Assembly (NCBI GenBank): GCA_035710305.1
Contig: DASTDQ010000142.1
Span: 1 to 58,673, forward strand
Source: Vicinamibacterales bacterium
GTDB taxonomy: Bacteria > Acidobacteriota > Vicinamibacteria > Vicinamibacterales > UBA2999
Direction of reading: 5' to 3'
DNA length: 58,673 nt
Part shown: one piece after another, positions 1 through 58,673 of the stretch
Numbering within the stretch: position 1 is the stretch's first letter
How the letters are laid out: every line of letters starts with the position of its first letter
Notes under the pieces: generated by a model
Told to the model about the DNA's origin: nothing
The model's input: only the letters and a program-made list of their open reading frames with translations
Databases searched by the model: none
Translations under genes and position numbers: made by a program

Positions 1-70
1 CGAACCTCCCGCCGGAGATTCTACGCTTATAGCCGTGCTTGAAGTAGACCGTTTCCCCTTATGTTCGCCA

Positions 71-86
71 TGTTCCACGTGGAACA
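71..86. promoter_or_regulatory. parS: parS-like centromere site, perfect 16-bp palindrome TGTTCCACGTGGAACA
   Basis: Read directly at 71-86, 84 nt upstream of the parA start. One position differs from the conserved tGTTNCACGTGAAACa parS consensus. The sequence is self-complementary. Confidence 0.75.
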
Positions 87-169
87 GCGCTTGACGTGAG
101 AGCCAATGAGCCCTAGATTCATCCAGGGAGCACACCGCAAGGTGGGAGACAAATCTAAGATTAGTTCAT

Positions 170-973
170 ATGACAGAATCACCGCCGACTAGCGCATTTG
201 GCGCCCGAATCGTAGCGATCGCCAATCAGAAGGGTGGCGTGGGCAAGACAACGACGGCCATCAACCTGGCTACTTCGCTTGCCTTGGCGGGCAGACGGGT
301 GCTGCTGGTCGATGTTGATCCACAGGGAAATCTGACCAGCGGCATCGGCTTCAAGTCTCAACGATCCGATGGAGGCACTGTCTACGAGGCGCTTCTCGCC
401 GGCGGTCCCCCGGAGTCGTTTGTGCTTCCCACGCGTATCCCGAACCTCTCGCTCATACCCTCCGACCGAAACCTCACCGGAGCGGAGATCGAGATGGTGG
501 CCCTTCCGGAGCGGGAACACCGGCTCAAGCGCCTTTTGCACCCCTTGCGAGATCGCTTCGATCATCTCTTCGTCGACTGCCCGCCGTCGCTAGGCCTGCT
601 GACGCTGAACGCGCTCGTCGCCGCAGACGCGGTCCTGATTCCACTTCATTGCGAGTACTTCGCCCTGGAAGGACTCGCAGACCTGGTCGGAACGATGAGG
701 CGTGTTCGCGGTGGATTGAACCCCTCGCTCGACATCGAGGGCGTTCTCCTGACCATGTACGACGACAGAACCAACCTCGGTCAACTGGTAGCGCGTGACG
801 TGCGTGAGTTTTTCAAGGAAAAGGTTTTCAACACGATCATCCCTCGCAACGTGAAACTGGGCGAGGCGCCCAGCCATGGCATGCCCGGCGTCCTCTACGA
901 TGCCAAGTCACGAGGCGCCGCTGCGTACGCGGCGCTTGCCCGGGAAGTGCTCGCCCGCTACGCCGCCGCCTGA
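170..973 (+). CDS. parA: Chromosome partitioning ATPase ParA/Soj
   Basis: Deviant Walker A motif KGGVGKTTTAINLA. Full-length ParA-like sequence, immediately followed by parB. Confidence 0.95.
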   Translation: MTESPPTSAFGARIVAIANQKGGVGKTTTAINLATSLALAGRRVLLVDVDPQGNLTSGIGFKSQRSDGGTVYEALLAGGPPESFVLPTRIPNLSLIPSDRNLTGAEIEMVALPEREHRLKRLLHPLRDRFDHLFVDCPPSLGLLTLNALVAADAVLIPLHCEYFALEGLADLVGTMRRVRGGLNPSLDIEGVLLTMYDDRTNLGQLVARDVREFFKEKVFNTIIPRNVKLGEAPSHGMPGVLYDAKSRGAAAYAALAREVLARYAAA

Positions 974-987
974 AGGAGAACACAGTC

Positions 988-1857
988 ATGCTCGAACGCC
1001 GCCCCGCTCTGGGAAAGGGTCTCAGCGCGCTGATCCCGGATGTGCCGGAGCCGATCCGAACAGGTTCGCTCGAAGTCGACATCGATCTTCTGTCCCCCAA
1101 CGAGCAGCAGCCGCGGCTCCACATGGACGACGCCAGGCTGGAAGAACTGACGCAGTCGATCAAGTCCAACGGCATCATTCAGCCGATCCTCGTACGACGC
1201 GACGGGCAGGGGTATCGGATTATCGCCGGCGAGAGGCGCTGGCGCGCCGCGCAGCGAGCGGGACTGCATAAAGTGCCCGTTGTCGTGCGCGAGGTGACCC
1301 AGGGCGACAAGCAGGCGCTCGAGCTCGCCCTTGTCGAGAATCTCCAGCGCGAGAACCTGAATCCCGTGGATGAAGCGCTCGCGTATCAGCGCCTGGCAAA
1401 CGAGTTCGCCATGACCCAGGAGCAAATCGCGGCTGCAGTCGGGAAGGATCGCAGTTCCGTCGCCAATTTCATGCGACTGCTCAAACTCCCGGATGAAGTA
1501 CGTGGAGACTTGTCGGCCGGCGCTCTTTCCACGGGCCACGCGCGCGCCCTGCTGGCGCTTCCCGATGCGGCGACACAGAGGCAGACCGCCAGAGAGGTTG
1601 TTTCGCGGGCACTGTCGGTCCGCGAGACGGAGGCACTCGTCAAGAAGCTCCTCGCTCAAAGCACATCGAGACAGGAACCTGCAGCAGCCGCACGCACGAA
1701 AGACGTGCACACTCGGGCTGCCGAAGATCGGCTGCGGTTTGCGCTCGGAACAAAGGTCCAGATCGTTCGTCGGCGACAAGGTGGCAGGATCGAGATCGAG
1801 TTCACGTCGGAGAACGAATTGAACCGCCTGTTCGAACGGTTCACCGCGCAGCGCTGA
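988..1857 (+). CDS. parB: Chromosome partitioning protein ParB/Spo0J
   Basis: ParB box [11 protein letters not shown] region and C-terminal dimerisation region. Lies 15 nt after the parA stop. Confidence 0.95.
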
Positions 1858-1889
1858 CCTGGCTGAGAGTCGCGACGGATTGCGAGTCT

Positions 1890-2372
1890 GTGAGAGTCCC
1901 GAGCCGGAGATCGCTGTCGTTCGAGGAGGCGCGCGCGTTTTCGAAGGACGTGCGGAAGCGTGGCGGGATCGTGGTGTTCACCAACGGAGCGTTCGACGTG
2001 TTGCACCCCGGGCACATTCACAGCCTGAAGGAGGCCCGAGGGCTGGGAGACGCGCTCGTCGTTGGCGTGAATTCCGACCGTTCCGTCCGCGCGAACAAGG
2101 GGCCCGACCGACCGATCAACCGCGCCGAGGCCCGAGCCACGGTGCTGCTGGGACTGCTCTTTGTGGACGCGGTGGTCGTGTTCGACGAAGACACTCCGCT
2201 CGATCTCATCGCTCGGATCGAGCCCGACGTTCTCGTCAAGGGTGCCGACTGGAGCGCTGACAACATCGTCGGACGCGACCTCGTGGAAGCACGGGGCGGC
2301 CGCGTGGTTCGCCTCGATCTGACTCCAGGTTTTTCAAGCACGAGCCTGATCCAGAGGACCAGAGGGAAGTAG
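1890..2372 (+). CDS. rfaE2: D-glycero-beta-D-manno-heptose-1-phosphate adenylyltransferase (RfaE domain II-like cytidylyltransferase)
   Basis: Motif VFTNGAFDVLHPGH (the nucleotidyltransferase HxGH signature). About 160 aa, GTG start. Confidence 0.8.
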   Translation: MRVPSRRSLSFEEARAFSKDVRKRGGIVVFTNGAFDVLHPGHIHSLKEARGLGDALVVGVNSDRSVRANKGPDRPINRAEARATVLLGLLFVDAVVVFDEDTPLDLIARIEPDVLVKGADWSADNIVGRDLVEARGGRVVRLDLTPGFSSTSLIQRTRGK

Positions 2373-2384
2373 GTCCGGGGCCAC

Positions 2385-5300
2385 ATGGCGACCACGACAC
2401 CCTCGCTGACACTGCGCTCGATCCTGGGCCGTGCCGTCTCGCAGGCCAGGCTCGACCAGGGCGCGCCGGTTCTCGCCGGCCTGACAGCCTCGGCAAAGGC
2501 TCTGGCCGCGGCGGGGCTGGCGCGGAGCCGCGGAGGAGTGACGCTGGTCGTCGTCCCAACGGAGGCCGACGTCGAGCGATTCATCGCCGACCTCCGCTTC
2601 TTCTACGCCGGCCTCGAGGCCGCTTCCGATGCGGCCCTTGACCACGCCATCCTGCCCCTGCCCGCCATCCAGGTCGATCCGTATCGGGGAATGACGCCAC
2701 ACTTCCGCGTCGCGGCGGGGCGGGCGCGCGCTCTGCACGCGGCGGCAGCCGGCACGGCACGGGTGATCGTCGCGTCCTCGGCCGCGTTGTTGCCACGCGT
2801 CAGTTCTCCCGCACGTCTGCTGGCCACGTCAGTCGAACTCCGCGTAGGCAGCGAGTGTGAGCCTCAGCGCCTGGCGGATCTGCTGATCGAGGGCGGATTC
2901 ACGAGAGAGGATCCCGTCGACGAACATGGCGCATTCGCCCTTCGCGGCGGCATCGTGGATGTCTTTCCGACAGCCGACGCCGAACCGGTGCGCATCGAGT
3001 TCGTCGGCGACATGGTCGAGACGCTGCGGCGATTCGATCCGTCGACGCAGCGATCGACTGGTGCGATCGATCTGGTCCAGATCGTTCCGGCGCGGGAGCG
3101 GTTCGACGACGACGAGCCGACGTCTGTGATGGAATTCCTCGCTTCCTCGCCGGCGGGCCTGAACCTGATCGTCTCGGAGTACGAGGAGGTTCGGCAGCAG
3201 GCGCTGAAGCTTCGCGAACAACTGCAGCGCAGCTACGAGGAGACGTCCGCACGAGGCCGCCCGGCGGCGGTTCCTCCGGCGCTTGCCTTCACCGATTGGG
3301 AGGATCTCGCGGCACGAACGGCAAAGGCTCTCCGCCTCGAAGAACTGACCATCGCAGACGATGCCGCAGCGCGCCACGTGTCGTGTCAGCCGGCGATCGA
3401 GTTTCGAGGTCGTATCGGAGACTGGGCCGCGGACATCAAGCGCGCCAGGGAGAGCGGTGCAACGGTTCTCGTCGTAGCTGACAGCCCCGGAAAGGCCGAA
3501 CGCAGCGCCGAGATTCTCCGCGACTACGACATCATCGCCGTGCCACTCGACCGGGCGGAGGAGGCACACGCCGGGGCCGTTCTGATCGCCATCGGAGCGC
3601 TGTCGAAGGGGTTTCGACTGGAGGACGCCGACCTCCAGATCTACTCGGAAGCAGATGTCTTCGAGGAAGAGAGGAGGATCACCGAGGGGCGGCGAAGCCT
3701 CTCGAAAACGTTTCTTTCAGACCTGCGCGACCTGAAGGTGGGCGATCTCGTCGTTCACGTCGATCATGGCATCGGAGAATTCGTCGGGCTCAAGCAGCTC
3801 GCGACGGGCAGTCGTTCGACGCCGGCAACGGGAGCAGACCTCCAGGAATTCCTCGAGCTCCGATATCACGGGGACGACAAGCTGTTTGTTCCCGTCGAGC
3901 GCCTTGACCTCATCCAGAAGTACACCGGTGGCTCCCGGCCCGCTCTGGATCGACTGGGCGGAACCACCTGGGAAAAGGCCAAGACGCGAGTCAAGAAGGC
4001 CATGCGGGACATGGCCGAAGAGCTCCTCAAGCTGTACGCGCAACGCAAGGCCATGCCGGGGCACGCCTTCGCCGCCGACACGCATTGGCAGGAGGAATTC
4101 GAAGGCGCATTTCCGTACGAACCCACGCCCGACCAGGCGACCGCCATCGCGGACGTCAAGCGCGACATGGAAACGGCAACGCCCATGGATCGTCTGTTGT
4201 GCGGCGATGTCGGCTACGGCAAGACCGAAGTGGCCATGCGTGCCGCCTTCAAAGCCGTGATGGATGGAAAGCAGGTCGCCTTCCTCGCACCGACGACGGT
4301 CCTGGCGTTTCAGCACCTGAAAACGCTGCGCGATCGATTTGCGGCGTTTCCCGTCACCATCGACATGGTCAGCCGGTTTCGGACCCGGCAGGAAATCAAA
4401 GAGGTCGTCGGGCGTGTCGCCGAAGGCAAGGTCGACATCATTGTCGGGACGCACCGGTTGTTGTCCAAGGACGTGCAATTCAAGGACCTCGGCCTTCTCG
4501 TTGTCGACGAGGAGCAGCGCTTTGGCGTCGTCCACAAGGAACGCATCAAGCAGATGCGCAAGCGCGTCGACGTGTTGACGATGACGGCCACGCCGATTCC
4601 GAGGACGTTGAACATGTCGCTCGTCGGCATCCGCGACATGTCGATCATCGAGACGCCGCCGAAGGACCGGCTGTCGATCCAGACGAACGTCGTGAAGTTC
4701 GACGCCGCCGTTATCGAGCGGGCGATTCGCAACGAGATCGCGCGGGGAGGCCAGGTCTACTTCGTCCACAACCGCGTCGAGTCGATTTTCTCGATTGGCA
4801 ACCTGGTGCAGCGGCTCGTGCCGGAAGCGCGAATCGCGATCGGTCACGGGCAGATGGGGGAAGAAGAACTGGAACGGGCCATGCTGACGTTCGTCGATCG
4901 ACGCTGCGACATCCTGCTGGCGACGACGATCGTCGAAAACGGGCTCGACATTCCGAACGCGAACACCATCATCATCAATCGCGCGGACCGGTACGGGCTC
5001 GCGCAGCTGTACCAACTTCGAGGGCGAGTCGGCCGATCGGATCGCGCCGCGTATGCATACCTCTTGATCCCCCCGCCGGAGTCGCTGTCTCCCGTCGCGC
5101 GCAAGCGGCTCGCGGCAATCAGGGAGTTCAGCGACCTCGGGAGCGGGTTCCGAGTCGCAGCGCTCGACCTGGAGATTCGCGGCGCCGGCAATCTTCTCGG
5201 GGGGGAGCAGAGCGGTCACATCGACGCGGTCGGCTTCGAGATGTACGTGAAGCTGCTCGAAGAGGCGATCCGTCAGCTTCGGGGCGAGGAGCTCGAGGAA

Positions 5301-5912
5301 GAGGCCCGGGCCACCGTCAACCTGCGCATCGACTTGAGGATCGACGACAGTTATATCCCCGATATGAACCAGCGGCTGATGGTCTATCGAAAGGTGGCAT
5401 CGGCCAGGACGGAACCCGAGGTGAATTCCTTGCTGGAGGAGCTCCGGGATCGCTACGGGGCCCCGCCCGAGTCAGTGCTCAACCTCGCCGAGTACGGACG
5501 GACCAGAATCATGGCGGACCGGCTCGAGGTCGATTCAATCGACCGGGAGGGCCGCATGATCGTCATTAGATTCAGGCCCAATGCCCGACTCGATGGACTG
5601 CATCTCGTAAAGGTCGTGAGCGGCTGGCCGGGCGCCACCCTGGTGCCTCCCGTGTCCGTCACGCTGGATCTCGAGGCTGCGCCCGAACCGTCCGCCGAGG
5701 CTCGCCGGGCGGGGCCGAAGAGGGGCGACACCAGTCGAGGTCGTAGTCATGCGGCGCAGGGCAGCTGGTGGACCGCCCGCGCGTTGGCTGGTGAAGTGAA
5801 AGCGGGGTTCAACAAGGCCGAAGTGCTGCGCGTGCCCGAGCGCAGCCCGAGGGCCGAAGACGGTTTGTTCTCGCGCCTCCTGTCGCTGCTTCAGGCGCTC
5901 GACGCCGGGTGA
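2385..5912 (+). CDS. mfd: Transcription-repair coupling factor Mfd
   Basis: 1175 aa. Has a UvrB-homology N-terminus, a CarD-like RNAP-interaction domain (DLKVGDLVVHVDHGIGEF), superfamily-2 helicase motifs (GDVGYGKTEVA, DEEQRFG) and a TRG motif region. Confidence 0.95.
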   Translation: MATTTPSLTLRSILGRAVSQARLDQGAPVLAGLTASAKALAAAGLARSRGGVTLVVVPTEADVERFIADLRFFYAGLEAASDAALDHAILPLPAIQVDPYRGMTPHFRVAAGRARALHAAAAGTARVIVASSAALLPRVSSPARLLATSVELRVGSECEPQRLADLLIEGGFTREDPVDEHGAFALRGGIVDVFPTADAEPVRIEFVGDMVETLRRFDPSTQRSTGAIDLVQIVPARERFDDDEPTSVMEFLASSPAGLNLIVSEYEEVRQQALKLREQLQRSYEETSARGRPAAVPPALAFTDWEDLAARTAKALRLEELTIADDAAARHVSCQPAIEFRGRIGDWAADIKRARESGATVLVVADSPGKAERSAEILRDYDIIAVPLDRAEEAHAGAVLIAIGALSKGFRLEDADLQIYSEADVFEEERRITEGRRSLSKTFLSDLRDLKVGDLVVHVDHGIGEFVGLKQLATGSRSTPATGADLQEFLELRYHGDDKLFVPVERLDLIQKYTGGSRPALDRLGGTTWEKAKTRVKKAMRDMAEELLKLYAQRKAMPGHAFAADTHWQEEFEGAFPYEPTPDQATAIADVKRDMETATPMDRLLCGDVGYGKTEVAMRAAFKAVMDGKQVAFLAPTTVLAFQHLKTLRDRFAAFPVTIDMVSRFRTRQEIKEVVGRVAEGKVDIIVGTHRLLSKDVQFKDLGLLVVDEEQRFGVVHKERIKQMRKRVDVLTMTATPIPRTLNMSLVGIRDMSIIETPPKDRLSIQTNVVKFDAAVIERAIRNEIARGGQVYFVHNRVESIFSIGNLVQRLVPEARIAIGHGQMGEEELERAMLTFVDRRCDILLATTIVENGLDIPNANTIIINRADRYGLAQLYQLRGRVGRSDRAAYAYLLIPPPESLSPVARKRLAAIREFSDLGSGFRVAALDLEIRGAGNLLGGEQSGHIDAVGFEMYVKLLEEAIRQLRGEELEEEARATVNLRIDLRIDDSYIPDMNQRLMVYRKVASARTEPEVNSLLEELRDRYGAPPESVLNLAEYGRTRIMADRLEVDSIDREGRMIVIRFRPNARLDGLHLVKVVSGWPGATLVPPVSVTLDLEAAPEPSAEARRAGPKRGDTSRGRSHAAQGSWWTARALAGEVKAGFNKAEVLRVPERSPRAEDGLFSRLLSLLQALDAG

Positions 5913-5962
5913 GGCTTCCGGAGGCGGTCGATGTCATATAAAATGTTGATGTTCAAGGAATT

Positions 5963-7039
5963 GTGATGTTCAAGCGAACTGTCGTCGCGATGGCAATGGC
6001 GGCATGTGCCGCGTCTGCAACGGTCGGCGCCGAAATCCTCGAGCAGGTACTTGTCAGAGTAAACGGCGAAATCATCACCAAGACAGAGTTCGAGGCTCGC
6101 CAGGTCGCCGCGCTTGGAAACCGGCCGGAACTGGCCGGCGCCGGGCCGTCGAGTCCCGAATTGCGGAAAGCAGTCGCCGAGCTCACCCCCGATCTGATCC
6201 TGTCCGCTGTCGACGATCTGCTCCTGGTCCAGCGGGGCCGGGAGTCGGGATATGCCCTCGGCGATCAACAGTTCACGCAGATTCTCGAGAACATCAAGAC
6301 GACAAACGACCTCCAGGACGACGCCAAGTTCCGGGAAGCGCTCCGGCAGGAAGGCCTGACGCTCGCCGACCTTCGACGCAACCTCGAGCGCCAGATGCTC
6401 ATCTCGCAGGTTCAGCGCGTCGAGATTCTCGACAAGATCAGCCTCACTGACGAAGAAGCGAGAGCGTATTACGAGTCGCACCTGAAGGAGTTCACGGCGC
6501 CTGCAGAGGTCACGCTGCGCGAGATCCTGTTCGAAGTCGCCAACACGAGCCGCGGTTTCAACGTGGCTGAAGACGACGCAATCCGGGCGCGCGCTGCGGA
6601 AGTCCGGAAACGCCTGATCGGCGGCGAGCCTTTTCCGCGTCTTGCGGGTGAGTACTCGGCGTCCGGATCGAAAGCGAACGGCGGTCTCGTCGGCCCCTTG
6701 AATGTCGAGGAGCTGTCCTCAAACCTCCGCGACCTGCTGGCCGGCATGCAGGTGGGTGATCTCACCGAACCGCTCCGGACGGCGCGCGGGTACCAGCTGA
6801 TCAAGCTCGAGTCTCGAACCGACGCGAGGGTGCGGTCCTTCGAGGCCGCGCGCGGTGATATCGGCAACAAGCTCGGCGAGCAGAAGCTGCGAGTCGAACG
6901 CGAAAAGTACTTGGATCGGTTGCGGGAGCAAGCCACGATCGTCTGGCGGAACGCGGAGCTGAAGAAGGCCTATGAGACCGCGCTCAGCCGCCGACAAGCC
7001 GCGAACACTCAGGCGGCTGCGGCCGCGCCGGCGAACTGA
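5963..7039 (+). CDS. SurA-like periplasmic chaperone / PpiC-type peptidyl-prolyl isomerase
   Basis: Signal peptide, SurA N-terminal-like region and one parvulin domain. The start could be GTG 5963 or ATG 5966. Confidence 0.8.
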   Translation: MMFKRTVVAMAMAACAASATVGAEILEQVLVRVNGEIITKTEFEARQVAALGNRPELAGAGPSSPELRKAVAELTPDLILSAVDDLLLVQRGRESGYALGDQQFTQILENIKTTNDLQDDAKFREALRQEGLTLADLRRNLERQMLISQVQRVEILDKISLTDEEARAYYESHLKEFTAPAEVTLREILFEVANTSRGFNVAEDDAIRARAAEVRKRLIGGEPFPRLAGEYSASGSKANGGLVGPLNVEELSSNLRDLLAGMQVGDLTEPLRTARGYQLIKLESRTDARVRSFEAARGDIGNKLGEQKLRVEREKYLDRLREQATIVWRNAELKKAYETALSRRQAANTQAAAAAPAN

Positions 7040-7057
7040 GGTCGGCCGAGACCGTCG

Positions 7058-7600
7058 ATGAGCCAGAAGTCGACCCAGTCTGTGACGGAGATCGGTCCCT
7101 GGCGCGACGACGGGGAGAACTGGTTCGCATTGTGGATTCGGTCGCGGCACGAACAGGTTGTGCGCGAGCAGCTCGAACAGAAGCGAATCGAGACGTTCCT
7201 GCCCACCGTCACTCGTTGGAGCCGGTGGAAGGATCGCAAGAAAAAGATCGACTGGCCCCTGTTCCCGGGGTACTGCTTCGCGCGGTTCGATCCCCGCGAC
7301 CGATTGCCGGTGCTGAAGTGCACTGGCGTCGTCAACATTGTGTCGTTCGAAGGCGAACCGGCACCAATTCCGCAGCTGGAGATCGAAGGCATACGACGGC
7401 TCGTGCAGAGCGATCTGGCGTACGATCCGTGCCCCATGATTCGGGAGGGCATGATGGTCGAAGTCGTTCACGGTCCCTTGACCGGCGTCGTGGGCCGGCT
7501 CGTCCGAAAGAACGACAAAGCGCGGCTGGTGCTCTCTGTCGATCTCATCGGTCAGGCGGTGAGCGTCGAAGTTGATGCCGCCGACGTCCGGCCGTACTGA
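7058..7600 (+). CDS. NusG-family transcription antiterminator paralog (RfaH/UpxY-like)
   Basis: NGN domain (WFALWIRSRHEQ...PLFPGYCFARF) plus a C-terminal KOW motif (GMMVEVVHGPLTGVVGRLV). Not in a secE-nusG-rplK context. Confidence 0.8.
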   Translation: MSQKSTQSVTEIGPWRDDGENWFALWIRSRHEQVVREQLEQKRIETFLPTVTRWSRWKDRKKKIDWPLFPGYCFARFDPRDRLPVLKCTGVVNIVSFEGEPAPIPQLEIEGIRRLVQSDLAYDPCPMIREGMMVEVVHGPLTGVVGRLVRKNDKARLVLSVDLIGQAVSVEVDAADVRPY

Positions 7601-7606
7601 CAGCTC

Positions 7607-8653
7607 GTGAAGATCGGCTCCATCGAATTCCCATCGCCGCTGGTCGTGGCACCAATGGCCGGCATGACAGACACGGCTTTCCGCCGCCTCGTCAAGAGGC
7701 AGGGCGGCTGCGGTCTGGTGGTCACGGAGATGGTGTCGTCGGAGGGCCTGGTGCGGGGAATCGACCGCACGCTCGAGTACGCGGAATACACCGAGGAAGA
7801 GCGTCCTGTCGCCCTCCAGATTTTTGGCGGGAATCCTCACACGATGGCTGAAGCCGCCCGCATCGTCGAAGGCATGGGTGCCGATGTCGTCGACATCAAC
7901 ATGGGGTGCCCGGTAAAGAAGATTGCCAAGCACAATGCGGGCTGCAGCCTGATGCGGGAACCCGAACACGCCGCGCGAATCGTGTCGGCGATGACAACGG
8001 CGGTGAGCATACCCGTCACCGTAAAGATGCGTGCGGGATGGAGCGACGACGAGCGCAACGCGCCGACACTGGCCAGGATGGTTCAGGACGCCGGCGCTGC
8101 AGCCGTGACGATTCACGGGCGGACGGCCGAGCAGTCATACAGCGGCCTGGCTGACTGGGACCTGGTCAGCCGTGTCGCCGCCGACTTGAAGATTCCCGTG
8201 CTGGGAAGCGGCGATTGCCTGGAGCCCGAGCAGATTGTGTCCCGACTGCAGGCGGGGGTCGCCGGAGTGCTCGTCGGACGCGGCGTGCTTCGTAACCCCT
8301 GGATTCTTGCGCAGTCGTCCGACATCAGAGCCGGACGCGATCCGCGGGCGGTCACGATGGAAGACCGCGGCCGGTTTCTGCTCGATTACATCGATCTGCT
8401 GATCGACCAGCGAGAGAACGAGGCCAGAGGGTTCCGTCACACGGCCCCGGGCCCGCTGCCGGACGCGGCTCCTGCGTCGGGACGCGAGCGCTGGGTCATC
8501 AACAAGATTCGCGCGTTGTGTGCGTGGTACTCGAAGGGGCTCGATGCCGGCTCGCATCTCCGCGTGCGAGTCAACAGCGTCGATCGGGTGGCCGAGCTGC
8601 GCAGGGCTATCGAGGAATACTTCCTGGCGAACACATCGGTGGCGCCGGCCTAG
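7607..8653 (+). CDS. dus: tRNA-dihydrouridine synthase
   Basis: N-terminus PLVVAPMAGMTDTAFR and the TIM-barrel Dus signature DINMGCP..K. GTG start. Confidence 0.9.
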   Translation: MKIGSIEFPSPLVVAPMAGMTDTAFRRLVKRQGGCGLVVTEMVSSEGLVRGIDRTLEYAEYTEEERPVALQIFGGNPHTMAEAARIVEGMGADVVDINMGCPVKKIAKHNAGCSLMREPEHAARIVSAMTTAVSIPVTVKMRAGWSDDERNAPTLARMVQDAGAAAVTIHGRTAEQSYSGLADWDLVSRVAADLKIPVLGSGDCLEPEQIVSRLQAGVAGVLVGRGVLRNPWILAQSSDIRAGRDPRAVTMEDRGRFLLDYIDLLIDQRENEARGFRHTAPGPLPDAAPASGRERWVINKIRALCAWYSKGLDAGSHLRVRVNSVDRVAELRRAIEEYFLANTSVAPA

Positions 8654-8666
8654 GAACACGCGGCGA

Positions 8667-9245
8667 ATGGATTCCGACGTCTCACGGCAGCTGCGCCAGA
8701 TCGCCGAAGGTCTCCGGGCGATCAGCGAAGGGTCTTATGCCGCGCAGGTGGAACGGGCACTCGACATTCTCGAGACCGCGTTTCGTGCCGGCGGGACCCT
8801 GCTGGTCTTTGGCAACGGCGGATCTGCTGCCGACGCCGAGCACCTATGCGCGGAATTGGTCGGTCGCTTCTCGGCCGACCGCCGCCCGTTGCCGGCGATC
8901 GCGTTGACGACCAATCAGGCGTTCCTGACGGCGTGGAGCAACGACCGGCAATTCGATGACGTCTTCGCCCGTCAAATCGAGGGCGTTGGACGACCCGGCG
9001 ACGTGGCGTGGGGCATTTCGACGAGCGGTAATTCCCCGAACGTCGTCAACGGCCTCCGCCGGGCCCGCGAGCTGGGGCTGAGGACGCTGGGACTGTCGGG
9101 AGCCACCGGCGGGCCCATGGCCGAGTGGTGCGATGCCCTCATGGCGGTTCCACTCGACCAGACGCCGCGGATTCAGGAAGCGCACCTCGTCACATACCAC
9201 ACGATTTGCGGCGAGCTCGAGCGCCGGCTGTTCACCCGGGGCTGA
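8667..9245 (+). CDS. gmhA: Phosphoheptose isomerase (SIS domain)
   Basis: Motifs FGNGGSAADAEHLCAELVGRF, GISTSGNSPNV and RIQEAH closely parallel E. coli GmhA. I chose the internal ATG at 8667 because the longer ORF from 8520 overlaps the dus 3' end. Confidence 0.9.
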   Translation: MDSDVSRQLRQIAEGLRAISEGSYAAQVERALDILETAFRAGGTLLVFGNGGSAADAEHLCAELVGRFSADRRPLPAIALTTNQAFLTAWSNDRQFDDVFARQIEGVGRPGDVAWGISTSGNSPNVVNGLRRARELGLRTLGLSGATGGPMAEWCDALMAVPLDQTPRIQEAHLVTYHTICGELERRLFTRG

Positions 9246-9258
9246 GCGTGTCGGGCGG

Positions 9259-10860
9259 CTAGTGGGCCCTGCGGCGAGCCAGCGAGCGGACGAGCGAGAC
9301 CATCTGGCCGCGGTCGCTTGCTTGAGCGACCGCTTCGCGCAGTGCGACGTGGCGTCGCGCGACGGCCCGCGCGAGGGATTCGTCAACAGAACGCATCCCG
9401 GGTCCGCCGTCCTGTTGCATGCGCGCGAGCCTGTCGAAGTCGCCTGCCTCCAGCGCCCCGCACACCGCGCTGGTCGCCAGCACGACGTCCTGAACCAGCG
9501 TCCGTCCTCCGCCGATGCGACGAAGGCTGCGATAGCCGATTGCGGCTCTGAACGAGGCGGCCATTGCGCGGCGAACATGAACGTCGGAACCGGACAGCAT
9601 GCGCAACGCATCCACCGTGGTCGATGCGACGACGCCGACGATGACCAGCCGCCCGCCCGCCGCCGCCAGGACGGCTGACTGAAGCGCCTGTTCGGACTGG
9701 AGCCCGGTCACGAGAAGGATATCGGGAGCTTCCTGTGAGGCGCGGCGGATGGCGGCAGCGAAGTCTTTCTCGCTTCCGCTGATCGTTCGCCGGCTCACGA
9801 ACACGCCTGCGATGTCCTCGAGAGAGCGGCTGCGGCGCTGAAGCGAGATCAGGTACCCGCCGCGGTCGCGACTGCTCCAATCAGCCACGGCTGCCGCCAG
9901 CATCTCGACATCGGTCTCGTTCCCCGCCGCCACGACCACGAGACCCTGCGCCTCGCAGGCCAGGCGGATCTGACGCGGGATGTGCTTGTGCAAGAGGCGC
10001 AGCGACGTTGTCGGTCTGAGCTGAACGACGAGCCCCGTGCCGTCCAGGTCGCTGAAGACGCGGCAGCTGACGTAGCCGAACTCCTCGTCTTCGCGGACCC
10101 ACTCACCGTCCGGGCGCGGCTGCCATCGGCCGTCGCCGCCACGAGAGAAGATGTTTGCGACCTCGTCCACCACCGACGCATCGACGATCTCGTCGCTGAC
10201 GGGCTGAATGCGATCGTCGATTCGGGCCGCAGCATTCGAACCGGCGCGGAGAAACATCATGCTCGCGCCGAGATCGGCTGCCTGGCGAATCCACGCGGCA
10301 AGGTCCCGCGGCGGTTCAGGGCGGGACCGCGACTGTCGAACAGGTTCCGGGGTGTAAGACGGAGCGGGTCGCTCTATGTGCCTGACAGGTTCCGGCGGCG
10401 CGAACGGCCTTGCGTCGAAGCGCACCTCAGGCGCCGGTGCGACTGCGATCGGAGGCGCGGCGACAGCTTCGGGTTCGGCAGGCACGAAGACCGGCGGATG
10501 TTCGACGACCGGAATCGCTGGTGCGGGTTCCAGAACAGAAGCCGCGTTGTCAGGAAGCGAGACGATCAACTCGATCGAAAAATCGTCCCCGACGCGCTCG
10601 GCTCGGGCAGTGAGCGGATGGGGAAAAGACTCCGAATGCACCGGTTCGCTGACCACGCCGTTGGCACTCAGTTCCTGACGACCGGCACCAGACAGAATCT
10701 GTTCCGCCAGCGCTTCGACAGCGTTGATAGAGAGGACCGCAGAGGCGACGTCCTGGCGGCGCGCACCGGCGAGTACGTGCGGGCGTTCCCCCGCTCTCAT
10801 CACGAGGCGTTCACCACCTGCGCGTTCGAGTGCTGCGCAGAGCGACGGCATCAGGCTCAT
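9259..10860 (-). CDS. PilT/GspE-family ATPase homolog with all catalytic motifs degenerate (predicted pseudo-ATPase). Two PilT-type N-terminal domains are separated by a Pro/Ala-rich linker.
   Basis: The C-terminal 250 aa align colinearly with PilT (IGGGRTLVQDVVLATSAV, GMRSVDESLARAV). The Walker A GPTGSGKST position reads AAGNETDVE. Walker B/catalytic DIILVGEMRD reads DILLVTGLQS. The His box TGHLVFGTLHT reads GGRLVIVGVVAS. Confidence 0.8.
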   Translation of the reverse strand: MSLMPSLCAALERAGGERLVMRAGERPHVLAGARRQDVASAVLSINAVEALAEQILSGAGRQELSANGVVSEPVHSESFPHPLTARAERVGDDFSIELIVSLPDNAASVLEPAPAIPVVEHPPVFVPAEPEAVAAPPIAVAPAPEVRFDARPFAPPEPVRHIERPAPSYTPEPVRQSRSRPEPPRDLAAWIRQAADLGASMMFLRAGSNAAARIDDRIQPVSDEIVDASVVDEVANIFSRGGDGRWQPRPDGEWVREDEEFGYVSCRVFSDLDGTGLVVQLRPTTSLRLLHKHIPRQIRLACEAQGLVVVAAGNETDVEMLAAAVADWSSRDRGGYLISLQRRSRSLEDIAGVFVSRRTISGSEKDFAAAIRRASQEAPDILLVTGLQSEQALQSAVLAAAGGRLVIVGVVASTTVDALRMLSGSDVHVRRAMAASFRAAIGYRSLRRIGGGRTLVQDVVLATSAVCGALEAGDFDRLARMQQDGGPGMRSVDESLARAVARRHVALREAVAQASDRGQMVSLVRSLARRRAH

Positions 10861-11333
10861 AGGTCAGCGTCCTGCAGAGTAAGCGTGTCTTCGAATTGCA
10901 GCGCCGCCCGAAAAACCGGAGTCGGCGCGACCGCATGCATCGACGAACGTATGACCGTTGCGCGGAGAACCTTGCGCACCCCGCCGTAGCGAAGGAAGAC
11001 GTCCACGGTTCGACCCGGACACAGTCTCTGACTCGTTTCGGCCAGAAGACCGGTAGACGATAGATTCACGAGCCGCATCGGAAAACCGGCGACGGCCAGC
11101 CGTATCTCGACTTTGAACTGATGTGGTTCGCGCCGTGGGGCGCCGCGTCGTTCCTTGCGCTGAGGCGGAGGTTCCGGAACCGGATCCGGCTTTGCCTCTG
11201 CGGGGGACTGAGCTTTGGCCGCGGCAGGGCTCTGCCAGGACGCCTCCAGACCGGCGAAAAGGTCGTCCAGAGACGCCTTCTCGGGAAGCTTGACGACCAT
11301 CTCGTCGTCGGAATCAGAGCCCGGATCGCTCAT
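10857..11333 (-). CDS. PilZ domain protein (c-di-GMP receptor motifs intact) with acidic/Pro-rich N-terminus
   Basis: RxxxR (RGAPR) and (D/N)xSxxG (NLSSTG) motifs are present. Its stop overlaps the start of the downstream pseudo-PilT gene by 4 nt. Confidence 0.8.
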   Translation of the reverse strand: MSDPGSDSDDEMVVKLPEKASLDDLFAGLEASWQSPAAAKAQSPAEAKPDPVPEPPPQRKERRGAPRREPHQFKVEIRLAVAGFPMRLVNLSSTGLLAETSQRLCPGRTVDVFLRYGGVRKVLRATVIRSSMHAVAPTPVFRAALQFEDTLTLQDADL

Positions 11334-11345
11334 GACCGCACAAAG

Positions 11346-11361
11346 TGCAACCTGGCTGCCG
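11346..11361 (-). promoter_or_regulatory. Candidate sigma54 promoter (minus strand reads CGGCAGCCAGGTTGCA)
   Basis: GG-N10-GC spacing with TTGCA at -12. It lies only about 13 nt upstream of the annotated PilZ ATG. This implies a near-leaderless transcript or use of the internal ATG at 11300. Confidence 0.4.
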
Positions 11362-11521
11362 GCCCCTCGAGACGTTTCTTGCGCAGGGCGATGTCAGAGT
11401 TGCATTAGAATTCACAGTAATTCCCTTGAGTAACGACCTATCATAGGCGAACGATGACTGAGTCGTCCTCCCAATCCTTGAAGTTCCGGATGACTCGCGG
11501 ACGAGAGGGGAGAGGCCGTCA

Positions 11522-11887
11522 ATGGCGAAGATCCTAGTCGTCGAAGACGACGATGCGACGCGGGCCGGCTACCGGGAACTCCTGAGCCGGGCAGGGCATG
11601 AGGTTGTCGCCACGGCTACCTACCAGGAAGGGCGGCACGCCGTCGCTACCGAGAGCCCAGACCTCGTGATCGCGGACTTGCGGCTGGGTGGATTCAACGG
11701 ACTCCAGTTATTGCTGCTCAGCCCGCAGCCGATCCCGACGATCATCGTGACCGGGTTTCATGATCAGGTTCTCGAGGCTGAGGCCAGGCGCGCGGGGGCC
11801 GATTACGTCGTCAAACCTGTCTCCCCCTCCAACCTCATGACCCTGGTCCGCGAAAGGCTCGAGAGTCAGGCTGCATCTGGACGCTGA
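11522..11887 (+). CDS. Stand-alone response-regulator receiver (CheY-like)
   Basis: 121 aa. Acidic pocket VEDDD, phospho-acceptor Asp in VIADLRL, conserved T (IIVTG) and K (VVKP). Confidence 0.9.
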   Translation: MAKILVVEDDDATRAGYRELLSRAGHEVVATATYQEGRHAVATESPDLVIADLRLGGFNGLQLLLLSPQPIPTIIVTGFHDQVLEAEARRAGADYVVKPVSPSNLMTLVRERLESQAASGR

Positions 11888-12063
11888 CAAATCTGCGCGC
11901 GGGAACCCGCTACCCTGAGCGCCACGGGAGAGTTCGCTTCCACGCGACATCGAGAACGATGACGCCTCCAAGCGTTAGTCACCCGGAACGCAACCTTTCT
12001 CCGTCTCAAACGCGCCAATCCCCTTTCGTTTGCGGCCTTCTTGGGCCAATCTTGTGCTCTTAC

Positions 12064-12079
12064 TGGCGACTGGCTTGCA
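12064..12079 (+). promoter_or_regulatory. sigma54 (-24/-12) promoter TGGCGACTGGCTTGCA
   Basis: Matches TGGCACG-N4-TTGCW in geometry, with GG at positions 2-3 and TTGCA at positions 12-16. The GC dinucleotide lies 30 nt upstream of the ATG at 12109. Identical at 13/16 positions to the site at 14296. Confidence 0.7.
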
Positions 12080-12108
12080 GGAGTCGAACGGCCACTTCCC
12101 AGCGCTGA

Positions 12109-13815
12109 ATGTCGAGCATCAAGAGTCAGTTACCGGTCGCACAGGAACCGACCCTCTTCGAGGGAGCGGTCCGTGACCGCTCGTGGGAATGGCTGCTCGA
12201 ACTGCGCCGCCGGCTCAAGGTCGAACTGCTGTTGGTGGATGGACGCTGTTCGGTACTGCTGCCCGCGCGGGATCAGGCGGCCCGCCTTCAGGGTCTGCTC
12301 GAACAAACTGAACCGGTCCTGGTGTCTGCCATCAACGCGACGCTGCGCAGCAGGACAGCCCACGTCGTGGAGCTTGGCGGGCTTCAGGCAGTCTGCCTGG
12401 CGATATCACGTGATCGGGGAGACGCCGGGGCACTACTCGTCGGCAGGACCGTTCCGCCGGGGCAGGACCCACGGGCCTCCCGCGATCAGCTCCAACTGGT
12501 TACCTCGTGGTTGGCCACGGCCGTCGAGGCGCACCTTCTCAGCCCGCCGTCGCTTCTTTCGAGTGGCTTGAGTCGAGTCGCTCCCCTGGCCCAGGTGTTC
12601 GGCCAGTGCGCGGAACACGAATCCGATCGCGAGCTCGTTCGACTGTTTGGCGAGGCGGTCGCCGTCTGGCACGACATCGAAGTTTGCGGGTACGTGGAGA
12701 CGTCCAATGGCGGCTTCGCCAGAGATGTGACACTGCCCGGCGCGAACAAGGGCGAAAGGCCCCTGTCGATTTCCGCCGAGGAGTTGCCCGAGGCGACCGA
12801 ACTCACGCGACTTCCTCACGGGCATCTCGACCGATTCGGACTCCCGGTGAGTTGCGACGTTTACGTGAGCCGGTTGGCCCGGGCTGCGGAGCGATCGTGG
12901 CTCCTCGTCTTCATCGGAGCCATTGACGACTACGATCTTCAGCGCCTCGGGGCGTATCTGGCGTTGCTGGAGTTAGCCCTTGCCTTGTCGACGTCGACGA
13001 TGACCACCCGCGTGGTGAACACGATCGGCAGCAGGCTCAGCGACGTTCAGCAGACGCCGGAGATGCGCACCAGGAATGCACTAGAGGAGCTCCGCCGAAC
13101 GCTCGGCGCGTCTTCGGCCGGTCTCAAGATCGAGTCGCCAGACGGGGCGCCCTTGTTCGACGCGCTGAGCCCCGACCTTGCCGACACGTCTCGCGCGGAC
13201 CCAGGTGCGTCGAGACTAGTGCTCGTCAAACGGTCCGAACAGCATTACACTACGACCGTTTCGCTCGGTCGCTATGAGAGTCGGCAGTTCACTCCACGAG
13301 ACTACGCCGTGGCGAGCGCTGCGGCGACCGTATTCGGGCTCTGGGTTCCTGCGACGTTGAGCACCGCTGCGGGTCGGCGCGAACGCCGGGCCCTGCCGCG
13401 CGGGTTTCAAGAAGTAATTGAACGGTCGGCCTGCGAGGCAATCGAACGAGGTGTGCCCGTCGCAGTCGTTGTTCTGCTGATTCGAGATGCCATATCGCTG
13501 CCCGGGTCCACCCAGCGTTGGGTGGCGGGCATTCGGGGTCAAATGAGGGCGTCGGACGTGGCCGGGATGCTGACAGAAGGAGAAATAGGACTCCTGTTGC
13601 ACGACATCGCCAACGAGCAGGCCAAGGCCATCGCCGAACGCCTCAGGACGGTGGTGAGCGGTGCGCCCGGACGGGAGGCGATTCTGATCGGTGTGGCCAG
13701 TTGGACGCCAGGCCAGGACCCGGCCGATGGTATTGTTCGCAGGGCCCGTGCAGATGCACTCGCCGACGGTCGGCGTGCTCAAGTGTCCGTTTCACCTCGC
13801 GGAGTGAACAGCTGA
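12109..13815 (+). CDS. Multi-sensor protein ending in a degenerate GGDEF domain that keeps its RxxD I-site (predicted c-di-GMP receptor, not a cyclase)
   Basis: The C-terminal fold-level pattern is GGDEF-like. The A-site reads TEGEI instead of GG(D/E)EF. RASD sits exactly 5 residues upstream, as in canonical I-sites. The N-terminal about 400 aa looks like tandem GAF/PocR-like sensor modules (weak). Confidence 0.65.
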   Translation: MSSIKSQLPVAQEPTLFEGAVRDRSWEWLLELRRRLKVELLLVDGRCSVLLPARDQAARLQGLLEQTEPVLVSAINATLRSRTAHVVELGGLQAVCLAISRDRGDAGALLVGRTVPPGQDPRASRDQLQLVTSWLATAVEAHLLSPPSLLSSGLSRVAPLAQVFGQCAEHESDRELVRLFGEAVAVWHDIEVCGYVETSNGGFARDVTLPGANKGERPLSISAEELPEATELTRLPHGHLDRFGLPVSCDVYVSRLARAAERSWLLVFIGAIDDYDLQRLGAYLALLELALALSTSTMTTRVVNTIGSRLSDVQQTPEMRTRNALEELRRTLGASSAGLKIESPDGAPLFDALSPDLADTSRADPGASRLVLVKRSEQHYTTTVSLGRYESRQFTPRDYAVASAAATVFGLWVPATLSTAAGRRERRALPRGFQEVIERSACEAIERGVPVAVVVLLIRDAISLPGSTQRWVAGIRGQMRASDVAGMLTEGEIGLLLHDIANEQAKAIAERLRTVVSGAPGREAILIGVASWTPGQDPADGIVRRARADALADGRRAQVSVSPRGVNS

Positions 13816-14132
13816 TGGCGTTGGGGGATCGACGTTCTCGCCTGCGCCTTGAAGTCGTCGGCGCGTTGTGGGCCACGTTGGAGCTGACAGAGCCCGCCCG
13901 GGTGGTGAATATCAGCCGGGATGGGGCGCTGATCACGTCACCCGTCCCAATGACACCAGAGTCGGTCCAGCCGCTTCATCTGAAGCTGGAGGGACGAGAG
14001 GTTACCGTGGATGCACGCGTTCGCCACATCCGTCGTGTGTCCGGACCGGACGAGCCCATCCGGTACCTCGTTGGAGTCGAGTTTCTTACAGTCCCTCCCG
14101 CACTCGCCCGCGCCACGGAATGGCCGTCGTGA
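13815..14132 (+). CDS. Single-domain PilZ protein
   Basis: RxxxR (RSRLR) and NxSxxG (NISRDG) motifs. The ATG overlaps the upstream stop (TGATG). The longer ORF from 13518 is an out-of-frame overlap with the upstream gene. Confidence 0.8.
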   Translation: MALGDRRSRLRLEVVGALWATLELTEPARVVNISRDGALITSPVPMTPESVQPLHLKLEGREVTVDARVRHIRRVSGPDEPIRYLVGVEFLTVPPALARATEWPS

Positions 14133-14295
14133 GACGCCAAAATCGTGTGAGGGAAAGTCTACCGCCTAGAGTGTCTTAGCCCGGACTTGCTCAGACTTTC
14201 TGAGGGGCAGTCTCGAGATCAGAGTCTTCGCGGGCCAGTTCATAAACATCAGAATATAAAAGACTTGCGTCGGCAGACAAACGTCTGCTTGACGA

Positions 14296-14311
14296 TGGCG
14301 ACTCACTTGCA
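14296..14311 (+). promoter_or_regulatory. sigma54 (-24/-12) promoter TGGCGACTCACTTGCA
   Basis: Exact GG-N10-GC geometry with TTGCA. Lies about 65 nt upstream of the PilZ-EBP operon start. It is preceded by an AT-rich tract (14241-14262) and a palindrome (14273-14288). Confidence 0.7.
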
Positions 14312-14377
14312 GCCTCGGCAGACTTCGGGAAACCCGTAGGACATGAACGAGTCCGCGCGGTGTGCGCGAGGAGACCG

Positions 14378-14689
14378 ATGGAGGAACGGCGGCGGACCCC
14401 ACGGCAGCAGGTCGGTGAGGAATTCGCAAATCTGCCAGGGAACATGAGCGTCCGGGTTCTGGACATCAGCACCGTCGGCGTGCTGATTCAGTCCCCCCGC
14501 CTGCTCAACCCGGGATCACGCGGAAGTCTGCGCTTCACGCTTGCCGGAGCACCCTTTGCGGCAGACATTCAAGTTCGGCGCGTGTCCTCGGCGTCCGACA
14601 ACGGATCCGGGTACCGCATTGGTGCGACATTCGTGGGAATGACCATGGATCACCGACAGCTGATTGAACGGTTCATGAACAATGATTGA
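14378..14689 (+). CDS. Single-domain PilZ protein
   Basis: RxxxR (RRTPR) and DxSxxG (DISTVG) motifs. The ATG at 14378 follows a GAGGAG Shine-Dalgarno sequence. An alternative GTG lies at 14360. The 3' end overlaps the EBP start by 8 nt. Confidence 0.8.
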   Translation: MEERRRTPRQQVGEEFANLPGNMSVRVLDISTVGVLIQSPRLLNPGSRGSLRFTLAGAPFAADIQVRRVSSASDNGSGYRIGATFVGMTMDHRQLIERFMNND

Positions 14690-15809
14690 TGGTGTAGCTG
14701 AAAGCAGCACTCGAGTCGGCGCGATTGGCCCGATTGGGGCGATTCGGCCCCGATCTCACGTCCAGCTCACTGGCCGCAGCGCCGAGGTTGTCGCACTCGA
14801 ACAAGAGATCGACCGGGTCGCCCGCTCCGACGCCAAGGTTCTGATCACGGGCGAAAGCGGTGTCGGCAAGGAGATCGTCGCACGCGCGATTCACTCGCGA
14901 GGGCCTCGGTCCGGACACGTGTTTGCGCCGGTCAACTGCGCCGGTCTTCCCGAAACGCTGCTTGAATCCGAACTGTTCGGGCACGTCAAGGGCAGCTTCA
15001 CGGGGGCCTACCGCGACAAGCCTGGCAAGTTGGAAACGGCTCACATGGGTACGATCTTCCTCGACGAAGTCGGGGAGATGACGCTCCGGATGCAGGGCTT
15101 GCTTCTGCGCTTCCTGGAGACGGGTGAGCTTCAGAAGGTTGGAGCCGATGGGAGCGGCCGCATCGTCAACGTTCGCGTCATCGCGGCGACCAACCGTGAT
15201 CTGCGCGACATGATCAAGCAGGGAACCTTCAGAGAGGACCTGTTCTATCGGCTCAACGTCATCCACATCGTTGTGCCACCGCTTCGGGACCGTCGCGAGG
15301 ATATCCCGGTACTCGCGAACCAGTTCCTGTCCCACTTCACGACTGCCGGGCGATCCACGATCACGGGGATTTCCTCGGATGCGATGAAGGCCCTGATCGA
15401 GTACTCGTGGCCGGGTAATGTGCGCGAACTCGAGAACGTCATCGAGCGCCTCGTCGTCACCGTCAGCGGTCCGACGATCGAGACCGAGCATCTCTCATCG
15501 GAGATCAGAGCCTACGATGCCGTAATGCTCCGGCCCAAGCGGGAGCGACGGCGCACCGTGGCCGACGATCTGTACAAGCGCATGCTCGAGCAACACGAAT
15601 CGTTCTGGACGGCCGTGTACCCGCTGTTCATGGACCGCGAGATTACGCGAGCGAACTTGCGCGAGGTCGTCCGCCGCGGCCTCGAGGAAGCGCGGGGCAA
15701 CTACAAGATCGTGGCCCGCCTCTTCAACATGGAGGCGCGCGATTACAAGCGGTTCCTGAACTTCCTCCGGAAACACGACTGCCAGATCCCCTTCAAGGAA
15801 TACCGCTGA
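14682..15809 (+). CDS. sigma54-dependent enhancer-binding protein lacking any receiver/sensor domain (AAA+ core plus C-terminal Fis-like HTH)
   Basis: Walker A GESGVGKE, sigma54-contact loop GSFTGA (variant of GAFTGA), Walker B FLDEVGEM, R-finger region FREDLFYRLN. C-terminus GNYKIVARLFNMEARDYKRFLNFLRKH. Only about 30 aa precede the AAA+ core. Confidence 0.9.
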   Translation: MIDGVAESSTRVGAIGPIGAIRPRSHVQLTGRSAEVVALEQEIDRVARSDAKVLITGESGVGKEIVARAIHSRGPRSGHVFAPVNCAGLPETLLESELFGHVKGSFTGAYRDKPGKLETAHMGTIFLDEVGEMTLRMQGLLLRFLETGELQKVGADGSGRIVNVRVIAATNRDLRDMIKQGTFREDLFYRLNVIHIVVPPLRDRREDIPVLANQFLSHFTTAGRSTITGISSDAMKALIEYSWPGNVRELENVIERLVVTVSGPTIETEHLSSEIRAYDAVMLRPKRERRRTVADDLYKRMLEQHESFWTAVYPLFMDREITRANLREVVRRGLEEARGNYKIVARLFNMEARDYKRFLNFLRKHDCQIPFKEYR

Positions 15810-15908
15810 CCGGACCTCCTCGACGGCTCGACAACCTCGGGCCGTCGCGGGCCCATCGCACACCACCGGTTTCGCCAAGGCCCCGGTTTGCCGCAGCGGG
15901 GACGCCGG

Positions 15909-15924
15909 AGGCACGGTTGTTGCC
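15909..15924 (+). promoter_or_regulatory. sigma54 (-24/-12) promoter AGGCACGGTTGTTGCC
   Basis: GGCACG-N4-TTGC is a near-perfect match to the consensus. Lies about 80 nt upstream of the GTG start at 16004, which has a GAGGAG Shine-Dalgarno sequence. Confidence 0.7.
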
Positions 15925-16003
15925 AACTCATCAGGGCTGTGTGGCCGAGCCTGTCCGAAGGTGTTTCGACACAAGGGATTAGCCAGACCCTCCGAGGAGT
16001 CTC

Positions 16004-17536
16004 GTGACAAGGGACTCCCAAAGAGGGACCCAATTTCTGCCTGACGGAGGACTTCATCGGCTGATGCCGTCTCATGAAGCCGGCCCTGGCAGTCGTCACC
16101 TGTCCGAAGGGCAGCGCCAGTTGCTCCTCGAGCTGCACCTCAAAATCGACCGTACGTCCCCACCGCGTGAATTCCTCCGTGGGCTCGTCAACGCAATCAG
16201 CGAAGCCCTGCAGACGACCGTAGCAGTGGTCGGACGGAACGGAGATGTCTGGGTGCGAGCGGCCGCGTCGGGCCCCGCCACCCCGCGTCTGCCACTTCAG
16301 TCCGAGGGTTGGCCTCAGATCTTCGACCGCCTGAGCGCGACGGCAGGCGCACAGCTGGAGCTCTGGCGCACCGGAAGTGAGGATTGGACCTTGTTCGGAC
16401 TGGCAAGGGCGCCCCATACGCCGGTGATTCTCATTCTCGAAGGGGACTGGACGCATTGGGCCGCTGTCCTTCAACAGATGGCACAAGGTCTGTCGATCGG
16501 GGATGTCCGTGACCTCTCGCAAGCACGGCCGCTCGACAGCATCCTCCAGCGACTGTCGCACGCACTCGCCGACACTGTGGGGTTGGCCGAAGTCGGCGAA
16601 GTCGTGCTTCGGCATGTGATTCAAGCCGTGCCGAGTCGGCTGGCTTCCTTGGCGTCCGCAGCCCCCGACGGCGAACTCTCAATCGTGGCCACCCAGGGCT
16701 ATCCGCGCGAACTGGTCCAGCACCTTCGAATCGCGTCCGGCAACGGCGTGATAGGAGCAGTCCACCTCTCCAGGACACCGTTGGTCGTCTCAGACGTGTC
16801 GCTGACCCCGGGCCTTGACCGTCATCGGTCGAGGTATCGATCCAACTCGTTTGTGGCGGTTCCAATCGTAGCGGGGTCCGAAACGCTTGGCGTCGTATCG
16901 CTGACCGACCGAGTCGCCTCGGGCCCCTATACGCAGGGAGACGTCGCGGCAATCACCGTGTTGATGGGTCCGGCTGCGCTTGCGCTGGCGCGCGAACGCG
17001 TCAGACAGGAGGCCCTCGCCTACGCGCAGGCAGCCGTCGTCGACCCAGTGAGTGGCCTGTTCAACCGCCGGTATTTCGAGGCGCGTCTCGACGAGGAATT
17101 ACACCGCGCGGTTCGTCAGCTCACGTCCGTGGCGCTCTTGATGGTAGACCTGGATGAGTTCAAGGCGGTGAACGATCGCTTCGGACACATCGCCGGCGAC
17201 CTGGTGATTCGGGACATTTCGGAGATTCTTCGCCGGTCGGTGCGTATTTTCGATGTCTGCACGCGGTTCGGGGGCGAGGAGTTCGCGGTGATGATGCCCG
17301 GCGGCACCGTTGAAAGCGCAAGCGCAATTGCCGAGCGCATCCGCCATAGGGTTGAGGCTTATCAGCGGAACGAGCCGAGCTTGGCGGGACTACACGTCAC
17401 CGCGAGTATCGGCGTCGCGGTGTCTCCCCCCGGTGTTACTGCCCGAGACCTTATGGAACGGGCAGATCGTGCGCTCTACCATGCGAAGAAGGCTGGCAAG
17501 AATCGCGTCAGTACCGCCGGCACAGACCCGGTCTGA
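16004..17536 (+). CDS. GAF-domain diguanylate cyclase (GGDEF)
   Basis: Intact GGEEF A-site with an RIFD I-site 5 residues upstream. A GAF-like region (VPIVAGSETLGVVSLTD) precedes it. Confidence 0.9.
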   Translation: MTRDSQRGTQFLPDGGLHRLMPSHEAGPGSRHLSEGQRQLLLELHLKIDRTSPPREFLRGLVNAISEALQTTVAVVGRNGDVWVRAAASGPATPRLPLQSEGWPQIFDRLSATAGAQLELWRTGSEDWTLFGLARAPHTPVILILEGDWTHWAAVLQQMAQGLSIGDVRDLSQARPLDSILQRLSHALADTVGLAEVGEVVLRHVIQAVPSRLASLASAAPDGELSIVATQGYPRELVQHLRIASGNGVIGAVHLSRTPLVVSDVSLTPGLDRHRSRYRSNSFVAVPIVAGSETLGVVSLTDRVASGPYTQGDVAAITVLMGPAALALARERVRQEALAYAQAAVVDPVSGLFNRRYFEARLDEELHRAVRQLTSVALLMVDLDEFKAVNDRFGHIAGDLVIRDISEILRRSVRIFDVCTRFGGEEFAVMMPGGTVESASAIAERIRHRVEAYQRNEPSLAGLHVTASIGVAVSPPGVTARDLMERADRALYHAKKAGKNRVSTAGTDPV

Positions 17537-17556
17537 CCTGCCTGGTCTGACCTGCC
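17530..17556. repeat. Tandem duplication of 13 nt GGTCTGACCTGCC (period 14) spanning the cyclase stop codon
   Basis: Read directly. Copies are at 17530-17542 and 17544-17556. The TGA stop (17534-17536) lies in copy 1. Confidence 0.9.
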
Positions 17557-17838
17557 CAGATTCCGAATCCCTCAGAAAATCAGCAAACGCGGGTGCCCCC
17601 CCCAACAAATCGACCTGCCGGCCTCAGAAATCCACCTTTCGTGGCATGACTGACGACAGATCGTGGCGACGCCGATCCGAGCAGACTTGTGCAAAAAGTC
17701 AGAAGTTCGATCAGGCCCCCCAAGACGTTTAATACTGTAATTGTCTCTAGATCACCGAATTAGCGCAAAAGCGTGATCTTTAGGACGCTTTTCGACCACT
17801 TCTCAGTTGACCTTAGTCTCGTTAAAAAGGCAGACTTA

Positions 17839-17887
17839 TTCCCTCTGAATTAGCAAAGAACCTTTTCCCTCTGAATTAGCAAAGAAC
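17839..17887. repeat. Two perfect 23-nt direct repeats TTCCCTCTGAATTAGCAAAGAAC (period 26) in an AT-rich leader/promoter
   Basis: Copies are at 17839-17861 and 17865-17887, ending 17 nt before the EBP2 ATG. A third GAATTAGC core lies at 17757-17764 inside a 7-bp inverted repeat (17749-17755 / 17773-17779). Confidence 0.9.
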
Positions 17888-17904
17888 TTTGGAGCTTATC
17901 CCGA

Positions 17905-19098
17905 ATGTCGACACTTTCTCTACCCCGAATGCCGAAAAACCTGCCACTGCTGCTCGGCGAGAGTCCAGCCATCAGCTCTCTGCGACGTGAAATCGAGGCG
18001 GCGGCCAGGACCGACGCGAAAGTCCTCGTTCTCGGCGAAACGGGATCGGGCAAGGAAGTCGTCGCGCGACTGATTCACGAGCAGAGTGGACGTTCGTCGC
18101 GCGCGTTTGTCGCTGTCAACTGCAGCGGCATCCCTGAGACCCTCCTCGAATCCGAGCTGTTCGGTCACACACGAGGCAGCTTCACGGGCGCTTACCGCGA
18201 CAAGCCAGGGCTGGTGCGGCAAGCCGACAGAGGCACGCTGTTCCTCGACGAGCTCGGAGAGATGAGTCTCAGGATGCAGGCAGTCCTGCTGAGATTCGCC
18301 GAGACTGGCGAGATCCAGACGATCGGCGTCGACGGTGTGACGGGTCGTTCCGACGTGCGCCTCATCACGGCGACGAACCGAAACCTTCGCGAGCGGATCG
18401 ATGCTGGCGTGTTCCGCGAGGACCTGTACTTCAGGCTCAACATCATTCAGATTCATGTCCCGCCCCTGCGCGAACGAACCGAGGACGTGATGCTGCTGCT
18501 GCGTCATTACCTGCGCAGAGCCAGCGAGACGCATCGCCTCGCGTATCCGGAGTTGACGCTGGACGCCGAGCAGGTGCTCGCCTCGTATGCCTGGCCAGGC
18601 AACGTTCGCGAACTGAAGAACCTCGCGGAGCGCTTGGTCGTGCGCGAGTGGGATCGCGCCATTGGCGCCAACGATCTTCCTGCCGAGATCCGTGGAGGGC
18701 GCGACACTGTCTCGACCTCGCCGAGCTCCAGCGTGACGTTCAATCAGGACAGCGTGCCTACCGCGCGACGGCTCGAGCGAGGCTCCGGAACAGCCGATCG
18801 CTTGTGGGAACGTCTGATCGCGGGCGAGAGCTTCTGGACCGTTGTACACCAGCCGTTCAAAGCGCACGAACTCACGCGGGATGACCTCGCCGCTTTGATT
18901 CATCGCGGGCTCGAGCACACGAGAGGAAGCTATCGTGCTCTGCTCGGCGTGTTCGGTCTCCCGCCGACGGACTACAAGCGCTTCCACGCGTTCTTGTATC
19001 AGCAGAACTGCAACTTGCCTGTTGGACCGTATCGCACCGCGAGAGCAACACTGCGCCGGCAAGATCGGCCCGCGTCGGTGTACACACCGGCCTGCTGA
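17905..19098 (+). CDS. sigma54-dependent enhancer-binding protein, receiver-less paralog of 14682-15809
   Basis: GETGSGKE, GSFTGAYRDKPG (identical loop context to the paralog), FLDELGEM. Shares the C-terminal ESFWT...DYKRF...N motif block. GGAG lies 10 nt before the ATG. Confidence 0.9.
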   Translation: MSTLSLPRMPKNLPLLLGESPAISSLRREIEAAARTDAKVLVLGETGSGKEVVARLIHEQSGRSSRAFVAVNCSGIPETLLESELFGHTRGSFTGAYRDKPGLVRQADRGTLFLDELGEMSLRMQAVLLRFAETGEIQTIGVDGVTGRSDVRLITATNRNLRERIDAGVFREDLYFRLNIIQIHVPPLRERTEDVMLLLRHYLRRASETHRLAYPELTLDAEQVLASYAWPGNVRELKNLAERLVVREWDRAIGANDLPAEIRGGRDTVSTSPSSSVTFNQDSVPTARRLERGSGTADRLWERLIAGESFWTVVHQPFKAHELTRDDLAALIHRGLEHTRGSYRALLGVFGLPPTDYKRFHAFLYQQNCNLPVGPYRTARATLRRQDRPASVYTPAC

Positions 19099-19130
19099 TC
19101 GCTGGCAGTAAATCAGGAGCAGCGTTGGGG

Positions 19131-19158
19131 CGTCTGTCGCCCCACGCTGGTCCCGCCT
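19131..19158. terminator. GC-rich hairpin between convergent genes (candidate bidirectional terminator)
   Basis: 11-bp stem (one bulge) AGCGT-t-GGGGCG / CGCCCCACGCT with a 5-nt loop. No clear U-tract. Confidence 0.45.
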
Positions 19159-19160
19159 GA

Positions 19161-19514
19161 TCAGTCCTCCCGCAGAAGCGCGTTCAGCGCTTGATCTTCC
19201 CCGGTGGTGTCGAAATCGTAGATGAGGGCCTGCTCGAAACACGCGAGGAAACGAGCCCCTAGTTGCTGGTGTGCCGAGTGATCCAGATACGCACGCAGCC
19301 CGGCGACGTCGTCGAACTCCAGAAACGCGGCGTGCGTGTAGTCGTCCTTCATCAGTTGCTCGTAGGACCTCCCGAGCAGCGTCCGCCGGCCGATTCGCGC
19401 CCGCTTGATGGACGGGATTTCCTTGATTGCGGTTGAGAACGCGTCAACGAGAGCCCGCCGGTCGGCGGTGGACAGTCGGGCCTTCGGCCTGAACAAAACG
19501 GCGTGAACAATCAT
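19161..19514 (-). CDS. Dabb (stress-responsive alpha/beta barrel) family protein
   Basis: About 117 aa. The N-terminus MIVHAVLFRPK and the overall pattern are typical of Dabb domains. Confidence 0.7.
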   Translation of the reverse strand: MIVHAVLFRPKARLSTADRRALVDAFSTAIKEIPSIKRARIGRRTLLGRSYEQLMKDDYTHAAFLEFDDVAGLRAYLDHSAHQQLGARFLACFEQALIYDFDTTGEDQALNALLRED

Positions 19515-19933
19515 CGACGAGACCCTTTTCCGGGCCGCCGGTCGCGTCCGCTACTGCTCCTCGGAGCGGGCCGTGATGGGTCAGCCGGTGTGGGATTGAC
19601 GTCCCGCGCCGCATGCTTGCGCTCGAAGCGAAGCTCGCGGCGCTTCTGATTTCGAGCGCGCCTCGTCGCCTCGACCTTCTCTCGTGGGTCACGATGTTCT
19701 CCGCCGGGCCGCCATTCCCGGCCGCGTCTGAGCGCCGTCGCCGACAGCGACGCTTCACGCGCGGCTTCCTCCGAAGGCCAGAGCCTTCCTCGAGCGAACC
19801 ATTTCATGACGGCGTCGGGGTGGCGGTCCTGCAGGCGCTTAAGCGTCGGCAGGAGATCATCTTTGGAAGCCGCGCGAAAGGAGGTTGGCAGCCCCCCGGC
19901 GAGGATCGTCCAGTACGCGTATCGTGGCGGCAT
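19511..19933 (-). CDS. Hypothetical basic protein
   Basis: Coding-like N-terminal 70 aa and an Arg/Lys-rich tail. 4-nt overlap with the downstream Dabb gene. No domain recognised. Confidence 0.5.
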   Translation of the reverse strand: MPPRYAYWTILAGGLPTSFRAASKDDLLPTLKRLQDRHPDAVMKWFARGRLWPSEEAAREASLSATALRRGREWRPGGEHRDPREKVEATRRARNQKRRELRFERKHAARDVNPTPADPSRPAPRSSSGRDRRPGKGSRR

Positions 19934-19956
19934 TCGTTTCTCTCGCTGCTCCGCGA

Positions 19957-21363
19957 TCAGTCGGGTCCGATCCTCTTCAACTTCTCCACCAGCGTCGTCC
20001 TCTTGATGCGCAGCAACTCGGCGGCGCGATTCCGATTTCCACCGGTGCGGTCGAGTGCGCGCCCGATCAAGTCACGCTCGACGGCGGCGAGGTAGGCCGG
20101 CATGTCCATCCCTCCTTCCGGAAAGTCCACGAGGGGCATGGCCGTTGCCGGGGGGGTCACCTGGATTTCGGCAGGCAGGTCCGCCATTTCAATATGCTGC
20201 CGTCCCGCGCTCAGGGCCACCGCCCGCTCGACAGCGTTTTCCAGCTGACGGACGTTCCCGGGCCACTGATAGGCCATCAACGCACGCATCGCATCCTGCG
20301 ATACCTGCATCTGCGACCCGGGCGCAAACTTCTGCAGGAAGTGCTGCGCGAGAACCGGGATGTCATCGCGCCTGTCCCGCAATGGTGGCAAGTGAATGGG
20401 AATCACGTGAAGTCGGTAGTAGAGATCTTCCCGGAACGTTCCTTCGGCGACCATTCGCGCAAGGTCAGAATTGGTGGCTGCGATGACCCGCACATCCACC
20501 TTGATCGTCTGGTTGTCACCGACCCGCTCGAACTCGCGCTCCTGGAGTGCGCGGAGCAGCTTCATCTGAAGAGCGGTACTCATGGTCCCGACTTCGTCGA
20601 GGAAGAGCGTCCCCTTGTGGGCCTGCTCGAAGCGTCCCTGACGTGCGCCGATCGCGCCCGTGAAGGCCCCGCGCACGTGCCCGAAGAGTTCAGCCTCGAG
20701 CAGAGTCTCGGGTATCGCGCTGCAGTTCAAGGCGACGAATCGATGTGCGCGGCGAGGGCTGTTGTGGTGAATCGCTCTCGCCACGACCTCCTTGCCGGTT
20801 CCCGTCTCTCCGGTGATCAGGATCGTGCTGCTGGATCGCGCCACCGTCTCCAGAAGATGAAACAGCTTCTGCATTGGCCGGCTGCGGCCGAGGATGCCGC
20901 CGAACTGGTAGCGGTCCTCGAGCTGTGAACGGAGGTACGCGTTTTCCGATCGGAGCCGCCGATCTTCAAGCGCCTTGTGCAGCACGTGCGAGAGCTCGTC
21001 GAACTGAAAGGGCTTGGCGATGAAATCCGATGCGCCCCGCTTGATGGCGTCGACCGCGTCCTTGACGGTGCCGAAGCCTGTAATGACGATGGCCACGATG
21101 CCGGGGTAGCGCTCTCGAGCGGACTCGATAACCCTGGACCCATTGACTCCGGGCAGCCTCAAGTCCGTAATCACCACGTCGAACGCAAACTTCTCCAGGA
21201 GCTCCAGCGCCCGTTCTCCGCTTTCGGCCTGAACGACCTCGAAGCCACGCTCGGTCAGGCGTTCGGCCATGACCCCGCGAAGCGCGGTTTCGTCGTCCAC
21301 GAACAGGATATGGGGGATGGTTCCGGCGGCAGCCACAGCGCCAATATCTTGACACAGCCCCAA
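19957..21363 (-). CDS. NtrC-family response regulator (REC + sigma54 AAA+ + Fis HTH)
   Basis: Receiver ILFVDDE...VITDLRLPG, GETGTGKE, canonical GAFTGA, and C-terminal HTH GGNRNRAAELLRIKRTTLVEKLKR. The start could be TTG 21363 or GTG 21336. Confidence 0.9.
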   Translation of the reverse strand: MGLCQDIGAVAAAGTIPHILFVDDETALRGVMAERLTERGFEVVQAESGERALELLEKFAFDVVITDLRLPGVNGSRVIESARERYPGIVAIVITGFGTVKDAVDAIKRGASDFIAKPFQFDELSHVLHKALEDRRLRSENAYLRSQLEDRYQFGGILGRSRPMQKLFHLLETVARSSSTILITGETGTGKEVVARAIHHNSPRRAHRFVALNCSAIPETLLEAELFGHVRGAFTGAIGARQGRFEQAHKGTLFLDEVGTMSTALQMKLLRALQEREFERVGDNQTIKVDVRVIAATNSDLARMVAEGTFREDLYYRLHVIPIHLPPLRDRRDDIPVLAQHFLQKFAPGSQMQVSQDAMRALMAYQWPGNVRQLENAVERAVALSAGRQHIEMADLPAEIQVTPPATAMPLVDFPEGGMDMPAYLAAVERDLIGRALDRTGGNRNRAAELLRIKRTTLVEKLKRIGPD

Positions 21364-21365
21364 AC

Positions 21366-21393
21366 TAAGGATCGGTCAGGGAGCGGCCGATAC
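21366..21393 (+). promoter_or_regulatory. Possible sigma28/FliA-type promoter TAAG-N16-GCCGATAC
   Basis: Resembles TAAA-N15-GCCGATAA. Lies 80 nt upstream of the HTH gene that precedes the FliA-type sigma gene. The same 8-mer also occurs by chance elsewhere, so this is weak. Confidence 0.3.
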
Positions 21394-21472
21394 AGCAGTC
21401 GAACGAGCTCGGCGGGTCAAAGTGGTCCGCCGGCGTTACTAACGGCCGTCTCCAGGAGGCCCGTGAGACTAT

Positions 21473-21688
21473 ATGGACCGCCAGACCCTCTCAATCATGA
21501 AGGCGTGTGAAGCCGTCGGAGTCAGCCGGCGAACCATTTACAACTGGATTTCTGCCGGCAAGGTCGAATACGTCCGGACAGCCGGGGGCTCGATTCGCAT
21601 CTTCGCCGACACCCTGTGGCGCGACGCAGCGACGCCGGCCCGGACCCAGGAATCGGATTCTCGAACGGCGCCTGGACAGCACGCGTGA
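21473..21688 (+). CDS. Small MerR/excisionase-type (HTH_17-like) DNA-binding protein
   Basis: The stretch ACEAVGVSRRTIYNWISAGKV matches the HTH_17 pattern. 71 aa. Confidence 0.7.
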   Translation: MDRQTLSIMKACEAVGVSRRTIYNWISAGKVEYVRTAGGSIRIFADTLWRDAATPARTQESDSRTAPGQHA

Positions 21689-21924
21689 GCGTCCCTCAGG
21701 GGGTCGATGGCGTCGGCGACGTGCCGGCTAACCTCGACCTTCAGGCGTTGTTTCATCGCCTGAACAATCAGCTCGGGTCTCTCCTCGCCCACGCCGAGCT
21801 CCTCGAAACCAAGGCCCCTGACGACGTCAATCGGGCGCGCGCGGCCCAGGTCGTCAGGAGTACCCTCGATGCGATGGGCACCGTTCGAGCGATTTATCAT
21901 CAAACGGACCCTTCCGGCGAGTAG
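21685..21924 (+). CDS. DHp-only mini-protein with a HisKA_2-like H-box (no ATPase domain)
   Basis: FHRLNNQLGSLLAHAELL resembles the HRxxNxLQ H-box. The GTG start overlaps the upstream stop (GTGA). The longer ORF from 21616 overlaps the HTH gene. Confidence 0.5.
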   Translation: MSVPQGVDGVGDVPANLDLQALFHRLNNQLGSLLAHAELLETKAPDDVNRARAAQVVRSTLDAMGTVRAIYHQTDPSGE

Positions 21925-22179
21925 CCGGCTCGTTTCAGCACATCGACGGCGAGCCCTGATTCATTCCTGAGAATCTACTCAGATCCGTAATTCTGCTGTC
22001 ATCAACTTGGCGGGGACGTTGTTGTTTCCGTCAATCTGTTGGCGATTTTAGCGGTCTTTTGCCCGATTGGAAGCTCGACAGAATCGTCAGACGAGCACTG
22101 GTAAGTGGCTGTCCTGATAGTCACTTAGCTCGGGTTTTCTCACGAGATTGCACTGGGATGCGCGCCGATTCGCCCCAGT

Positions 22180-22195
22180 TGGTACCACGGTTGCC
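22180..22195 (+). promoter_or_regulatory. sigma54 (-24/-12) promoter TGGTACCACGGTTGCC
   Basis: GG-N10-GC geometry with TTGC. The GC lies 26 nt upstream of the ATG at 22221. The GGAGG Shine-Dalgarno at 22208-22212 would sit in a short leader. Confidence 0.6.
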
Positions 22196-22220
22196 TCATG
22201 TGGCGCCGGAGGTCACATTC

Positions 22221-23231
22221 ATGCGCCCCCAGATCAACTCCGAGAACCCGAGGGTTCTCGCCAGCATCCCCTTCGTGGAGCAGCTCGCCCGGCGAGTCGC
22301 CGCCACCATGCCCCATTCCATCGACATCGGCGACCTGGTGCAGGACGGGGTCATTGGGCTCATCGACGCCGCGCATCGCTTCGACGAGGCGAGAGGCATC
22401 AAGTTCGAAACCTTCGCGGAACGCCGCATTCGCGGCGCCATGATTGACGCACTACGGAAGGATGCCTGGCCCCGCGGAGTCCGACGGCAACGCCGCGAGC
22501 TCGAAGCCGCGCGCGAGGAGCTCCGGAGAGAGCTGGGGCATGAACCGTCGCTGGCGGATCTGGCGGCCAAGGTCGGGTCGGACGAAAAACGGCTGGGCAG
22601 GACGATTGTGCGAATCAACGCCATCGAATCGACCTCTCCACTTGCCAACAACGATCACCTCGACGAGTCGACGCTGCCCACCGCGTTGATACCTTCAGAG
22701 CCCGAACAGCCGGACGCCGCGTACGAGCGACAGGAAACGAAGGACCGCGTGTGCGCGGCCATCGCTTCGCTTCCGCCGCGCGAGCAGAAGGTGATCGGCC
22801 TCTACTACTACGGCGAAGCCACGATGAAGCAGATCGGCGCTGAAATCGGCGTGAACGAGTCCCGCGTGTCGCAGCTGCATGCGCGCGCCATCAGACGGCT
22901 TCGCGATGCGCTCGGCACGCTGGTGCCCGGAGCCGAGGTCGCCAAGGTCATGAGGAGCGCGATCCTCGAGTTCCAGCAGAAACCGCGTATGGCCAAGGCG
23001 ACATTGGACAGCCGCCAGGCGGTTGCCGGGACAGAACGGCTTGGCGTCGTGGTCAACTACGCCAGCGCTTCACGAACGTTGCGCAGCAAGTCGCCGAGCC
23101 GGAAGGGTTTGGCCAGCCAGCGGCAGCCGCTCTCCTCGAGAAAGCGCTCCGCGTCGGCTCCTGCCACGTCGCCGGTCACAAAGATGACGCGCCGGGCGAG
23201 CGCCGGCGTCGCTGCGGCAATCGCGCGATAG
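22221..23231 (+). CDS. fliA: FliA/WhiG-type (group 3) sigma factor with an about 100-aa C-terminal extension
   Basis: Region 2 DLVQDGVIGLIDAAHRFD...FETFAERRIRGAMIDALR. Region 4 YYYGEATMKQIGAEIGVNESRVSQLHARAIRRLR. The ATG at 22221 follows GGAGG. The frame stays open to 23231 and overlaps the convergent kinase gene by 175 nt. Confidence 0.8.
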   Translation: MRPQINSENPRVLASIPFVEQLARRVAATMPHSIDIGDLVQDGVIGLIDAAHRFDEARGIKFETFAERRIRGAMIDALRKDAWPRGVRRQRRELEAAREELRRELGHEPSLADLAAKVGSDEKRLGRTIVRINAIESTSPLANNDHLDESTLPTALIPSEPEQPDAAYERQETKDRVCAAIASLPPREQKVIGLYYYGEATMKQIGAEIGVNESRVSQLHARAIRRLRDALGTLVPGAEVAKVMRSAILEFQQKPRMAKATLDSRQAVAGTERLGVVVNYASASRTLRSKSPSRKGLASQRQPLSSRKRSASAPATSPVTKMTRRASAGVAAAIAR

Positions 23232-24607
23232 AGCGTGATCCCATCGACCTTGGGCATCTTCAGATCGCAGATGACCAGGTCGTAGCTGCGCTGATGCACG
23301 CGGGCGAGCGCTTCCTCGCCATCGCCCGCGTGATCGACTCTCAATCCTGCATCGATCAACGCCTCGCTGACGGCCATGGCGAGCGCGCGCTCGTCCTCCA
23401 CCAGCAGTACCGAGGCTCTTTGTGTCAACTCGCTCCTGGAGGCCGCCGCGCCTGGGGCTCGCGTCGTCGGGTCGACTGAGCCGGCCGGCAGTTCCACGGT
23501 GAACGACGCGCCACCAGTCGCGGGCGAGTCGACCCGAATGCTGCCTCCGTGTTCCTGAACGATGGCGTACGCCACGGTCAGTCCGAGTCCAGTGCCCTTA
23601 CCTGTTTCCTTCGTGGTGAAGAAGGGATCGAAGATCTTGCTCTTGACGTCCACAGGTATTCCTGGGCCGTCGTCTGTGACCTGGAGCACGACCGCATCTC
23701 GCTCGAGGTCGTGCCACGTTCGAAGCACCAGGGAGCCTCGGCCATGGGCGGCCATCATCGCCTGCTCGGCGTTGATGACCAGGTTCAAAAGCACCTGCTG
23801 AAGCTGGTGCGCGTCTGCCAGCACCTTCGGCAGGCCGGAAGCCAGAGCCGTGATGACCTCGATGTGACGACGATGCTCGTACGAGCGAAGCGCCAGAGTC
23901 TCGCGCACGACCTGGTTGACGTCGAGGAGCGAACGCGTGGACTGACGTTTGCGAGCGAAGGTCAGCAGGTTCCGGACGATGCGCGCGGCCCGCTCCGACT
24001 CGCCGAGAATCACGTCGAGGCCACGACGAGTCGTTTCGTCGGACGCTTTTTCAGCGAGCCTTTCAGCCCAGCTGAGAATGGTCGCCAGCGGGTTGTTCAA
24101 CTCGTGCGCGACCCCCGAGATCGTCTGACCGAGGGCAGCCATTTTCTCCGCCTGGAGCAACTGCTGATAGAGGTCGCGCGATTGCTCGTCGAGCCGCTTC
24201 CGCTCGCTGACATCACGAACGAGCGCTTCGACTCGAACACGCGTCCCGGAGCGGTCCCGGTCGGTCCGGGCAGTCACCTCGACCCAAATCGAGTCGCCGT
24301 CGTGCCGGCGGAGGCGCAGCAGATAGTCCGTGACCGCCCCATCGTTCAAGAGCCGATCGAGAAACGCGGTTCGCGCCGTCGCTTCGACGAAGCTCTCCGG
24401 TTCGAAGGGGAGGACGTTCTGGTCCGGTGTGTCGGCGGGGAAACCCAGGATCGACTTGAGGTGCGGATTCGCCGCCAGAGTTTCCCCGGGCCGATCATCG
24501 GCGCTGTCGATCGCCCCGATGTACACGCCCTCGTGCACAGCTTCGAAGAGCCGCGCGAAAGCGTTCGCCCTCTGGCCGTCTGGGACACGCCGCGGTACTG
24601 CCGCCAC
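23057..24607 (-). CDS. Hybrid sensor histidine kinase (PAS - HisKA - HATPase_c - REC)
   Basis: H-box SGVAHELNNPLATI, N/G boxes (NLVINAEQAM, DDGPGIP, GTGLGLT), C-terminal receiver VLLVEDE...VICDLKMP...AKPF. I chose GTG 24607 because the longer ORF to 24838 would overlap the upstream gene by 170 nt. Confidence 0.85.
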   Translation of the reverse strand: MAAVPRRVPDGQRANAFARLFEAVHEGVYIGAIDSADDRPGETLAANPHLKSILGFPADTPDQNVLPFEPESFVEATARTAFLDRLLNDGAVTDYLLRLRRHDGDSIWVEVTARTDRDRSGTRVRVEALVRDVSERKRLDEQSRDLYQQLLQAEKMAALGQTISGVAHELNNPLATILSWAERLAEKASDETTRRGLDVILGESERAARIVRNLLTFARKRQSTRSLLDVNQVVRETLALRSYEHRRHIEVITALASGLPKVLADAHQLQQVLLNLVINAEQAMMAAHGRGSLVLRTWHDLERDAVVLQVTDDGPGIPVDVKSKIFDPFFTTKETGKGTGLGLTVAYAIVQEHGGSIRVDSPATGGASFTVELPAGSVDPTTRAPGAAASRSELTQRASVLLVEDERALAMAVSEALIDAGLRVDHAGDGEEALARVHQRSYDLVICDLKMPKVDGITLYRAIAAATPALARRVIFVTGDVAGADAERFLEESGCRWLAKPFRLGDLLRNVREALA

Positions 24608-24668
24608 GACGCTATAGATTATAGGCGTCCCGCAGGTCGATTCTGCGAACGCCAGGCACGAATCTCTC

Positions 24669-25196
24669 TTAGTGCTGCTTCGCGTCGTGCGCCGGGCGCG
24701 GTGTCGGCGTCGACGAAGGGAAGGTCGAGCCGTACTTGCGATCGATCGCCGCACGAATCTGCGACGGCGACGCCCCCGTGTTGAAGAGCGCGAGAGCATC
24801 CAGGCCGACATCGATGCAGATCGCGCAGCCCATGCCATGGCTGTCCCACGCGGTCACTGTTCCATTGGCGGCGCGCGACTTCACGAAGCAATCATGGTTT
24901 CCGTTGTGACCGACGCGCTCGCATCCGCAGTAGCACGGAACGTATTTCAGCACTTCCGGATGTCGCGCGGCGAACTCGTACACCTGACGCACGGTCGCCA
25001 TCGGACGGGGCGGCGTGAACGGTACCGACGGAATGGCCGGCAGCGGTCCGCTGTGCGCCTTCACCGTGGCCGGCGGCGAGGGCGCGCGGGAGGTCTGCGC
25101 GTAGGTGTGCTGGACGAGGCCGATTCCTGCCGAGACGAGCAGAACCGTGCACAGTGTCAGTGTCAGGCCCCTTGTCGCCGTTGGTCTGAAAGGCAT
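24669..25196 (-). CDS. PCYCGC-motif protein (secreted or membrane-anchored, Cys-rich)
   Basis: Literal PCYCGCERVGH...HDCF...MGCAIC motifs and a hydrophobic N-terminal segment. The start is ATG 25196 (or 25244). Confidence 0.7.
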   Translation of the reverse strand: MPFRPTATRGLTLTLCTVLLVSAGIGLVQHTYAQTSRAPSPPATVKAHSGPLPAIPSVPFTPPRPMATVRQVYEFAARHPEVLKYVPCYCGCERVGHNGNHDCFVKSRAANGTVTAWDSHGMGCAICIDVGLDALALFNTGASPSQIRAAIDRKYGSTFPSSTPTPRPAHDAKQH

Positions 25197-25285
25197 GTGA
25201 CATCGTAACCCGATCCCCAGCTCATCCGCATGGAGTTCCGACACTTCCGCGCCGATACGCCCTAGAAGGCGAGGAGCGAGGACCC

Positions 25286-26476
25286 ATGCGATTGGCCGGG
25301 CGCAACGACGTTGTCCTGATGGTGGGACTGACGGTCGCCCTGTTTGTCATCTTCTCCCAGCCGGTCTCGCGGCTGCTCGACTACATCCGCGAGATCGAGG
25401 CGGCCCGGGGGCTTCACCTGCTGCCGGCCCTCTTCATCCTCGCGACCGTGTTCAGCTTCCACCAGATCCGGAAGCGGCAGGAGATGCGCGAGGAGGCCCG
25501 CGCCGTGGCCGCCGACGCCAACAGCGCGACCGAGCGCGCGTCCGAGATGTCGAGGCTCGTAGCCTTCGGCCATGCGCTGGCGCGTGCGATGGACAGCGAC
25601 TCGAGCGACTCGATTCGCGACGTCGCCGTCGCCCACATTCCGTTGCTCGTCCCCGGCAGGAATACCTGGGTGATGACCCGCGTGCGGAGCGGCCATTGGG
25701 AATCGCTCGTGGCCATCGGGGAATCGTCGCCCATCGAACGCGAGCGCGCCGCGCGCCGCGCGCTCGGGGAAGCCGAGCCGCTCGTCGGACTGGCCCCGAC
25801 TGAAATCTGCTTCCCGATGATCGTCGCGGGGACGCCGGAAGGCGTCCTCGGCGTCGCGCCGGAGCCTCCGCTCACCAACCATCAGCGAAGCGTGCTGAGC
25901 GCCGCCGCCGCGCTGCTCGCGGTGTCGCTCAAGAACTCCCAACTGCTCCGCGAAGTGCGCGAGAACAGCGTTCGGGACGGTCTCACGAGTTGCTTCAACC
26001 GGGGCCACGCACTCGAAGTGCTCGACGCCGAGATCAGGCGCGCGAGGCGTTCCAAGCTGCCGCTCTCGCTCGTCATGTTCGATCTCGACGGTTTCAAGGA
26101 GGTCAACGATCAGTACGGTCACCTCTGCGGCGACGCCGTGCTCGCATCCGTTGGAACGAAGATGAAGTCGGAGCTGCGGGGAAGCGATCTGAAGTGCCGG
26201 TGGGGCGGCGACGAGTTCATGGTCATCCTGCCGGACACGCCACTCGGCGGAGCACGACAGGTGTCAGAGAATCTGCGCCGGCAGATCGAAACGCAGACCG
26301 TCGCGTGGAACGACGACTACGTGAAGGTGACTGCCAGCTTCGGGATCACCGTGATCAACCCGGCCGATCAGGATCCCCTGACCGCGGTCGCGCGCGCCGA
26401 CGCCGCGTTGTATCGAGCCAAGGAACGCGGGCGGAACAACGTCCAGGTCCAGGAGCAGCCGGCCGCCCTCGTCTAG
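25286..26476 (+). CDS. Membrane-anchored diguanylate cyclase (GGDEF)
   Basis: Two N-terminal TM helices and a sensor region. Intact GGDEF with an RGSD I-site 5 residues upstream. Confidence 0.9.
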   Translation: MRLAGRNDVVLMVGLTVALFVIFSQPVSRLLDYIREIEAARGLHLLPALFILATVFSFHQIRKRQEMREEARAVAADANSATERASEMSRLVAFGHALARAMDSDSSDSIRDVAVAHIPLLVPGRNTWVMTRVRSGHWESLVAIGESSPIERERAARRALGEAEPLVGLAPTEICFPMIVAGTPEGVLGVAPEPPLTNHQRSVLSAAAALLAVSLKNSQLLREVRENSVRDGLTSCFNRGHALEVLDAEIRRARRSKLPLSLVMFDLDGFKEVNDQYGHLCGDAVLASVGTKMKSELRGSDLKCRWGGDEFMVILPDTPLGGARQVSENLRRQIETQTVAWNDDYVKVTASFGITVINPADQDPLTAVARADAALYRAKERGRNNVQVQEQPAALV

Positions 26477-26946
26477 GGGGCGCCCTCGCCGGACGTCCGG
26501 GGAGCCGGTCCGAGCGCGAACGTCATCGTCCCATCCACGACGACGCGTCCGTTCACGCGCGCGTATCCGTGAAGCTGACCGACGCGGCTCCGGAGGCTCT
26601 TGACCCGAGCTTCGATCTCGACCACGTCCCCCGCATAGACCTGCCGTCTGAACCGCACGCGTTCGATCCCCCTGAACAGCGGGATCCTTCCCCGGTTCTC
26701 CGGTTTCGTGAGGATGAGTATGGCGCCGACCTGTGCGATGCACTCGGTCAGAATCGTCGGGGGCAGCGACGCCGCTTCGCCCGGGTGATGCGCGAGACAG
26801 CGTTCGTTGAGCGAGACGTTCTTCACGCCCACGATCCGCTTGTCCGGCTCGAGCTCCGTGATGCGGTCCACGAGCAGAAACGGATAGCGATGCGGCAGGA
26901 TGCGCTCGATGGCGCTGTAGTCGAGGGGTAGCGTCAGAGGGTCCAT
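26473..26946 (-). CDS. fabZ: FabZ-like 3-hydroxyacyl-ACP dehydratase (hot-dog fold)
   Basis: LPHRYPFLLVDRI...VGVKNVSLNE...ECIAQ pattern. Confidence 0.8.
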   Translation of the reverse strand: MDPLTLPLDYSAIERILPHRYPFLLVDRITELEPDKRIVGVKNVSLNERCLAHHPGEAASLPPTILTECIAQVGAILILTKPENRGRIPLFRGIERVRFRRQVYAGDVVEIEARVKSLRSRVGQLHGYARVNGRVVVDGTMTFALGPAPRTSGEGAP

Positions 26947-27007
26947 CGCGAATTGTCAGTATAATTCGTTCCACCCTCGCCAAGCGTTTCGTACGTCCGC
27001 ATCTCCC

Positions 27008-28813
27008 ATGAGTGACCAGGTCCCGCACCCGCCTCAGCCCGTCGCACGCGATCAAGGAAGTGGCGGCCGCGTCCCCACTGATACCGAGCTCCTCTCGACG
27101 CTGTTCGACCTCGGGCGGGAGGTGACATCGGTGCTGGACCTCGAGGAGCTGCTGGCCAAGATTCCGCAAATCATCGCGCGCCTCACGAGGTTCAGCGCGT
27201 TCTCCGTGTATCTGCTCGACGAGAAGCGGCAGGAGCTCCGCATCGCGTACGCGGTCGGCTACCCGGAGGAGGCCTCGAACCTGCGCCTCCCCGTCGGCCA
27301 GGGTGTCGTCGGTGCCGCTGTCGCCGAAGGCCGCCCGATTCTCGTCAACGACATACGCCAGGAGCCGCGCTACCGGGGACCGCTCCGCAACATGCTCTCG
27401 CAGCTCGCCGTGCCGCTTCGCCGCAAGGGCAGGGTGATCGGCGCCCTCAATCTGCTCAACGAAGCCGAAGGGGCATTCAGTACGCAGGATGAAGCGCTGC
27501 TGCGGCAGTTCGGGGCGCACGTCGCAGTCGCGATCGAGAACGCCCGGCTGTTCAAGTCCGAGCGCCAATACAACGACACGCTCGAGACGCTCGCCGAAAT
27601 CGGCCGCGATTTGTCGTCGATTCTCGATCTCGACGCGCTGCTGACACGGATCGCCAGCCTGATGAAGCGGCTCATCGACTACCGCACATTCGGAATCCTT
27701 CTGCTCAACGAGGACTCCGGCGAGCTCGAGATGAAGTTCGCCGTTCGTTACGGGCAGGGCGCCGAGTCGAAGCACATCAAGCTCGGCGAAGGCCTCGTCG
27801 GATGGGCAGCGCTGCACAAGGAGCCGGTCCTGGTTGCCGATGTCTCCAAGGACCCTCGCTACATCAACGTCGTCGCCGACGTACGGTCGGAGCTCGTGCT
27901 CCCGATGCTCGTCAAGGATCGCTGCATCGGTGTGTTCGACCTCGAGAGCCCCGAGCTCGACGCATTCAGCAAGGAGCATCAGGAACTGCTGACGCTGCTC
28001 GCCGGCCAGGCGGCGATTGCCATCGACAACGCGCGGCTTTACGAGGAAGTTCGACACAACGAAGAGCGGATCGAGCGCGAGCTCCGGTTCGCCCGGCGCG
28101 TCCAGCACGCGCTCCTGCCGGTCGGGCCGCCGAAGACCCTGCGGGAAGCCGACGTCGCGGCGCGCTACGAGTCGGCGCACGAGCTCGGAGGGGACATTCA
28201 CGATTTCTTGGCGCCGAAGCGCGACGCGCTGGTCGTCGCCGTTGGCGACGTCTCCGGCAAGGGCGCGCCGGCGGCCTTGTACGGAATGTTCGCGGCTGAA
28301 CTGGTTCGTTCGCACACGATGGTTCGCCGCTTCTCGCATGAACGCTTCAGTGTCTCGGGAGTGCTGAAGGCCATCAACACCCTGCTGTACGAGCGGCAGC
28401 TCGAGGCGTACTACTGCACGCTGTGCTACGCCTTCTTCGACTTTTCGCGCCGAGTGCTCACGCTCTCCAATTCAGGACTCCCGTACCCGATTCAATGCAC
28501 CGCCACTTCGTGCGGGCAGATCGAATTGCCGGGGCTGCCGCTGGGCTCCTTTCCCGGGGCGACCTACGACGAAGTCGCGATCGACCTCCACAAGGGGGAT
28601 ATCTTCGTGTTCGCCACCGACGGGATCCTCGAGACACTCAACGACGGGGGGGTCGAGTTCGGTGCTCTCCGATTGGCCGAGGTCGTCCAGAGCAATCGCG
28701 ACCAGTCGGCACGGACCATCGTCGACAGGATTTTCGACGCCGCGAACGGGTTTCGAGGCAGCAGGCCGCAGGCCGATGACATGACCGCGGTCGCGGTCAA
28801 GATCACGGTGTAG
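27008..28813 (+). CDS. GAF-GAF-PP2C (SpoIIE/RsbU-type) protein phosphatase
   Basis: Two GAF modules, then the PP2C motifs ELGGDIHDF and VAVGDVSGKGAPAAL, with C-terminal DDMTAVAV. Confidence 0.9.
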   Translation: MSDQVPHPPQPVARDQGSGGRVPTDTELLSTLFDLGREVTSVLDLEELLAKIPQIIARLTRFSAFSVYLLDEKRQELRIAYAVGYPEEASNLRLPVGQGVVGAAVAEGRPILVNDIRQEPRYRGPLRNMLSQLAVPLRRKGRVIGALNLLNEAEGAFSTQDEALLRQFGAHVAVAIENARLFKSERQYNDTLETLAEIGRDLSSILDLDALLTRIASLMKRLIDYRTFGILLLNEDSGELEMKFAVRYGQGAESKHIKLGEGLVGWAALHKEPVLVADVSKDPRYINVVADVRSELVLPMLVKDRCIGVFDLESPELDAFSKEHQELLTLLAGQAAIAIDNARLYEEVRHNEERIERELRFARRVQHALLPVGPPKTLREADVAARYESAHELGGDIHDFLAPKRDALVVAVGDVSGKGAPAALYGMFAAELVRSHTMVRRFSHERFSVSGVLKAINTLLYERQLEAYYCTLCYAFFDFSRRVLTLSNSGLPYPIQCTATSCGQIELPGLPLGSFPGATYDEVAIDLHKGDIFVFATDGILETLNDGGVEFGALRLAEVVQSNRDQSARTIVDRIFDAANGFRGSRPQADDMTAVAVKITV

Positions 28814-29154
28814 CTGTTGGCGCTTGGGACCCGGTGAGGAAGACGGTCGCGTCCGGATCGTGAATAGGGCCCGGAGCACGGCGATGCCAGCGCCTGCCTG
28901 AAGGTTACGTACCCCGGTGATCCGGCGCGACCTGTCTCCCGTTAATTCAAGATGCGTGCCCCGTGATCCCGGTCGAATTGCGGCAGAATTCGAGGCTCGT
29001 TTCTCCGCGAGCGTCCACCTCTGGAGTCGCGGCCGATCTTGGCGCCGTCCCCTGAACTGTCCGATCGACCGGGCATTGACCAACTTTCAGACCCGTTCCG
29101 GCGTCTGAGTAGCTGAAACACGGTCACGGCCACATCCGGCCGAGAGGTCAACGT

Positions 29155-29994
29155 ATGAGAAAGATGATCGTCGCAGGCGGGATTCTGGCCGCTGTTGCCT
29201 TGGTCGCAGGAGTCGTCGTGGCCCTCGCCCCGTCCGCCGTCGCGCAGCAGGGGCGTTACTCCCCCTTCCTGATCACCGAGGGCCCTGGCTCGTCGATAGG
29301 TGTCGCCGTACGCGACAGCGATACCGACGAGGCTCGGAAAGCCGGGACAAACGGTGTCGTCGTTCAGGAAGTCCGCGAAGGGACGCCGGCTGCCCGCGCG
29401 GGCGTGCGCACAGGCGACCTGATTGTCGACTTCGACGGTGAGCGCGCGCGAAGCGCGAGCCAGCTCACCAGGGTTGTGCGTGAGACCGCTCCGGGGCGGG
29501 CGGTCAAGATGACCATCGTCCGCGATGCGTCCCGGCAGACGCTCGACATCACCCCCGAAGCCCGCGGGGCGGACAACATCATGTCGAACATCGTCGCCAA
29601 CGTCCGCACGACGCCCGGGGTGGACGGCCGCAACTTCGCGTTCGACTATCTGACCTTTGACGGCGCGTTCTCACGCCAACGACTCGGTGTGACCGTCACG
29701 CAGCTCACCGATCAGCTCGCGACGTATTTTGGCGTCAAGCAGGGCGTGCTCGTTTCTGAAGTGACATCGGGCTCCCCGGCGGAAACGGCAGGCGTCAAGG
29801 CCGGAGACATCATCACGACAGTAAACAGTCGCGCCGTGTCCACGGCGGACGACGTCGTTAGAGAGGTACGGGCAGCTGCACCAGGTTCGGCCGTCGAAGT
29901 TCGTGTGATGCGGGATCGGAAGCAGCTGACGTTGACGGCGAAAGTGCCGGAGCCAAGCCGTCCGCCAACTGTATTCAGCGGTCGGACGATCTAG
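29155..29994 (+). CDS. Secreted protein with two PDZ domains (no protease domain)
   Basis: Signal/anchor segment. Two PDZ-like repeats (GVVVQEVREGTPAARAGVRTGDLIV and GVLVSEVTSGSPAETAGVKAGDIIT). Confidence 0.8.
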   Translation: MRKMIVAGGILAAVALVAGVVVALAPSAVAQQGRYSPFLITEGPGSSIGVAVRDSDTDEARKAGTNGVVVQEVREGTPAARAGVRTGDLIVDFDGERARSASQLTRVVRETAPGRAVKMTIVRDASRQTLDITPEARGADNIMSNIVANVRTTPGVDGRNFAFDYLTFDGAFSRQRLGVTVTQLTDQLATYFGVKQGVLVSEVTSGSPAETAGVKAGDIITTVNSRAVSTADDVVREVRAAAPGSAVEVRVMRDRKQLTLTAKVPEPSRPPTVFSGRTI

Positions 29995-30101
29995 TGGACT
30001 GTATCAACTGGAAGAGTACCGCGGACAACGATCTTCGACCGCGATTTGCCGGCCGCGACAACGGAGCGGCCGGTAGTAATCCGCGAAGGACATACCACTA
30101 G
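29991..30101. mobile_element. CTAG-bounded MITE-like repeat, copy A (fills the whole convergent intergenic gap)
   Basis: The first 20 nt CTAGTGGACTGTATCAACTG are identical to the reverse complement of 53676-53695. About 45 further nt are recognisably homologous. The far end is an inverted CCACTAG. Both CTAG ends contain the TAG stops of the flanking genes. Confidence 0.6.
30049..30073. terminator. Perfect 8-bp GC hairpin CCGGCCGC-N9-GCGGCCGG inside repeat copy A
   Basis: Read directly. Lies between convergent genes. No U-tract. Confidence 0.45.
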
Positions 30102-31270
30102 CTGGACGCCGTCCGTTCGAACGGCAGTATGTCGGCTGGCTCAGTGGAGCTGCCCGCAGGCCAGGGTGCAACAACGGCCGACAGCTGCGCGGCGACGAGA
30201 CTCACAGTCGCCTGAGTCGTTTTGTCCGACACGCGCTCGGAATTGACCTCGACGGCCAGCACACCGATGCACCGGTCGGTTCCGAGCATCGGGGCGACGA
30301 CGGCTCCTCTCGACGTCGCCTCGCCACCCACCGTCTGCAACTGTCCTGTTCGCCATGCGGCCGCCGTCGCGTTGACTGCTCCCTTGGCGATTGGACCAAG
30401 CCGGCCTAGTTGTCCGAGGTCGTACCCGTAGGCCGCTGCCGGGAACAGTTCCTCGCCACCGGCCATCCAGACGACGACCCCCGGCGCGGCGAGCAGGTTC
30501 CCGGTCCGTTCGAGGAGACGCTCGAGGTCCTCTCTCGACTTCATGCGTCCGATTGCCGTGCAGAGGTTCGCGACCGCCGGCAGGTCGAGCGGTGCGGGTT
30601 TCAGGTCGAGCTCGAAGACCGAACGGTCCGCGGCGGCAGGCGCGGAAGGGGTGACGCTCTCGTGTACGGGCGTGGAAGACGACGAAGGCCCGCGTGTGGC
30701 GCGCACAAGGGCCCATGCGAAGAGCAGCGCCGTCAAGCCCATCGCTGCCGCAATCGTCCTCAGATCCGAGGCTCTGGCGACCGCTGCGGCCGCGATCTCT
30801 TCCGCCCGCAGCGCGCGGAACTGCTGGCGCAGCTCGCCGCGCAGCATGTGTGTCTCGCTGAAGATCAGGTCGGCGGCCATCAGATCGAGGCCGGCCCGGA
30901 CGTTTTCGCGAGCGCTGCCTTCGATCTCCGCGATCGTCGATGACGCCGCGGCCGCAGCCCGGGCGGGGGTGCTGTTCTCAGAGAGCAGTCGAGCCAGCAG
31001 CGGAGGCGTTTCCGACGCGAGATGGTGCATCGCGTTCGACGTGCGCTCCAGCGCCGGTCCGGCGGCGCCACCAGAAGCGGCGTAGGTCAGTTCTTCCTGC
31101 GCAATCTCATCGAGGTCGGCTTCGAGCCGGTCGATTCGTCGAAGGTTGTCCTGACTGATCCGTTCAACCTCATCGACGTGCCGCACGATAGTCCAGGCCC
31201 AAAAACCCGTTCCGCAGCCGGCTGCGACGAACACGGCTGCGAGCAAGGAACTGACAATCCGCGCGTGCAT
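30098..31270 (-). CDS. Membrane-anchored GAF-domain protein
   Basis: N-terminal TM segment, coiled region, second TM segment, C-terminal GAF-like module (GAVVAPMLGTDRCIGVLAVE). Confidence 0.7.
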   Translation of the reverse strand: MHARIVSSLLAAVFVAAGCGTGFWAWTIVRHVDEVERISQDNLRRIDRLEADLDEIAQEELTYAASGGAAGPALERTSNAMHHLASETPPLLARLLSENSTPARAAAAASSTIAEIEGSARENVRAGLDLMAADLIFSETHMLRGELRQQFRALRAEEIAAAAVARASDLRTIAAAMGLTALLFAWALVRATRGPSSSSTPVHESVTPSAPAAADRSVFELDLKPAPLDLPAVANLCTAIGRMKSREDLERLLERTGNLLAAPGVVVWMAGGEELFPAAAYGYDLGQLGRLGPIAKGAVNATAAAWRTGQLQTVGGEATSRGAVVAPMLGTDRCIGVLAVEVNSERVSDKTTQATVSLVAAQLSAVVAPWPAGSSTEPADILPFERTASS

Positions 31271-31316
31271 TGGAGACCTCGACAGAATACCAAAGGTCGG
31301 AGATCGGAAATCGGTG

Positions 31317-33047
31317 CTATCGAGGAGTCGCAGGAAGCTGCTTTGGATGCAGAACGACGTAAGTGGGCAAGCCGACCGCGTTGAAGCGGTTCATGACAGA
31401 TCGTACGGGCTCCTCGTTGAACGACTCCGCCTGGAACTTGATCTTCACGTAGCCGTCCAGAGCGGCTTTCACCTTTTCGTCAGCGAGAGTGGTCCTGTCC
31501 ATGACCAGACAGTTCTTGCACCAGGTCGCCCACAGGTCGATCAGTACGGGCTTCTGGTCGCGCTGAGCAACGGCCAGCCCTTCCCGAAGCGAACCGTACC
31601 AGCCGGCTTTCAGTTTCTCCTCGATGCTCGACGCAACCTCACGAGCGTCCACCCAGCGGTCGGCGAACAAACCGTAGGCGAGATAGCCGTAGTAAGCCGC
31701 CGTGGCCAGGATAAGGACGCCAAAGCCCTGCTTCACCCGAACCATCCAGGTACCGGGTTTGGGCAGCGCCGTGAGGCCTGCTCCCGCCAGCGGCCACGGG
31801 ACGGCCATGCCGATTCCAAGCAGGAACGGCAGAGCCAGTGCGGCAGCCGTTCCCCTCGCGTAGAGATCGCTCGAAAACAACACGACCTGAATCACGACAG
31901 GCGCAACACACGCCCCCGCCAACAGCGCTGCGACCGCGCCCATGCCGAAAGCCAAAGCGAGGCTCCCACGCTGCGAGCCCGTGCCGAGTGTCCCGGAGAA
32001 GCGAGAGAAGTCGATCGTCAGCACGTCGAACATCGCCAGGGCCAGCGCAATGAAGACGACGGCAATCGCCAGGTTGAACCAAGGTGAAGAGTTGATCGTG
32101 CCGAACTGGCCAGCCGTCAGGATCACGATGAGTCCCAGGACTCCGTAGACGGCAGCCATTGCACCGCCGTATACGGCACCCAGCAGAAAGCCCCTGCCTC
32201 GCGAACCCGACCCGGCTCCCGCGCCGATGATCGCAAGATTGATCGGGATCATCGGAAGCACGCAGGGCGTGAGATTGAGCGCCAGGCCTCCGAGCAGCAC
32301 GAGCAGCAGAATCGCCACGGGCCCACGGCCCTCGAAAAGCCCGCGGGGCGCGACACCAGACTCGGCATCCCTGACGAATTGGAGAAACGCGTCGGTGCCC
32401 TGGTATCCACCGGTTGTCGCGACCATCGTGAACTGGTCCAGAAGCTCGGTGCTGTCCGCGGTGGTGCCTCGGGGTGCGATCGGAATGCTTTCCCTCGCAA
32501 CCGGGGCTCGACCGCGGCCAAACGCGATGCGCCCGAAAACCTCGGGATGCCGTGCGGTCCGGGGTGCGCCTGCGCCAACGATGGTGAGTGGCCAGTGCAG
32601 GTCCGCTGTGATCGGCGGATAGCAGAGCCTCTCATCGCAGGCCTGATAGCGAAGCGTCGCGGGGACGCTGACAGCCCCGAGTGGGGCGCCAGGAGCGACG
32701 TCGAGACGAACGCCTATGGCGAATTCCTGTTCGAACACGGCCAGGGGCTCGGCCTGGCCTATTTGTTCGAAGTCGGTCGCCTCGGGGAACACGATCTCGC
32801 CGACCGTGACGCCGTCCGGCGGGTCGATGGTCAGTACGGTTGGAATCAGGCTCGGGTCGCGAGGCGCGTCCGATTGCACGTGGAACCGGTCCGGCAGACG
32901 AACCTGAAGTGCCGCACGCACGGAGGCCCCGGCAGCCGCGTCGGATTCGACAATCGGTGCCAGCTCCGCCTGGATGCCTCGAAGTTGCGCAGCGGCGACC
33001 TGGAGTGCGACAAGGAGCAGCGCAACGACCGAGACCAGCCCCCGCAC
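31317..33047 (-). CDS. dsbD: DsbD-like thiol:disulfide interchange protein (N-domain, CcdA-type TM core, C-terminal thioredoxin)
   Basis: TM-core motif LNLTPCVLPMIPI and thioredoxin WATWCKNC. The GTG at 33047 gives a signal peptide and sits 2 nt after the upstream stop. The longer ORF to 33191 overlaps that gene. Confidence 0.8.
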   Translation of the reverse strand: MRGLVSVVALLLVALQVAAAQLRGIQAELAPIVESDAAAGASVRAALQVRLPDRFHVQSDAPRDPSLIPTVLTIDPPDGVTVGEIVFPEATDFEQIGQAEPLAVFEQEFAIGVRLDVAPGAPLGAVSVPATLRYQACDERLCYPPITADLHWPLTIVGAGAPRTARHPEVFGRIAFGRGRAPVARESIPIAPRGTTADSTELLDQFTMVATTGGYQGTDAFLQFVRDAESGVAPRGLFEGRGPVAILLLVLLGGLALNLTPCVLPMIPINLAIIGAGAGSGSRGRGFLLGAVYGGAMAAVYGVLGLIVILTAGQFGTINSSPWFNLAIAVVFIALALAMFDVLTIDFSRFSGTLGTGSQRGSLALAFGMGAVAALLAGACVAPVVIQVVLFSSDLYARGTAAALALPFLLGIGMAVPWPLAGAGLTALPKPGTWMVRVKQGFGVLILATAAYYGYLAYGLFADRWVDAREVASSIEEKLKAGWYGSLREGLAVAQRDQKPVLIDLWATWCKNCLVMDRTTLADEKVKAALDGYVKIKFQAESFNEEPVRSVMNRFNAVGLPTYVVLHPKQLPATPR

Positions 33048-33049
33048 GG

Positions 33050-34852
33050 CTAGCCCACCGGCTTGAGCGGAATATACGGGCTGGCCGGACTCTCGGCTTC
33101 CATCTGGACGTTGTGGCCCTTCACGGGGGGCGCGTCCTGGTAAAGGAAGTCCCATTTCCAGCGCTCCGAGGGATTGGACGCCTGGAGCCAATTGCGCGCG
33201 GGCACAGGTCGAGTGAACGCGATCCGCTCGGCGTCGGCATAGGCCGCGGGCAGCTTCGCCGCGATCGCCCGGCGGACCTCATCGATCGTCGTGTGCGGAA
33301 GGGACGACCCCAGCAGCCGGCCCAGTGTCACGAGAATCTGCCAGTCCTCGCGCGCCTCTCCGGGCGGATTGATCGCCCGCGACGCGCCCTGCACCTTCCC
33401 CTGATCGTTCGTGTAGAGTGCGTCCTTCTCAGCCGAGGCAGCGCCCGGCAGCACGATATCGGCAGCCGCCGCCAGGTCCGACATCACGACACCCTGCACG
33501 ACGAGCATCGGCAGCGTGCCCTTCCTGCGGGCCTCGACGATCCATGAGACGTCGCCAAGTGAGCCATCCGGGCCGGGATCCAGCACGTACAAAGCTTTGA
33601 CGCGTCCCGACCCGACGGCGGTGCGCAGGGCGCCGAGGTCGGCGTCATGGCCGTTGCCCCCGCCGACGGCAAAGCCCACGTCGCGCGCGCCATTGACGTT
33701 GGGCGCGTCGGTGACCGGAATGGTGAACCGTGCCGAGGCCGGTTGACGCTTCTCGCTTCGCGTCCAGGCGACGGTCACGATGCCGGCGCCTGCCTCGCCG
33801 AGCAGGCCGTCGACGATTTCCTTGAGGACGAAGAGTTCCTCGGTGGCTGCGTGCGCGGAGACGAGAAACCGGACGGAGCCCGGGTCGGCCTGACCGGCGA
33901 TCTGGATGGCGTCCCGCAGACCCGGCTCGACGTCGTGCCACGCCGCGGGCTCGAGCGTCGAACCCCGCCTCCGCATCGGCCGGCGCAGGCGCGTCTCGCC
34001 TTCGACCCAGCTGTACTCGAAGCGTCCGATATCGCACATCCAGTAGCCGTTGACATCGAGGTTGAGCCGGGGTGTCATCCGGATCAGTCGCGAGCCCTTC
34101 GCCCACTCAGGCTTGGCCTTCAGCCACGCGCTGGTGTTGCAGCCCTTCGAGCAGCGCGTACAGATGGTGTCTACCACGCCTGGGTTGTCCCAGGGCCGGC
34201 TCCTGAATCGGTACTCCCTCGTCGTAATCGCTCCGACGGGACACACGTCCATCAGATTGCCCGAGAGCAGCGAGTGCACGCCCTCCTCGCGGAACGTCGC
34301 GATCTCGCTGCCGTTGCCGCGGTCAACGATACTGATCTGCGCGTCGCCGTCGATCTCCTTCATGAAGCGGACGCACCGCGTGCACAGGATGCAGCGGTTG
34401 CGGTTCAGCATCAGCGTGGGACCGAAATCGACGTCCGCCCTTACGCCTTCGCCGTCGAAGACCCGGCGCGGAAAGTCCATCCGGCTTTCGGCGGGGCCAA
34501 AGCTGTAGGAGAAATCCTGGAGCGGGCACTCACCGCCCTTGTCACACACCGGGCAGTCGAGCGGGTGGTTGACGAGCAGGAACTCGAGCACGCCCGCGCG
34601 GGCCTGTGTGGTCTCCGGATCCCGCGTGGTGACGACCATGCCGTCGGTGCAGAGCGTCGAACACGACGTCTGCAGCTTCGGCATCTTCTCGATCTTCACG
34701 ATGCACACGCGGCACGAGCCGTCGACGGTCAACCCCGGATGAAAGCAGTAGTAGGGGACCGAGATGCCGGCTTCGATGGCAGCCTGCAGGACGGTCTTTC
34801 CCTTCTCGACCGTCACGCGCTGCCCATCGATGGTCAGCGAAACAGTTTCCAT
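33050..34852 (-). CDS. NuoG-like Fe-S / molybdopterin-oxidoreductase-family protein
   Basis: N-terminal 2Fe-2S ferredoxin fold (CFHPGLTVDGSCRVC), then His/Cys 4Fe-4S motifs (NHPLDCPVCDKGGEC, CILCTRCVRF). No other nuo genes are adjacent. Confidence 0.8.
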   Translation of the reverse strand: METVSLTIDGQRVTVEKGKTVLQAAIEAGISVPYYCFHPGLTVDGSCRVCIVKIEKMPKLQTSCSTLCTDGMVVTTRDPETTQARAGVLEFLLVNHPLDCPVCDKGGECPLQDFSYSFGPAESRMDFPRRVFDGEGVRADVDFGPTLMLNRNRCILCTRCVRFMKEIDGDAQISIVDRGNGSEIATFREEGVHSLLSGNLMDVCPVGAITTREYRFRSRPWDNPGVVDTICTRCSKGCNTSAWLKAKPEWAKGSRLIRMTPRLNLDVNGYWMCDIGRFEYSWVEGETRLRRPMRRRGSTLEPAAWHDVEPGLRDAIQIAGQADPGSVRFLVSAHAATEELFVLKEIVDGLLGEAGAGIVTVAWTRSEKRQPASARFTIPVTDAPNVNGARDVGFAVGGGNGHDADLGALRTAVGSGRVKALYVLDPGPDGSLGDVSWIVEARRKGTLPMLVVQGVVMSDLAAAADIVLPGAASAEKDALYTNDQGKVQGASRAINPPGEAREDWQILVTLGRLLGSSLPHTTIDEVRRAIAAKLPAAYADAERIAFTRPVPARNWLQASNPSERWKWDFLYQDAPPVKGHNVQMEAESPASPYIPLKPVG

Positions 34853-34888
34853 ATCCGGGCGATCATATCCCGAGGCTCGGGCGCCCGC

Positions 34889-37552
34889 CTACTGTTCGTC
34901 GAATTCCGCGAGGGCCGCCCCGTCCAAGTTGATCTGGACGCGGCGCACGACGTCGTCGATGGGGATGGACCGCTCGACTTCCATCTCCGTGACGGGCACC
35001 GTGACGTTGACGATTCGGCCATCGCCGTAGGACAGCGTCACGGTGACGGGCAGATCGAAGACGAGGTTTCCCGTTTGCTCGAACCTGACCCGTACGTCCC
35101 GCTCACCGATGGTGGTCTGGTATCTCACACGGGGGATGCTGCTCCCGTAAATCCAGCGCTCGAAGAAGCGATCGAGCACGCGGCCCGATTCGGCTTCCAT
35201 GACACGCTCGAAGTCCTCTGTGCCCGCCTTCTGATACCGGCGGTCCATGTAGAACCTGCGCAGGCCGCGGAAGAACACCTCGTCGCCGAGCAGGCTTCTC
35301 AGCATGTGGAGGACGCCGGCGGCCTTGTTGTAGACGAGTGCGCGGAAGACCCGCGGCTCGCTCTTGACGTGGCCCAGCCGGGAGCCGAGGTACACCGGCC
35401 CCTGGTCTGATTCTGCGATCGACCATTTGCGGAACTGCCGCAGCATGTCCACGAACACGCGCTCGCCCAACGCCTTTTGCGCGAACAGCGCGGCGAAATA
35501 CTGGGCGAAGCCCTCGCTGATCCACTGTTCGTGGTAGTTCTTCCAGCCGATCGCCTGGCCCCACCACTGGTGTGCGAGCTCGTGCGCGAGGAAGAACTCC
35601 GGAAAACTCTCGAACGCCGCCGGGTCGCCGCGCCAGGGGTTTGCGGTGATGTTGGAGGCGGGCGTGTTGATGACGGCAAAGTAGCCCGGGCTGTGTCCGC
35701 CGGGCAGATCGTTTTCGAGCAGCGCCACGCTCGCTGACGTGTACGGCGCGTCGCCCATGAGCGATGCGTAGAACCGCAGGATGGCCTCGGCTTCCTTCGC
35801 CGTGTCTCGGGCCCGACCGCGCAGGCTGCTGTGCGACGACACTGCAAGAGCGATCGAGTCGACGCCCGAGCCGGGATCGGTCTGGTTGTCAATGGGCACT
35901 TTGGCTTCACCGATGCGCACGAGCCGCGAGATCACCAGCGCTAGATACCGCAGCGGCTGGTTGGCGCGGAAGGCGTACGCCTGACCCTCGCGGGCGACCT
36001 TCCCGTCCTGGAATGAAGCCGACTCGATCACCGCGGCCGGATGGCCGCTCGCCATGCACGTGTAGCCGGCCGGAACGACGATCCGGATCGAGGCCGTGGC
36101 GTAGTCCGGAACGGGATTCTGCGGATACCAGTACGAACGGTTGCTGAGGAGCAACGACGGCTCGCGCGTGTCGCCGAGCCCCCCTTGATCCTGCGCGTCG
36201 GGCGAGACGGTCACGGTGTCGGTGTCGAGATCCTGCGTCGACACCTCGCCCCCATAGGTCACGATGAGCGTGAGGTCCGAGTCCTGCTGGACGCTTTGCG
36301 GCAGATTCACCAGGACCGCGTTCTGGCTGCGGATCCGGAGGTAGAGCAGGCGGCCGTACTCGACGCTCGTGACGCCGCTGACCGCGAACGATTCCGCCAG
36401 GCGAAGCCTGAGCGTGGACAGCGAGGTCGAGCGCACGCGGATCGACAGCCGCGTACGGCCGCGCAGCGTTCGCCGTCGAGGGTCGATATAGGTCTCGACG
36501 TTGTAGTCGAGCACGTCATAGTCCCTCAGCACGTCGTCGGTGTAGAAGCGCCCGCGCGCCGCGAGCTTGGCGACCGACGGATAGAGCGCCAGCGTCCGGC
36601 GATCTTTTCTTCGGAACACGGACACGTCCTCGGCGTTCTCGGTCGTGACGGAGTAGGACAGCATGTCGAAGCGGCGCGTATCGATCTCGGCGAGAAAATC
36701 GCGGGACGGCGGAAGGAGGTACCAGTCCTCGGTGCTGAGGTCCTGCAGATCTACGTTGAAGGACTTCGGCGCGTTCTCGGCCAGCAGCTCCTCGGCGCGT
36801 CTTGCCAGCCGCGCATCCGGGGCGGCCGGCGAGAGGCTGGCCGTCGACACGCGGTTCTGGTAGTCGCTCGGGTTGAGGCGCACGAAGGCGAAGTCGAAGG
36901 GCGAGACCAGCGTGTCGTCGCCCGAGAAGAGTCGAAGCTGGCTGCGTTCCGCGGCGACAGCCGGCGAAAACGTCATCTGCCCTCGGCCGAGCAGGATCAG
37001 ACCGGTGACGCCGTCGTCGCATTCGACCCGGAAGACTGTGCCTTCCGAAAGCAGGAGCACGAGGTCTTCCGCCGTGACTTGCAGATTACGCGCCGACAGC
37101 GGACGCGCGGTGTCGAGACGCAGCTTGTACAGACCCTCAACAAACGACAGGCCTTCGACGCCGACGAACCGCCACGAGGCCAGGTCGCCATTGGGGGGGC
37201 GGCGCATGTCCATGCCGGTCGTCAGGATTCGCGCCTTGCCTTGCGTCTCGATGAAGAACTCGACGACCAGGCTGTAGCCGTCGCCCGGCGGCGCTCCTTC
37301 GAGCTGCATCCGCTCGCGCTCGCGAACGGTCGCCCTGACGCCGCCCTTGATGACGAGATCGCCGATGAACTTGTCAACGACCGCAGCAGGCACGTGCGAG
37401 GCAAAGAGCGCCGTCAGCGCGGAGGCATCAGCCTTGTTCAGCGCTTGTTCGACCTTGCGTACGAGCGGCGTAACCGGATCGGGTTCGACGGTCTGAGCTG
37501 ATATGGGGATCGCCCAGATCCAGGCGCACGCCAGCAGCGGAAGAAGTCGCAT
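34889..37552 (-). CDS. M1-family zinc metallopeptidase (aminopeptidase N-like), secreted
   Basis: HELAHQWWG followed by WISEGFAQY (HExxH-18-E). The ATG at 37552 gives a signal peptide MRLLPLLACAWIWAIPISAQ. An alternative start lies at 37600. Confidence 0.85.
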   Translation of the reverse strand: MRLLPLLACAWIWAIPISAQTVEPDPVTPLVRKVEQALNKADASALTALFASHVPAAVVDKFIGDLVIKGGVRATVRERERMQLEGAPPGDGYSLVVEFFIETQGKARILTTGMDMRRPPNGDLASWRFVGVEGLSFVEGLYKLRLDTARPLSARNLQVTAEDLVLLLSEGTVFRVECDDGVTGLILLGRGQMTFSPAVAAERSQLRLFSGDDTLVSPFDFAFVRLNPSDYQNRVSTASLSPAAPDARLARRAEELLAENAPKSFNVDLQDLSTEDWYLLPPSRDFLAEIDTRRFDMLSYSVTTENAEDVSVFRRKDRRTLALYPSVAKLAARGRFYTDDVLRDYDVLDYNVETYIDPRRRTLRGRTRLSIRVRSTSLSTLRLRLAESFAVSGVTSVEYGRLLYLRIRSQNAVLVNLPQSVQQDSDLTLIVTYGGEVSTQDLDTDTVTVSPDAQDQGGLGDTREPSLLLSNRSYWYPQNPVPDYATASIRIVVPAGYTCMASGHPAAVIESASFQDGKVAREGQAYAFRANQPLRYLALVISRLVRIGEAKVPIDNQTDPGSGVDSIALAVSSHSSLRGRARDTAKEAEAILRFYASLMGDAPYTSASVALLENDLPGGHSPGYFAVINTPASNITANPWRGDPAAFESFPEFFLAHELAHQWWGQAIGWKNYHEQWISEGFAQYFAALFAQKALGERVFVDMLRQFRKWSIAESDQGPVYLGSRLGHVKSEPRVFRALVYNKAAGVLHMLRSLLGDEVFFRGLRRFYMDRRYQKAGTEDFERVMEAESGRVLDRFFERWIYGSSIPRVRYQTTIGERDVRVRFEQTGNLVFDLPVTVTLSYGDGRIVNVTVPVTEMEVERSIPIDDVVRRVQINLDGAALAEFDEQ

Positions 37553-37618
37553 ATCGCTGGGGCCGGCACCATTAGACGCCAATTGCCTTCCGGCCGCCAC
37601 TGGCGGTTTGAGGCTGCG

Positions 37619-38785
37619 TTACACGACGGTCATCGCGTCCGGGAGCGGCGGAAGTCGGCGCGCAACGAGAACGGTCAAGTCGTCCAGCAGCCGCCGCTCC
37701 TGACTGTGCGTTTCGACGGCCGCAAACAGTGCCCAACCCAGTTCCTTGGCCGATGCCCATTCCTTGCCGTCGACGACGGACTGGACGCCGGACTCGTCGA
37801 ACGGCTGGTCGAAGGTGTTCTCGGCTTCCGTGATGCCGTCGCTGTACATCACGAGAACATCCCCCGGGACGAGGTCGACAGTACCGGCGGTATACGTGGC
37901 GTCCTCGAACATGCCGAGGGCCATGCCGCCCGCGCGCAGACGTTCGTAGTCGCCGTTCCCGCGGCGCAGCAAAGGAGGGTTCTGCCCGGCGTTGACATAG
38001 GTCATCTCGCCGGTCGATGGGTTCAGGACGGCAATGAACAGCGTCACGAATCGGGTGCGCGGCGCGTGCTTCCCAATCTGCAGGTTCAACCGGGCCACCA
38101 GGTCTGCGCCCTCGAAGCCTTCGTCCACGAGCGTTCGCATCATCGCCAGGAGCAGCGCCATCAGCAGTGCCGCCGGACTTCCCTTCCCTGCGACATCGCC
38201 GAGCGCCAGCAGCACGCGCCCGTCGGGGAGTGTGAGGATGTCGTAGAAGTCGCCGCCAACGGTGTTCGCCGGCCGCGTCATCCCGAACGCCTCGATCCCG
38301 GGCGCCTTGTGGGCGGCTCGCGGCAGCATCGACTGCTGAATCTCGCGCGCGATCTCGAGGTCGTTCTTCAGGGACAGCCGGTCGGCCACTTCCAGCAGCA
38401 CGAGGAAGTTCACGATCAGGAACCCGGTGAGCAGCCACATGGTACCGGGCGCGAACGCAGGATGCGGGATCAGAAGCCAGTGCGTTTCCTGATAGAGCTC
38501 GAGAAGGCCGACGAGACTCGCCAGGAGCGCCACCGCGTACATCGCGCGCCTCGCGGGAGACAACTTGAGCGTGAACGCCAGAAAGAGCAGCCGCGCGGTT
38601 CCAAGCACGCGCAGGTGCCACGGCTTCTTTTTGAGCTCGTCGAAATCGATGTGCCTCGAGAACAGCCGATACGCTTCGGGTGTATCGCGGGTGAACAGAC
38701 GCTCGAGCTCGGTGGTCGTGAGCCCCCTCGTATAGGTCTCGAAGAACGGGCCACCGGTCTGACGCGGCAGAGGAGGGACTTTCAT
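37619..38785 (-). CDS. Membrane-bound PP2C (SpoIIE-type) phosphatase
   Basis: TM segments, then IQQSMLP...VGGDFYD...LGDVAGKGSPAALLMA. The ATG at 38785 was verified on the sequence. The longer ORF to 39427 overlaps kbl. Confidence 0.85.
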   Translation of the reverse strand: MKVPPLPRQTGGPFFETYTRGLTTTELERLFTRDTPEAYRLFSRHIDFDELKKKPWHLRVLGTARLLFLAFTLKLSPARRAMYAVALLASLVGLLELYQETHWLLIPHPAFAPGTMWLLTGFLIVNFLVLLEVADRLSLKNDLEIAREIQQSMLPRAAHKAPGIEAFGMTRPANTVGGDFYDILTLPDGRVLLALGDVAGKGSPAALLMALLLAMMRTLVDEGFEGADLVARLNLQIGKHAPRTRFVTLFIAVLNPSTGEMTYVNAGQNPPLLRRGNGDYERLRAGGMALGMFEDATYTAGTVDLVPGDVLVMYSDGITEAENTFDQPFDESGVQSVVDGKEWASAKELGWALFAAVETHSQERRLLDDLTVLVARRLPPLPDAMTVV

Positions 38786-38823
38786 CGACGCTCGGATCTT
38801 AGATCGACCGCGGGGGCGGCGCT

Positions 38824-40005
38824 TCAGACAATTCCGAGATCGATCCCGACAGTCTTGAAGGCATCCAGCGCAAACTCGAGGTCTGCCTGCGTGTGGGTTG
38901 CGGTCACAATCGTTCGAACCCTGGCCTTGTCGCGCGCGACGGTAGGGAAGGCGATGCCCTGTGCGAACACCCCAGCCTCGAACAAACGGTCGGAGAACCT
39001 CATGGCCAGCGCGCCGTCCCCCACGATGACCGGCGTGATCGGGCTTTCGCTCGACCCGATGTCGAAGCCAAGCGCGTGCAGCCCCGACTTGAAGAAACGG
39101 GTGTTCTGCCAGAGGCGTTCCATCCACTGCGGTTCGGTCTCGAGCACGTCGAGCGCCGCAAGGCACGTTGCGGCGACCGATGGCGGGTGGGACGTGGAAA
39201 ACAGAAAGGGCCTGCCCCGGCGGTACAGGAACTCGACGAGCGACCGCGAGCCTGCGACGTAGCCCCCGAGCGCGCCAAGCGCTTTCGAGAGGGTTCCCAC
39301 TTGCACGTCTACTCGCCCGTGAAGCCCGAAGTGATCGATGGTGCCACGCCCCGCGGCTCCGAACACTCCGCTCGCGTGGGCGTCGTCGACCATCATGATG
39401 CAGCCGAACTCCTCCGCGAGATCGCACAATCCCGGCAGGGCGCCGAGATCGCCGTCCATGCTGAACACGCCGTCGGTCACGAGCAGCGTGCGCTGCGAGC
39501 GAGGCAATGCCGCGAGAATCGCGCGCGCGGCGGCGACGTCGCGATGCGGAAACACCTTGATGGCAGCCCGGCTCAGGCGAGCCCCGTCGATGATGCTCGC
39601 GTGATTCAGTTCGTCCGAGACGATGACGTCCTCGCGGCCGAGCAACGCCGCCACCGTTCCCGCGTTTGCCGTGAAGCCGCTCTGGAAGACGACCGCTGCC
39701 TCGGTGCGCTTGAACGATGCGAGGCGGCGCTCGAGCTCCATGTGGATCTGCATCGTGCCGGCAATCGTGCGGACCGATCCGCTGCCCACCCCGAACGCCT
39801 TGAGCGCGTCGAGCGCGCGCTCGCGGAGCCGCGGATGGGTCGTGAAGCCGAGATAGTTGTTCGACGACAGGTTGACGACGGACCGGTGATCGATTGAAAG
39901 ACGAGCCGCTTGTTCACCGTCGAGTACACGCAGCGGCCGGGACAGACCTTGCGCGCGCAGCGCGTTCAGTTCGTCGTCGAGGAATGCGAGCGGATCCGTG
40001 CGCAT
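38824..40005 (-). CDS. kbl: Glycine C-acetyltransferase (2-amino-3-ketobutyrate CoA ligase) / 8-amino-7-oxononanoate synthase family
   Basis: Alpha-oxoamine synthase pattern NNYLGF, SGSVRTIAGT, DDAHASG, and the SKALG PLP lysine. Confidence 0.8.
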   Translation of the reverse strand: MRTDPLAFLDDELNALRAQGLSRPLRVLDGEQAARLSIDHRSVVNLSSNNYLGFTTHPRLRERALDALKAFGVGSGSVRTIAGTMQIHMELERRLASFKRTEAAVVFQSGFTANAGTVAALLGREDVIVSDELNHASIIDGARLSRAAIKVFPHRDVAAARAILAALPRSQRTLLVTDGVFSMDGDLGALPGLCDLAEEFGCIMMVDDAHASGVFGAAGRGTIDHFGLHGRVDVQVGTLSKALGALGGYVAGSRSLVEFLYRRGRPFLFSTSHPPSVAATCLAALDVLETEPQWMERLWQNTRFFKSGLHALGFDIGSSESPITPVIVGDGALAMRFSDRLFEAGVFAQGIAFPTVARDKARVRTIVTATHTQADLEFALDAFKTVGIDLGIV

Positions 40006-40038
40006 GCGGCACCGGCCCTTTTCCGTCGCGGTCCGCCG

Positions 40039-41259
40039 CTACGCGCGCGACAGGTAGTCGCGCGTGAAGGCGCCGATGTCCGCGTAAGTCCTGGACAACT
40101 CCTCGGGGCTCGCCAGGAAGACAATCCGGAAGAACCCCTCGGCCGCCGGCAGGCCGAACCCGGATCCGTTGACGCACAGGATGCCGGTTTGCCGGAGCAG
40201 CGCCAGCACGTACTCCTCGTCGGTTCGGCCCGGCGGCAACGATACCGACGGCAGCGCGTAGAACGCAGCCTTCGGCGCAACGCAGGTCATGCCGGGGATG
40301 GCGTTCAGCATGTCAGTCGTGATCCGGGCCCGCTCCGCGAGCGCCGCTCGAAATGACACCTGATGCGATCGGTCGCCGCCAAGCGCCGCCTTCACCGCGT
40401 ACTGCATCGGAGCCGGGCTGCAGAGCCGTCCGTCCGCGAGTTTCTTCATAGCGGCCAACGCGGGGTCAAGTCTGGGCGTGGACGCCACGGCCATCCACCC
40501 CGTGCGCCACCCCGGCGCCAGGAATGCCTTCGAGAGGCTCGACAAGGAGATCACGGGAGCGTCGAGGTCCAACGTCCCGAGCAGCGGTACCGGCCCGTCG
40601 AACCCCAGGTCGCTGTACACTTCGTCGGCCATGATCGTCAGATCGTTCCGCTCGGCGAACTCGAGAAGCGCCCGGCGGGTCGCGGCCGGGTACACGGCGC
40701 CCGTCGGATTGTTCGGGTCGATGACGACGAGCACTCGCGTACGCGCCGTGATGAGACTGCGAAGATGCTCGAGATCGGGCAGCCAGTCGCGCGTCGGATC
40801 GGTGCGGTAGTACCGCGGCTGAGCGCCAATCTTCGCCAGAACCGCCGTATAAAGCGGGTAGGTCGGCGACGGGACGAGTACTTCGTCTCCTTCACCAGCC
40901 AGCGCGTTCAGTGCCAGCTCGATTGCTTCCGAGGTTCCGGTCGTGATGAGCACCCTGTCGGGGGACATGGGCACACCGCGGGAGGTGTACTCGGCCGCCA
41001 CGGCCACGCGCGCCTCCGGGATGCCCGCCGAAGGGACATAACCGTTTCGTCCGTCGCGCATCGCGCGGACCGCCGCTTCGACCATGTGCTCCGGTGTGCG
41101 AAACCCGAACGCCACAGGGTCCCCGATGTTCAGATAGCGAACGCGCGTCCCGCGCGCTTCGACGGCCGTCGCCTCGGCGACGATGTTGCGGATCGCGTAG
41201 GAGAACCGGTTAACGCGGCTTGCGACCGGAACGGGCTGAGAGTTTCGTATGGGCATCAC
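40039..41259 (-). CDS. Class I/II PLP-dependent aminotransferase (AlaA/AspC-like)
   Basis: The motif pattern NPNNPTG and SLSKAF..PGWRTGW is typical. Confidence 0.85.
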   Translation of the reverse strand: MMPIRNSQPVPVASRVNRFSYAIRNIVAEATAVEARGTRVRYLNIGDPVAFGFRTPEHMVEAAVRAMRDGRNGYVPSAGIPEARVAVAAEYTSRGVPMSPDRVLITTGTSEAIELALNALAGEGDEVLVPSPTYPLYTAVLAKIGAQPRYYRTDPTRDWLPDLEHLRSLITARTRVLVVIDPNNPTGAVYPAATRRALLEFAERNDLTIMADEVYSDLGFDGPVPLLGTLDLDAPVISLSSLSKAFLAPGWRTGWMAVASTPRLDPALAAMKKLADGRLCSPAPMQYAVKAALGGDRSHQVSFRAALAERARITTDMLNAIPGMTCVAPKAAFYALPSVSLPPGRTDEEYVLALLRQTGILCVNGSGFGLPAAEGFFRIVFLASPEELSRTYADIGAFTRDYLSRA

Positions 41260-41554
41260 TGGATAAGGCTAACCACAATTCGGCCAACGGGTTGGCTCCG
41301 AAGTCGAGGCGAGGAGCGGATCCCTTGGAGTCGAGGTCAGGCAAATATTACGTAAGCCTCGACCCCGCAGGTAACTGCGACCACTCTGAAATAATGGCAG
41401 AACTCGTGAAGCTTTGCCCGCCCCTCTCGCGAAATACATCGGTGCATCGTCCGAAGTCCTTCCGTAGCGTAAGAGTTACATCTGAGGAGCTTGCGCATAC
41501 CTGCCCAGGATAGGGAATTGGCCGTAAGTTGTTGAGCCATAACAAGCGTCGTCT

Positions 41555-42538
41555 ATGGCAAGGCCATTGATATGGCTCAGGCGCATGCGGAGCCTGGCGG
41601 CTTGGGTCGTTCCCATCGTGCTACCCACGGGGCTCTTGTCCGCTCACTCCGCCCCGCCTAACCTGCAACAGGCTCCTCAAGCCACGTTTCGGTCGGGCGT
41701 CGAGCTCGTAACAGTCACCGTTTCGGTCAGGGACCAAAAGGGCCGCGTCGTCCGGGACCTGACCCGGAAGGATTTCACGGTCATCGATAGCGGAGAGGGA
41801 GTCGACATCCGAGACTTCTATTCGGGTGACGCGCCCATCAGCCTGGCCATCCTCCTCGACATCAGCGGCAGCATGGCGGTCGGCGGCAACATCAACCGCG
41901 CCCGCGAGGCTGTAGGCGTGACGGCAAAGAGCCTTCGCGCCTCGACCGACGAGGCAGCCCTGTTCACGTTCGACTCGGGTTTGGCGGAAGTCGTCAGCTT
42001 CACGCGAGACCTCGAGCGCATCCGACGCGCAAGCCTGAAAGGGACGCCGTGGGGCAAGACGTCCTTGTACGATGCGATCGGTCAGGCGGCGACCACCGTG
42101 GGCGAGCGCGCCAACAGGCATCGCGCGCTGCTCGTCATCACCGATGGCGTCGATACCGGAAGCAAACGGACCGCGGCAGAGGTCTCGGGTGTCGCCAGCT
42201 CAATCGACGTCCCCGTGTACCTGTTGACTGTCGTGACTCCGCTGGACCACTCGGGCAGCGAGTTCGAGGTTTCAAGCGACGGCCGGGCGACGCAGACCGC
42301 GACGCTCGACGATCTGTCGCGCTGGACCGGCGGTGACATGCGCATCACCAGCACGTCTGCGCACATCGGGGCGGCCGTCCGGGATCTCCTCGCGGAGCTG
42401 CGCTATCAGTATTTGATCACATTCGAGCCGGGTGTTCGGCGCGGGTGGCACCCGCTCGAGATTCGTACGGGAGACGAGAGCTTTGTGGTTCACGCGCGCG
42501 GCGGTTACATGTCCAACCCGCCGGGCGGCGGAAGCTAG
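41555..42538 (+). CDS. VWA-domain protein with acidobacterial VWFA-related N-terminal module
   Basis: Signal peptide. FRSGVELVTVTVSVRDQKGRVVRDLTRKDFTV is typical of that family. The MIDAS-like stretch is DISGSM. Confidence 0.8.
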   Translation: MARPLIWLRRMRSLAAWVVPIVLPTGLLSAHSAPPNLQQAPQATFRSGVELVTVTVSVRDQKGRVVRDLTRKDFTVIDSGEGVDIRDFYSGDAPISLAILLDISGSMAVGGNINRAREAVGVTAKSLRASTDEAALFTFDSGLAEVVSFTRDLERIRRASLKGTPWGKTSLYDAIGQAATTVGERANRHRALLVITDGVDTGSKRTAAEVSGVASSIDVPVYLLTVVTPLDHSGSEFEVSSDGRATQTATLDDLSRWTGGDMRITSTSAHIGAAVRDLLAELRYQYLITFEPGVRRGWHPLEIRTGDESFVVHARGGYMSNPPGGGS

Positions 42539-42563
42539 CTAGTACGTACAGAGGGAGAACATC

Positions 42564-43250
42564 ATGCGGAAGAGTCTGATGGCAGGATCGATCCTCGCGC
42601 TGACCGTGGCCGTTGCCCCGGCCTGCGCGACCAAGAAGTTCGTGCGCACGGAAGTCGGCAATGTGAACTCCAAGGTGGACACGTTGGCCGGCACGCTCGA
42701 AGAGACGCAGGAACGGACGCGCCGCAACGAAGAGCGCATCGGCGTCGTCGACGAGAAGGCCGAGGCGGCGGGTCGCTCCGCCACATCGGCTCGGGCAGCG
42801 GCAGACGCGGCTGCAAACTCAGCCAGGGAAGTGGACGGCCGAGTCACCACGGTGAACAATCGCGTGAACGTGGTGGAAGCGGCGGCACGCCGGCTGATAT
42901 ACGAGGTGACTCTCAGCGAGGACCAGGGCAACTTCAAGTTCGGCAAGACGGATCTGCCGGATCCTGCCAAGGCGCGCCTCGACCAGGTGGTCGCCGACCT
43001 CAAGGCGGATCCGAAGACCATCTTCATCGAGGTTGAGGGGCATACTGACAACGTGGGGACGCCCGACGTGAACGAGCGGATCGGTCTCGAGCGAGCCGAG
43101 GCGGTCAAGAGGTACCTGTATGAACAGCACCAGGTGCCGCTCCACAAGATCAACGTGATCTCCTACGGCGAGGACAAGCCGGTCGCGCCGAACAACACCC
43201 GTGACGGTCGCGCGCAGAACCGCCGCGTGGTGGTCAAGATCCTGTCGTAG
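42564..43250 (+). CDS. OmpA-family lipoprotein with coiled-coil N-terminal region
   Basis: Lipobox-like LTVAVAPAC. The C-terminal OmpA-like domain reads GHTDNVGTP..N..L...RA..V..YL...G...P.A.N.T..GR..NRRV. Confidence 0.85.
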   Translation: MRKSLMAGSILALTVAVAPACATKKFVRTEVGNVNSKVDTLAGTLEETQERTRRNEERIGVVDEKAEAAGRSATSARAAADAAANSAREVDGRVTTVNNRVNVVEAAARRLIYEVTLSEDQGNFKFGKTDLPDPAKARLDQVVADLKADPKTIFIEVEGHTDNVGTPDVNERIGLERAEAVKRYLYEQHQVPLHKINVISYGEDKPVAPNNTRDGRAQNRRVVVKILS

Positions 43251-43268
43251 TCGCCTGCCAAGCTGGTG

Positions 43269-43304
43269 GAGCGGATCCGTTCCCGGCGAGGGACGGATTC
43301 GCTC
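43269..43304. terminator. 15-bp stem hairpin between convergent genes (candidate bidirectional terminator)
   Basis: GAGCGGATCCGTTCC-loop-GGACGGATTCGCTC with two G-U pairs. Read directly. Confidence 0.5.
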
Positions 43305-43957
43305 TACCGCATCCTCGCCAGATCGAGCGCCGCGCGAGCGAGCTCGGTCTTTCCCTTTTCCTCGCTGACGACGACGTTGTAGCGCCCTTTCGGGTCGAGC
43401 CTGGTGCCGTCGAACGCCACGATGAGCGTGCCGCCGAGCACTGGTTGCCCTCCGCCGATAGCTGCTCCGGCATTCGGCGCGGGGAACTGTGGGCCTGACG
43501 AATCGAGGCGCGGCCCGAAGCGCGGGTATGGATCCAGGCGCCTGGGAGTGACGCGCGCGCCTCCCGGCGCGACCATCTCCACCCGGTACGCCGGCACGCC
43601 GACGAACGTGTTCTGGGGATGGAAGGTCAGCTCGACCATCAGGTCGATCTGGTCCGGCGCTCCGCGGAGAACGTCGAGTGCCTCCCGCTGCCCGAATTGC
43701 GATCCCCCCCTGCGTGCGTTCGCTTCAGCCGCGAGTTCCACGCGGTGGAACGGCGTGATCACGTCGATCCAATCGACCGGTGGCTGCGACACCCGTAGTC
43801 GATAGGGCTCGTGAAACCTGGTGCGTTCTGATTCGATCCGGGATTGGCCGACGTAGAGAGCTTCTTCAATGGCCCGCCGATCGAGCTTCAGCTGAAGCGC
43901 GCTCGCAGTCATGCACGCGAACACCAACCAGCAGAGCGCCGTTGCGAGCTTGGTCAT
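43304..43957 (-). CDS. Hypothetical secreted protein
   Basis: Signal peptide and coding-like composition. No motif recognised. Confidence 0.55.
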   Translation of the reverse strand: MTKLATALCWLVFACMTASALQLKLDRRAIEEALYVGQSRIESERTRFHEPYRLRVSQPPVDWIDVITPFHRVELAAEANARRGGSQFGQREALDVLRGAPDQIDLMVELTFHPQNTFVGVPAYRVEMVAPGGARVTPRRLDPYPRFGPRLDSSGPQFPAPNAGAAIGGGQPVLGGTLIVAFDGTRLDPKGRYNVVVSEEKGKTELARAALDLARMR

Positions 43958-44004
43958 CTCGACGCATCGTAGCAGAGAGGCCGCGGGGTCGTTAGTATTG
44001 GGCC

Positions 44005-44745
44005 ATGGAACTCGACAAGAAGGTGGCCCTGATCACCGGCGGCCGGCGGATTGGGGCGGTCGTGGCCACCGAGCTTGCGCGGCGGGGCGCCGACCTTGCG
44101 CTCGTGTACCGCAAGTCCCGTGCAGAAGCCGAGGAGACCGCCAGCGCCATCCGTGCGATGGGGCGGCGATCGGTGGTGCTGCAAGCTGACGTCCGCGAGC
44201 CCGAAGCCTGTCGTCAGGCCGTCGATGCCGCGGTCGATCGCCTCGGACGCCTCGACGTGCTCGTCAACATGGCGTCGCGATACAAGGCCGTACCCTTCGA
44301 CGAGCTGACCGTCCAGGACTGGGACGATCAGCTCGATGTGGATCTTCGCGCCGCCTGGCTGTGCGCGAAAGCGGCAGCGCCTCACATGAGACGTTTGCGC
44401 GGCGGCCGAATCATCAACGTCGCCGACTGGACCGCGAGAAGCGGCCGGCCGAGGTACCACGGCTACCTTCCCTACTACGTCGCCAAGGCCGGCGTCACGG
44501 CGCTGACCGAAGCGCTCGCCCTGGAGCTTGCCTCGGATCAGATCCTGGTGAACGCGATTGCGCCCGGGCCCATCGTCGCGCCGGAAGGCATCTCCGACGA
44601 CGAGTTCGCGGCGGTGGAACGGGCCACGCCCCTCGGACGATGGGGCGGCGAGACGGAGATCGCCAAGATGGTGCTCGCGTGCATCGACAGCGACTTCGTT
44701 ACCGGCGAAACCATCCGCGTGGACGGCGGCCGGCACCTTAAGTAG
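44005..44745 (+). CDS. Short-chain dehydrogenase/reductase (SDR)
   Basis: Rossmann-fold motif TGGRRIG and catalytic YxxxK (YYVAK). Confidence 0.85.
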   Translation: MELDKKVALITGGRRIGAVVATELARRGADLALVYRKSRAEAEETASAIRAMGRRSVVLQADVREPEACRQAVDAAVDRLGRLDVLVNMASRYKAVPFDELTVQDWDDQLDVDLRAAWLCAKAAAPHMRRLRGGRIINVADWTARSGRPRYHGYLPYYVAKAGVTALTEALALELASDQILVNAIAPGPIVAPEGISDDEFAAVERATPLGRWGGETEIAKMVLACIDSDFVTGETIRVDGGRHLK

Positions 44746-45586
44746 CGCCGGCTCGCTCGAGGATGGCCGACAGCGTGCCGGACGCGTCGTGCATGGGCAG
44801 GTTGCAGATGCAGAAGTGCCGTACCCCCAGCGACCTCAATGCACGCAGGGTCCGTGCGCAGATGTCGACGGGCGTGGCGCCGGACGAGAACTCGCGCGCG
44901 AGGCCCTCGGCAGGAACCGGCATGAAGCGGCTCAGCGCCGCGATCGTCTTCGGGTTTGCGCTTCGGTAATAGAACACGCTGAACATCCCAGGCCGCGAGA
45001 CGCCACGGCGCTCGACCTCGCTCAGGAACCGGGTGACCGGCTCGAGCGCGAGATGGCTGACGACCTGCGTGAGATAGAACTCGGCGCAGAAACGGGCGTC
45101 GAGGAGGAAGTCGACCTGTTTCGCCGGCGAGGCGTGCGGATTGGCCCACCCGCCGAGCGACAACTTCGGCTCGCGCGCGCGGATCAGCGCCCGCAGATCC
45201 CACGCGTGCTCGACGCATCGCGGTCGGCCCACCGAGGTGTCGCCGCCGAGCACGACCAGCGAGGTGAACCCCTGCTGCCAGGCCTGCTCCGCGTACGAGA
45301 GGCAGAACTCCAGGGAATGCTTGCACGTCAGGAACGGGTTCACGAGCTCCCTCGGCAGCTCCCGGCCGAGGTTGGCGCTGACGTGACGGAGGTTGTTCTC
45401 TTCCTGCGTCCCGACCGCGCTGTCGGTGAGAAACACCGGAACGCGAAGCCGCGCCAGACGGCGGATCTCGTGGTAGGTGTCGATCCACGCGTCCATGCCT
45501 TCCGCCGAGCCGAGCTCCGCCCGGGGCGGCCGCAGCTCCACGGCGATCACGGCGGCATCGCCCCGGAGGGCGTCGGCCAGCATCAA
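44738..45586 (-). CDS. Methylenetetrahydrofolate-reductase-like TIM-barrel protein
   Basis: Weak by-eye resemblance to the MetF family (VELRPP..., VVLGGD). Coding-like composition. Confidence 0.45.
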   Translation of the reverse strand: MMLADALRGDAAVIAVELRPPRAELGSAEGMDAWIDTYHEIRRLARLRVPVFLTDSAVGTQEENNLRHVSANLGRELPRELVNPFLTCKHSLEFCLSYAEQAWQQGFTSLVVLGGDTSVGRPRCVEHAWDLRALIRAREPKLSLGGWANPHASPAKQVDFLLDARFCAEFYLTQVVSHLALEPVTRFLSEVERRGVSRPGMFSVFYYRSANPKTIAALSRFMPVPAEGLAREFSSGATPVDICARTLRALRSLGVRHFCICNLPMHDASGTLSAILERAGAT

Positions 45587-45706
45587 CCTACGGTGACGGT
45601 GACTCGCTCAGGCTGGACGCACGCATCACGAAATCGAACATAGTGGGGCCGAGCGTCGATACGCTCCACCAGTCATGTTGCACAGAGTACACCGGGCAGT
45701 GCGTCT

Positions 45707-47116
45707 GTGCGCCAATCCTTGATATCGTCGTCTTACGACGTGGCCACGCTCACATTCCTTGGTGCGGCACGCACCGTTACCGGCTCCAAGTACCTGCTCG
45801 AGCACGCGGGGAAACGGGTGCTGTTCGATTGCGGACTGTTCCAGGGCCTCAAGGAACTGCGGCTTCGTAACTGGGCTGACTTTCCTGTTCCCCCCGGCTC
45901 GCTCGATGCGGTCGTACTCACGCACGCGCATCTGGACCACGTGGGCTCTCTGCCGAGGCTGACCGCCCACGGCTACAAGGGGCGCGTGTTCTGCACTCCC
46001 GGCACCAAGGATCTCTGTCAGCTCGTGCTGCCGGACGCCGGTCGAATACAGGAAGAGGACGCGCGTCAGGCGAACAAGCACGGTTACTCGAAGCACGATC
46101 CGGCGCTGCCCCTGTTCACGGAAAGCGACGCCTTGAGGGCGCTGACCCTGCTTCAGCCGCTCGGCTACGAACGAGCCATCGAGGTCGCGCCGGGAATCTC
46201 GATCGAGTTTCATCCGGCGGGCCACCTGCTTGGCTCGGCTTTCGTGATCGTCCGGCTCGCCAAGGGTCCGACAGTGCTCTTCGGCGGAGACCTCGGCCGC
46301 TACGACCGGCCGATCCTGCCCGATCCCTCACCGGCCATGAACGCCGACGTGGTCCTCGTGGAGTCCACCTACGGCGACCGGGATCACCGGGCGGACGATT
46401 CGGGCGAGCAGCTGGCCGAAACCATACGCGATACCGCGGCGCGGGGCGGGAAGCTCGTGATCCCGTCGTTTGCCATCGGCCGCGTGGAGGAGTTGCTGTA
46501 CTGGGTACGGCGACTCGAGGTCGAGCGGCGCATTCCGGTGCTGCCGGTCCATGTGGACAGCCCGATGGCCGCCGAGGCGCTGAGGTACTACTCGATGCGG
46601 GTGTCTGAGCTCGATCCCGAGCTGCGGCCGACCCACGGGCCCGTGTACGCATTTGCCACCACGCGGTTCCACGTCGTCGCCTCCACGCAGCAATCAAAAG
46701 AGCTGACGGCCAGCCGCGCGAGCGCCATCGTCATCTCGTCGAGCGGGATGGCCACGGGCGGCCGCGTCCTGCACCACCTGGAGGCGACGCTGCCAGACGA
46801 AAAGAACACGGCATTGTTCGTCGGGTTCCAGGCCGCGGGCACCAGAGGGCGAAGGCTGGTGGACGGAGAGCGCGAGATCCGGATTCACGGCCGCGACGTT
46901 CCCGTGCGTGCGCGCATTGCCCGAGTCGATTCGATGTCCGCCCATGCCGACCGCGGCGAGATTCTCCGGTGGCTCCAGACGATGCCTTCCGCGCCGGGCC
47001 GGCTCTGCCTGGTCCACGGCGAACCCGCGCCGATGGCCGCGCTCAAGGGGACCATTCGCGAGAAGCTCGGGTGGGCCGCGCACTCACCAGCGCATGGAGA
47101 AACCCTTGAGCTCTGA
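45707..47116 (+). CDS. MBL-fold beta-CASP hydrolase (RNA-metabolising metallo-beta-lactamase)
   Basis: THAHLDHVGSLP motif, beta-CASP region and a C-terminal MSAHAD motif. Confidence 0.85.
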   Translation: MRQSLISSSYDVATLTFLGAARTVTGSKYLLEHAGKRVLFDCGLFQGLKELRLRNWADFPVPPGSLDAVVLTHAHLDHVGSLPRLTAHGYKGRVFCTPGTKDLCQLVLPDAGRIQEEDARQANKHGYSKHDPALPLFTESDALRALTLLQPLGYERAIEVAPGISIEFHPAGHLLGSAFVIVRLAKGPTVLFGGDLGRYDRPILPDPSPAMNADVVLVESTYGDRDHRADDSGEQLAETIRDTAARGGKLVIPSFAIGRVEELLYWVRRLEVERRIPVLPVHVDSPMAAEALRYYSMRVSELDPELRPTHGPVYAFATTRFHVVASTQQSKELTASRASAIVISSSGMATGGRVLHHLEATLPDEKNTALFVGFQAAGTRGRRLVDGEREIRIHGRDVPVRARIARVDSMSAHADRGEILRWLQTMPSAPGRLCLVHGEPAPMAALKGTIREKLGWAAHSPAHGETLEL

Positions 47117-49070
47117 GGCGCGCACCCACCTCCTCGAATGCGTCGATGACGCCGCGGTGGTGCAGTTGTACGCGGACGGATTTGCCGACCTGACGCTGCC
47201 GGAAAAGACCTTCGTCTGGCACCTGTACCTCGCCGCACTGGCCGGGCGCGACATCTACTACGACCAGCGCTACGCTCACAGCCTCGACATGCGCCGCGTG
47301 CTCGAGGGGATCCTGACGCACGGGCAGGACGTCGAGCCCCGCGTGCTCGGCGAGGTCCGCCGATACGCGAAGCTGTTCTGGATCAACAGCGGGCCGCACA
47401 ACAACCTGACGGCGCGCAAGTTCGTCCTGTCGATCACGGCCGAGGAATTGCTCGAGGCCGCCAGGTCGGCCAGCCTCGCCGGCGCGAGGTTGTCCGCGAG
47501 AGCCGACGAACCGGTTGACGCGCTCATCGAGCGTCTTGCGCCGTTGTTCCTCGACGACTCGGTCGATCCGTTCGTCACGAGCAAGTCACCCGGTGAGGGG
47601 CGCGACATGCTGCAGGCGAGCTCGAACAACCTCTACTCTGGGGTGAGCGTCCGCGACCTCGATTCCTTCGAGGAGCGCTATCCGTTGAACTCCCGTCTCA
47701 AGGGCGAGAACGGCCGACTCGTCGAAGAGGTCTACAGAGTGGGCGGACGCTATGACCGGGAGATCCGACGGATCATCGGTCACCTGCGGGACGCGATTCC
47801 ATTTGCCACGCCGCCGGCCGCCGAGTCTCTGCGGGCGCTCATCCGCTTCTACGAGACCGGGGAGGAGGCGGACAGAATCGCCTACGACATCGCCTGGGTC
47901 GGCGACAGCGAATCACCCGTGGACACCATCAACGGCTTCGTCGAAGTCTACCTGGACCCGCGAGGCGCGAAGGGCGCGTGGGAGGGCATCGTCTGCTACG
48001 TTCACGCGGCCAAGACACGCGCGCTGCAGACGTTGGCCGTGCACGCGCAATGGTTCGAGGATCACATGCCGTGGGACGCGAGGTTCCGCAAGATCGACGT
48101 CAAGGGCATCACGGTGCGAGCCATCGAGGTGGTCGTCGAGACGGGAGATTCCGGGCCCGTGTCGCCCGTCGGCATCAACCTGCCGAACGACCAGGCGATT
48201 CGCGAGCGGCACGGGAGCAAGTCGATGTCGCTGACCAATGTCAGCGACGCCTACGAGCGCTCGACTCCCGACGACATGAGAACGGAATTCGCCTGGAGCC
48301 CGGACGAGGCCGACCGCAGCCGGCGTTGGGGCGGCTTCGTGCAGGAGCTCACGACGGCCATGCACGAGGTGATCGGGCACGGATCCGGGCGGATGGCGCC
48401 GGGAGTTGCCGACTCGCCGTCCCGTCTGCTCGCGGAGCAGTACTCGGCAATCGAGGAGGCGCGCGCGGATCTCGTCGCCTTGTACTTCCTTCCCGATGCG
48501 AAGCTCGTGACGCTCGGGCTCGTGCCCGCCGGGGAGCAGGACGACATTGTGAAGGCGGAATACGAACACTACGTCCGCAACGCGCTGGTGCAGCTTCGAC
48601 GCGTGCGCGAGGGGACGAAGCTGGAAGAGGACCACATGCGCAGCCGCCAGATGATCGTGAACTGGCTGCGCGCACATACCACCTCGGTCGACGTACGTCG
48701 GCGAGACGGCAACACGTACTTCGTGATGACCGATCGAGCGGCGTTTCGCGAGGGCGTCGGGCGTCTGCTCGCCGAGGTACAGCGCATCAAGAGCGAAGGG
48801 GACCTTGCCGCCGCACGAGGGCTGTTCGAGACCTATGGCGTCCACTTCGACCCGGCTCTGCGGGACGAAGTGGTGACACGCGTCGATCGCCTGAGGCTTC
48901 CGTCGTACACCGGGTTCGTCATGCCGAGGCTGCACGCGCGGTGGAACGAGGCCGGAGCGATCGTGGACGTCGAGATGTCCTACCCGTGCGACCTCGAGGC
49001 GCAGATGCTCGAGTACTCTGCCTTCTCGCGCCACGACGATGTTCTCCAAGCGCTTTCCTCGTCACGCTGA
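47094..49070 (+). CDS. M49-family peptidase (dipeptidyl-peptidase III-like)
   Basis: HEVIGHGSG and EEARADL correspond to the M49 HExxGH / EExRAE zinc motifs. The ATG at 47094 was verified and overlaps the upstream gene by 23 nt. Confidence 0.75.
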   Translation: MEKPLSSEARTHLLECVDDAAVVQLYADGFADLTLPEKTFVWHLYLAALAGRDIYYDQRYAHSLDMRRVLEGILTHGQDVEPRVLGEVRRYAKLFWINSGPHNNLTARKFVLSITAEELLEAARSASLAGARLSARADEPVDALIERLAPLFLDDSVDPFVTSKSPGEGRDMLQASSNNLYSGVSVRDLDSFEERYPLNSRLKGENGRLVEEVYRVGGRYDREIRRIIGHLRDAIPFATPPAAESLRALIRFYETGEEADRIAYDIAWVGDSESPVDTINGFVEVYLDPRGAKGAWEGIVCYVHAAKTRALQTLAVHAQWFEDHMPWDARFRKIDVKGITVRAIEVVVETGDSGPVSPVGINLPNDQAIRERHGSKSMSLTNVSDAYERSTPDDMRTEFAWSPDEADRSRRWGGFVQELTTAMHEVIGHGSGRMAPGVADSPSRLLAEQYSAIEEARADLVALYFLPDAKLVTLGLVPAGEQDDIVKAEYEHYVRNALVQLRRVREGTKLEEDHMRSRQMIVNWLRAHTTSVDVRRRDGNTYFVMTDRAAFREGVGRLLAEVQRIKSEGDLAAARGLFETYGVHFDPALRDEVVTRVDRLRLPSYTGFVMPRLHARWNEAGAIVDVEMSYPCDLEAQMLEYSAFSRHDDVLQALSSSR

Positions 49071-50217
49071 GATCAACGAGCTGACTCGGACCCTGCAGAG
49101 GCTGCGGGCCGAGGGCGCGTCGATCACGGACCTGACTGACTCGAACCCGACCCGGGTTGGAGTCACGTATCCGGACGACCTGCTGGACGACCTGTCGAGC
49201 GAAGCCGCGCGTCGCTACGAACCGCATTCCCTCGGGCTGCGGTCCGCGCGCGAGGCAGTCGCGGCGGACTACGGTCGCCGCGGGGCCCGTGTCGATCCAG
49301 ATCACGTCGTGCTGTCGGCCAGCACGAGCGAGGCATACAGCTGGATCTTCAAGCTGCTGTGCGATCCGGGCCAGGCCGTCCTCGTGCCGGAGCCGAGCTA
49401 CCCGCTGTTCGAGCACCTGACGGGCGCCGAGGGGGTGAAGGCCGTCGCCTACCAGCTTCGTTATCACGGACGCTGGGAGATCGACATCGACTCGCTTGCC
49501 GCTGCCCCGTCGGATACGCGAGCCGTGCTCCTCGTCTCACCGAACAATCCCACTGGATCGTTCGTGTCCAGGCTGGAGGCCAATCGCATGGCCGCGCTCT
49601 GCCGCGAGCGCGGATGGGCAATCGTGGCCGACGAAGTGTTCGCGGACTACGCGCTGGACGAAGCGGCGGCCGTCACGGAATGCGCGATGAACCTCGGGGT
49701 GCTGTCGCTGACCCTCGGCGGCGCGTCGAAGACGCTCGGCCTGCCGCAGGTGAAGCTCGCATGGATGGTCGTTGACGGCCCGCCAGCCGATCGCGACCGG
49801 GCGCTCGGCGCGCTCGAGCTCATCGCGGACATGTACTTGTCGGTCAGCACGCCCGTGCAGGTTGCCGCGCCGTCGCTGCTCGCGCGGGGCGAGGCGATCA
49901 GGCGGCAGATACGAGCGCGCGTTGCCGCCAATCTGGCGCGGGCGCGGCAGCTGATACCGCGCTACCCGGCGTGTACGCCGCTGCCGGTGGAAGGCGGATG
50001 GTCGCTCGTGGTTCGCGTCCCGTCGACGCGCTCCGAGGAGGCGCTCGTGCTGGACCTGCTCGAGCGCGAACGCATCCTCGTCCACCCCGGCTACTTCTTC
50101 GACTTCCCTCACGAGGCATTCATTGTCGTCAGCCTGCTGCCTCCGGAGGAGGTCTTTGCCGACGCGCTGGATCGCGCTCTGTGCGTCGCCACCAGCGTCG
50201 GGGGCGGCCGGCCGTGA
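49039..50217 (+). CDS. Class I/II PLP-dependent aminotransferase
   Basis: Motifs SPNNPTG and GGASKTLGLPQVKLAW. Confidence 0.8.
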   Translation: MFSKRFPRHAEINELTRTLQRLRAEGASITDLTDSNPTRVGVTYPDDLLDDLSSEAARRYEPHSLGLRSAREAVAADYGRRGARVDPDHVVLSASTSEAYSWIFKLLCDPGQAVLVPEPSYPLFEHLTGAEGVKAVAYQLRYHGRWEIDIDSLAAAPSDTRAVLLVSPNNPTGSFVSRLEANRMAALCRERGWAIVADEVFADYALDEAAAVTECAMNLGVLSLTLGGASKTLGLPQVKLAWMVVDGPPADRDRALGALELIADMYLSVSTPVQVAAPSLLARGEAIRRQIRARVAANLARARQLIPRYPACTPLPVEGGWSLVVRVPSTRSEEALVLDLLERERILVHPGYFFDFPHEAFIVVSLLPPEEVFADALDRALCVATSVGGGRP

Positions 50218-51806
50218 ATCCGCCAGGCCCGCGCCGTGCTGGCATCCTCGTGCCGCTGTTCTCGATCCCGTCCGGAAGAAGCTGGGGCATCGGCGAGATC
50301 GGGGACCTCGAACGGCTGGTCTCGTGGCTCGCTTCGGCCGGCCAACGTGTGCTGCAGCTGCTGCCGATCACCGAGGTATCTCCCGGCGACGCGTCCCCGT
50401 ACGGGTCGCTCAGTGCAATGGCAATCGACCCGCAATACATCACGCTCGATGCGCTGGAGGACTTCGCCGCGACGGGAGGTGAAGGCGCACTCGCCCCCGA
50501 GGAGCGCGTGGCGTTGGACCGGGCACGCGCGGCGCCGGCGATCGACCATCGCCTCGTCCGGGATCTGAAACAGGCGGCGCTGCGCCGGGCCTTTGCGCAT
50601 TTCGTGTCGAGGGAGTGGGCGGGTGGAACAGCCAAGGCCGCCGCCCTGCGCGCGTTCACCGCTGAACAGGCGTGGTGGCTCGAGGACTACGCGCTCTTCC
50701 GCGCGCTGCACGCACGCCATGACGAAAGGCCCTGGATGGAGTGGCCGGAGCCGATCCGGTCGCGACAGCCGCACGTGATCGAGATCGAGCACCTTGCGCT
50801 CGGCAAAGAGATCCTGTTTCGTCAGTACCTGCAGTGGGTGGCGGGGGAGCAGTGGGCCCACGCACGTGCGCACGCCAGGGCCTGCGGCGTCGCCATCTTC
50901 GGCGACCTCCCTTTCGTCGTCAGCGCGGACAGCGCGGACGTGTGGGCGCGGCAGGACGAGTTCCTGCTCGAGGAATCAGTTGGCGCGCCGCCGGACGCCT
51001 TCAGCGAAACCGGACAGGACTGGAGCCTTCCTCCGTACCGGTGGGAGGTCGTGACGGCACGCGACTTTTCCTGGCTGCGGGAGCGCGTCAGGCGCTTTGC
51101 CAACCTGTTCGACGGCTGCAGGGTCGATCACGTCGTGGGCTTTTATCGAACCTTCGTGCGTCCGCCAGGCGGCGGGGCCGGCCGGTTCAGTCCAGCCGAC
51201 GAGGCCTCACAGTTGTCGCTCGGCGAACGCGCGCTCGCCGCGCTCACGTCGGCGCCGATGCAGATCGTGGCGGAGGACCTCGGAACCGTGCCCGACTTCG
51301 TCCGTGAGTCGCTGGCACGGCTGTCGATTCCGGGCTGCAAGGTGTTCCGCTGGGAGCGCCGGTGGAACGAACCCGGGCAGCCATTCAAGGACCCCATCGA
51401 GTACCCCGCCGCGGCCATGGCGACGTCCGGGACCCACGACACCGAGTCGATGGCGGTGTGGTGGGAACAGGCGCCCGTCGAGGAACGGCGAGCCGTGCTG
51501 GCGATTCCTTCGGTCAGGGCCCGGATGTCCGAAGACGATCGGGCGAGGGCCGTTGACGCGTCCGCCCTGTCGCCGGCGACGCGCGCGATCCTGCTCGAAA
51601 TCCTCTTTGCTTCCCGCTCGACGCTCCTGATCCTGCCGATCCAGGATGTGTTCGGCTGGTCTGACAGGATCAACAGGCCCGGCACCATCGGGGATCACAA
51701 CTGGACGTGGCGGCTGCCGTGGCCGAGCGACCGGATGTCCGCCCAACCCGAGGCGGCGGCCGCTGCGGACCAACTACGGGAGTGGTCGAGGCGCTACGAA
51801 CGCTGA
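50214..51806 (+). CDS. malQ: 4-alpha-glucanotransferase (amylomaltase)
   Basis: [21 protein letters not shown]-terminus and the CRVDHVVGF catalytic region. The GTG start overlaps the upstream stop (GTGA). Confidence 0.85.
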
Positions 51807-53497
51807 CTGATCCTGGCCCAGGTGTCCTTGAGCGTCACCGTCCGGTTGAAGACGGGAGCTCCCGGCGCCGAGTCGGGATCGACGGTGAAGTAACCCTGCC
51901 GTTCGAATTGAAACGTGGCACCTGCGGATGCGCCGGCGAGCATTTCTTCCACCTTGCATCCTGTCAGCACGCGGAGCGAGTCGGGGTTGAGATCGGACAG
52001 TGGGTCCCGCCCACCCTCTCCCGGATCGTCCGATCGAAAGAGGCGATCGTACAGGCGCACTTCGGCATCGGAGGCGTGCGCCGCCGACACCCAGTGGATC
52101 GTTCCCTTGACGCGGCGTGAGGCGGTCTCGCCGTTGAGCGAGCCGCGGTCGATCGTGCATCGAAGCTCGATCGGGACCCCGTCCGCGTCCTTGACGACCT
52201 GTTCGCACTTCAGGATGTACGCATACCTGAGCCGGACCTCGTTGCCCGGCGAGAGGCGGAAGAACTTCTTCGGCGGATTCTCCATGAAGTCTTCGCGCTC
52301 GATGTAGAGCACCCGGGAAAACGGAATCGTCCGGTGACCCGCGGAGGGGTTCTCCGGATTGTTGACGGCATCGACGTACTCGACGTGTCCTTCGGGGACG
52401 TTGTCGATTTCCACGCGGAGGGGCTGCAGAACGGCCAGCGCACGCTGCGCGCGCCGATTGAGATCTTCGCGCACGGTGTGCTCGAGCAGCGCCACGTCGA
52501 TCACGTTCTCCTTCTTGGCCACGCCGATGCGCGTGCAGAAGTCACGAACGGCCTCGGGCGTGTAGCCGCGCCGGCGGATGCCCGCGATGGTCGGCAAGCG
52601 CGGGTCGCTCCAGCCGCGAACGAGCCCCTGCTCGACGAGCGCGAGAAGCTTGCGCTTGCTCATCACCGTGAAGTTGAGGTTCAGGCGTGCGAACTCGATC
52701 TGCTGCGGCCGCGAGCGGAACGCCGCGTCGTGCCTGACGTTCTCGACGACCCAGTCGTAGAGCGGCCGGTGATCCTCGAACTCGAGCGTACACAGCGAGT
52801 GCGTAATGCCTTCGAGCGCATCGGAGAGGGGATGTGCGTAGTCGTAGGTCGGGTAGATGCACCAGGCATCGCCCGTCCGGTGGTGAGGGGCGTGCCTGAT
52901 GCGATACAGCGTCGGGTCGCGCATGTTGATGTTGGGCGACGCCATGTCGATCTTCGCGCGCAGCACGTGGGTACCGTCGGGGAACTCTCCTGCGCGCATG
53001 CGGCGAAAGAGATCCAGGTTCTCCTCGATGCGCCGCGCGCGATACGGGCTGTCTTTGCCCGGAGCGGTCAGCGATCCCCGGTACTCGCGAATCTGGTCGG
53101 CCGAGAGGCTGTCCACGTAGGCCTTCTCGTCCTGAATCAGCTGCTCGGCGTAGAGAAACATCTGCTCGAAGTAGTCCGAGGCGTAGAACATCCTCGAGCT
53201 CCAGTCGAAGCCGAGCCACCGCACGTCGGCCTGGATCGAGTCGACGTACTCCACGTCTTCCTTCGTGGGGTTGGTGTCATCGAAGCGCAGGTTGCAGAGG
53301 CCGCCGAACTCCGCGGCGACGCCGAAGTTGAGGCAGATCGACTTGGCGTGCCCGATGTGCAGGTATCCGTTGGGCTCGGGCGGGAACCGCGTGTGGACAC
53401 GGCTGGCGTGACGGCCCGCTCGAAGATCCTCGGCGATGATGTCGCGAATGAAGTCCTGGGAGCGTGCAGGGTCCACAGCTGTCGGCGGTTCGGGCAT
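51794..53497 (-). CDS. glnS: Glutamine--tRNA ligase
   Basis: [18 protein letters not shown] (HIGH) and VMSKRKL (KMSKS), with a GlnRS-type C-terminal anticodon-binding region. Confidence 0.95.
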
Positions 53498-53512
53498 CTG
53501 GGAAGAACGATT

Positions 53513-53540
53513 CTACCGGCTACCGGCTACCGGCGACCAG
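53513..53540. repeat. Heptamer microsatellite (CTACCGG)x3 plus one degenerate unit
   Basis: Read directly. Lies 16 nt upstream of the glnS start codon on the opposite strand and abuts MITE-like copy B. Confidence 0.85.
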
Positions 53541-53695
53541 CTAGTGGAGCGTATCAGCGAAACGTAAAGCGGGCCGCCCGTTGGCTCCCACCCCAGCGCG
53601 CAAACAACGCGCGCCGGGGACCCCGGGTTGGCCCGCGAAATCGGCGTCGAAGGGCTGTCCGAGTCGCTACAGGTTCAGTTGATACAGTCCACTAG
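53541..53695. mobile_element. CTAG-bounded MITE-like repeat, copy B, with terminal inverted repeats
   Basis: The left end is CTAGTGGAGCGTATCAGCG. The right end, reverse-complemented, is CTAGTGGACTGTATCAACTG (16 of 19 aligned positions match). Internal nested inverted repeats include GCGGGCC / GGCCCGC. The right CTAG contains the rmuC TAG stop. Confidence 0.65.
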
Positions 53696-54936
53696 TCGTC
53701 GTCAGTCAGGGCTCCCTCGGGCAGCCCCATGAGTCCGGCTTGCTTGAGGACGCGGGGCACGCGTTCGATCGGATCGGCCGGGGGAAGCTCGGGCGCAGTC
53801 GTCACGTCCAGATCGCGCAGCCGCCGGGCGCTGACGAGCACGCGCGATTCGAAGGACCCCGCGGCCTCGTTGTACGCCTGTACCGCTCCGTCCAATCGCT
53901 TGCGCACATCGTCGAAGCGATCCGCGAAGGTGGCGAGCCGTTCGTAGAACTCTTTACCGAGCCGGGCCACTTCCCGATAGTTCTCCGTCAGCGCCTCGTG
54001 CCGCCACGAGTGTGCGACCGTCGTCAGCAGCGCGATGAGCGTGATCGGGCTTGCCAGCAGGACGCGCTGCTCCAGCCCGTGTTCGATCAGCGTCAGATCC
54101 TGCTGCAGCGCCGCGCCGAACAGCGTTTCGCCCGGCAGGAACATCACGACCATCTCGGGAGAGTTGGGGAGCTCGTCCCAATACGCCTTGCTCCCCAGCC
54201 GGTCCATGTGCTCCCGGACCTGCCGCGCGTGTCCCTGCAGCCGCAGCGCGCGCTGCTCGTCGTCGGTGCACTCCTGCGCCTCGAGAAATGCTTCGAGGGG
54301 CGTCTTCGCGTCGACGACGATCTGCTTGTTTCCCGGAAGGTGGACGACGAGATCGGGACGGAACCGGCCGTTGTCGCTCGCAAGCCCGGGCTGTTCGTCG
54401 AAGTCGCACTGGTGCAGCATGCCCGAGATCTCGACGACCCGCCGCAGCTGCATTTCGCCCCAGCGCCCCCGGACGGCCGGCGTCCGAAGGGCCCTCGACA
54501 GCGTGCTTGCCGTGGATCCGAGTGCGATGACCTGCTCCGAGAGTCTCGAGTAGGCTTCGACACGCTCGCGTTCAGCGGTGTCGAGCCGCTGATCCACGCG
54601 CTTCAGCGTGTCGGCAATCGGCTGGCGGTACCCCTCGAACGATGTCTTCGCGAGATCGAAGAACGATGCGCGGTTGTCCTTCAGGGCGTCGGCGGCAAGA
54701 GATTGAAACGTGTCGCGCAAGCGCTGCTCGGCCCGGTCGACGAGGCTCTTGGCCGACTCGAGCGCCTCTTTCTGCCGCCCGGCGTCCTCGCGAACCCACT
54801 TGAGATCCTGGCGCGCGGCGGCCAGCTCCGCGGCGGCGGCAGCGCGAGCGTCGGCAACCTGACGCAAGGCGACGCTCCGCATGACGGCGAAGACCACGAG
54901 CGCGGTCACGGCGGACGCGATCAGCCACTCACTCAA
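53692..54936 (-). CDS. rmuC: DNA recombination protein RmuC
   Basis: N-terminal TM anchor, long coiled-coil, C-terminal RmuC nuclease-like domain (PDLVVHLPG...IVVDAKTP). Confidence 0.85.
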   Translation of the reverse strand: MSEWLIASAVTALVVFAVMRSVALRQVADARAAAAAELAAARQDLKWVREDAGRQKEALESAKSLVDRAEQRLRDTFQSLAADALKDNRASFFDLAKTSFEGYRQPIADTLKRVDQRLDTAERERVEAYSRLSEQVIALGSTASTLSRALRTPAVRGRWGEMQLRRVVEISGMLHQCDFDEQPGLASDNGRFRPDLVVHLPGNKQIVVDAKTPLEAFLEAQECTDDEQRALRLQGHARQVREHMDRLGSKAYWDELPNSPEMVVMFLPGETLFGAALQQDLTLIEHGLEQRVLLASPITLIALLTTVAHSWRHEALTENYREVARLGKEFYERLATFADRFDDVRKRLDGAVQAYNEAAGSFESRVLVSARRLRDLDVTTAPELPPADPIERVPRVLKQAGLMGLPEGALTDDD

Positions 54937-54995
54937 GGCTCAATGCTCACGGTTCGATGATTACACAAGGCGCCAGAAAAACATCCGATTCGTAA

Positions 54996-55973
54996 TTGCC
55001 AGCAGAACTGCACTGCGGGTTCACGAATTCCGGCCCGAATCCGCGCAGCGAGAGCGGCGCGGTCGTTGCAGCCGCGTCCGTCGTGGTTTCCCGAGTCGCG
55101 CACGAAGCGCCGTCGATCAGGCAGGACGGGTTCGGCGTCCGCCAGATCGAGGACGTTCCACGAGCCGGGAGGGTCGAGCGCCTTGCCGTGTCGCCCGCAC
55201 TCGCGACGCCCACGTCCGAACAGGCGATCCGGGCCCGCGCCGCTCATCTGAACAGGCTCGGCCCGGGACCGATCGGCCGAGTCGCCAAGATCGAGCGAAA
55301 GGCGTCGGGACTGATCATCACGAGCCTGTTGCCCGACGGCGTGCCGTTGTCGGACATCCTCGCCGCACTCGAGTTCGGCACGCTGACCTTGTCCGACGAC
55401 GAAGTGCTCGAGCTGGCGGCGTCGGTCGTTCGCGGAGCGGCCAGGATGCACGAGATGCTCGGTTCCCTCGCGCATGGCGCGCTGACGCCTGCGCACGTGG
55501 TGCTGATGCGTGACGGCACGTCGGTGTTCACCGGAGCCGTGTTCGGGGACGCGATTCAGTCGCTGCAGCGAAACCGCGAGAGCATCTGGCGCGAATTCGG
55601 CCTCGCGCTTCCAGCGGCGGCGGCCGCCCCGCGGTTCGACAAGCGGAGCGACGTCACCCAGCTGGGCGCGATCGTGCTGGCGATCGCCCTGCGCAGGAGC
55701 CTGCGTCGCGACGAGTTCCCGCGTGGGATCGGCGATCTCATCATGTTGACCACGGCCGCCTCGACGTTCGACGGCAACTCCAGGCTGCACATGTGGCTGC
55801 AGGACGGGCTGCAGCTGCACGGGCGCGTCGTGTTCGACTCGGCCGTGGACGCCTCGCGCGCCTTCGACCGCCTGCTGCCCGACGACTGCGGCGACGGGGC
55901 GGAAGCCCTGGCTCTTCGAACGGCGATCCTGCAGATGTCCGGCGCATCGTCCTCGGGCGCCTCTGCCGCTTGA
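54996..55973 (+). CDS. Hypothetical protein with degenerate protein-kinase-like core (predicted pseudokinase)
   Basis: HGALTPAHVVL occupies the HRDLKPxN position, with the catalytic Asp replaced. SDVTQLGAIVLAIAL resembles subdomain IX. No glycine-rich loop. The start is uncertain. Confidence 0.5.
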   Translation: MPAELHCGFTNSGPNPRSESGAVVAAASVVVSRVAHEAPSIRQDGFGVRQIEDVPRAGRVERLAVSPALATPTSEQAIRARAAHLNRLGPGPIGRVAKIERKASGLIITSLLPDGVPLSDILAALEFGTLTLSDDEVLELAASVVRGAARMHEMLGSLAHGALTPAHVVLMRDGTSVFTGAVFGDAIQSLQRNRESIWREFGLALPAAAAAPRFDKRSDVTQLGAIVLAIALRRSLRRDEFPRGIGDLIMLTTAASTFDGNSRLHMWLQDGLQLHGRVVFDSAVDASRAFDRLLPDDCGDGAEALALRTAILQMSGASSSGASAA

Positions 55974-56082
55974 GGGAGGACGCCGGTCCCGCGCTCCAGC
56001 GGCCAGCTTCCGCACACGCAACCCTGCTTGATACCATCGCTGATTGACGCGGCGGGCCCCGACGCGCCCGCCCGGATTGGTG

Positions 56083-57285
56083 ATGGGTCGACTGACGATT
56101 GCTCTCGCGTTGATGCCATGGCTCGCGGCGTGTGGCGGCCAGGCGCCGCCTGCCCCTGTCCTGCCCGACGTCTACCTCGCGCCCGATACGACCATTGCGC
56201 GAGGCGTCGTTGCTCCCGGCAGCACGCTCGAGACGATGCTCCTCGACCAGGGACTCGAGACCGGCGTCGTGCACGGGGTGATCGACGCCGTGCGGATGGT
56301 GTTCGATCCTCGCCGGCTCCGTTCTCTCCAGCCGTTCCTGCTGGAATTGTCTCTGGACGGCGCGCTGCGGCTCTTCGAGTACGAGATCGACGCCGCGTCC
56401 TTCCTCCGCGTCGGGCCCGGGCGTGATGCCGCGAACGCGCTTCACGCAGAGGTCGTGCCGATTCCCTCGACTCTCGTCCACGAATCGGTTCGTGGCGCCA
56501 TCGACGACGCCACGCCATCGCTGTTCCAGTCGGTTGAAGCCGTCGGTGAACAGCCCGACCTCGCCATTGCCATGGCGCAGATCTTCTCGGGCGAGATCGA
56601 CTTCAACAGCGAGCTGCAGCCTGGCGACCGCTATGCCATCGCCTTCGAGCGATTCGAGCGCGATGGTCGTCCCTCGTCCTACGGCGCAATCACGGCAGCC
56701 GAGTTCCGCAACGAGGGCCGTGTGATTCGAGCCATCCGTTTCACACCGGCCGGCCGCGAGCCTGGGTATTACGACGAAGAGGGGCGATCGCTGCGCCGAT
56801 TCTTCCTGAAGTCGCCGCTCAAATTCGAGCCGCGCGTCACCTCCGGCTTCTCGTCGCGGAGGATGCACCCGGTCCTGCACCAGGCGCGCGCGCATCGCGG
56901 CGTGGACTACGGTGCGCCGCGGGGCGCCGAGGTCGTGTCGGTGGCGTCCGGCCGGGTGCTCTCTGCCAGTTTCGACAACGCCAACGGCCGCATGGTCCGC
57001 ATCAGGCACACGTCGGGATACGTCTCTATGTATCTGCACTTGTCGTCCTTCGCCTCCGGAGTCCGCGCGGGGGCTGCCGTCGCGCAGGGGCAGACGATCG
57101 GCCGCGTCGGATCGACGGGCCTCGCAACCGGTCCGCACCTCCATTACGGACTGCAGAAGAACGGCGTGTTCGTGAACCCTCTTCGCGAGCACCGGAACAT
57201 GCCGCCGGGCGAGCCGGTCCCGAGCGCCGATCGTGCCGCGTTCAACGTCGAACGCGACCGGGCGCAGTCGCTGTTCTCGCAATAG
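56083..57285 (+). CDS. M23-family metallopeptidase (lipoprotein)
   Basis: HRGVDYGAP and GSTGLATGPHLHYG motifs. The ATG at 56083 gives the lipobox LMPWLAAC. The longer TTG-initiated ORF starts at 56044. Confidence 0.85.
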   Translation: MGRLTIALALMPWLAACGGQAPPAPVLPDVYLAPDTTIARGVVAPGSTLETMLLDQGLETGVVHGVIDAVRMVFDPRRLRSLQPFLLELSLDGALRLFEYEIDAASFLRVGPGRDAANALHAEVVPIPSTLVHESVRGAIDDATPSLFQSVEAVGEQPDLAIAMAQIFSGEIDFNSELQPGDRYAIAFERFERDGRPSSYGAITAAEFRNEGRVIRAIRFTPAGREPGYYDEEGRSLRRFFLKSPLKFEPRVTSGFSSRRMHPVLHQARAHRGVDYGAPRGAEVVSVASGRVLSASFDNANGRMVRIRHTSGYVSMYLHLSSFASGVRAGAAVAQGQTIGRVGSTGLATGPHLHYGLQKNGVFVNPLREHRNMPPGEPVPSADRAAFNVERDRAQSLFSQ

Positions 57286-57298
57286 CTCTCGTCTCCGT

Positions 57299-58519
57299 AT
57301 GGCCGCACTCGTTCCTTTCCGGGCGCTACGGCCGGCCGCGACGTCGGCGGCGCGCGTCGCCGCCGTTCCCTACGACGTCGTGAACACCAGCGAGGCGCGC
57401 GCGCTCGCATCGGACAACCCGCTCAGCTTTCTCCATGTGTCCCGAGCGGAGATCGACCTTCCCGATGGCGCCAGCCCGTACGCCGACGCGGTGTACGCGC
57501 GGGCTGCGGCGAATTTCGATCGGCTGCGGCAGCAGGCCCCGCTCGTCATGGAAGACGCGCCGCGCCTGTACGTCTACAGGCTGCGGATGGGCCGCCATTC
57601 CCAGACGGGCCTTGCCGCCTGCTTTTCGGTGGACGAGTACGAACGCCGCGTCATCCTCAGGCACGAGCACACGCGGCCGGACAAGGAGGACGACCGCACG
57701 CGACATCTGCTGACGCTCGGCGCCCAGACTGGCCCCGTCTTCCTGACCTATCGTGCGAGGCCGGCGGTGGATGGCCTCGTGGAGCGCGTGACGACGACGA
57801 CGCCGGTGTACGACTTCACCGCGATCGATGGCGTGCAGCACACGATCTGGCTCGTCGGCGCGGCGGAGGAGCGCCAGATCATCCTCGCGTTCGACGCGAT
57901 TCCGGCACTCTACATCGCCGACGGACATCACCGCGCCGCCAGCGCCGCCCGCGCGAGGCGGACGCTCGCCGGGGCGGCCCACGCCACGGGCGAGTGGGAC
58001 TGGTTTCTCGCCGTCGCGTTCCCGGATTCGGAGGTTCAGATTCTGCCGTACAACCGCGTGATCGCGGACCTGGCTGGCATGACTCCCGCCGCGTTTCTGG
58101 ACGCGTTGCGCGCTCGCGCCCTCGTCCAGTCCGGTCCCGCCGAGCCGCAGCGCCGCGGCGAGGTCGCGATGTTCCTCCAGGGTTCGTGGCACACGATCGT
58201 CCTTCCCGACGCGCCGGCAGCTGTGTCGCCTGCCGATCGGCTCGATGTGACACGCCTGCAGGCGACCGTGCTCGAGCCGTTGCTGCGGATTGGGGACGTT
58301 CGCACCGACAAGCGCATCGACTTCGTCGGGGGCGTACGCGGGACGGCCGAGCTCGAGGCCCGTGTGCGATCAGGTGTCGCGGCCCTCGCCTTCTCGATGT
58401 TTCCAGTTGACGCCGCCGACCTGATGGCGATTGCCGATGCCGGGGGCATCATGCCGCCCAAGTCCACGTGGTTCGAGCCGAAGCTCAGAGACGGACTGCT
58501 GTCGCATGTGATTAGCTAA
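57299..58519 (+). CDS. DUF1015-family protein
   Basis: N-terminus [12 protein letters not shown]...VPYDV and the later ADGHHR motif are typical of DUF1015. The ATG at 57299 was verified. Confidence 0.75.
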
Positions 58520-58523
58520 GAGG

Positions 58524-58673
58524 ATGACGACGACGCGTGTGTTCAATTTCTCCGCCGGGCCGGCGGTCATGCCGCTGCCGGTGCTCGAGCAGGCGCAGCG
58601 CGAGCTCGTGGCGCTCCCCGGCGTCGGCATGTCCGTCATGGAAATCAGTCACCGGTCCCGGACATTCGAGGAC
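58524..58673 (+). CDS. serC: Phosphoserine aminotransferase, 5' fragment (runs off the window)
   Basis: [24 protein letters not shown]...[11 protein letters not shown] parallels the E. coli SerC N-terminus. Confidence 0.85.

Follow-up and report, generated by a model that had tools for sequence, protein, structure and literature searches.

A small number of proteins, namely PelD, PopA, SgmT and BcsE, are known to sense c-di-GMP at the I-site of a degenerate GGDEF domain; in PopA of Caulobacter, for example, such a domain acts as an I-site c-di-GMP receptor. Binding of c-di-GMP is not universal among GGDEF domains that contain an RxxD motif. The c-di-GMP site of PleD is composed of R359, D362 and R390 (PMC7288161), and in PelD R367, D370 and R402 are absolutely required for the c-di-GMP site (PMC8461298). 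A degenerate GGDEF-containing receptor complexed with a small PilZ protein is represented by FimX-PilZ-PilB and Filp-PilZX3 (Xanthomonas) (PMC6637768). The locus analysed here encodes a 568-aa protein, referred to as X568, which seems to represent a new, though not a radically different, branch of the degenerate-GGDEF I-site receptors. It belongs to a Vicinamibacterales bacterium (assembly GCA_035710305.1, contig DASTDQ010000142.1), and the window denotes the whole stretch of DNA analysed, from position 1 to 58,673 of this contig (58,673 nt). The features of the locus are collected in Table 1.

Table 1. Features of the X568 locus, with positions in the window.
Feature	Position	Strand	Evidence
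Stand-alone CheY-like receiver, 121 aa	11522..11887	+	Pfam Response_reg E 3.4e-18
Sigma54 promoter P1 TGGCGACTGGCTTGCA (-24 GG, -12 GC)	12064..12079	+	Motif match, conservation
X568, cytoplasmic sensor/receptor, three GAF/PAS-like domains then degenerate GGDEF	12109..13815	+	Family, AF2, Foldseek
Three tandem GAF/PAS-like domains, X568	12154..13371	+	DSSP of AF2 model, Foldseek, GAF_3 matches
Degenerate GGDEF domain, X568 (about residues 425-560)	13381..13788	+	Profile vs PDB, Foldseek, weak Pfam
I-site RxxD (R480-A-S-D483), X568	13546..13557	+	Conservation; alignment with WspR, 3IGN
A-site remnant TEGEI (residues 489-493), X568	13573..13587	+	Aligned with GGEEF of WspR, 3IGN, window cyclases
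R511, third I-site arginine, X568	13639..13641	+	85/85 invariant; alignment
PilZ protein, 105 aa, predicted to be translationally coupled to X568	13815..14132	+	Pfam PilZ, TGATG overlap
Perfect palindrome GCAGACAAACGTCTGC	14273..14288	.	Candidate regulator/activator site
Sigma54 promoter P2 TGGCGACTCACTTGCA	14296..14311	+	Near-identical to P1
Second PilZ gene (conserved start MEERRR)	14378..14689	+	Pfam PilZ E 4.2e-12
Sensor-less sigma54 activator	14682..15809	+	Sigma54_activat E 2e-64
GAF-GGDEF diguanylate cyclase, active-looking (RIFD-5-GGEEF)	16004..17536	+	GGDEF E 1.8e-44, GAF_2 E 2.7e-12

Single-sequence searches with X568 (Pfam, and phmmer against the PDB) returned no matches, and its GGDEF domain is revealed only by family profiles and structure prediction. 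Clustered at 50% identity, the family comprises at least 183 representatives with E<1e-30, and the source-given name for every member is 'hypothetical protein'. In an order-wide sample the family was found in 8 of 301 genomes, and a phylum-wide sample of 201 genomes held no full-length X568 homologue beyond its own genome. The family represents a large unannotated addition from Vicinamibacterales, a soil order that has been little studied. The full-length AlphaFold (AF2) model of X568 (pLDDT 88) finds its top Foldseek matches in the phytochrome-diguanylate cyclase 5LLW, DosP and tandem-GAF proteins, and DSSP analysis of the model places three GAF/PAS-like domains at residues ∼16-145, 154-310 and 317-421 with long helices between them. 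The N-terminal Foldseek matches include PAS-GAF-PHY and tandem GAF structures, and GAF_3 is matched in Pfam by 3 of 85 family members. These three N-terminal GAF-like domains were overlooked in the first-pass annotation of this DNA. No transmembrane segment is present in the AF2 secondary structure or in the sequence, and the chain stops 8 residues past the GGDEF-like domain.

The first-pass annotation had also read a GGDEF-like domain at the C-terminus of the 568-aa ORF, and had taken its dead A-site and I-site as a signature of the PelD/PopA type. The ORF was verified, and both the family profile and the AlphaFold model with Foldseek return GGDEF domains, so that the domain proves real, if extremely divergent, and the signature stands as a GGDEF fold in which the A-site is dead and the I-site strongly conserved. 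Searched against the PDB, the family profile retrieves GGDEF chains only (3IGN, the best, at E 4.6e-8; WspR at 1.3e-6; PleD at 5e-3). The AF2 model of the C-terminal region has a pLDDT of 87 and a pTM of 0.81, and all 50 PDB matches listed by Foldseek for this model are GGDEF domains (TMq 0.59-0.71, probability 1.00). The Pfam GGDEF model is matched weakly by 27 of 35 family members, the PelD_GGDEF model by 2 of 35, and X568 itself scores 16.2 bits for Pfam GGDEF, below the gathering cut-off of 23.8. As judged from the profiles and the predicted model, the C-terminal ∼140 aa of X568 are an extremely divergent GGDEF-fold domain.

The A-site of this domain reads TEGEI in place of GG(D/E)EF. None of a diverse set of 85 family members has the GG[DE]EF motif, and the pentapeptide at the A-site position takes at least 60 different forms among them. 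A deletion of 9-12 residues falls where WspR has GHVAGDEA and the two cyclases of the window have GHxxGD, and it removes from X568 the guanine-binding segment (the PleD N335/D344 region). With the motif missing and this segment deleted, the GGDEF domain of X568 is, on the reading of its sequence, irreversibly without diguanylate cyclase chemistry. That X568 is still a diguanylate cyclase, if a weak one with an unusual active site, might be argued from the fourth position of the pentapeptide, which is acidic (E/D) in 81 of the 85 members, and from rare non-canonical motifs that can be active, such as AGDEF (reported in PMC3974145). X568 lacks both glycines as well as the third acidic residue, however, the pentapeptide is hypervariable across the family, and the residues that would recognise guanine are lost with their segment, which makes this reading barely credible. 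Residual cyclase activity was rejected on the loss of the A-site motif and of the guanine-binding segment.

Nothing in the X568 family is conserved as strongly as the I-site, and the family is therefore a clean natural example of enzyme-to-receptor conversion. Exactly five residues separate RASD from TEGEI, as had been claimed, and the same spacing is seen in the two cyclases of the window, where RASD aligns with RIFD and RGSD, and TEGEI with GGEEF and GGDEF; RASD likewise aligns with RSSD of WspR and RQSD of 3IGN. This register, with Rxx[DE] five residues ahead of the A-site position, is fixed in all 85 members. R480 is found in 85/85, D483 is D in 79 and E in 6, and R511, which never varies, always lies at +31 from R480 (a 30-residue spacing fixed in 85/85), so that the spacing of the I-site is that of PleD throughout the family. 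Only three columns are invariant in the whole 568-aa alignment, and R480 and R511 are two of them. R511 is the equivalent of PleD R390 and PelD R402, and aligns with the R of ERIRE in 3IGN and the R of AERIR in the GAF-GGDEF cyclase of the window, to which AERLR corresponds in X568. It could be held that the domain binds no nucleotide and acts as a dimerisation or docking module (e.g. for the 105-aa PilZ protein or the activator), with the R/D/R residues engaged in salt bridges, since many degenerate GGDEF domains are scaffolds and this one is heavily eroded, as the deletion of 9-12 aa and the sub-threshold Pfam score illustrate. The fold does not require RxxD, however, and one of the two window cyclases has N, not R, at the R390-equivalent position where X568 has R. 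Moreover, R480, D483 and R511 are the most conserved residues of X568 at a spacing that does not change, and they match the c-di-GMP-binding residues of PleD and PelD one-for-one. We consider a purely structural role unlikely, although it deserves some weight. The same pocket might instead take another nucleotide (pGpG, (p)ppGpp, cGAMP or GTP), given that 9G85 and 9G86 (PleD with c-di-GMP and (p)ppGpp), which are among the structural matches, indicate that the ligands of GGDEF proteins can include other guanine nucleotides, and that R476 (84/85) and the near-invariant R426 and R427 are conserved yet lie outside the canonical triad. Against this, the R-x-x-D plus R geometry is that of the canonical (c-di-GMP)2 site, c-di-GMP components (PilZ genes and cyclases) abound at the locus, and the GTP-binding A-site is destroyed; a ligand other than c-di-GMP is very unlikely.

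The receiver, X568 and PilZ had been proposed as one sigma54-driven unit with a promoter candidate just ahead of X568 and a TGATG overlap between X568 and PilZ. This is borne out for X568 and PilZ, with the stop codon of X568 (TGA, 13813-15) overlapping the PilZ start (ATG, 13815-17), and with a promoter, P1 (TGGCGACTGGCTTGCA), that has exact sigma54 -24/-12 geometry, lies 30 nt ahead of the X568 ATG and is conserved in relatives. It does not hold for the receiver, which is outside the sigma54 unit because its gene lies upstream of P1. Its inclusion in the operon was also set aside on its frequent separation from X568: a pair of PilZ and activator genes lies between the receiver and X568 genes in 9 of 15 close relatives, and no receiver gene adjoins X568 at the four distant cassette members for which the upstream flank is seen (L014-L016, L018). 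A search with the looser pattern TGG-N9-TGCW gave no sigma54 promoter ahead of the receiver gene. The receiver, whose translation shows the D52, T and K signature residues, is a conserved neighbour of the X568 unit. The 105-aa PilZ protein scores 32.4 bits against Pfam PilZ (cut-off 22.5), and its RRSRLR (RxxxR) and NISRDG (NxSxxG) motifs are both kept in all relatives. The T(G/A)ATG overlap with X568 recurs in 14/14 close relatives with an intact gene, the fifteenth (L036) being frameshifted, and at five distant loci the junction is an overlap in two (L015 and L018), ambiguous in L016 and a gap of ∼15-30 nt in L014 and L017. The gene layout supports translational coupling between X568 and a canonical PilZ gene, with a conserved sigma54 promoter ahead of the pair.

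The pattern TGGC-N7-TTGCW has two matches in the window, P1 and P2, versus 0.6 expected. Genome-wide the sigma54 string is not enriched (54 matches versus about 69 expected from base composition), and the argument from motif strength alone was therefore dropped. P1 is found at the homologous place in 19/19 related cassette loci, in the midst of diverged intergenic sequence, the -24/-12 elements of both P1 and P2 are conserved in all 19, and a sigma54 element precedes the X568 homologues in three of five distant members (L039, L040 and L043; 25-34% identity). The position and conservation of P1 exceed chance; its motif alone does not. Database gene models running through the promoter were corrected here, and the genome itself contains rpoN (Sigma54_DBD, 220.6 bits). 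In some distant family members (L041, L042 and L019-L021) the PilZ partner and the sigma54 motif are both absent, so that the two are traits of a subfamily and not of the family as a whole.

P2 (TGGCGACTCACTTGCA) drives the next operon, in which the second PilZ gene overlaps the gene of the sensor-less sigma54 activator. The first-pass annotation had overlooked this two-promoter cassette, of which the X568 unit is one half and the PilZ-activator operon the other. The palindrome GCAGACAAACGTCTGC precedes the -24 box of P2 by 8 nt; it is kept in each of the 15 close relatives and can still be recognised in three of four distant loci, and since the genome holds a single exact copy with no others, no regulon can be defined from it. 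A GAAAGTCT/AGACTTTC repeat was noted as well among the promoter-associated sequences. The activator is an AAA+ protein with a C-terminal HTH and without an N-terminal regulatory domain, its Sigma54_activat match beginning at residue 30. Its gene lies 870 nt downstream of X568 and is 88-94% identical among close relatives. Genes for three sigma54 activators lie within 10 kb, and P1 and P2 are likely to be served by the adjacent one. The GAF-GGDEF cyclase gene that follows is syntenic in all close relatives and directly adjoins the X568 homologues in L019, L022 and L042, and its product is a possible local source of c-di-GMP. In total, the island holds three PilZ genes and this cyclase, with a second cyclase ∼11 kb downstream. 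A pair of genes for a PilT-like ATPase and a PilZ protein also adjoins the cassette in the window.

We regard it as reasonably probable that X568 is an I-site c-di-GMP receptor with three GAF/PAS-like domains that is PilZ-coupled and sigma54-driven, with the nucleotide binding, the identity of the activator and the output as predictions. X568 keeps the allosteric I-site (R480-x-x-D483 plus R511, probably with help from R476), and would bind c-di-GMP there in the manner of PelD, probably as an intercalated dimer, with the effect of repositioning the GGDEF domain relative to the GAF spine. The stop/start overlap would allow X568 and the canonical PilZ receptor to be made in fixed stoichiometry, from a transcript that would start at the sigma54 promoter and for which the adjacent sensor-less activator would most probably fire P1. 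The output is probably protein-protein control inside the c-di-GMP/sigma54 island, and from the gene coupling we infer that X568 and PilZ may form a complex. A bolder proposal, which is tentative and on balance improbable, is that X568, with or without PilZ, constitutes a detachable sensory module of the adjacent activator, in which the I-site (c-di-GMP) and the GAF-like domains (a second ligand) would gate the activator in trans and the activator would drive both P1 and P2. If true, this would amount to a c-di-GMP-controlled feedback circuit like PspA-PspF or NifL-NifA, built from two c-di-GMP receptor types. The PilZ coupling, the sigma54 promoter and the adjoining activator operon offer a concrete, testable wiring by which c-di-GMP might act on sigma54-dependent transcription in Acidobacteria.

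The cassette can be set beside PspA-PspF and NifL-NifA in that a sensor-less sigma54 activator would be controlled in trans by a partner whose gene is under a sigma54 promoter (feedback), although these systems have no sequence relationship to it and an interaction of X568/PilZ with the activator is hypothetical. FimX and Filp differ in that c-di-GMP is held on a degenerate EAL domain and the PilZ partner is degenerate and non-binding, whereas X568 has no EAL domain, which rules out a FimX-type mechanism, and both the RxxxR and the NxSxxG motif of its PilZ partner are intact. Cyclases of the PleD, WspR and 3IGN type share with X568 the same fold, the RxxD-5-A-site arrangement and a third Arg at +31 from the first; they are active enzymes in which the I-site serves product inhibition, whereas X568 keeps the I-site only. 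SgmT (Myxococcus; PMC3509222) and BcsE (E. coli; PMC8461298) have, like X568, degenerate GGDEF domains, theirs being I-site c-di-GMP receptors. The N-terminal modules set these proteins apart from X568, with REC-REC in PopA, a histidine kinase in SgmT and the BcsE N-terminal domain in BcsE. To our knowledge, none of PopA, SgmT and BcsE has PilZ translational coupling or a sigma54 promoter. PelD of Pseudomonas aeruginosa has four transmembrane helices, one GAF domain and a place in the pel polysaccharide operon, whereas X568 is soluble, with three GAF/PAS-like domains, a shortened GGDEF core and its PilZ and sigma54 parts. Its neighbours are PilZ, sigma54 activator, GAF-GGDEF and receiver genes, with no pel genes near it; orthology with PelD is ruled out by the lack of a transmembrane segment and of pel genes, and also because the PelD_GGDEF model is touched by so few family members. 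The likeness to PelD lies in a GAF region followed by a catalytically dead GGDEF domain, and in c-di-GMP being read by RxxD plus a third arginine (R367, D370 and R402; PMC8461298), for which R480, D483 and R511 are the predicted binding counterparts in X568.

The C-terminal domain of X568, the 568-aa product encoded downstream of the sigma54 promoter P1, is a GGDEF domain, because the family profile, the Pfam scan and a Foldseek search of the predicted model all point to this fold. As a single sequence, X568 gives no match in Pfam or the PDB and reaches four cyclase models in NCBIfam at E ~4e-3 only. A profile of 85 diverse family members (24–86% identity to the window protein) retrieves 25 PDB sequences at E<0.1, all 25 of them GGDEF domains, with the whole domain aligned (3IGN, 4.6e-8; WspR, 1.3e-6; PleD, 5e-3). 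Pfam scanning of 35 single C-terminal pieces matches GGDEF in 27, GGDEF_2 in 11 and PelD_GGDEF in 2, most matches lying below the curated cut-off. The AlphaFold2 model of residues 422–568 (pLDDT 87, pTM 0.81) yields GGDEF domains as all 50 PDB matches listed (query TM-score 0.59–0.71). The GGDEF-like C-terminus of the first-pass annotation is thus borne out by both profile and structure prediction.

As that annotation had claimed, RASD (residues 480–483) and TEGEI (489–493) are separated by five residues, and the window's two canonical cyclases have the same spacing (RIFD-5-GGEEF and RGSD-5-GGDEF). When the three C-termini are aligned, the inhibitory c-di-GMP-binding site (I-site) and active-site (A-site) motifs share columns; AERLR of X568 pairs with AERIR of the GAF-GGDEF protein in the direct alignment, and HMM alignments superpose TEGEI on GGEEF. 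HMM alignment also places a nine-residue gap in X568 at WspR GHVAGDEA, and the same gap spans 10–12 residues, at GHxxGD, relative to the window's own cyclases. GG[DE]EF occurs in none of the 85 family members, which show at least 60 distinct pentapeptides at the A-site position. Arginine is found at R480 and R511 in 85/85 members and at R476 in 84/85, and D483 is Asp in 79 and Glu in 6; in every member five residues separate D483 from the A-site position, and 30 intervene between R480 and R511. W187, R480 and R511 are the only invariant columns of the whole 568-residue alignment. The PleD I-site consists of R359 and D362 of RxxD plus R390 (PMC7288161), and R390 lies at +31 from R359, exactly the offset of R511 from R480. 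The pattern is that of an eroded enzyme whose pocket experiences stronger purifying selection than any other part of the protein. A-site erosion with a conserved pocket is expected when a GGDEF domain has turned from enzyme to receptor; of the receptor reading proposed originally, the dead A-site and strongly conserved I-site hold across the 85 members, and from them we infer c-di-GMP binding at the X568 I-site. A near-invariant E-R-R motif (residues 425–427; R426 in 77/85, R427 in 78/85) is located in the linker right before the GGDEF domain, outside the canonical I-site, and could, by analogy with PelD R161, give bound nucleotide an extra arginine.

The full-length model (pLDDT 88, pTM 0.65) comprises three alpha/beta domains (~residues 16–145, 154–310 and 317–421) with long helices between, followed by the GGDEF domain. 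Its best Foldseek matches are the phytochrome cyclase 5LLW (PAS-GAF-PHY-GGDEF; E 4e-14), DosP and tandem-GAF proteins (phytochromes, PDE2/5/6), and Pfam GAF_3 is matched by 3/85 family members. With these GAF-like domains and no transmembrane segment, X568 is a soluble sensor of triple-GAF-like type that ends in a receptor-type GGDEF domain. We find 206 close homologues at E <= 0.001 (57–100% identity among the 120 listed), for which 'hypothetical protein' is the sole name in any source, and an exhaustive profile search gives 183 clusters (50% identity) at E<1e-30, nearly all of 530–590 aa. Many public models of homologues, 600–605 aa long (P0007, P0016–P0018 and others), are over-extended, starting ~36 codons too early, upstream of the sigma54 promoter, and translating the promoter itself ('AAGLQ' = GCTGGCTTGCAG).

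The X568 stop overlaps the start of a PilZ gene as TGATG, as first annotated. The 105-aa product exceeds the Pfam PilZ cut-off and carries RRSRLR (RxxxR) and NISRDG ((D/N)xSxxG). TGATG or TAATG is present in each of the 14 close relatives whose X568 gene is intact; in the fifteenth (L036) this gene is frameshifted. Of five distant loci (28–35% identity), two (L015 and L018) have the overlap, one (L016) is ambiguous and two (L014 and L017) show gaps of ~15–30 nt. This conserved overlap speaks for translational coupling of the two genes, whose products probably form a stoichiometric complex. Not every family member has a PilZ partner. The full cassette, X-PilZ-PilZ-activator, recurs with the homologue P0135 (34% identity); for P0205, L019 and L022 the next gene after the homologue is a GAF-GGDEF cyclase. 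P0250 (25% identity) again has a TGATG overlap, with the gene of a 115-aa protein that shows no recognisable PilZ motifs and no Pfam match. P0233 (27% identity), on a metagenome contig, has two sensor-less sigma54 activators as flanking genes and a Wza-like polysaccharide export gene after it, which hints at exopolysaccharide output.

Features of the region and of related loci (window coordinates unless a locus is named)
Feature	Position	Strand
PilT-like gene	9259-10860	-
PilZ gene	10857-11333	-
Stand-alone receiver	11522-11887	+
Sigma54 promoter P1	12064-12079	
X568, 568-aa ORF	12109-13815	+
E-R-R motif codons	13381-13389	
PilZ gene, 105 aa	13815-14132	+
Conserved blocks	14150-14205	
Inverted repeat in blocks	14153-14160 / 14193-14200	
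Palindrome	14273-14288	
Sigma54 promoter P2	14296-14311	
Second PilZ gene	listed from GTG 14360; real start 14378; end 14689	+
Sigma54 activator without N-terminal sensor domain	14682-15809	+
GAF-GGDEF cyclase	16004-17536	+
Second sensor-less sigma54 activator	17905-19098	
Third sigma54 activator	19957-21363	-
Extra PilZ + activator pair (L024, L029-L034, L036, L037)	~4100-5700, locus coordinates	
P0233 neighbourhood (L043)	2560-7571, locus coordinates	
115-aa protein gene (L039)	5677-6024, locus coordinates	

The second PilZ ORF starts at an ATG (MEERRR...) common to all relatives, giving a 103-aa protein. Beyond the GAF-GGDEF cyclase come additional sigma54 activators, a hybrid kinase, a sigma factor and another GGDEF cyclase. 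The activators at 14682-15809 and 17905-19098 start straight with the AAA+ domain and have neither sensor nor receiver domain; the third, at 19957-21363, is a complete NtrC-type regulator.

TGGC-N7-TTGCW occurs at only two sites in the window, P1 (TGGCGACTGGCTTGCA), which has the exact -24 GG / -12 GC spacing ascribed to it, and the nearly identical P2 (TGGCGACTCACTTGCA), before the second PilZ + activator operon. By itself the string is no proof of a promoter, since the 5.48 Mb genome holds 54 copies versus ~69 expected from composition. Weight comes from comparison across related loci: both elements are at the same places in 19/19 loci with the cassette, including four at ~30% X568 identity in which the remaining intergenic DNA is unalignable. 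Among distant members the element precedes the gene in L039, L040 and L043 and is absent in L041 and L042. RpoN is encoded in the genome, and no terminator-like or sigma70-like sites were found between the genes. A perfect 16-nt palindrome, GCAGACAAACGTCTGC, lies 8 nt upstream of the P2 -24 box; it is conserved in 15/15 close relatives, recognisable in 3/4 distant loci and has no other exact copy in the genome. In relatives the half-site GGCAGACAAA recurs, in the form TTTTGTCTGCC, ~105 nt before P1; at this place the window has TTAGTCACC. Conserved blocks ~100–145 nt upstream of P2, a distance typical of sigma54 activator enhancers (UAS), contain the inverted repeat GAAAGTCT/AGACTTTC.

The stand-alone receiver, a 121-aa CheY-like protein, had been assigned to the same sigma54-driven unit, and this assignment fails. 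It lies upstream of P1, with 177 nt between; an extra PilZ + sensor-less activator pair, absent from the window, separates it from X568 in 9/15 close relatives, and no sigma54-type element was found before it. Nor is it adjacent in the four distant cassette loci that include upstream flanking sequence (L014–L016, L018). The receiver is a conserved neighbour outside the unit. It may be the receiver that the sensor-less activators lack. In the relatives with the extra pair, receiver + PilZ + AAA-HTH resembles a split NtrC-type regulator.

Domain identities, catalysis loss, I-site conservation, gene coupling and promoter conservation are established here; around them, the syntenic GAF-GGDEF cyclase may supply c-di-GMP locally, this ligand would bind both X568, at its I-site, and the PilZ partner, and the pair would act via protein-protein contacts inside the island. 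The sensor-less activator would most likely fire P1 and P2. The one hint of feedback by X568/PilZ on this activator, in the manner of PspA on PspF, is that family members repeatedly occur beside sensor-less activators, and we consider such feedback unlikely. Overall, the initial sequence observations stand, and their interpretation survives for the dead A-site, I-site and PilZ coupling, the receiver being removed from the unit.

The locus belongs with the known degenerate-GGDEF I-site receptors and implies no new principle; what is new is the architecture, the unannotated family and the pairing with PilZ under sigma54 control. PelD is the closest architectural analogue, as both combine GAF with a degenerate GGDEF, whereas the membrane anchor and pel context of PelD are lacking in X568. 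Receptor + PilZ complexes have precedents in FimX-PilZ-PilB and Filp-PilZX3 (PMC6637768); unlike the X568 pair, those systems bind the ligand on an EAL domain and have a degenerate PilZ partner.

Follow-up and report, generated by a model that had tools for sequence, protein, structure and literature searches.

In the genome of a Vicinamibacterales bacterium (Acidobacteriota), the gene for a stand-alone PilZ protein (PilZc) overlaps, and is translationally coupled to, the gene for a sigma54 activator that lacks a sensor domain (EBP1). The two genes, with the -24/-12 element that precedes them (P2), are best explained as a sigma54-dependent regulatory operon of this bacterium. The DNA studied is a 58.7-kb window of 65% G+C (“the window” being the whole stretch that was analysed). 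On gene context and on analogy with known systems, the best-supported reading is that PilZc would act in trans on EBP1. Joined with a c-di-GMP loop and an exopolysaccharide output, this makes what we infer to be the best explanation of the locus, with about an even chance of being right. The elements named in an earlier, sequence-only reading of the same DNA (the open reading frames, their overlap, the promoter, the palindrome and the AT-rich tract) were each found again where it had placed them (Table 1), and the architecture it described was borne out: a sensor-less activator and a PilZ protein with intact c-di-GMP motifs, in an operon behind a -24/-12 element.

Table 1. Features of the PilZ-activator operon and of the surrounding c-di-GMP/sigma54 cluster
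Feature	Position	Strand	Description
P1	12064..12079	+	sigma54-type promoter TGGCGACTGGCTTGCA, upstream of X568 and PilZb; conserved in close and distant loci
X568	12109..13815	+	568 aa, degenerate GGDEF C-terminus
PilZb	13815..14132	+	second stand-alone PilZ, 105 aa, RxxxR and NxSxxG
Block A	14151..14205	+	enhancer-like, GGGAAAGTCT...GTGTCTTAGCCC...CAGACTTTCTGAGG; 21-locus alignment, AGAC/GTCT enrichment
AT-rich tract	14239..14262	+	22-mer of 18% G+C between block A and P2
Palindrome	14273..14288	+	GCAGAC-AAAC-GTCTGC, candidate operator or proximal activator site; 7 nt before TGGC
P2	14296..14311	+	sigma54-type promoter TGGCGACTCACTTGCA, -24 TGGC / -12 TTGCA
PilZc	14378..14689	+	canonical single-domain PilZ, 103 aa, C-terminal helix (Pfam, motif alignments, AF2 model, Foldseek)
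EBP1	14682..15809	+	sensor-less sigma54 activator, 375 aa; variable N-terminus of ~28 aa, AAA+ core with GSFTGA, lid, conserved helical C-terminal domain of ~75 aa
P3	15910..15923	+	sigma54-type promoter GGCACGGTTGTTGC, ~80 nt upstream of the GAF-GGDEF gene
GAF-GGDEF gene	16004..17536	+	diguanylate cyclase; Pfam GGDEF (E=1.8e-44) and GAF
EBP2	17905..19098	+	second sensor-less sigma54 activator, EBP1-type C-terminal domain; 49% identical to EBP1
NtrC-type regulator	19957-21363		

EBP1 matches the Pfam domains Sigma54_activat (residues 30-196, E=2e-64) and AAA_lid_14 (residues 202-277), and the Pfam search found no domain before residue 30. The N-terminus is short, and both its length and its sequence vary among orthologues. 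The motifs GESGVGKE, FLDEVGE and GSFTGA are invariant across orthologues and paralogues, GSFTGA being a variant of GAFTGA with one residue changed, and the Sigma54_activat domain aligns over its full length with the structures of ZraR, NtrC1, FleQ and PspF. The last 99 residues gave no match to Pfam HTH_8, even at E=10, and Foldseek returned no fold match for the C-terminal domain. In the AF2 model (pLDDT 87.8), this domain is a helical bundle in which the last two helices are helix-turn-helix-like, and alignments to NCBIfam profiles extend to residue 365 (PspF, reaching the end of the profile at 336/336) and residue 358 (NorR) of the 375. Full-length proteins that share the EBP1-type C-terminal domain are sensor-less, their AAA+ domains beginning at residues 8-26; none of them is fused to PilZ, and one has a partial GAF domain instead. 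EBP1 belongs to none of the curated activator families that were tried: it scores 251.7 bits against the PspF profile (TIGR02974; cut-off 443.55), so that its resemblance to the PspF class is one of architecture only; 294.4 bits against PrsR (TIGR02915; cut-off 502.6), with the AAA+ part alone aligning and no receiver domain; and below the cut-off for NorR, NifA and every other family.

The reading frame of PilZc runs from an ATG at 14378 to a TGA at 14687-14689. Its product matches the Pfam PilZ domain (PF07238) over residues 4-100 (E=3.5e-12, 47 bits, cut-off 22.5) and has both ligand motifs, RRRTPR at residues 4-9 (RRxxxR) and DISTVG at residues 29-34 (DxSxxG). In an alignment of 25 sequences, with identity down to 35%, D29, S31 and G34 never vary, and conservation of R4, R5 and R9 is at least 90%; an alignment of 48 sequences gives the same picture. 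PilZc evolves much faster than EBP1; the ligand motifs are nevertheless nearly or fully invariant. The AF2 model (pLDDT 75.9) is a beta-barrel with seven predicted strand segments, followed by a helix at residues 90-102, and its best Foldseek matches in the PDB are PilZ domains with c-di-GMP bound: 4xrn, Alg44 (4rt0) and YcgR (5y6g), with TM scores of 0.65-0.72. PilZc is thus predicted, by its motifs and modelled fold, to be a c-di-GMP receptor. No fusion of PilZ to a AAA+ domain was seen among the 120 relatives listed, which are 75-151 aa long and have PF07238 alone or no Pfam match.

The stop codon of PilZc lies over the start of EBP1 in an overlap of 8 nt (14682-14689), and the two are separate open reading frames, in different frames, at every locus compared. 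The sequence-only reading had staked its proposal partly on this pairing being shared by relatives, and PilZc was found directly upstream of EBP1 in 31 related loci (EBP1 identity 67-94%, PilZ identity 35-86%), the two genes overlapping by 8, 4 (ATGA) or 1 nt or being no more than 62 nt apart. Judged by these loci, the pairing is common to a whole order of soil Acidobacteria, the Vicinamibacterales. In the conserved unit, the activator is preceded by a pair of PilZ genes, PilZb and PilZc. A distant clade lacks a promoter immediately ahead of PilZc; X568, PilZb, PilZc and the activator are all driven there by a single sigma54 promoter farther upstream, and no activator gene other than EBP1 lies within 6 kb of it. 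Some relatives have a further module, comprising a PilZ-like gene, a PilZ gene and a third activator gene (EBP3), with its own sigma54-type element. EBP3 is 55% identical to EBP1, compared with 49% for EBP2, and against the PilZc profile the PilZ protein beside EBP3 is a better match (2.3e-15) than PilZb (3.2e-11). The pairing has also been lost. Two syntenic relatives (L013 and L020) lack both PilZ genes and keep the promoter and an activator 79-84% identical to EBP1, and PilZ must therefore be regarded as accessory rather than as an obligatory subunit. Several members of the EBP1 family (66-72% identical), found with polysaccharide genes, also have no PilZ; the existence of such PilZ-less members means that the activator works without a PilZ encoded in cis.

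The GG and GC of P2 are 12 nt apart, which is the sigma54 consensus spacing, and the element lies 66 nt before the ATG of PilZc. The earlier proposal also depended on its being a sigma54 promoter, and its conservation, like that of the pairing, speaks for the proposal: across 21 orthologous intergenic regions, with a mean column identity of 44%, TGGC and TTGCA never vary. A P2-like element is present in 25 loci, and a sigma54 element stands ahead of the EBP1-family gene or operon at nearly all loci, including those without PilZ. The pattern TGGC-N7-TTGCW occurs twice in the window (0.62 expected), and each copy is intergenic and has the orientation of the gene downstream of it; taken by itself, the reverse-complement search pattern does not reach significance, as 14 of 100 shuffles had at least two matches. 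A scan around the operon for sigma70 promoters and terminators gave one weak promoter-like site, on the opposite strand, and no terminator, including after PilZb. The conserved intergenic block was also considered as an RNA element or c-di-GMP riboswitch, and Rfam (E up to 5) returned nothing relevant between 13800 and 14800.

Upstream of P2, block A lies ~90-145 nt before the -24 element, the usual distance for an enhancer, and its outer inverted repeat AAGTCT/AGACTT is retained even in distant orthologues. The 245-nt intergenic region contains 10 AGAC/GTCT tetramers, where the average for this length is 1.33 (sd 1.29), and is the sole spot in the window with seven or more in that length. The AT-rich tract is possibly a site for IHF-type bending, as the sequence-only reading had suggested. 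The tract itself stands, the 22-mer of lowest G+C lying 45-65 nt before TGGC in most of 25 loci and its TAA..TTGA columns being nearly invariant in the 21-locus alignment. A match to the strict IHF consensus does not: there is none anywhere in the window, the tract included, and only 5 of the 25 loci have one, at -53.

The palindrome keeps its distance from the promoter. In the window and in 13 other loci (L013 has a one-base variant), the sequence AGACAAACGTCT precedes TGG by exactly 9 nt, and in 6 distant loci AGACAAAGGTCT precedes the single operon promoter by exactly 28 nt; that is, the spacing of AGACAAA[CG]GTCT is fixed relative to whichever promoter drives EBP1, 9 nt for P2 or 28 nt for P1. 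In an intermediate clade (L014-L018, L037, L046, L054), the palindrome is degenerate or missing. The same palindrome is not present at P1 or P3 of the window, and a half-site-like TTTGTCTGCC is found ~100 nt before P1 in relatives.

The operon lies within a cluster of further c-di-GMP and sigma54 genes. X568 has TEGEI in place of GGEEF and a conserved RxSD at the position of the I-site, making it a candidate c-di-GMP receptor. The start of PilZb overlaps the stop of X568 by 1 nt, and in L037 both are read as a single open reading frame. Downstream, the GAF-GGDEF protein has an intact GGEEF and an RxxD I-site and is predicted from these motifs to be an active cyclase; the P3 motif GG[CT]A[CT]-N5-TTGCC precedes its gene in 17 of the 17 loci that carry it. 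Each of P1, P2 and P3 could be served by any of the two or three local activators.

The control of sensor-less sigma54 activators is understood in few cases. In PspF-PspA of E. coli and HrpR/HrpS-HrpV of Pseudomonas syringae, a sensor-less activator is controlled by a separate small regulator protein (PspA, HrpV). EBP1 is like PspF and HrpRS in consisting of a AAA+ core and a C-terminal part with no N-terminal sensor; a separate small partner, its gene in the activator's own regulon, would be expected. Unlike in those systems, the candidate partner is a PilZ protein, unrelated to PspA and HrpV; it is encoded upstream of the activator, in an overlapping gene, and c-di-GMP would be the signal. 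Among the neighbours of EBP1 that were scanned, none resembled PspA or HrpV. By this analogy, PilZc would bind c-di-GMP and act in trans on the AAA+ ring of EBP1, as PspA does on PspF and HrpV on HrpS, most plausibly as a co-made, stoichiometric brake whose hold depends on c-di-GMP. As far as sequence goes, the effect of c-di-GMP could be activating or inhibiting. EBP1 would bind the AGAC/GTCT sites and activate its own promoter, P2, and probably P1 and P3 too, closing a loop in which the activator raises the cyclase, the cyclase c-di-GMP, and c-di-GMP acts through PilZ on the activator. The output, judged by the gene neighbourhood in relatives, would be an XrtA/PEP-CTERM-type exopolysaccharide locus.

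Counted in favour of this explanation are the conserved pairing, which tracks the activator; the co-duplication with EBP3; the conserved promoter and the fixed spacing of the palindrome; the lack of any other visible input to EBP1; the precedents of PilZ adaptors and of a fused PilZ-activator; and, for the output, the polysaccharide-gene homologues that follow the activator in relatives. Counted against it are the coupling of PilZb to X568, so that the genes may be neighbours because they belong to one regulon and not because they are partners; the distant-clade PilZ genes, whose operon also contains genes for polysaccharide export, a classic target of PilZ; the PilZ-less relatives; the lack of a fusion in these families; and the missing or degenerate palindrome of the intermediate clade. 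The stronger claim, that PilZ is the dedicated c-di-GMP-sensing subunit of a sensor-less activator and that the closed loop through P1 and P3 forms a bistable switch for PEP-CTERM-type exopolysaccharide across the Vicinamibacterales, is offered tentatively, its chance being a little under even.

Other known systems combine the same parts differently. FleQ (with FleN), FlrA, VpsR, EpsI/Nla24 and BerB control genes for polysaccharide or flagella and are their own c-di-GMP receptors. The locus described here resembles them in the proposed c-di-GMP input to a sigma54-type activator and in the likely output, exopolysaccharide genes. FleQ binds the nucleotide through the motifs LFRS, RN (after Walker A) and ExxxR (PMC10333796). 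EBP1 differs from FleQ in the first two of these, having by inspection QLTGRS for LFRS and VARAIH without RN; it has no N-domain of FleQ type, nor one of REC type, and is paired with a separate PilZ protein. Single-domain PilZ proteins can be trans-acting adaptors, such as MapZ (PA4608), which acts on CheR1 (PMC11250160; bioRxiv 10.1101/814665); like MapZ, PilZc stands alone, is ~100 aa long and combines RxxxR and D/NxSxxG motifs with a C-terminal helix, and action in trans would be expected of it. A literature search, in which subscription journals were thinly covered, found no PilZ adaptor with a sigma54 activator or enhancer-binding protein as its partner in trans. In Myxococcus xanthus, the enhancer-binding protein MXAN_2902 has a fused PilZ domain that, by prediction, does not bind c-di-GMP (PMC8316039). 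There, as proposed for PilZc and EBP1, PilZ and a sigma54 activator are joined in one functional unit; however, MXAN_2902 is one polypeptide from an unrelated lineage, whereas PilZc and EBP1 are encoded by two genes, and the ligand motifs of PilZc do not vary. Since this fused protein is already known, the idea is less isolated than the sequence-only reading had assumed. PilZ adaptors, trans-regulated activators of the PspF type and fused PilZ-activators are all known already, and a separate PilZ-activator operon is a variant on them.

The nearest parallel for the output is the PrsK/PrsR/PrsT system of Proteobacteria, in which a sigma54 activator and sigma54 promoters are tied to PEP-CTERM/XrtA exopolysaccharide loci (PMC1569441). 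Similarly, EBP1-family genes of relatives lie directly upstream of homologues of TIGR03015, TIGR03027 and TIGR03007 (in at least 15 loci), and the cassette heads XrtA/PEP-CTERM-type exopolysaccharide genes. PrsR differs in being a response regulator with a receiver and a partner kinase, whereas EBP1 is receiver-less and its neighbours are PilZ genes, not a kinase gene. In the window, tblastn (1e-6) found no PEP-CTERM-type polysaccharide genes. In the clade of the window, PilZc overlaps EBP1 although these genes are no longer adjacent, and by this comparison the pairing appears to track the activator rather than the polysaccharide genes. The operon probably ties c-di-GMP to the control of exopolysaccharide genes, as far as gene neighbourhoods tell; since the cassette heads these genes in relatives, they are the likely output and, equally, a rival target for PilZ.

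That rival is the strongest alternative, although an unlikely one: PilZc and PilZb would act post-translationally on the machinery for exopolysaccharide synthesis or export, EBP1 being the transcriptional arm and the gene overlap setting expression ratios. The PilZ domains of Alg44 and BcsA act in this way and rank among the structures nearest to the PilZc model. In L058, L022-L026 and L034, the PilZ genes are in one apparent operon with homologues of pepcterm_ATPase, pepcterm_export and a chain-length determinant, and PilZ-less EBP1-family genes retain polysaccharide genes (L020, L025, L028-L030). Against this, the overlap of PilZc with EBP1 has outlasted the adjacency of polysaccharide genes in the clade of the window, and the duplicated PilZ-PilZ-EBP3 module has an activator and no polysaccharide genes. 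In known cases of PilZ control over polysaccharide synthases, moreover, the domain is fused to or embedded in a membrane complex, whereas PilZc is soluble and has only 103 residues.

Two further explanations are improbable. One has the PilZ proteins acting on X568 or on the GAF-GGDEF cyclase, as feedback on the level or localisation of c-di-GMP that leaves the activator untouched. The overlap of PilZb with X568 (a single reading frame in L037), the RxSD kept by X568 at its I-site position and the cyclase gene behind its own sigma54 promoter after the operon would all suit this. However, it is better suited to PilZb than to PilZc, which is conserved in its coupling to EBP1, and the PilZc-EBP1 pair is still there in the distant clade, which has no GGDEF cyclase nearby. 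The other, of similarly low probability, has EBP1 without a partner and PilZc unrelated to it: EBP1 would be constitutive and set by its amount (through the sigma54 promoter, with EBP2 or the NtrC-type regulator acting upstream), or would bind c-di-GMP like FleQ. The relatives that keep promoter and activator without PilZ, and the sigma54 element directly before PilZ-less family members, speak for this; yet two of the three FleQ motifs (LFRS and RN) are not seen in EBP1 by inspection, the tight and long-conserved coupling to a PilZ protein with invariant ligand motifs is left unexplained, and to our knowledge positive autoregulation without a brake has no precedent among characterised sensor-less activators such as PspF-PspA and HrpS-HrpV. 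Finally, it is very improbable that P2 matches the -24/-12 pattern by accident and that transcription of the operon starts at a sigma70-type promoter or runs on from PilZb. In favour of this, the search pattern by itself falls short of significance, PilZb is not followed by a terminator-like site and distant-clade PilZc has no promoter of its own; against it, the element is invariant amid diverged surroundings, the sole sigma70-like site is on the opposite strand, and the cluster contains two other sigma54 elements that are conserved, along with two or three genes for activators.

A PilZ protein acting in trans on EBP1 continues to be the best-supported reading. Known links from c-di-GMP to sigma54 transcription are mainly by direct binding to the activator (FleQ, VpsR), and also by control of a kinase (ShkA-TacA). 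If the reading is true, an adaptor would be a third route beside these two, and a function would be assigned to one of the numerous single-domain PilZ proteins that are orphans. The Vicinamibacterales are abundant soil Acidobacteria that have rarely been cultured, and their regulation is essentially unstudied; in these bacteria, the link to exopolysaccharide of the PEP-CTERM type would bear on biofilm formation and on soil aggregation.

As shown by comparison of the window with related loci, a sigma54-type promoter (P2) with enhancer-like sites heads a translationally coupled operon of a PilZ gene (PilZc) and a sensor-less sigma54 activator gene (EBP1; EBP, enhancer-binding protein). The open reading frame, its Pfam match and the motifs RRRTPR and DISTVG bear out the sequence-only reading of a PilZ gene with intact c-di-GMP motifs running 8 nt into the activator gene. 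Across related loci, PilZc identity drops to 35-40% where EBP1 is still 67-94% identical; in the PilZc alignments, the ligand residues D29, S31 and G34 never vary, and conservation at R4, R5 and R9 is 90% or higher. AF2 models the protein as a beta-barrel carrying a C-terminal helix, and the top PDB matches of this model are c-di-GMP-bound PilZ domains. Since the motif residues have been kept despite fast divergence, and the fold is that of PilZ, PilZc is by these signatures a canonical stand-alone PilZ, with its ligand site under selection.

Features of the operon, its neighbourhood and related loci
Feature	Position	Strand	Description
P1, sigma54 promoter	12064-12079	+	TGGCGACTGGCTTGCA; conserved ahead of X568 in relatives
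X568	12109-13815	+	568 aa; no Pfam family
Block A	14151-14205		GGAAAGTCT ... GTGTCTTAGCCCAGATTCG ... CAGACTTTCTGAGG; 90-145 nt before -24 element; 21-region alignment
AT-rich tract	~14239-14262		22-mer, 18% G+C (window 65%)
Palindrome	14273-14288		GCAGAC-AAAC-GTCTGC; stands out in 21-region alignment
P2, sigma54-type promoter	14296-14311	+	TGGCGACTCACTTGCA; consensus GG/GC spacing
PilZc	ATG 14378 to TGA 14687-14689	+	103 aa; Pfam PilZ E=3.5e-12
EBP1	ATG 14682 to 15809	+	375 aa; start 8 nt inside PilZc gene
C-terminal domain, EBP1 residues 286-375	15537-15806	+	~75 aa
C-terminal domain, EBP2	18793-19095	+	shared with EBP1 and EBP3
P3, sigma54-type promoter	15910-15923	+	aGGCACGGTTGTTGCc; ~80 nt 5' of GAF-GGDEF cyclase gene (16004-17536)
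Extra module	L003:1094-3205		PilZ-like 122 aa, PilZ 114 aa, sensor-less EBP3 392 aa; preceded by GGTACCTTCCTTGCC
PEP-CTERM-type ATPase homologue	3' of EBP1, distant clade		TIGR03015, E=8.8e-71
PEP-CTERM-type export-protein homologue	3' of EBP1, distant clade		TIGR03027, E=2.8e-45
PEP-CTERM-type chain-length-determinant homologue	3' of EBP1, distant clade		TIGR03007, E=1.4e-21

In EBP1, Pfam places a sigma54-interaction domain at residues 30-196, followed by an AAA+ lid, and detects no domain before residue 30, in agreement with the proposed receiver-less activator with some 30 residues ahead of its core. The AAA+ engine is complete (GESGVGKE, GSFTGA, FLDEVGE). Soil metagenomes hold hundreds of relatives (80-98% identical, 370-376 aa) under generic names only. 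EBP1 and two further sensor-less activators, EBP2 and EBP3 (the latter in some relatives only), have a common C-terminal domain, SFW...TR...GL...G.Y...DYKRF..FL...C, for which the EBP1 copy found no match in Pfam or Foldseek. Its model is a confident helical bundle with a helix-turn-helix-like pair at the end, and the alignments of PspF and NorR profiles to EBP1 extend nearly to the C-terminus; on these grounds it is taken to be a Fis-type domain that has diverged. The family has about 1,000 cluster representatives, and seven of the eight intact full-length members scanned are sensor-less.

The motif TGGC-N7-TTGCW occurs twice in the window, both times in intergenic DNA and aimed at a gene, a count that by itself is not significant. 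P2 is convincing not because of this count but because its TGGC and TTGCA are invariant across 21 orthologous intergenic regions, although column identity averages only 44% in their alignment. The claimed -24/-12 geometry is also present. Further upstream, the outer inverted repeat of block A (AAGTCT/AGACTT) has been kept even where the interior has diverged. AGAC/GTCT tetramers number 10 in the 245-nt spacer between PilZc and PilZb (a second stand-alone PilZ) versus 1.33 ± 1.29 elsewhere, the unique maximum of the window. The described AT-rich tract is there, its TAA and TTGA columns nearly invariant in the 21-region alignment, and is a possible IHF-type bending site; the strict IHF consensus has no occurrence in the 58.7-kb window, and is found at that position in 5 of 25 loci.

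The palindrome described upstream of P2 is also present. In the window and in 13 loci, AGACAAACGTCT precedes TGG at a spacing of exactly 9 nt, with a one-base variant in L013; an intermediate clade is without a clear palindrome. A distant clade (L022-24, L026, L034, L058) has no promoter between PilZb and PilZc. There, a spacing of exactly 28 nt separates AGACAAAGGTCT from the sole sigma54 promoter downstream of it, which heads X568 (a degenerate-GGDEF protein), PilZb, PilZc and EBP1, and no activator gene other than EBP1 lies within 6 kb of that promoter. Because the spacing is fixed at both promoters, the palindrome follows whichever sigma54 promoter drives EBP1. This joint travel, with EBP1 the sole nearby activator in the distant clade, is the main argument, an indirect one, that EBP1 may regulate itself.

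Scanning one genome for each species gave 57 loci, of which the close ones all belong to Vicinamibacterales or Vicinamibacteria MAGs (Acidobacteriota). Two contigs with a typical Vicinamibacterales cassette, filed under a Bifidobacteriaceae MAG (L013) and an Acidimicrobiia MAG (L030), are probably mis-binned. The gene order in close relatives is PilZa (a third PilZ, minus strand), a receiver-only protein, X568, PilZb, PilZc, EBP1, GAF-GGDEF, EBP2, a Dabb protein and an NtrC-type regulator. Whether the PilZ-EBP1 pairing holds in relatives had been set as a check: by a search with a PilZc-based profile, 30 loci from the scan, and also L058, have a PilZ gene directly 5' of EBP1. The two genes share 8 nt in the closest 14 loci, overlap as ATGA or by 1 nt in the next clade, and are 4-62 nt apart in the most distant loci. 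Both PilZ genes have been lost in L013 and L020, which retain X568, the promoter and an EBP1 of 79-84% identity; several 66-72% identical EBP1-family members have no PilZ at all, among them L055, a paralogue in the same MAG as L026.

Between the receiver gene and X568, five loci (L003, L005, L008, L010, L011) carry an extra module of genes for a PilZ-like protein, a PilZ and EBP3, with a sigma54-type element ahead of it in L003, L005, L010 and L011; the module is absent from the window. L006 and L009 have EBP3, with no PilZ beside it detected by the PilZc-profile search. As the PilZc profile fits the module PilZ better than it fits PilZb, and EBP3 is nearer EBP1 than EBP2 is, the PilZ-activator pair looks like it was duplicated as a unit.

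The C-terminus of X568 can be aligned to the GGDEF domain of the cyclase encoded nearby. It has TEGEI where that motif would be GGEEF, and RxSD is conserved at the I-site position, the signature of a degenerate-GGDEF receptor; X568 is a possible c-di-GMP receptor. Its stop is overlapped by the PilZb start; in L037 (3512-5347) the two form one ORF with no intervening stop, which is either an assembly error or a natural fusion that would link PilZb with X568. Each of the 17 loci that have the GAF-GGDEF gene also has P3 in front of it, so the cyclase itself appears to be sigma54-dependent. Just 3' of the EBP1 stop, L001, L002, L004, L031 and L033 have sequence-divergent, hairpin-forming inverted repeats (for example GGTCTTGG...CCAAGACC and CTCCTGGAT...ATCCAGGAG), possibly a terminator without a T-tract that separates the operon from P3; no clear equivalent was seen in the window. 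The region upstream of EBP2 (17740-17900) is AT-rich, with the direct repeat ttccctctgaattagcaaagaac twice (~17841-17885); it has no sigma54 motif, so EBP2 seems to be controlled otherwise than EBP1. Another PilZ coupled to a neighbour gene is PilZa (10857-11333, minus strand, 158 aa, RxxxR and NxSxxG), whose gene shares 4 nt with the start of the gene downstream, encoding a 533-aa protein of no Pfam family (9259-10860, minus strand); this pair is syntenic in relatives.

In the distant clade, homologues of three XrtA/PEP-CTERM-system genes follow within ~30 nt of EBP1; all score below the equivalog cut-offs, so they are of PEP-CTERM type with membership unproven. At least 15 loci, PilZ-less ones included, have these genes 3' of an EBP1-family gene, and none was found in the window. 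In Proteobacteria, PEP-CTERM genes are sigma54-dependent via PrsK/PrsR (PMC1569441). In L014 (7285), L016 (7427), L017 (7433) and L054 (7289), an AT-rich stretch and a sigma54-type element (TGGTCAACTCGTTGCA and similar) lie 3' of EBP1, followed by genes for a secreted protein and a large repeat protein, possibly direct targets.

In the mechanism proposed here, PilZc would bind c-di-GMP and modulate EBP1 in trans; EBP1 would work through the AGAC/GTCT sites to control its own promoter, perhaps also P1 and P3; and exopolysaccharide production would be the output. Regulation of EBP1 by PilZc, drawn from gene context and analogy, is about evenly balanced between right and wrong. The pairing survives deep divergence and was apparently co-duplicated, and there are precedents: single-domain PilZ proteins are known adaptors (PMC11250160), and a fused PilZ-activator is known from Myxococcus (MXAN_2902; PMC8316039). 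In addition, sensor-less activators that have been characterised are held in check by a partner from their own regulon (PspA, HrpV). Against it, PilZ-less relatives exist, one of the two PilZ genes is tied to X568, and no PilZ-activator fusion occurs among the PilZc relatives or the C-terminal-domain activator family examined. The main rival, in which PilZ acts on the polysaccharide machinery, draws on the distant clade, where the PilZ genes are in one operon with genes for export, classic PilZ targets; it is nevertheless rather unlikely, the PilZ staying with the activator where polysaccharide genes are located elsewhere. EBP1 is not FleQ-like as regards direct c-di-GMP binding, the motifs LFRS and RN (PMC10333796) being absent by inspection, and it is not PrsR and has no receiver domain.

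EBP1 resembles PspF and HrpS in architecture only, scoring under the cut-offs and thus not a family member, and the neighbouring genes scanned include no PspA or HrpV gene. Neither a PilZ acting in trans on an enhancer-binding protein nor c-di-GMP signalling in Vicinamibacterales was found in the literature searched, of which coverage was incomplete. Each ingredient is known already; the conserved split arrangement and the surrounding three-promoter loop are undescribed in that literature. The description is solid, the mechanism proposed at its core is a plausible hypothesis, and the PilZc-EBP1 system is directly testable in vitro.
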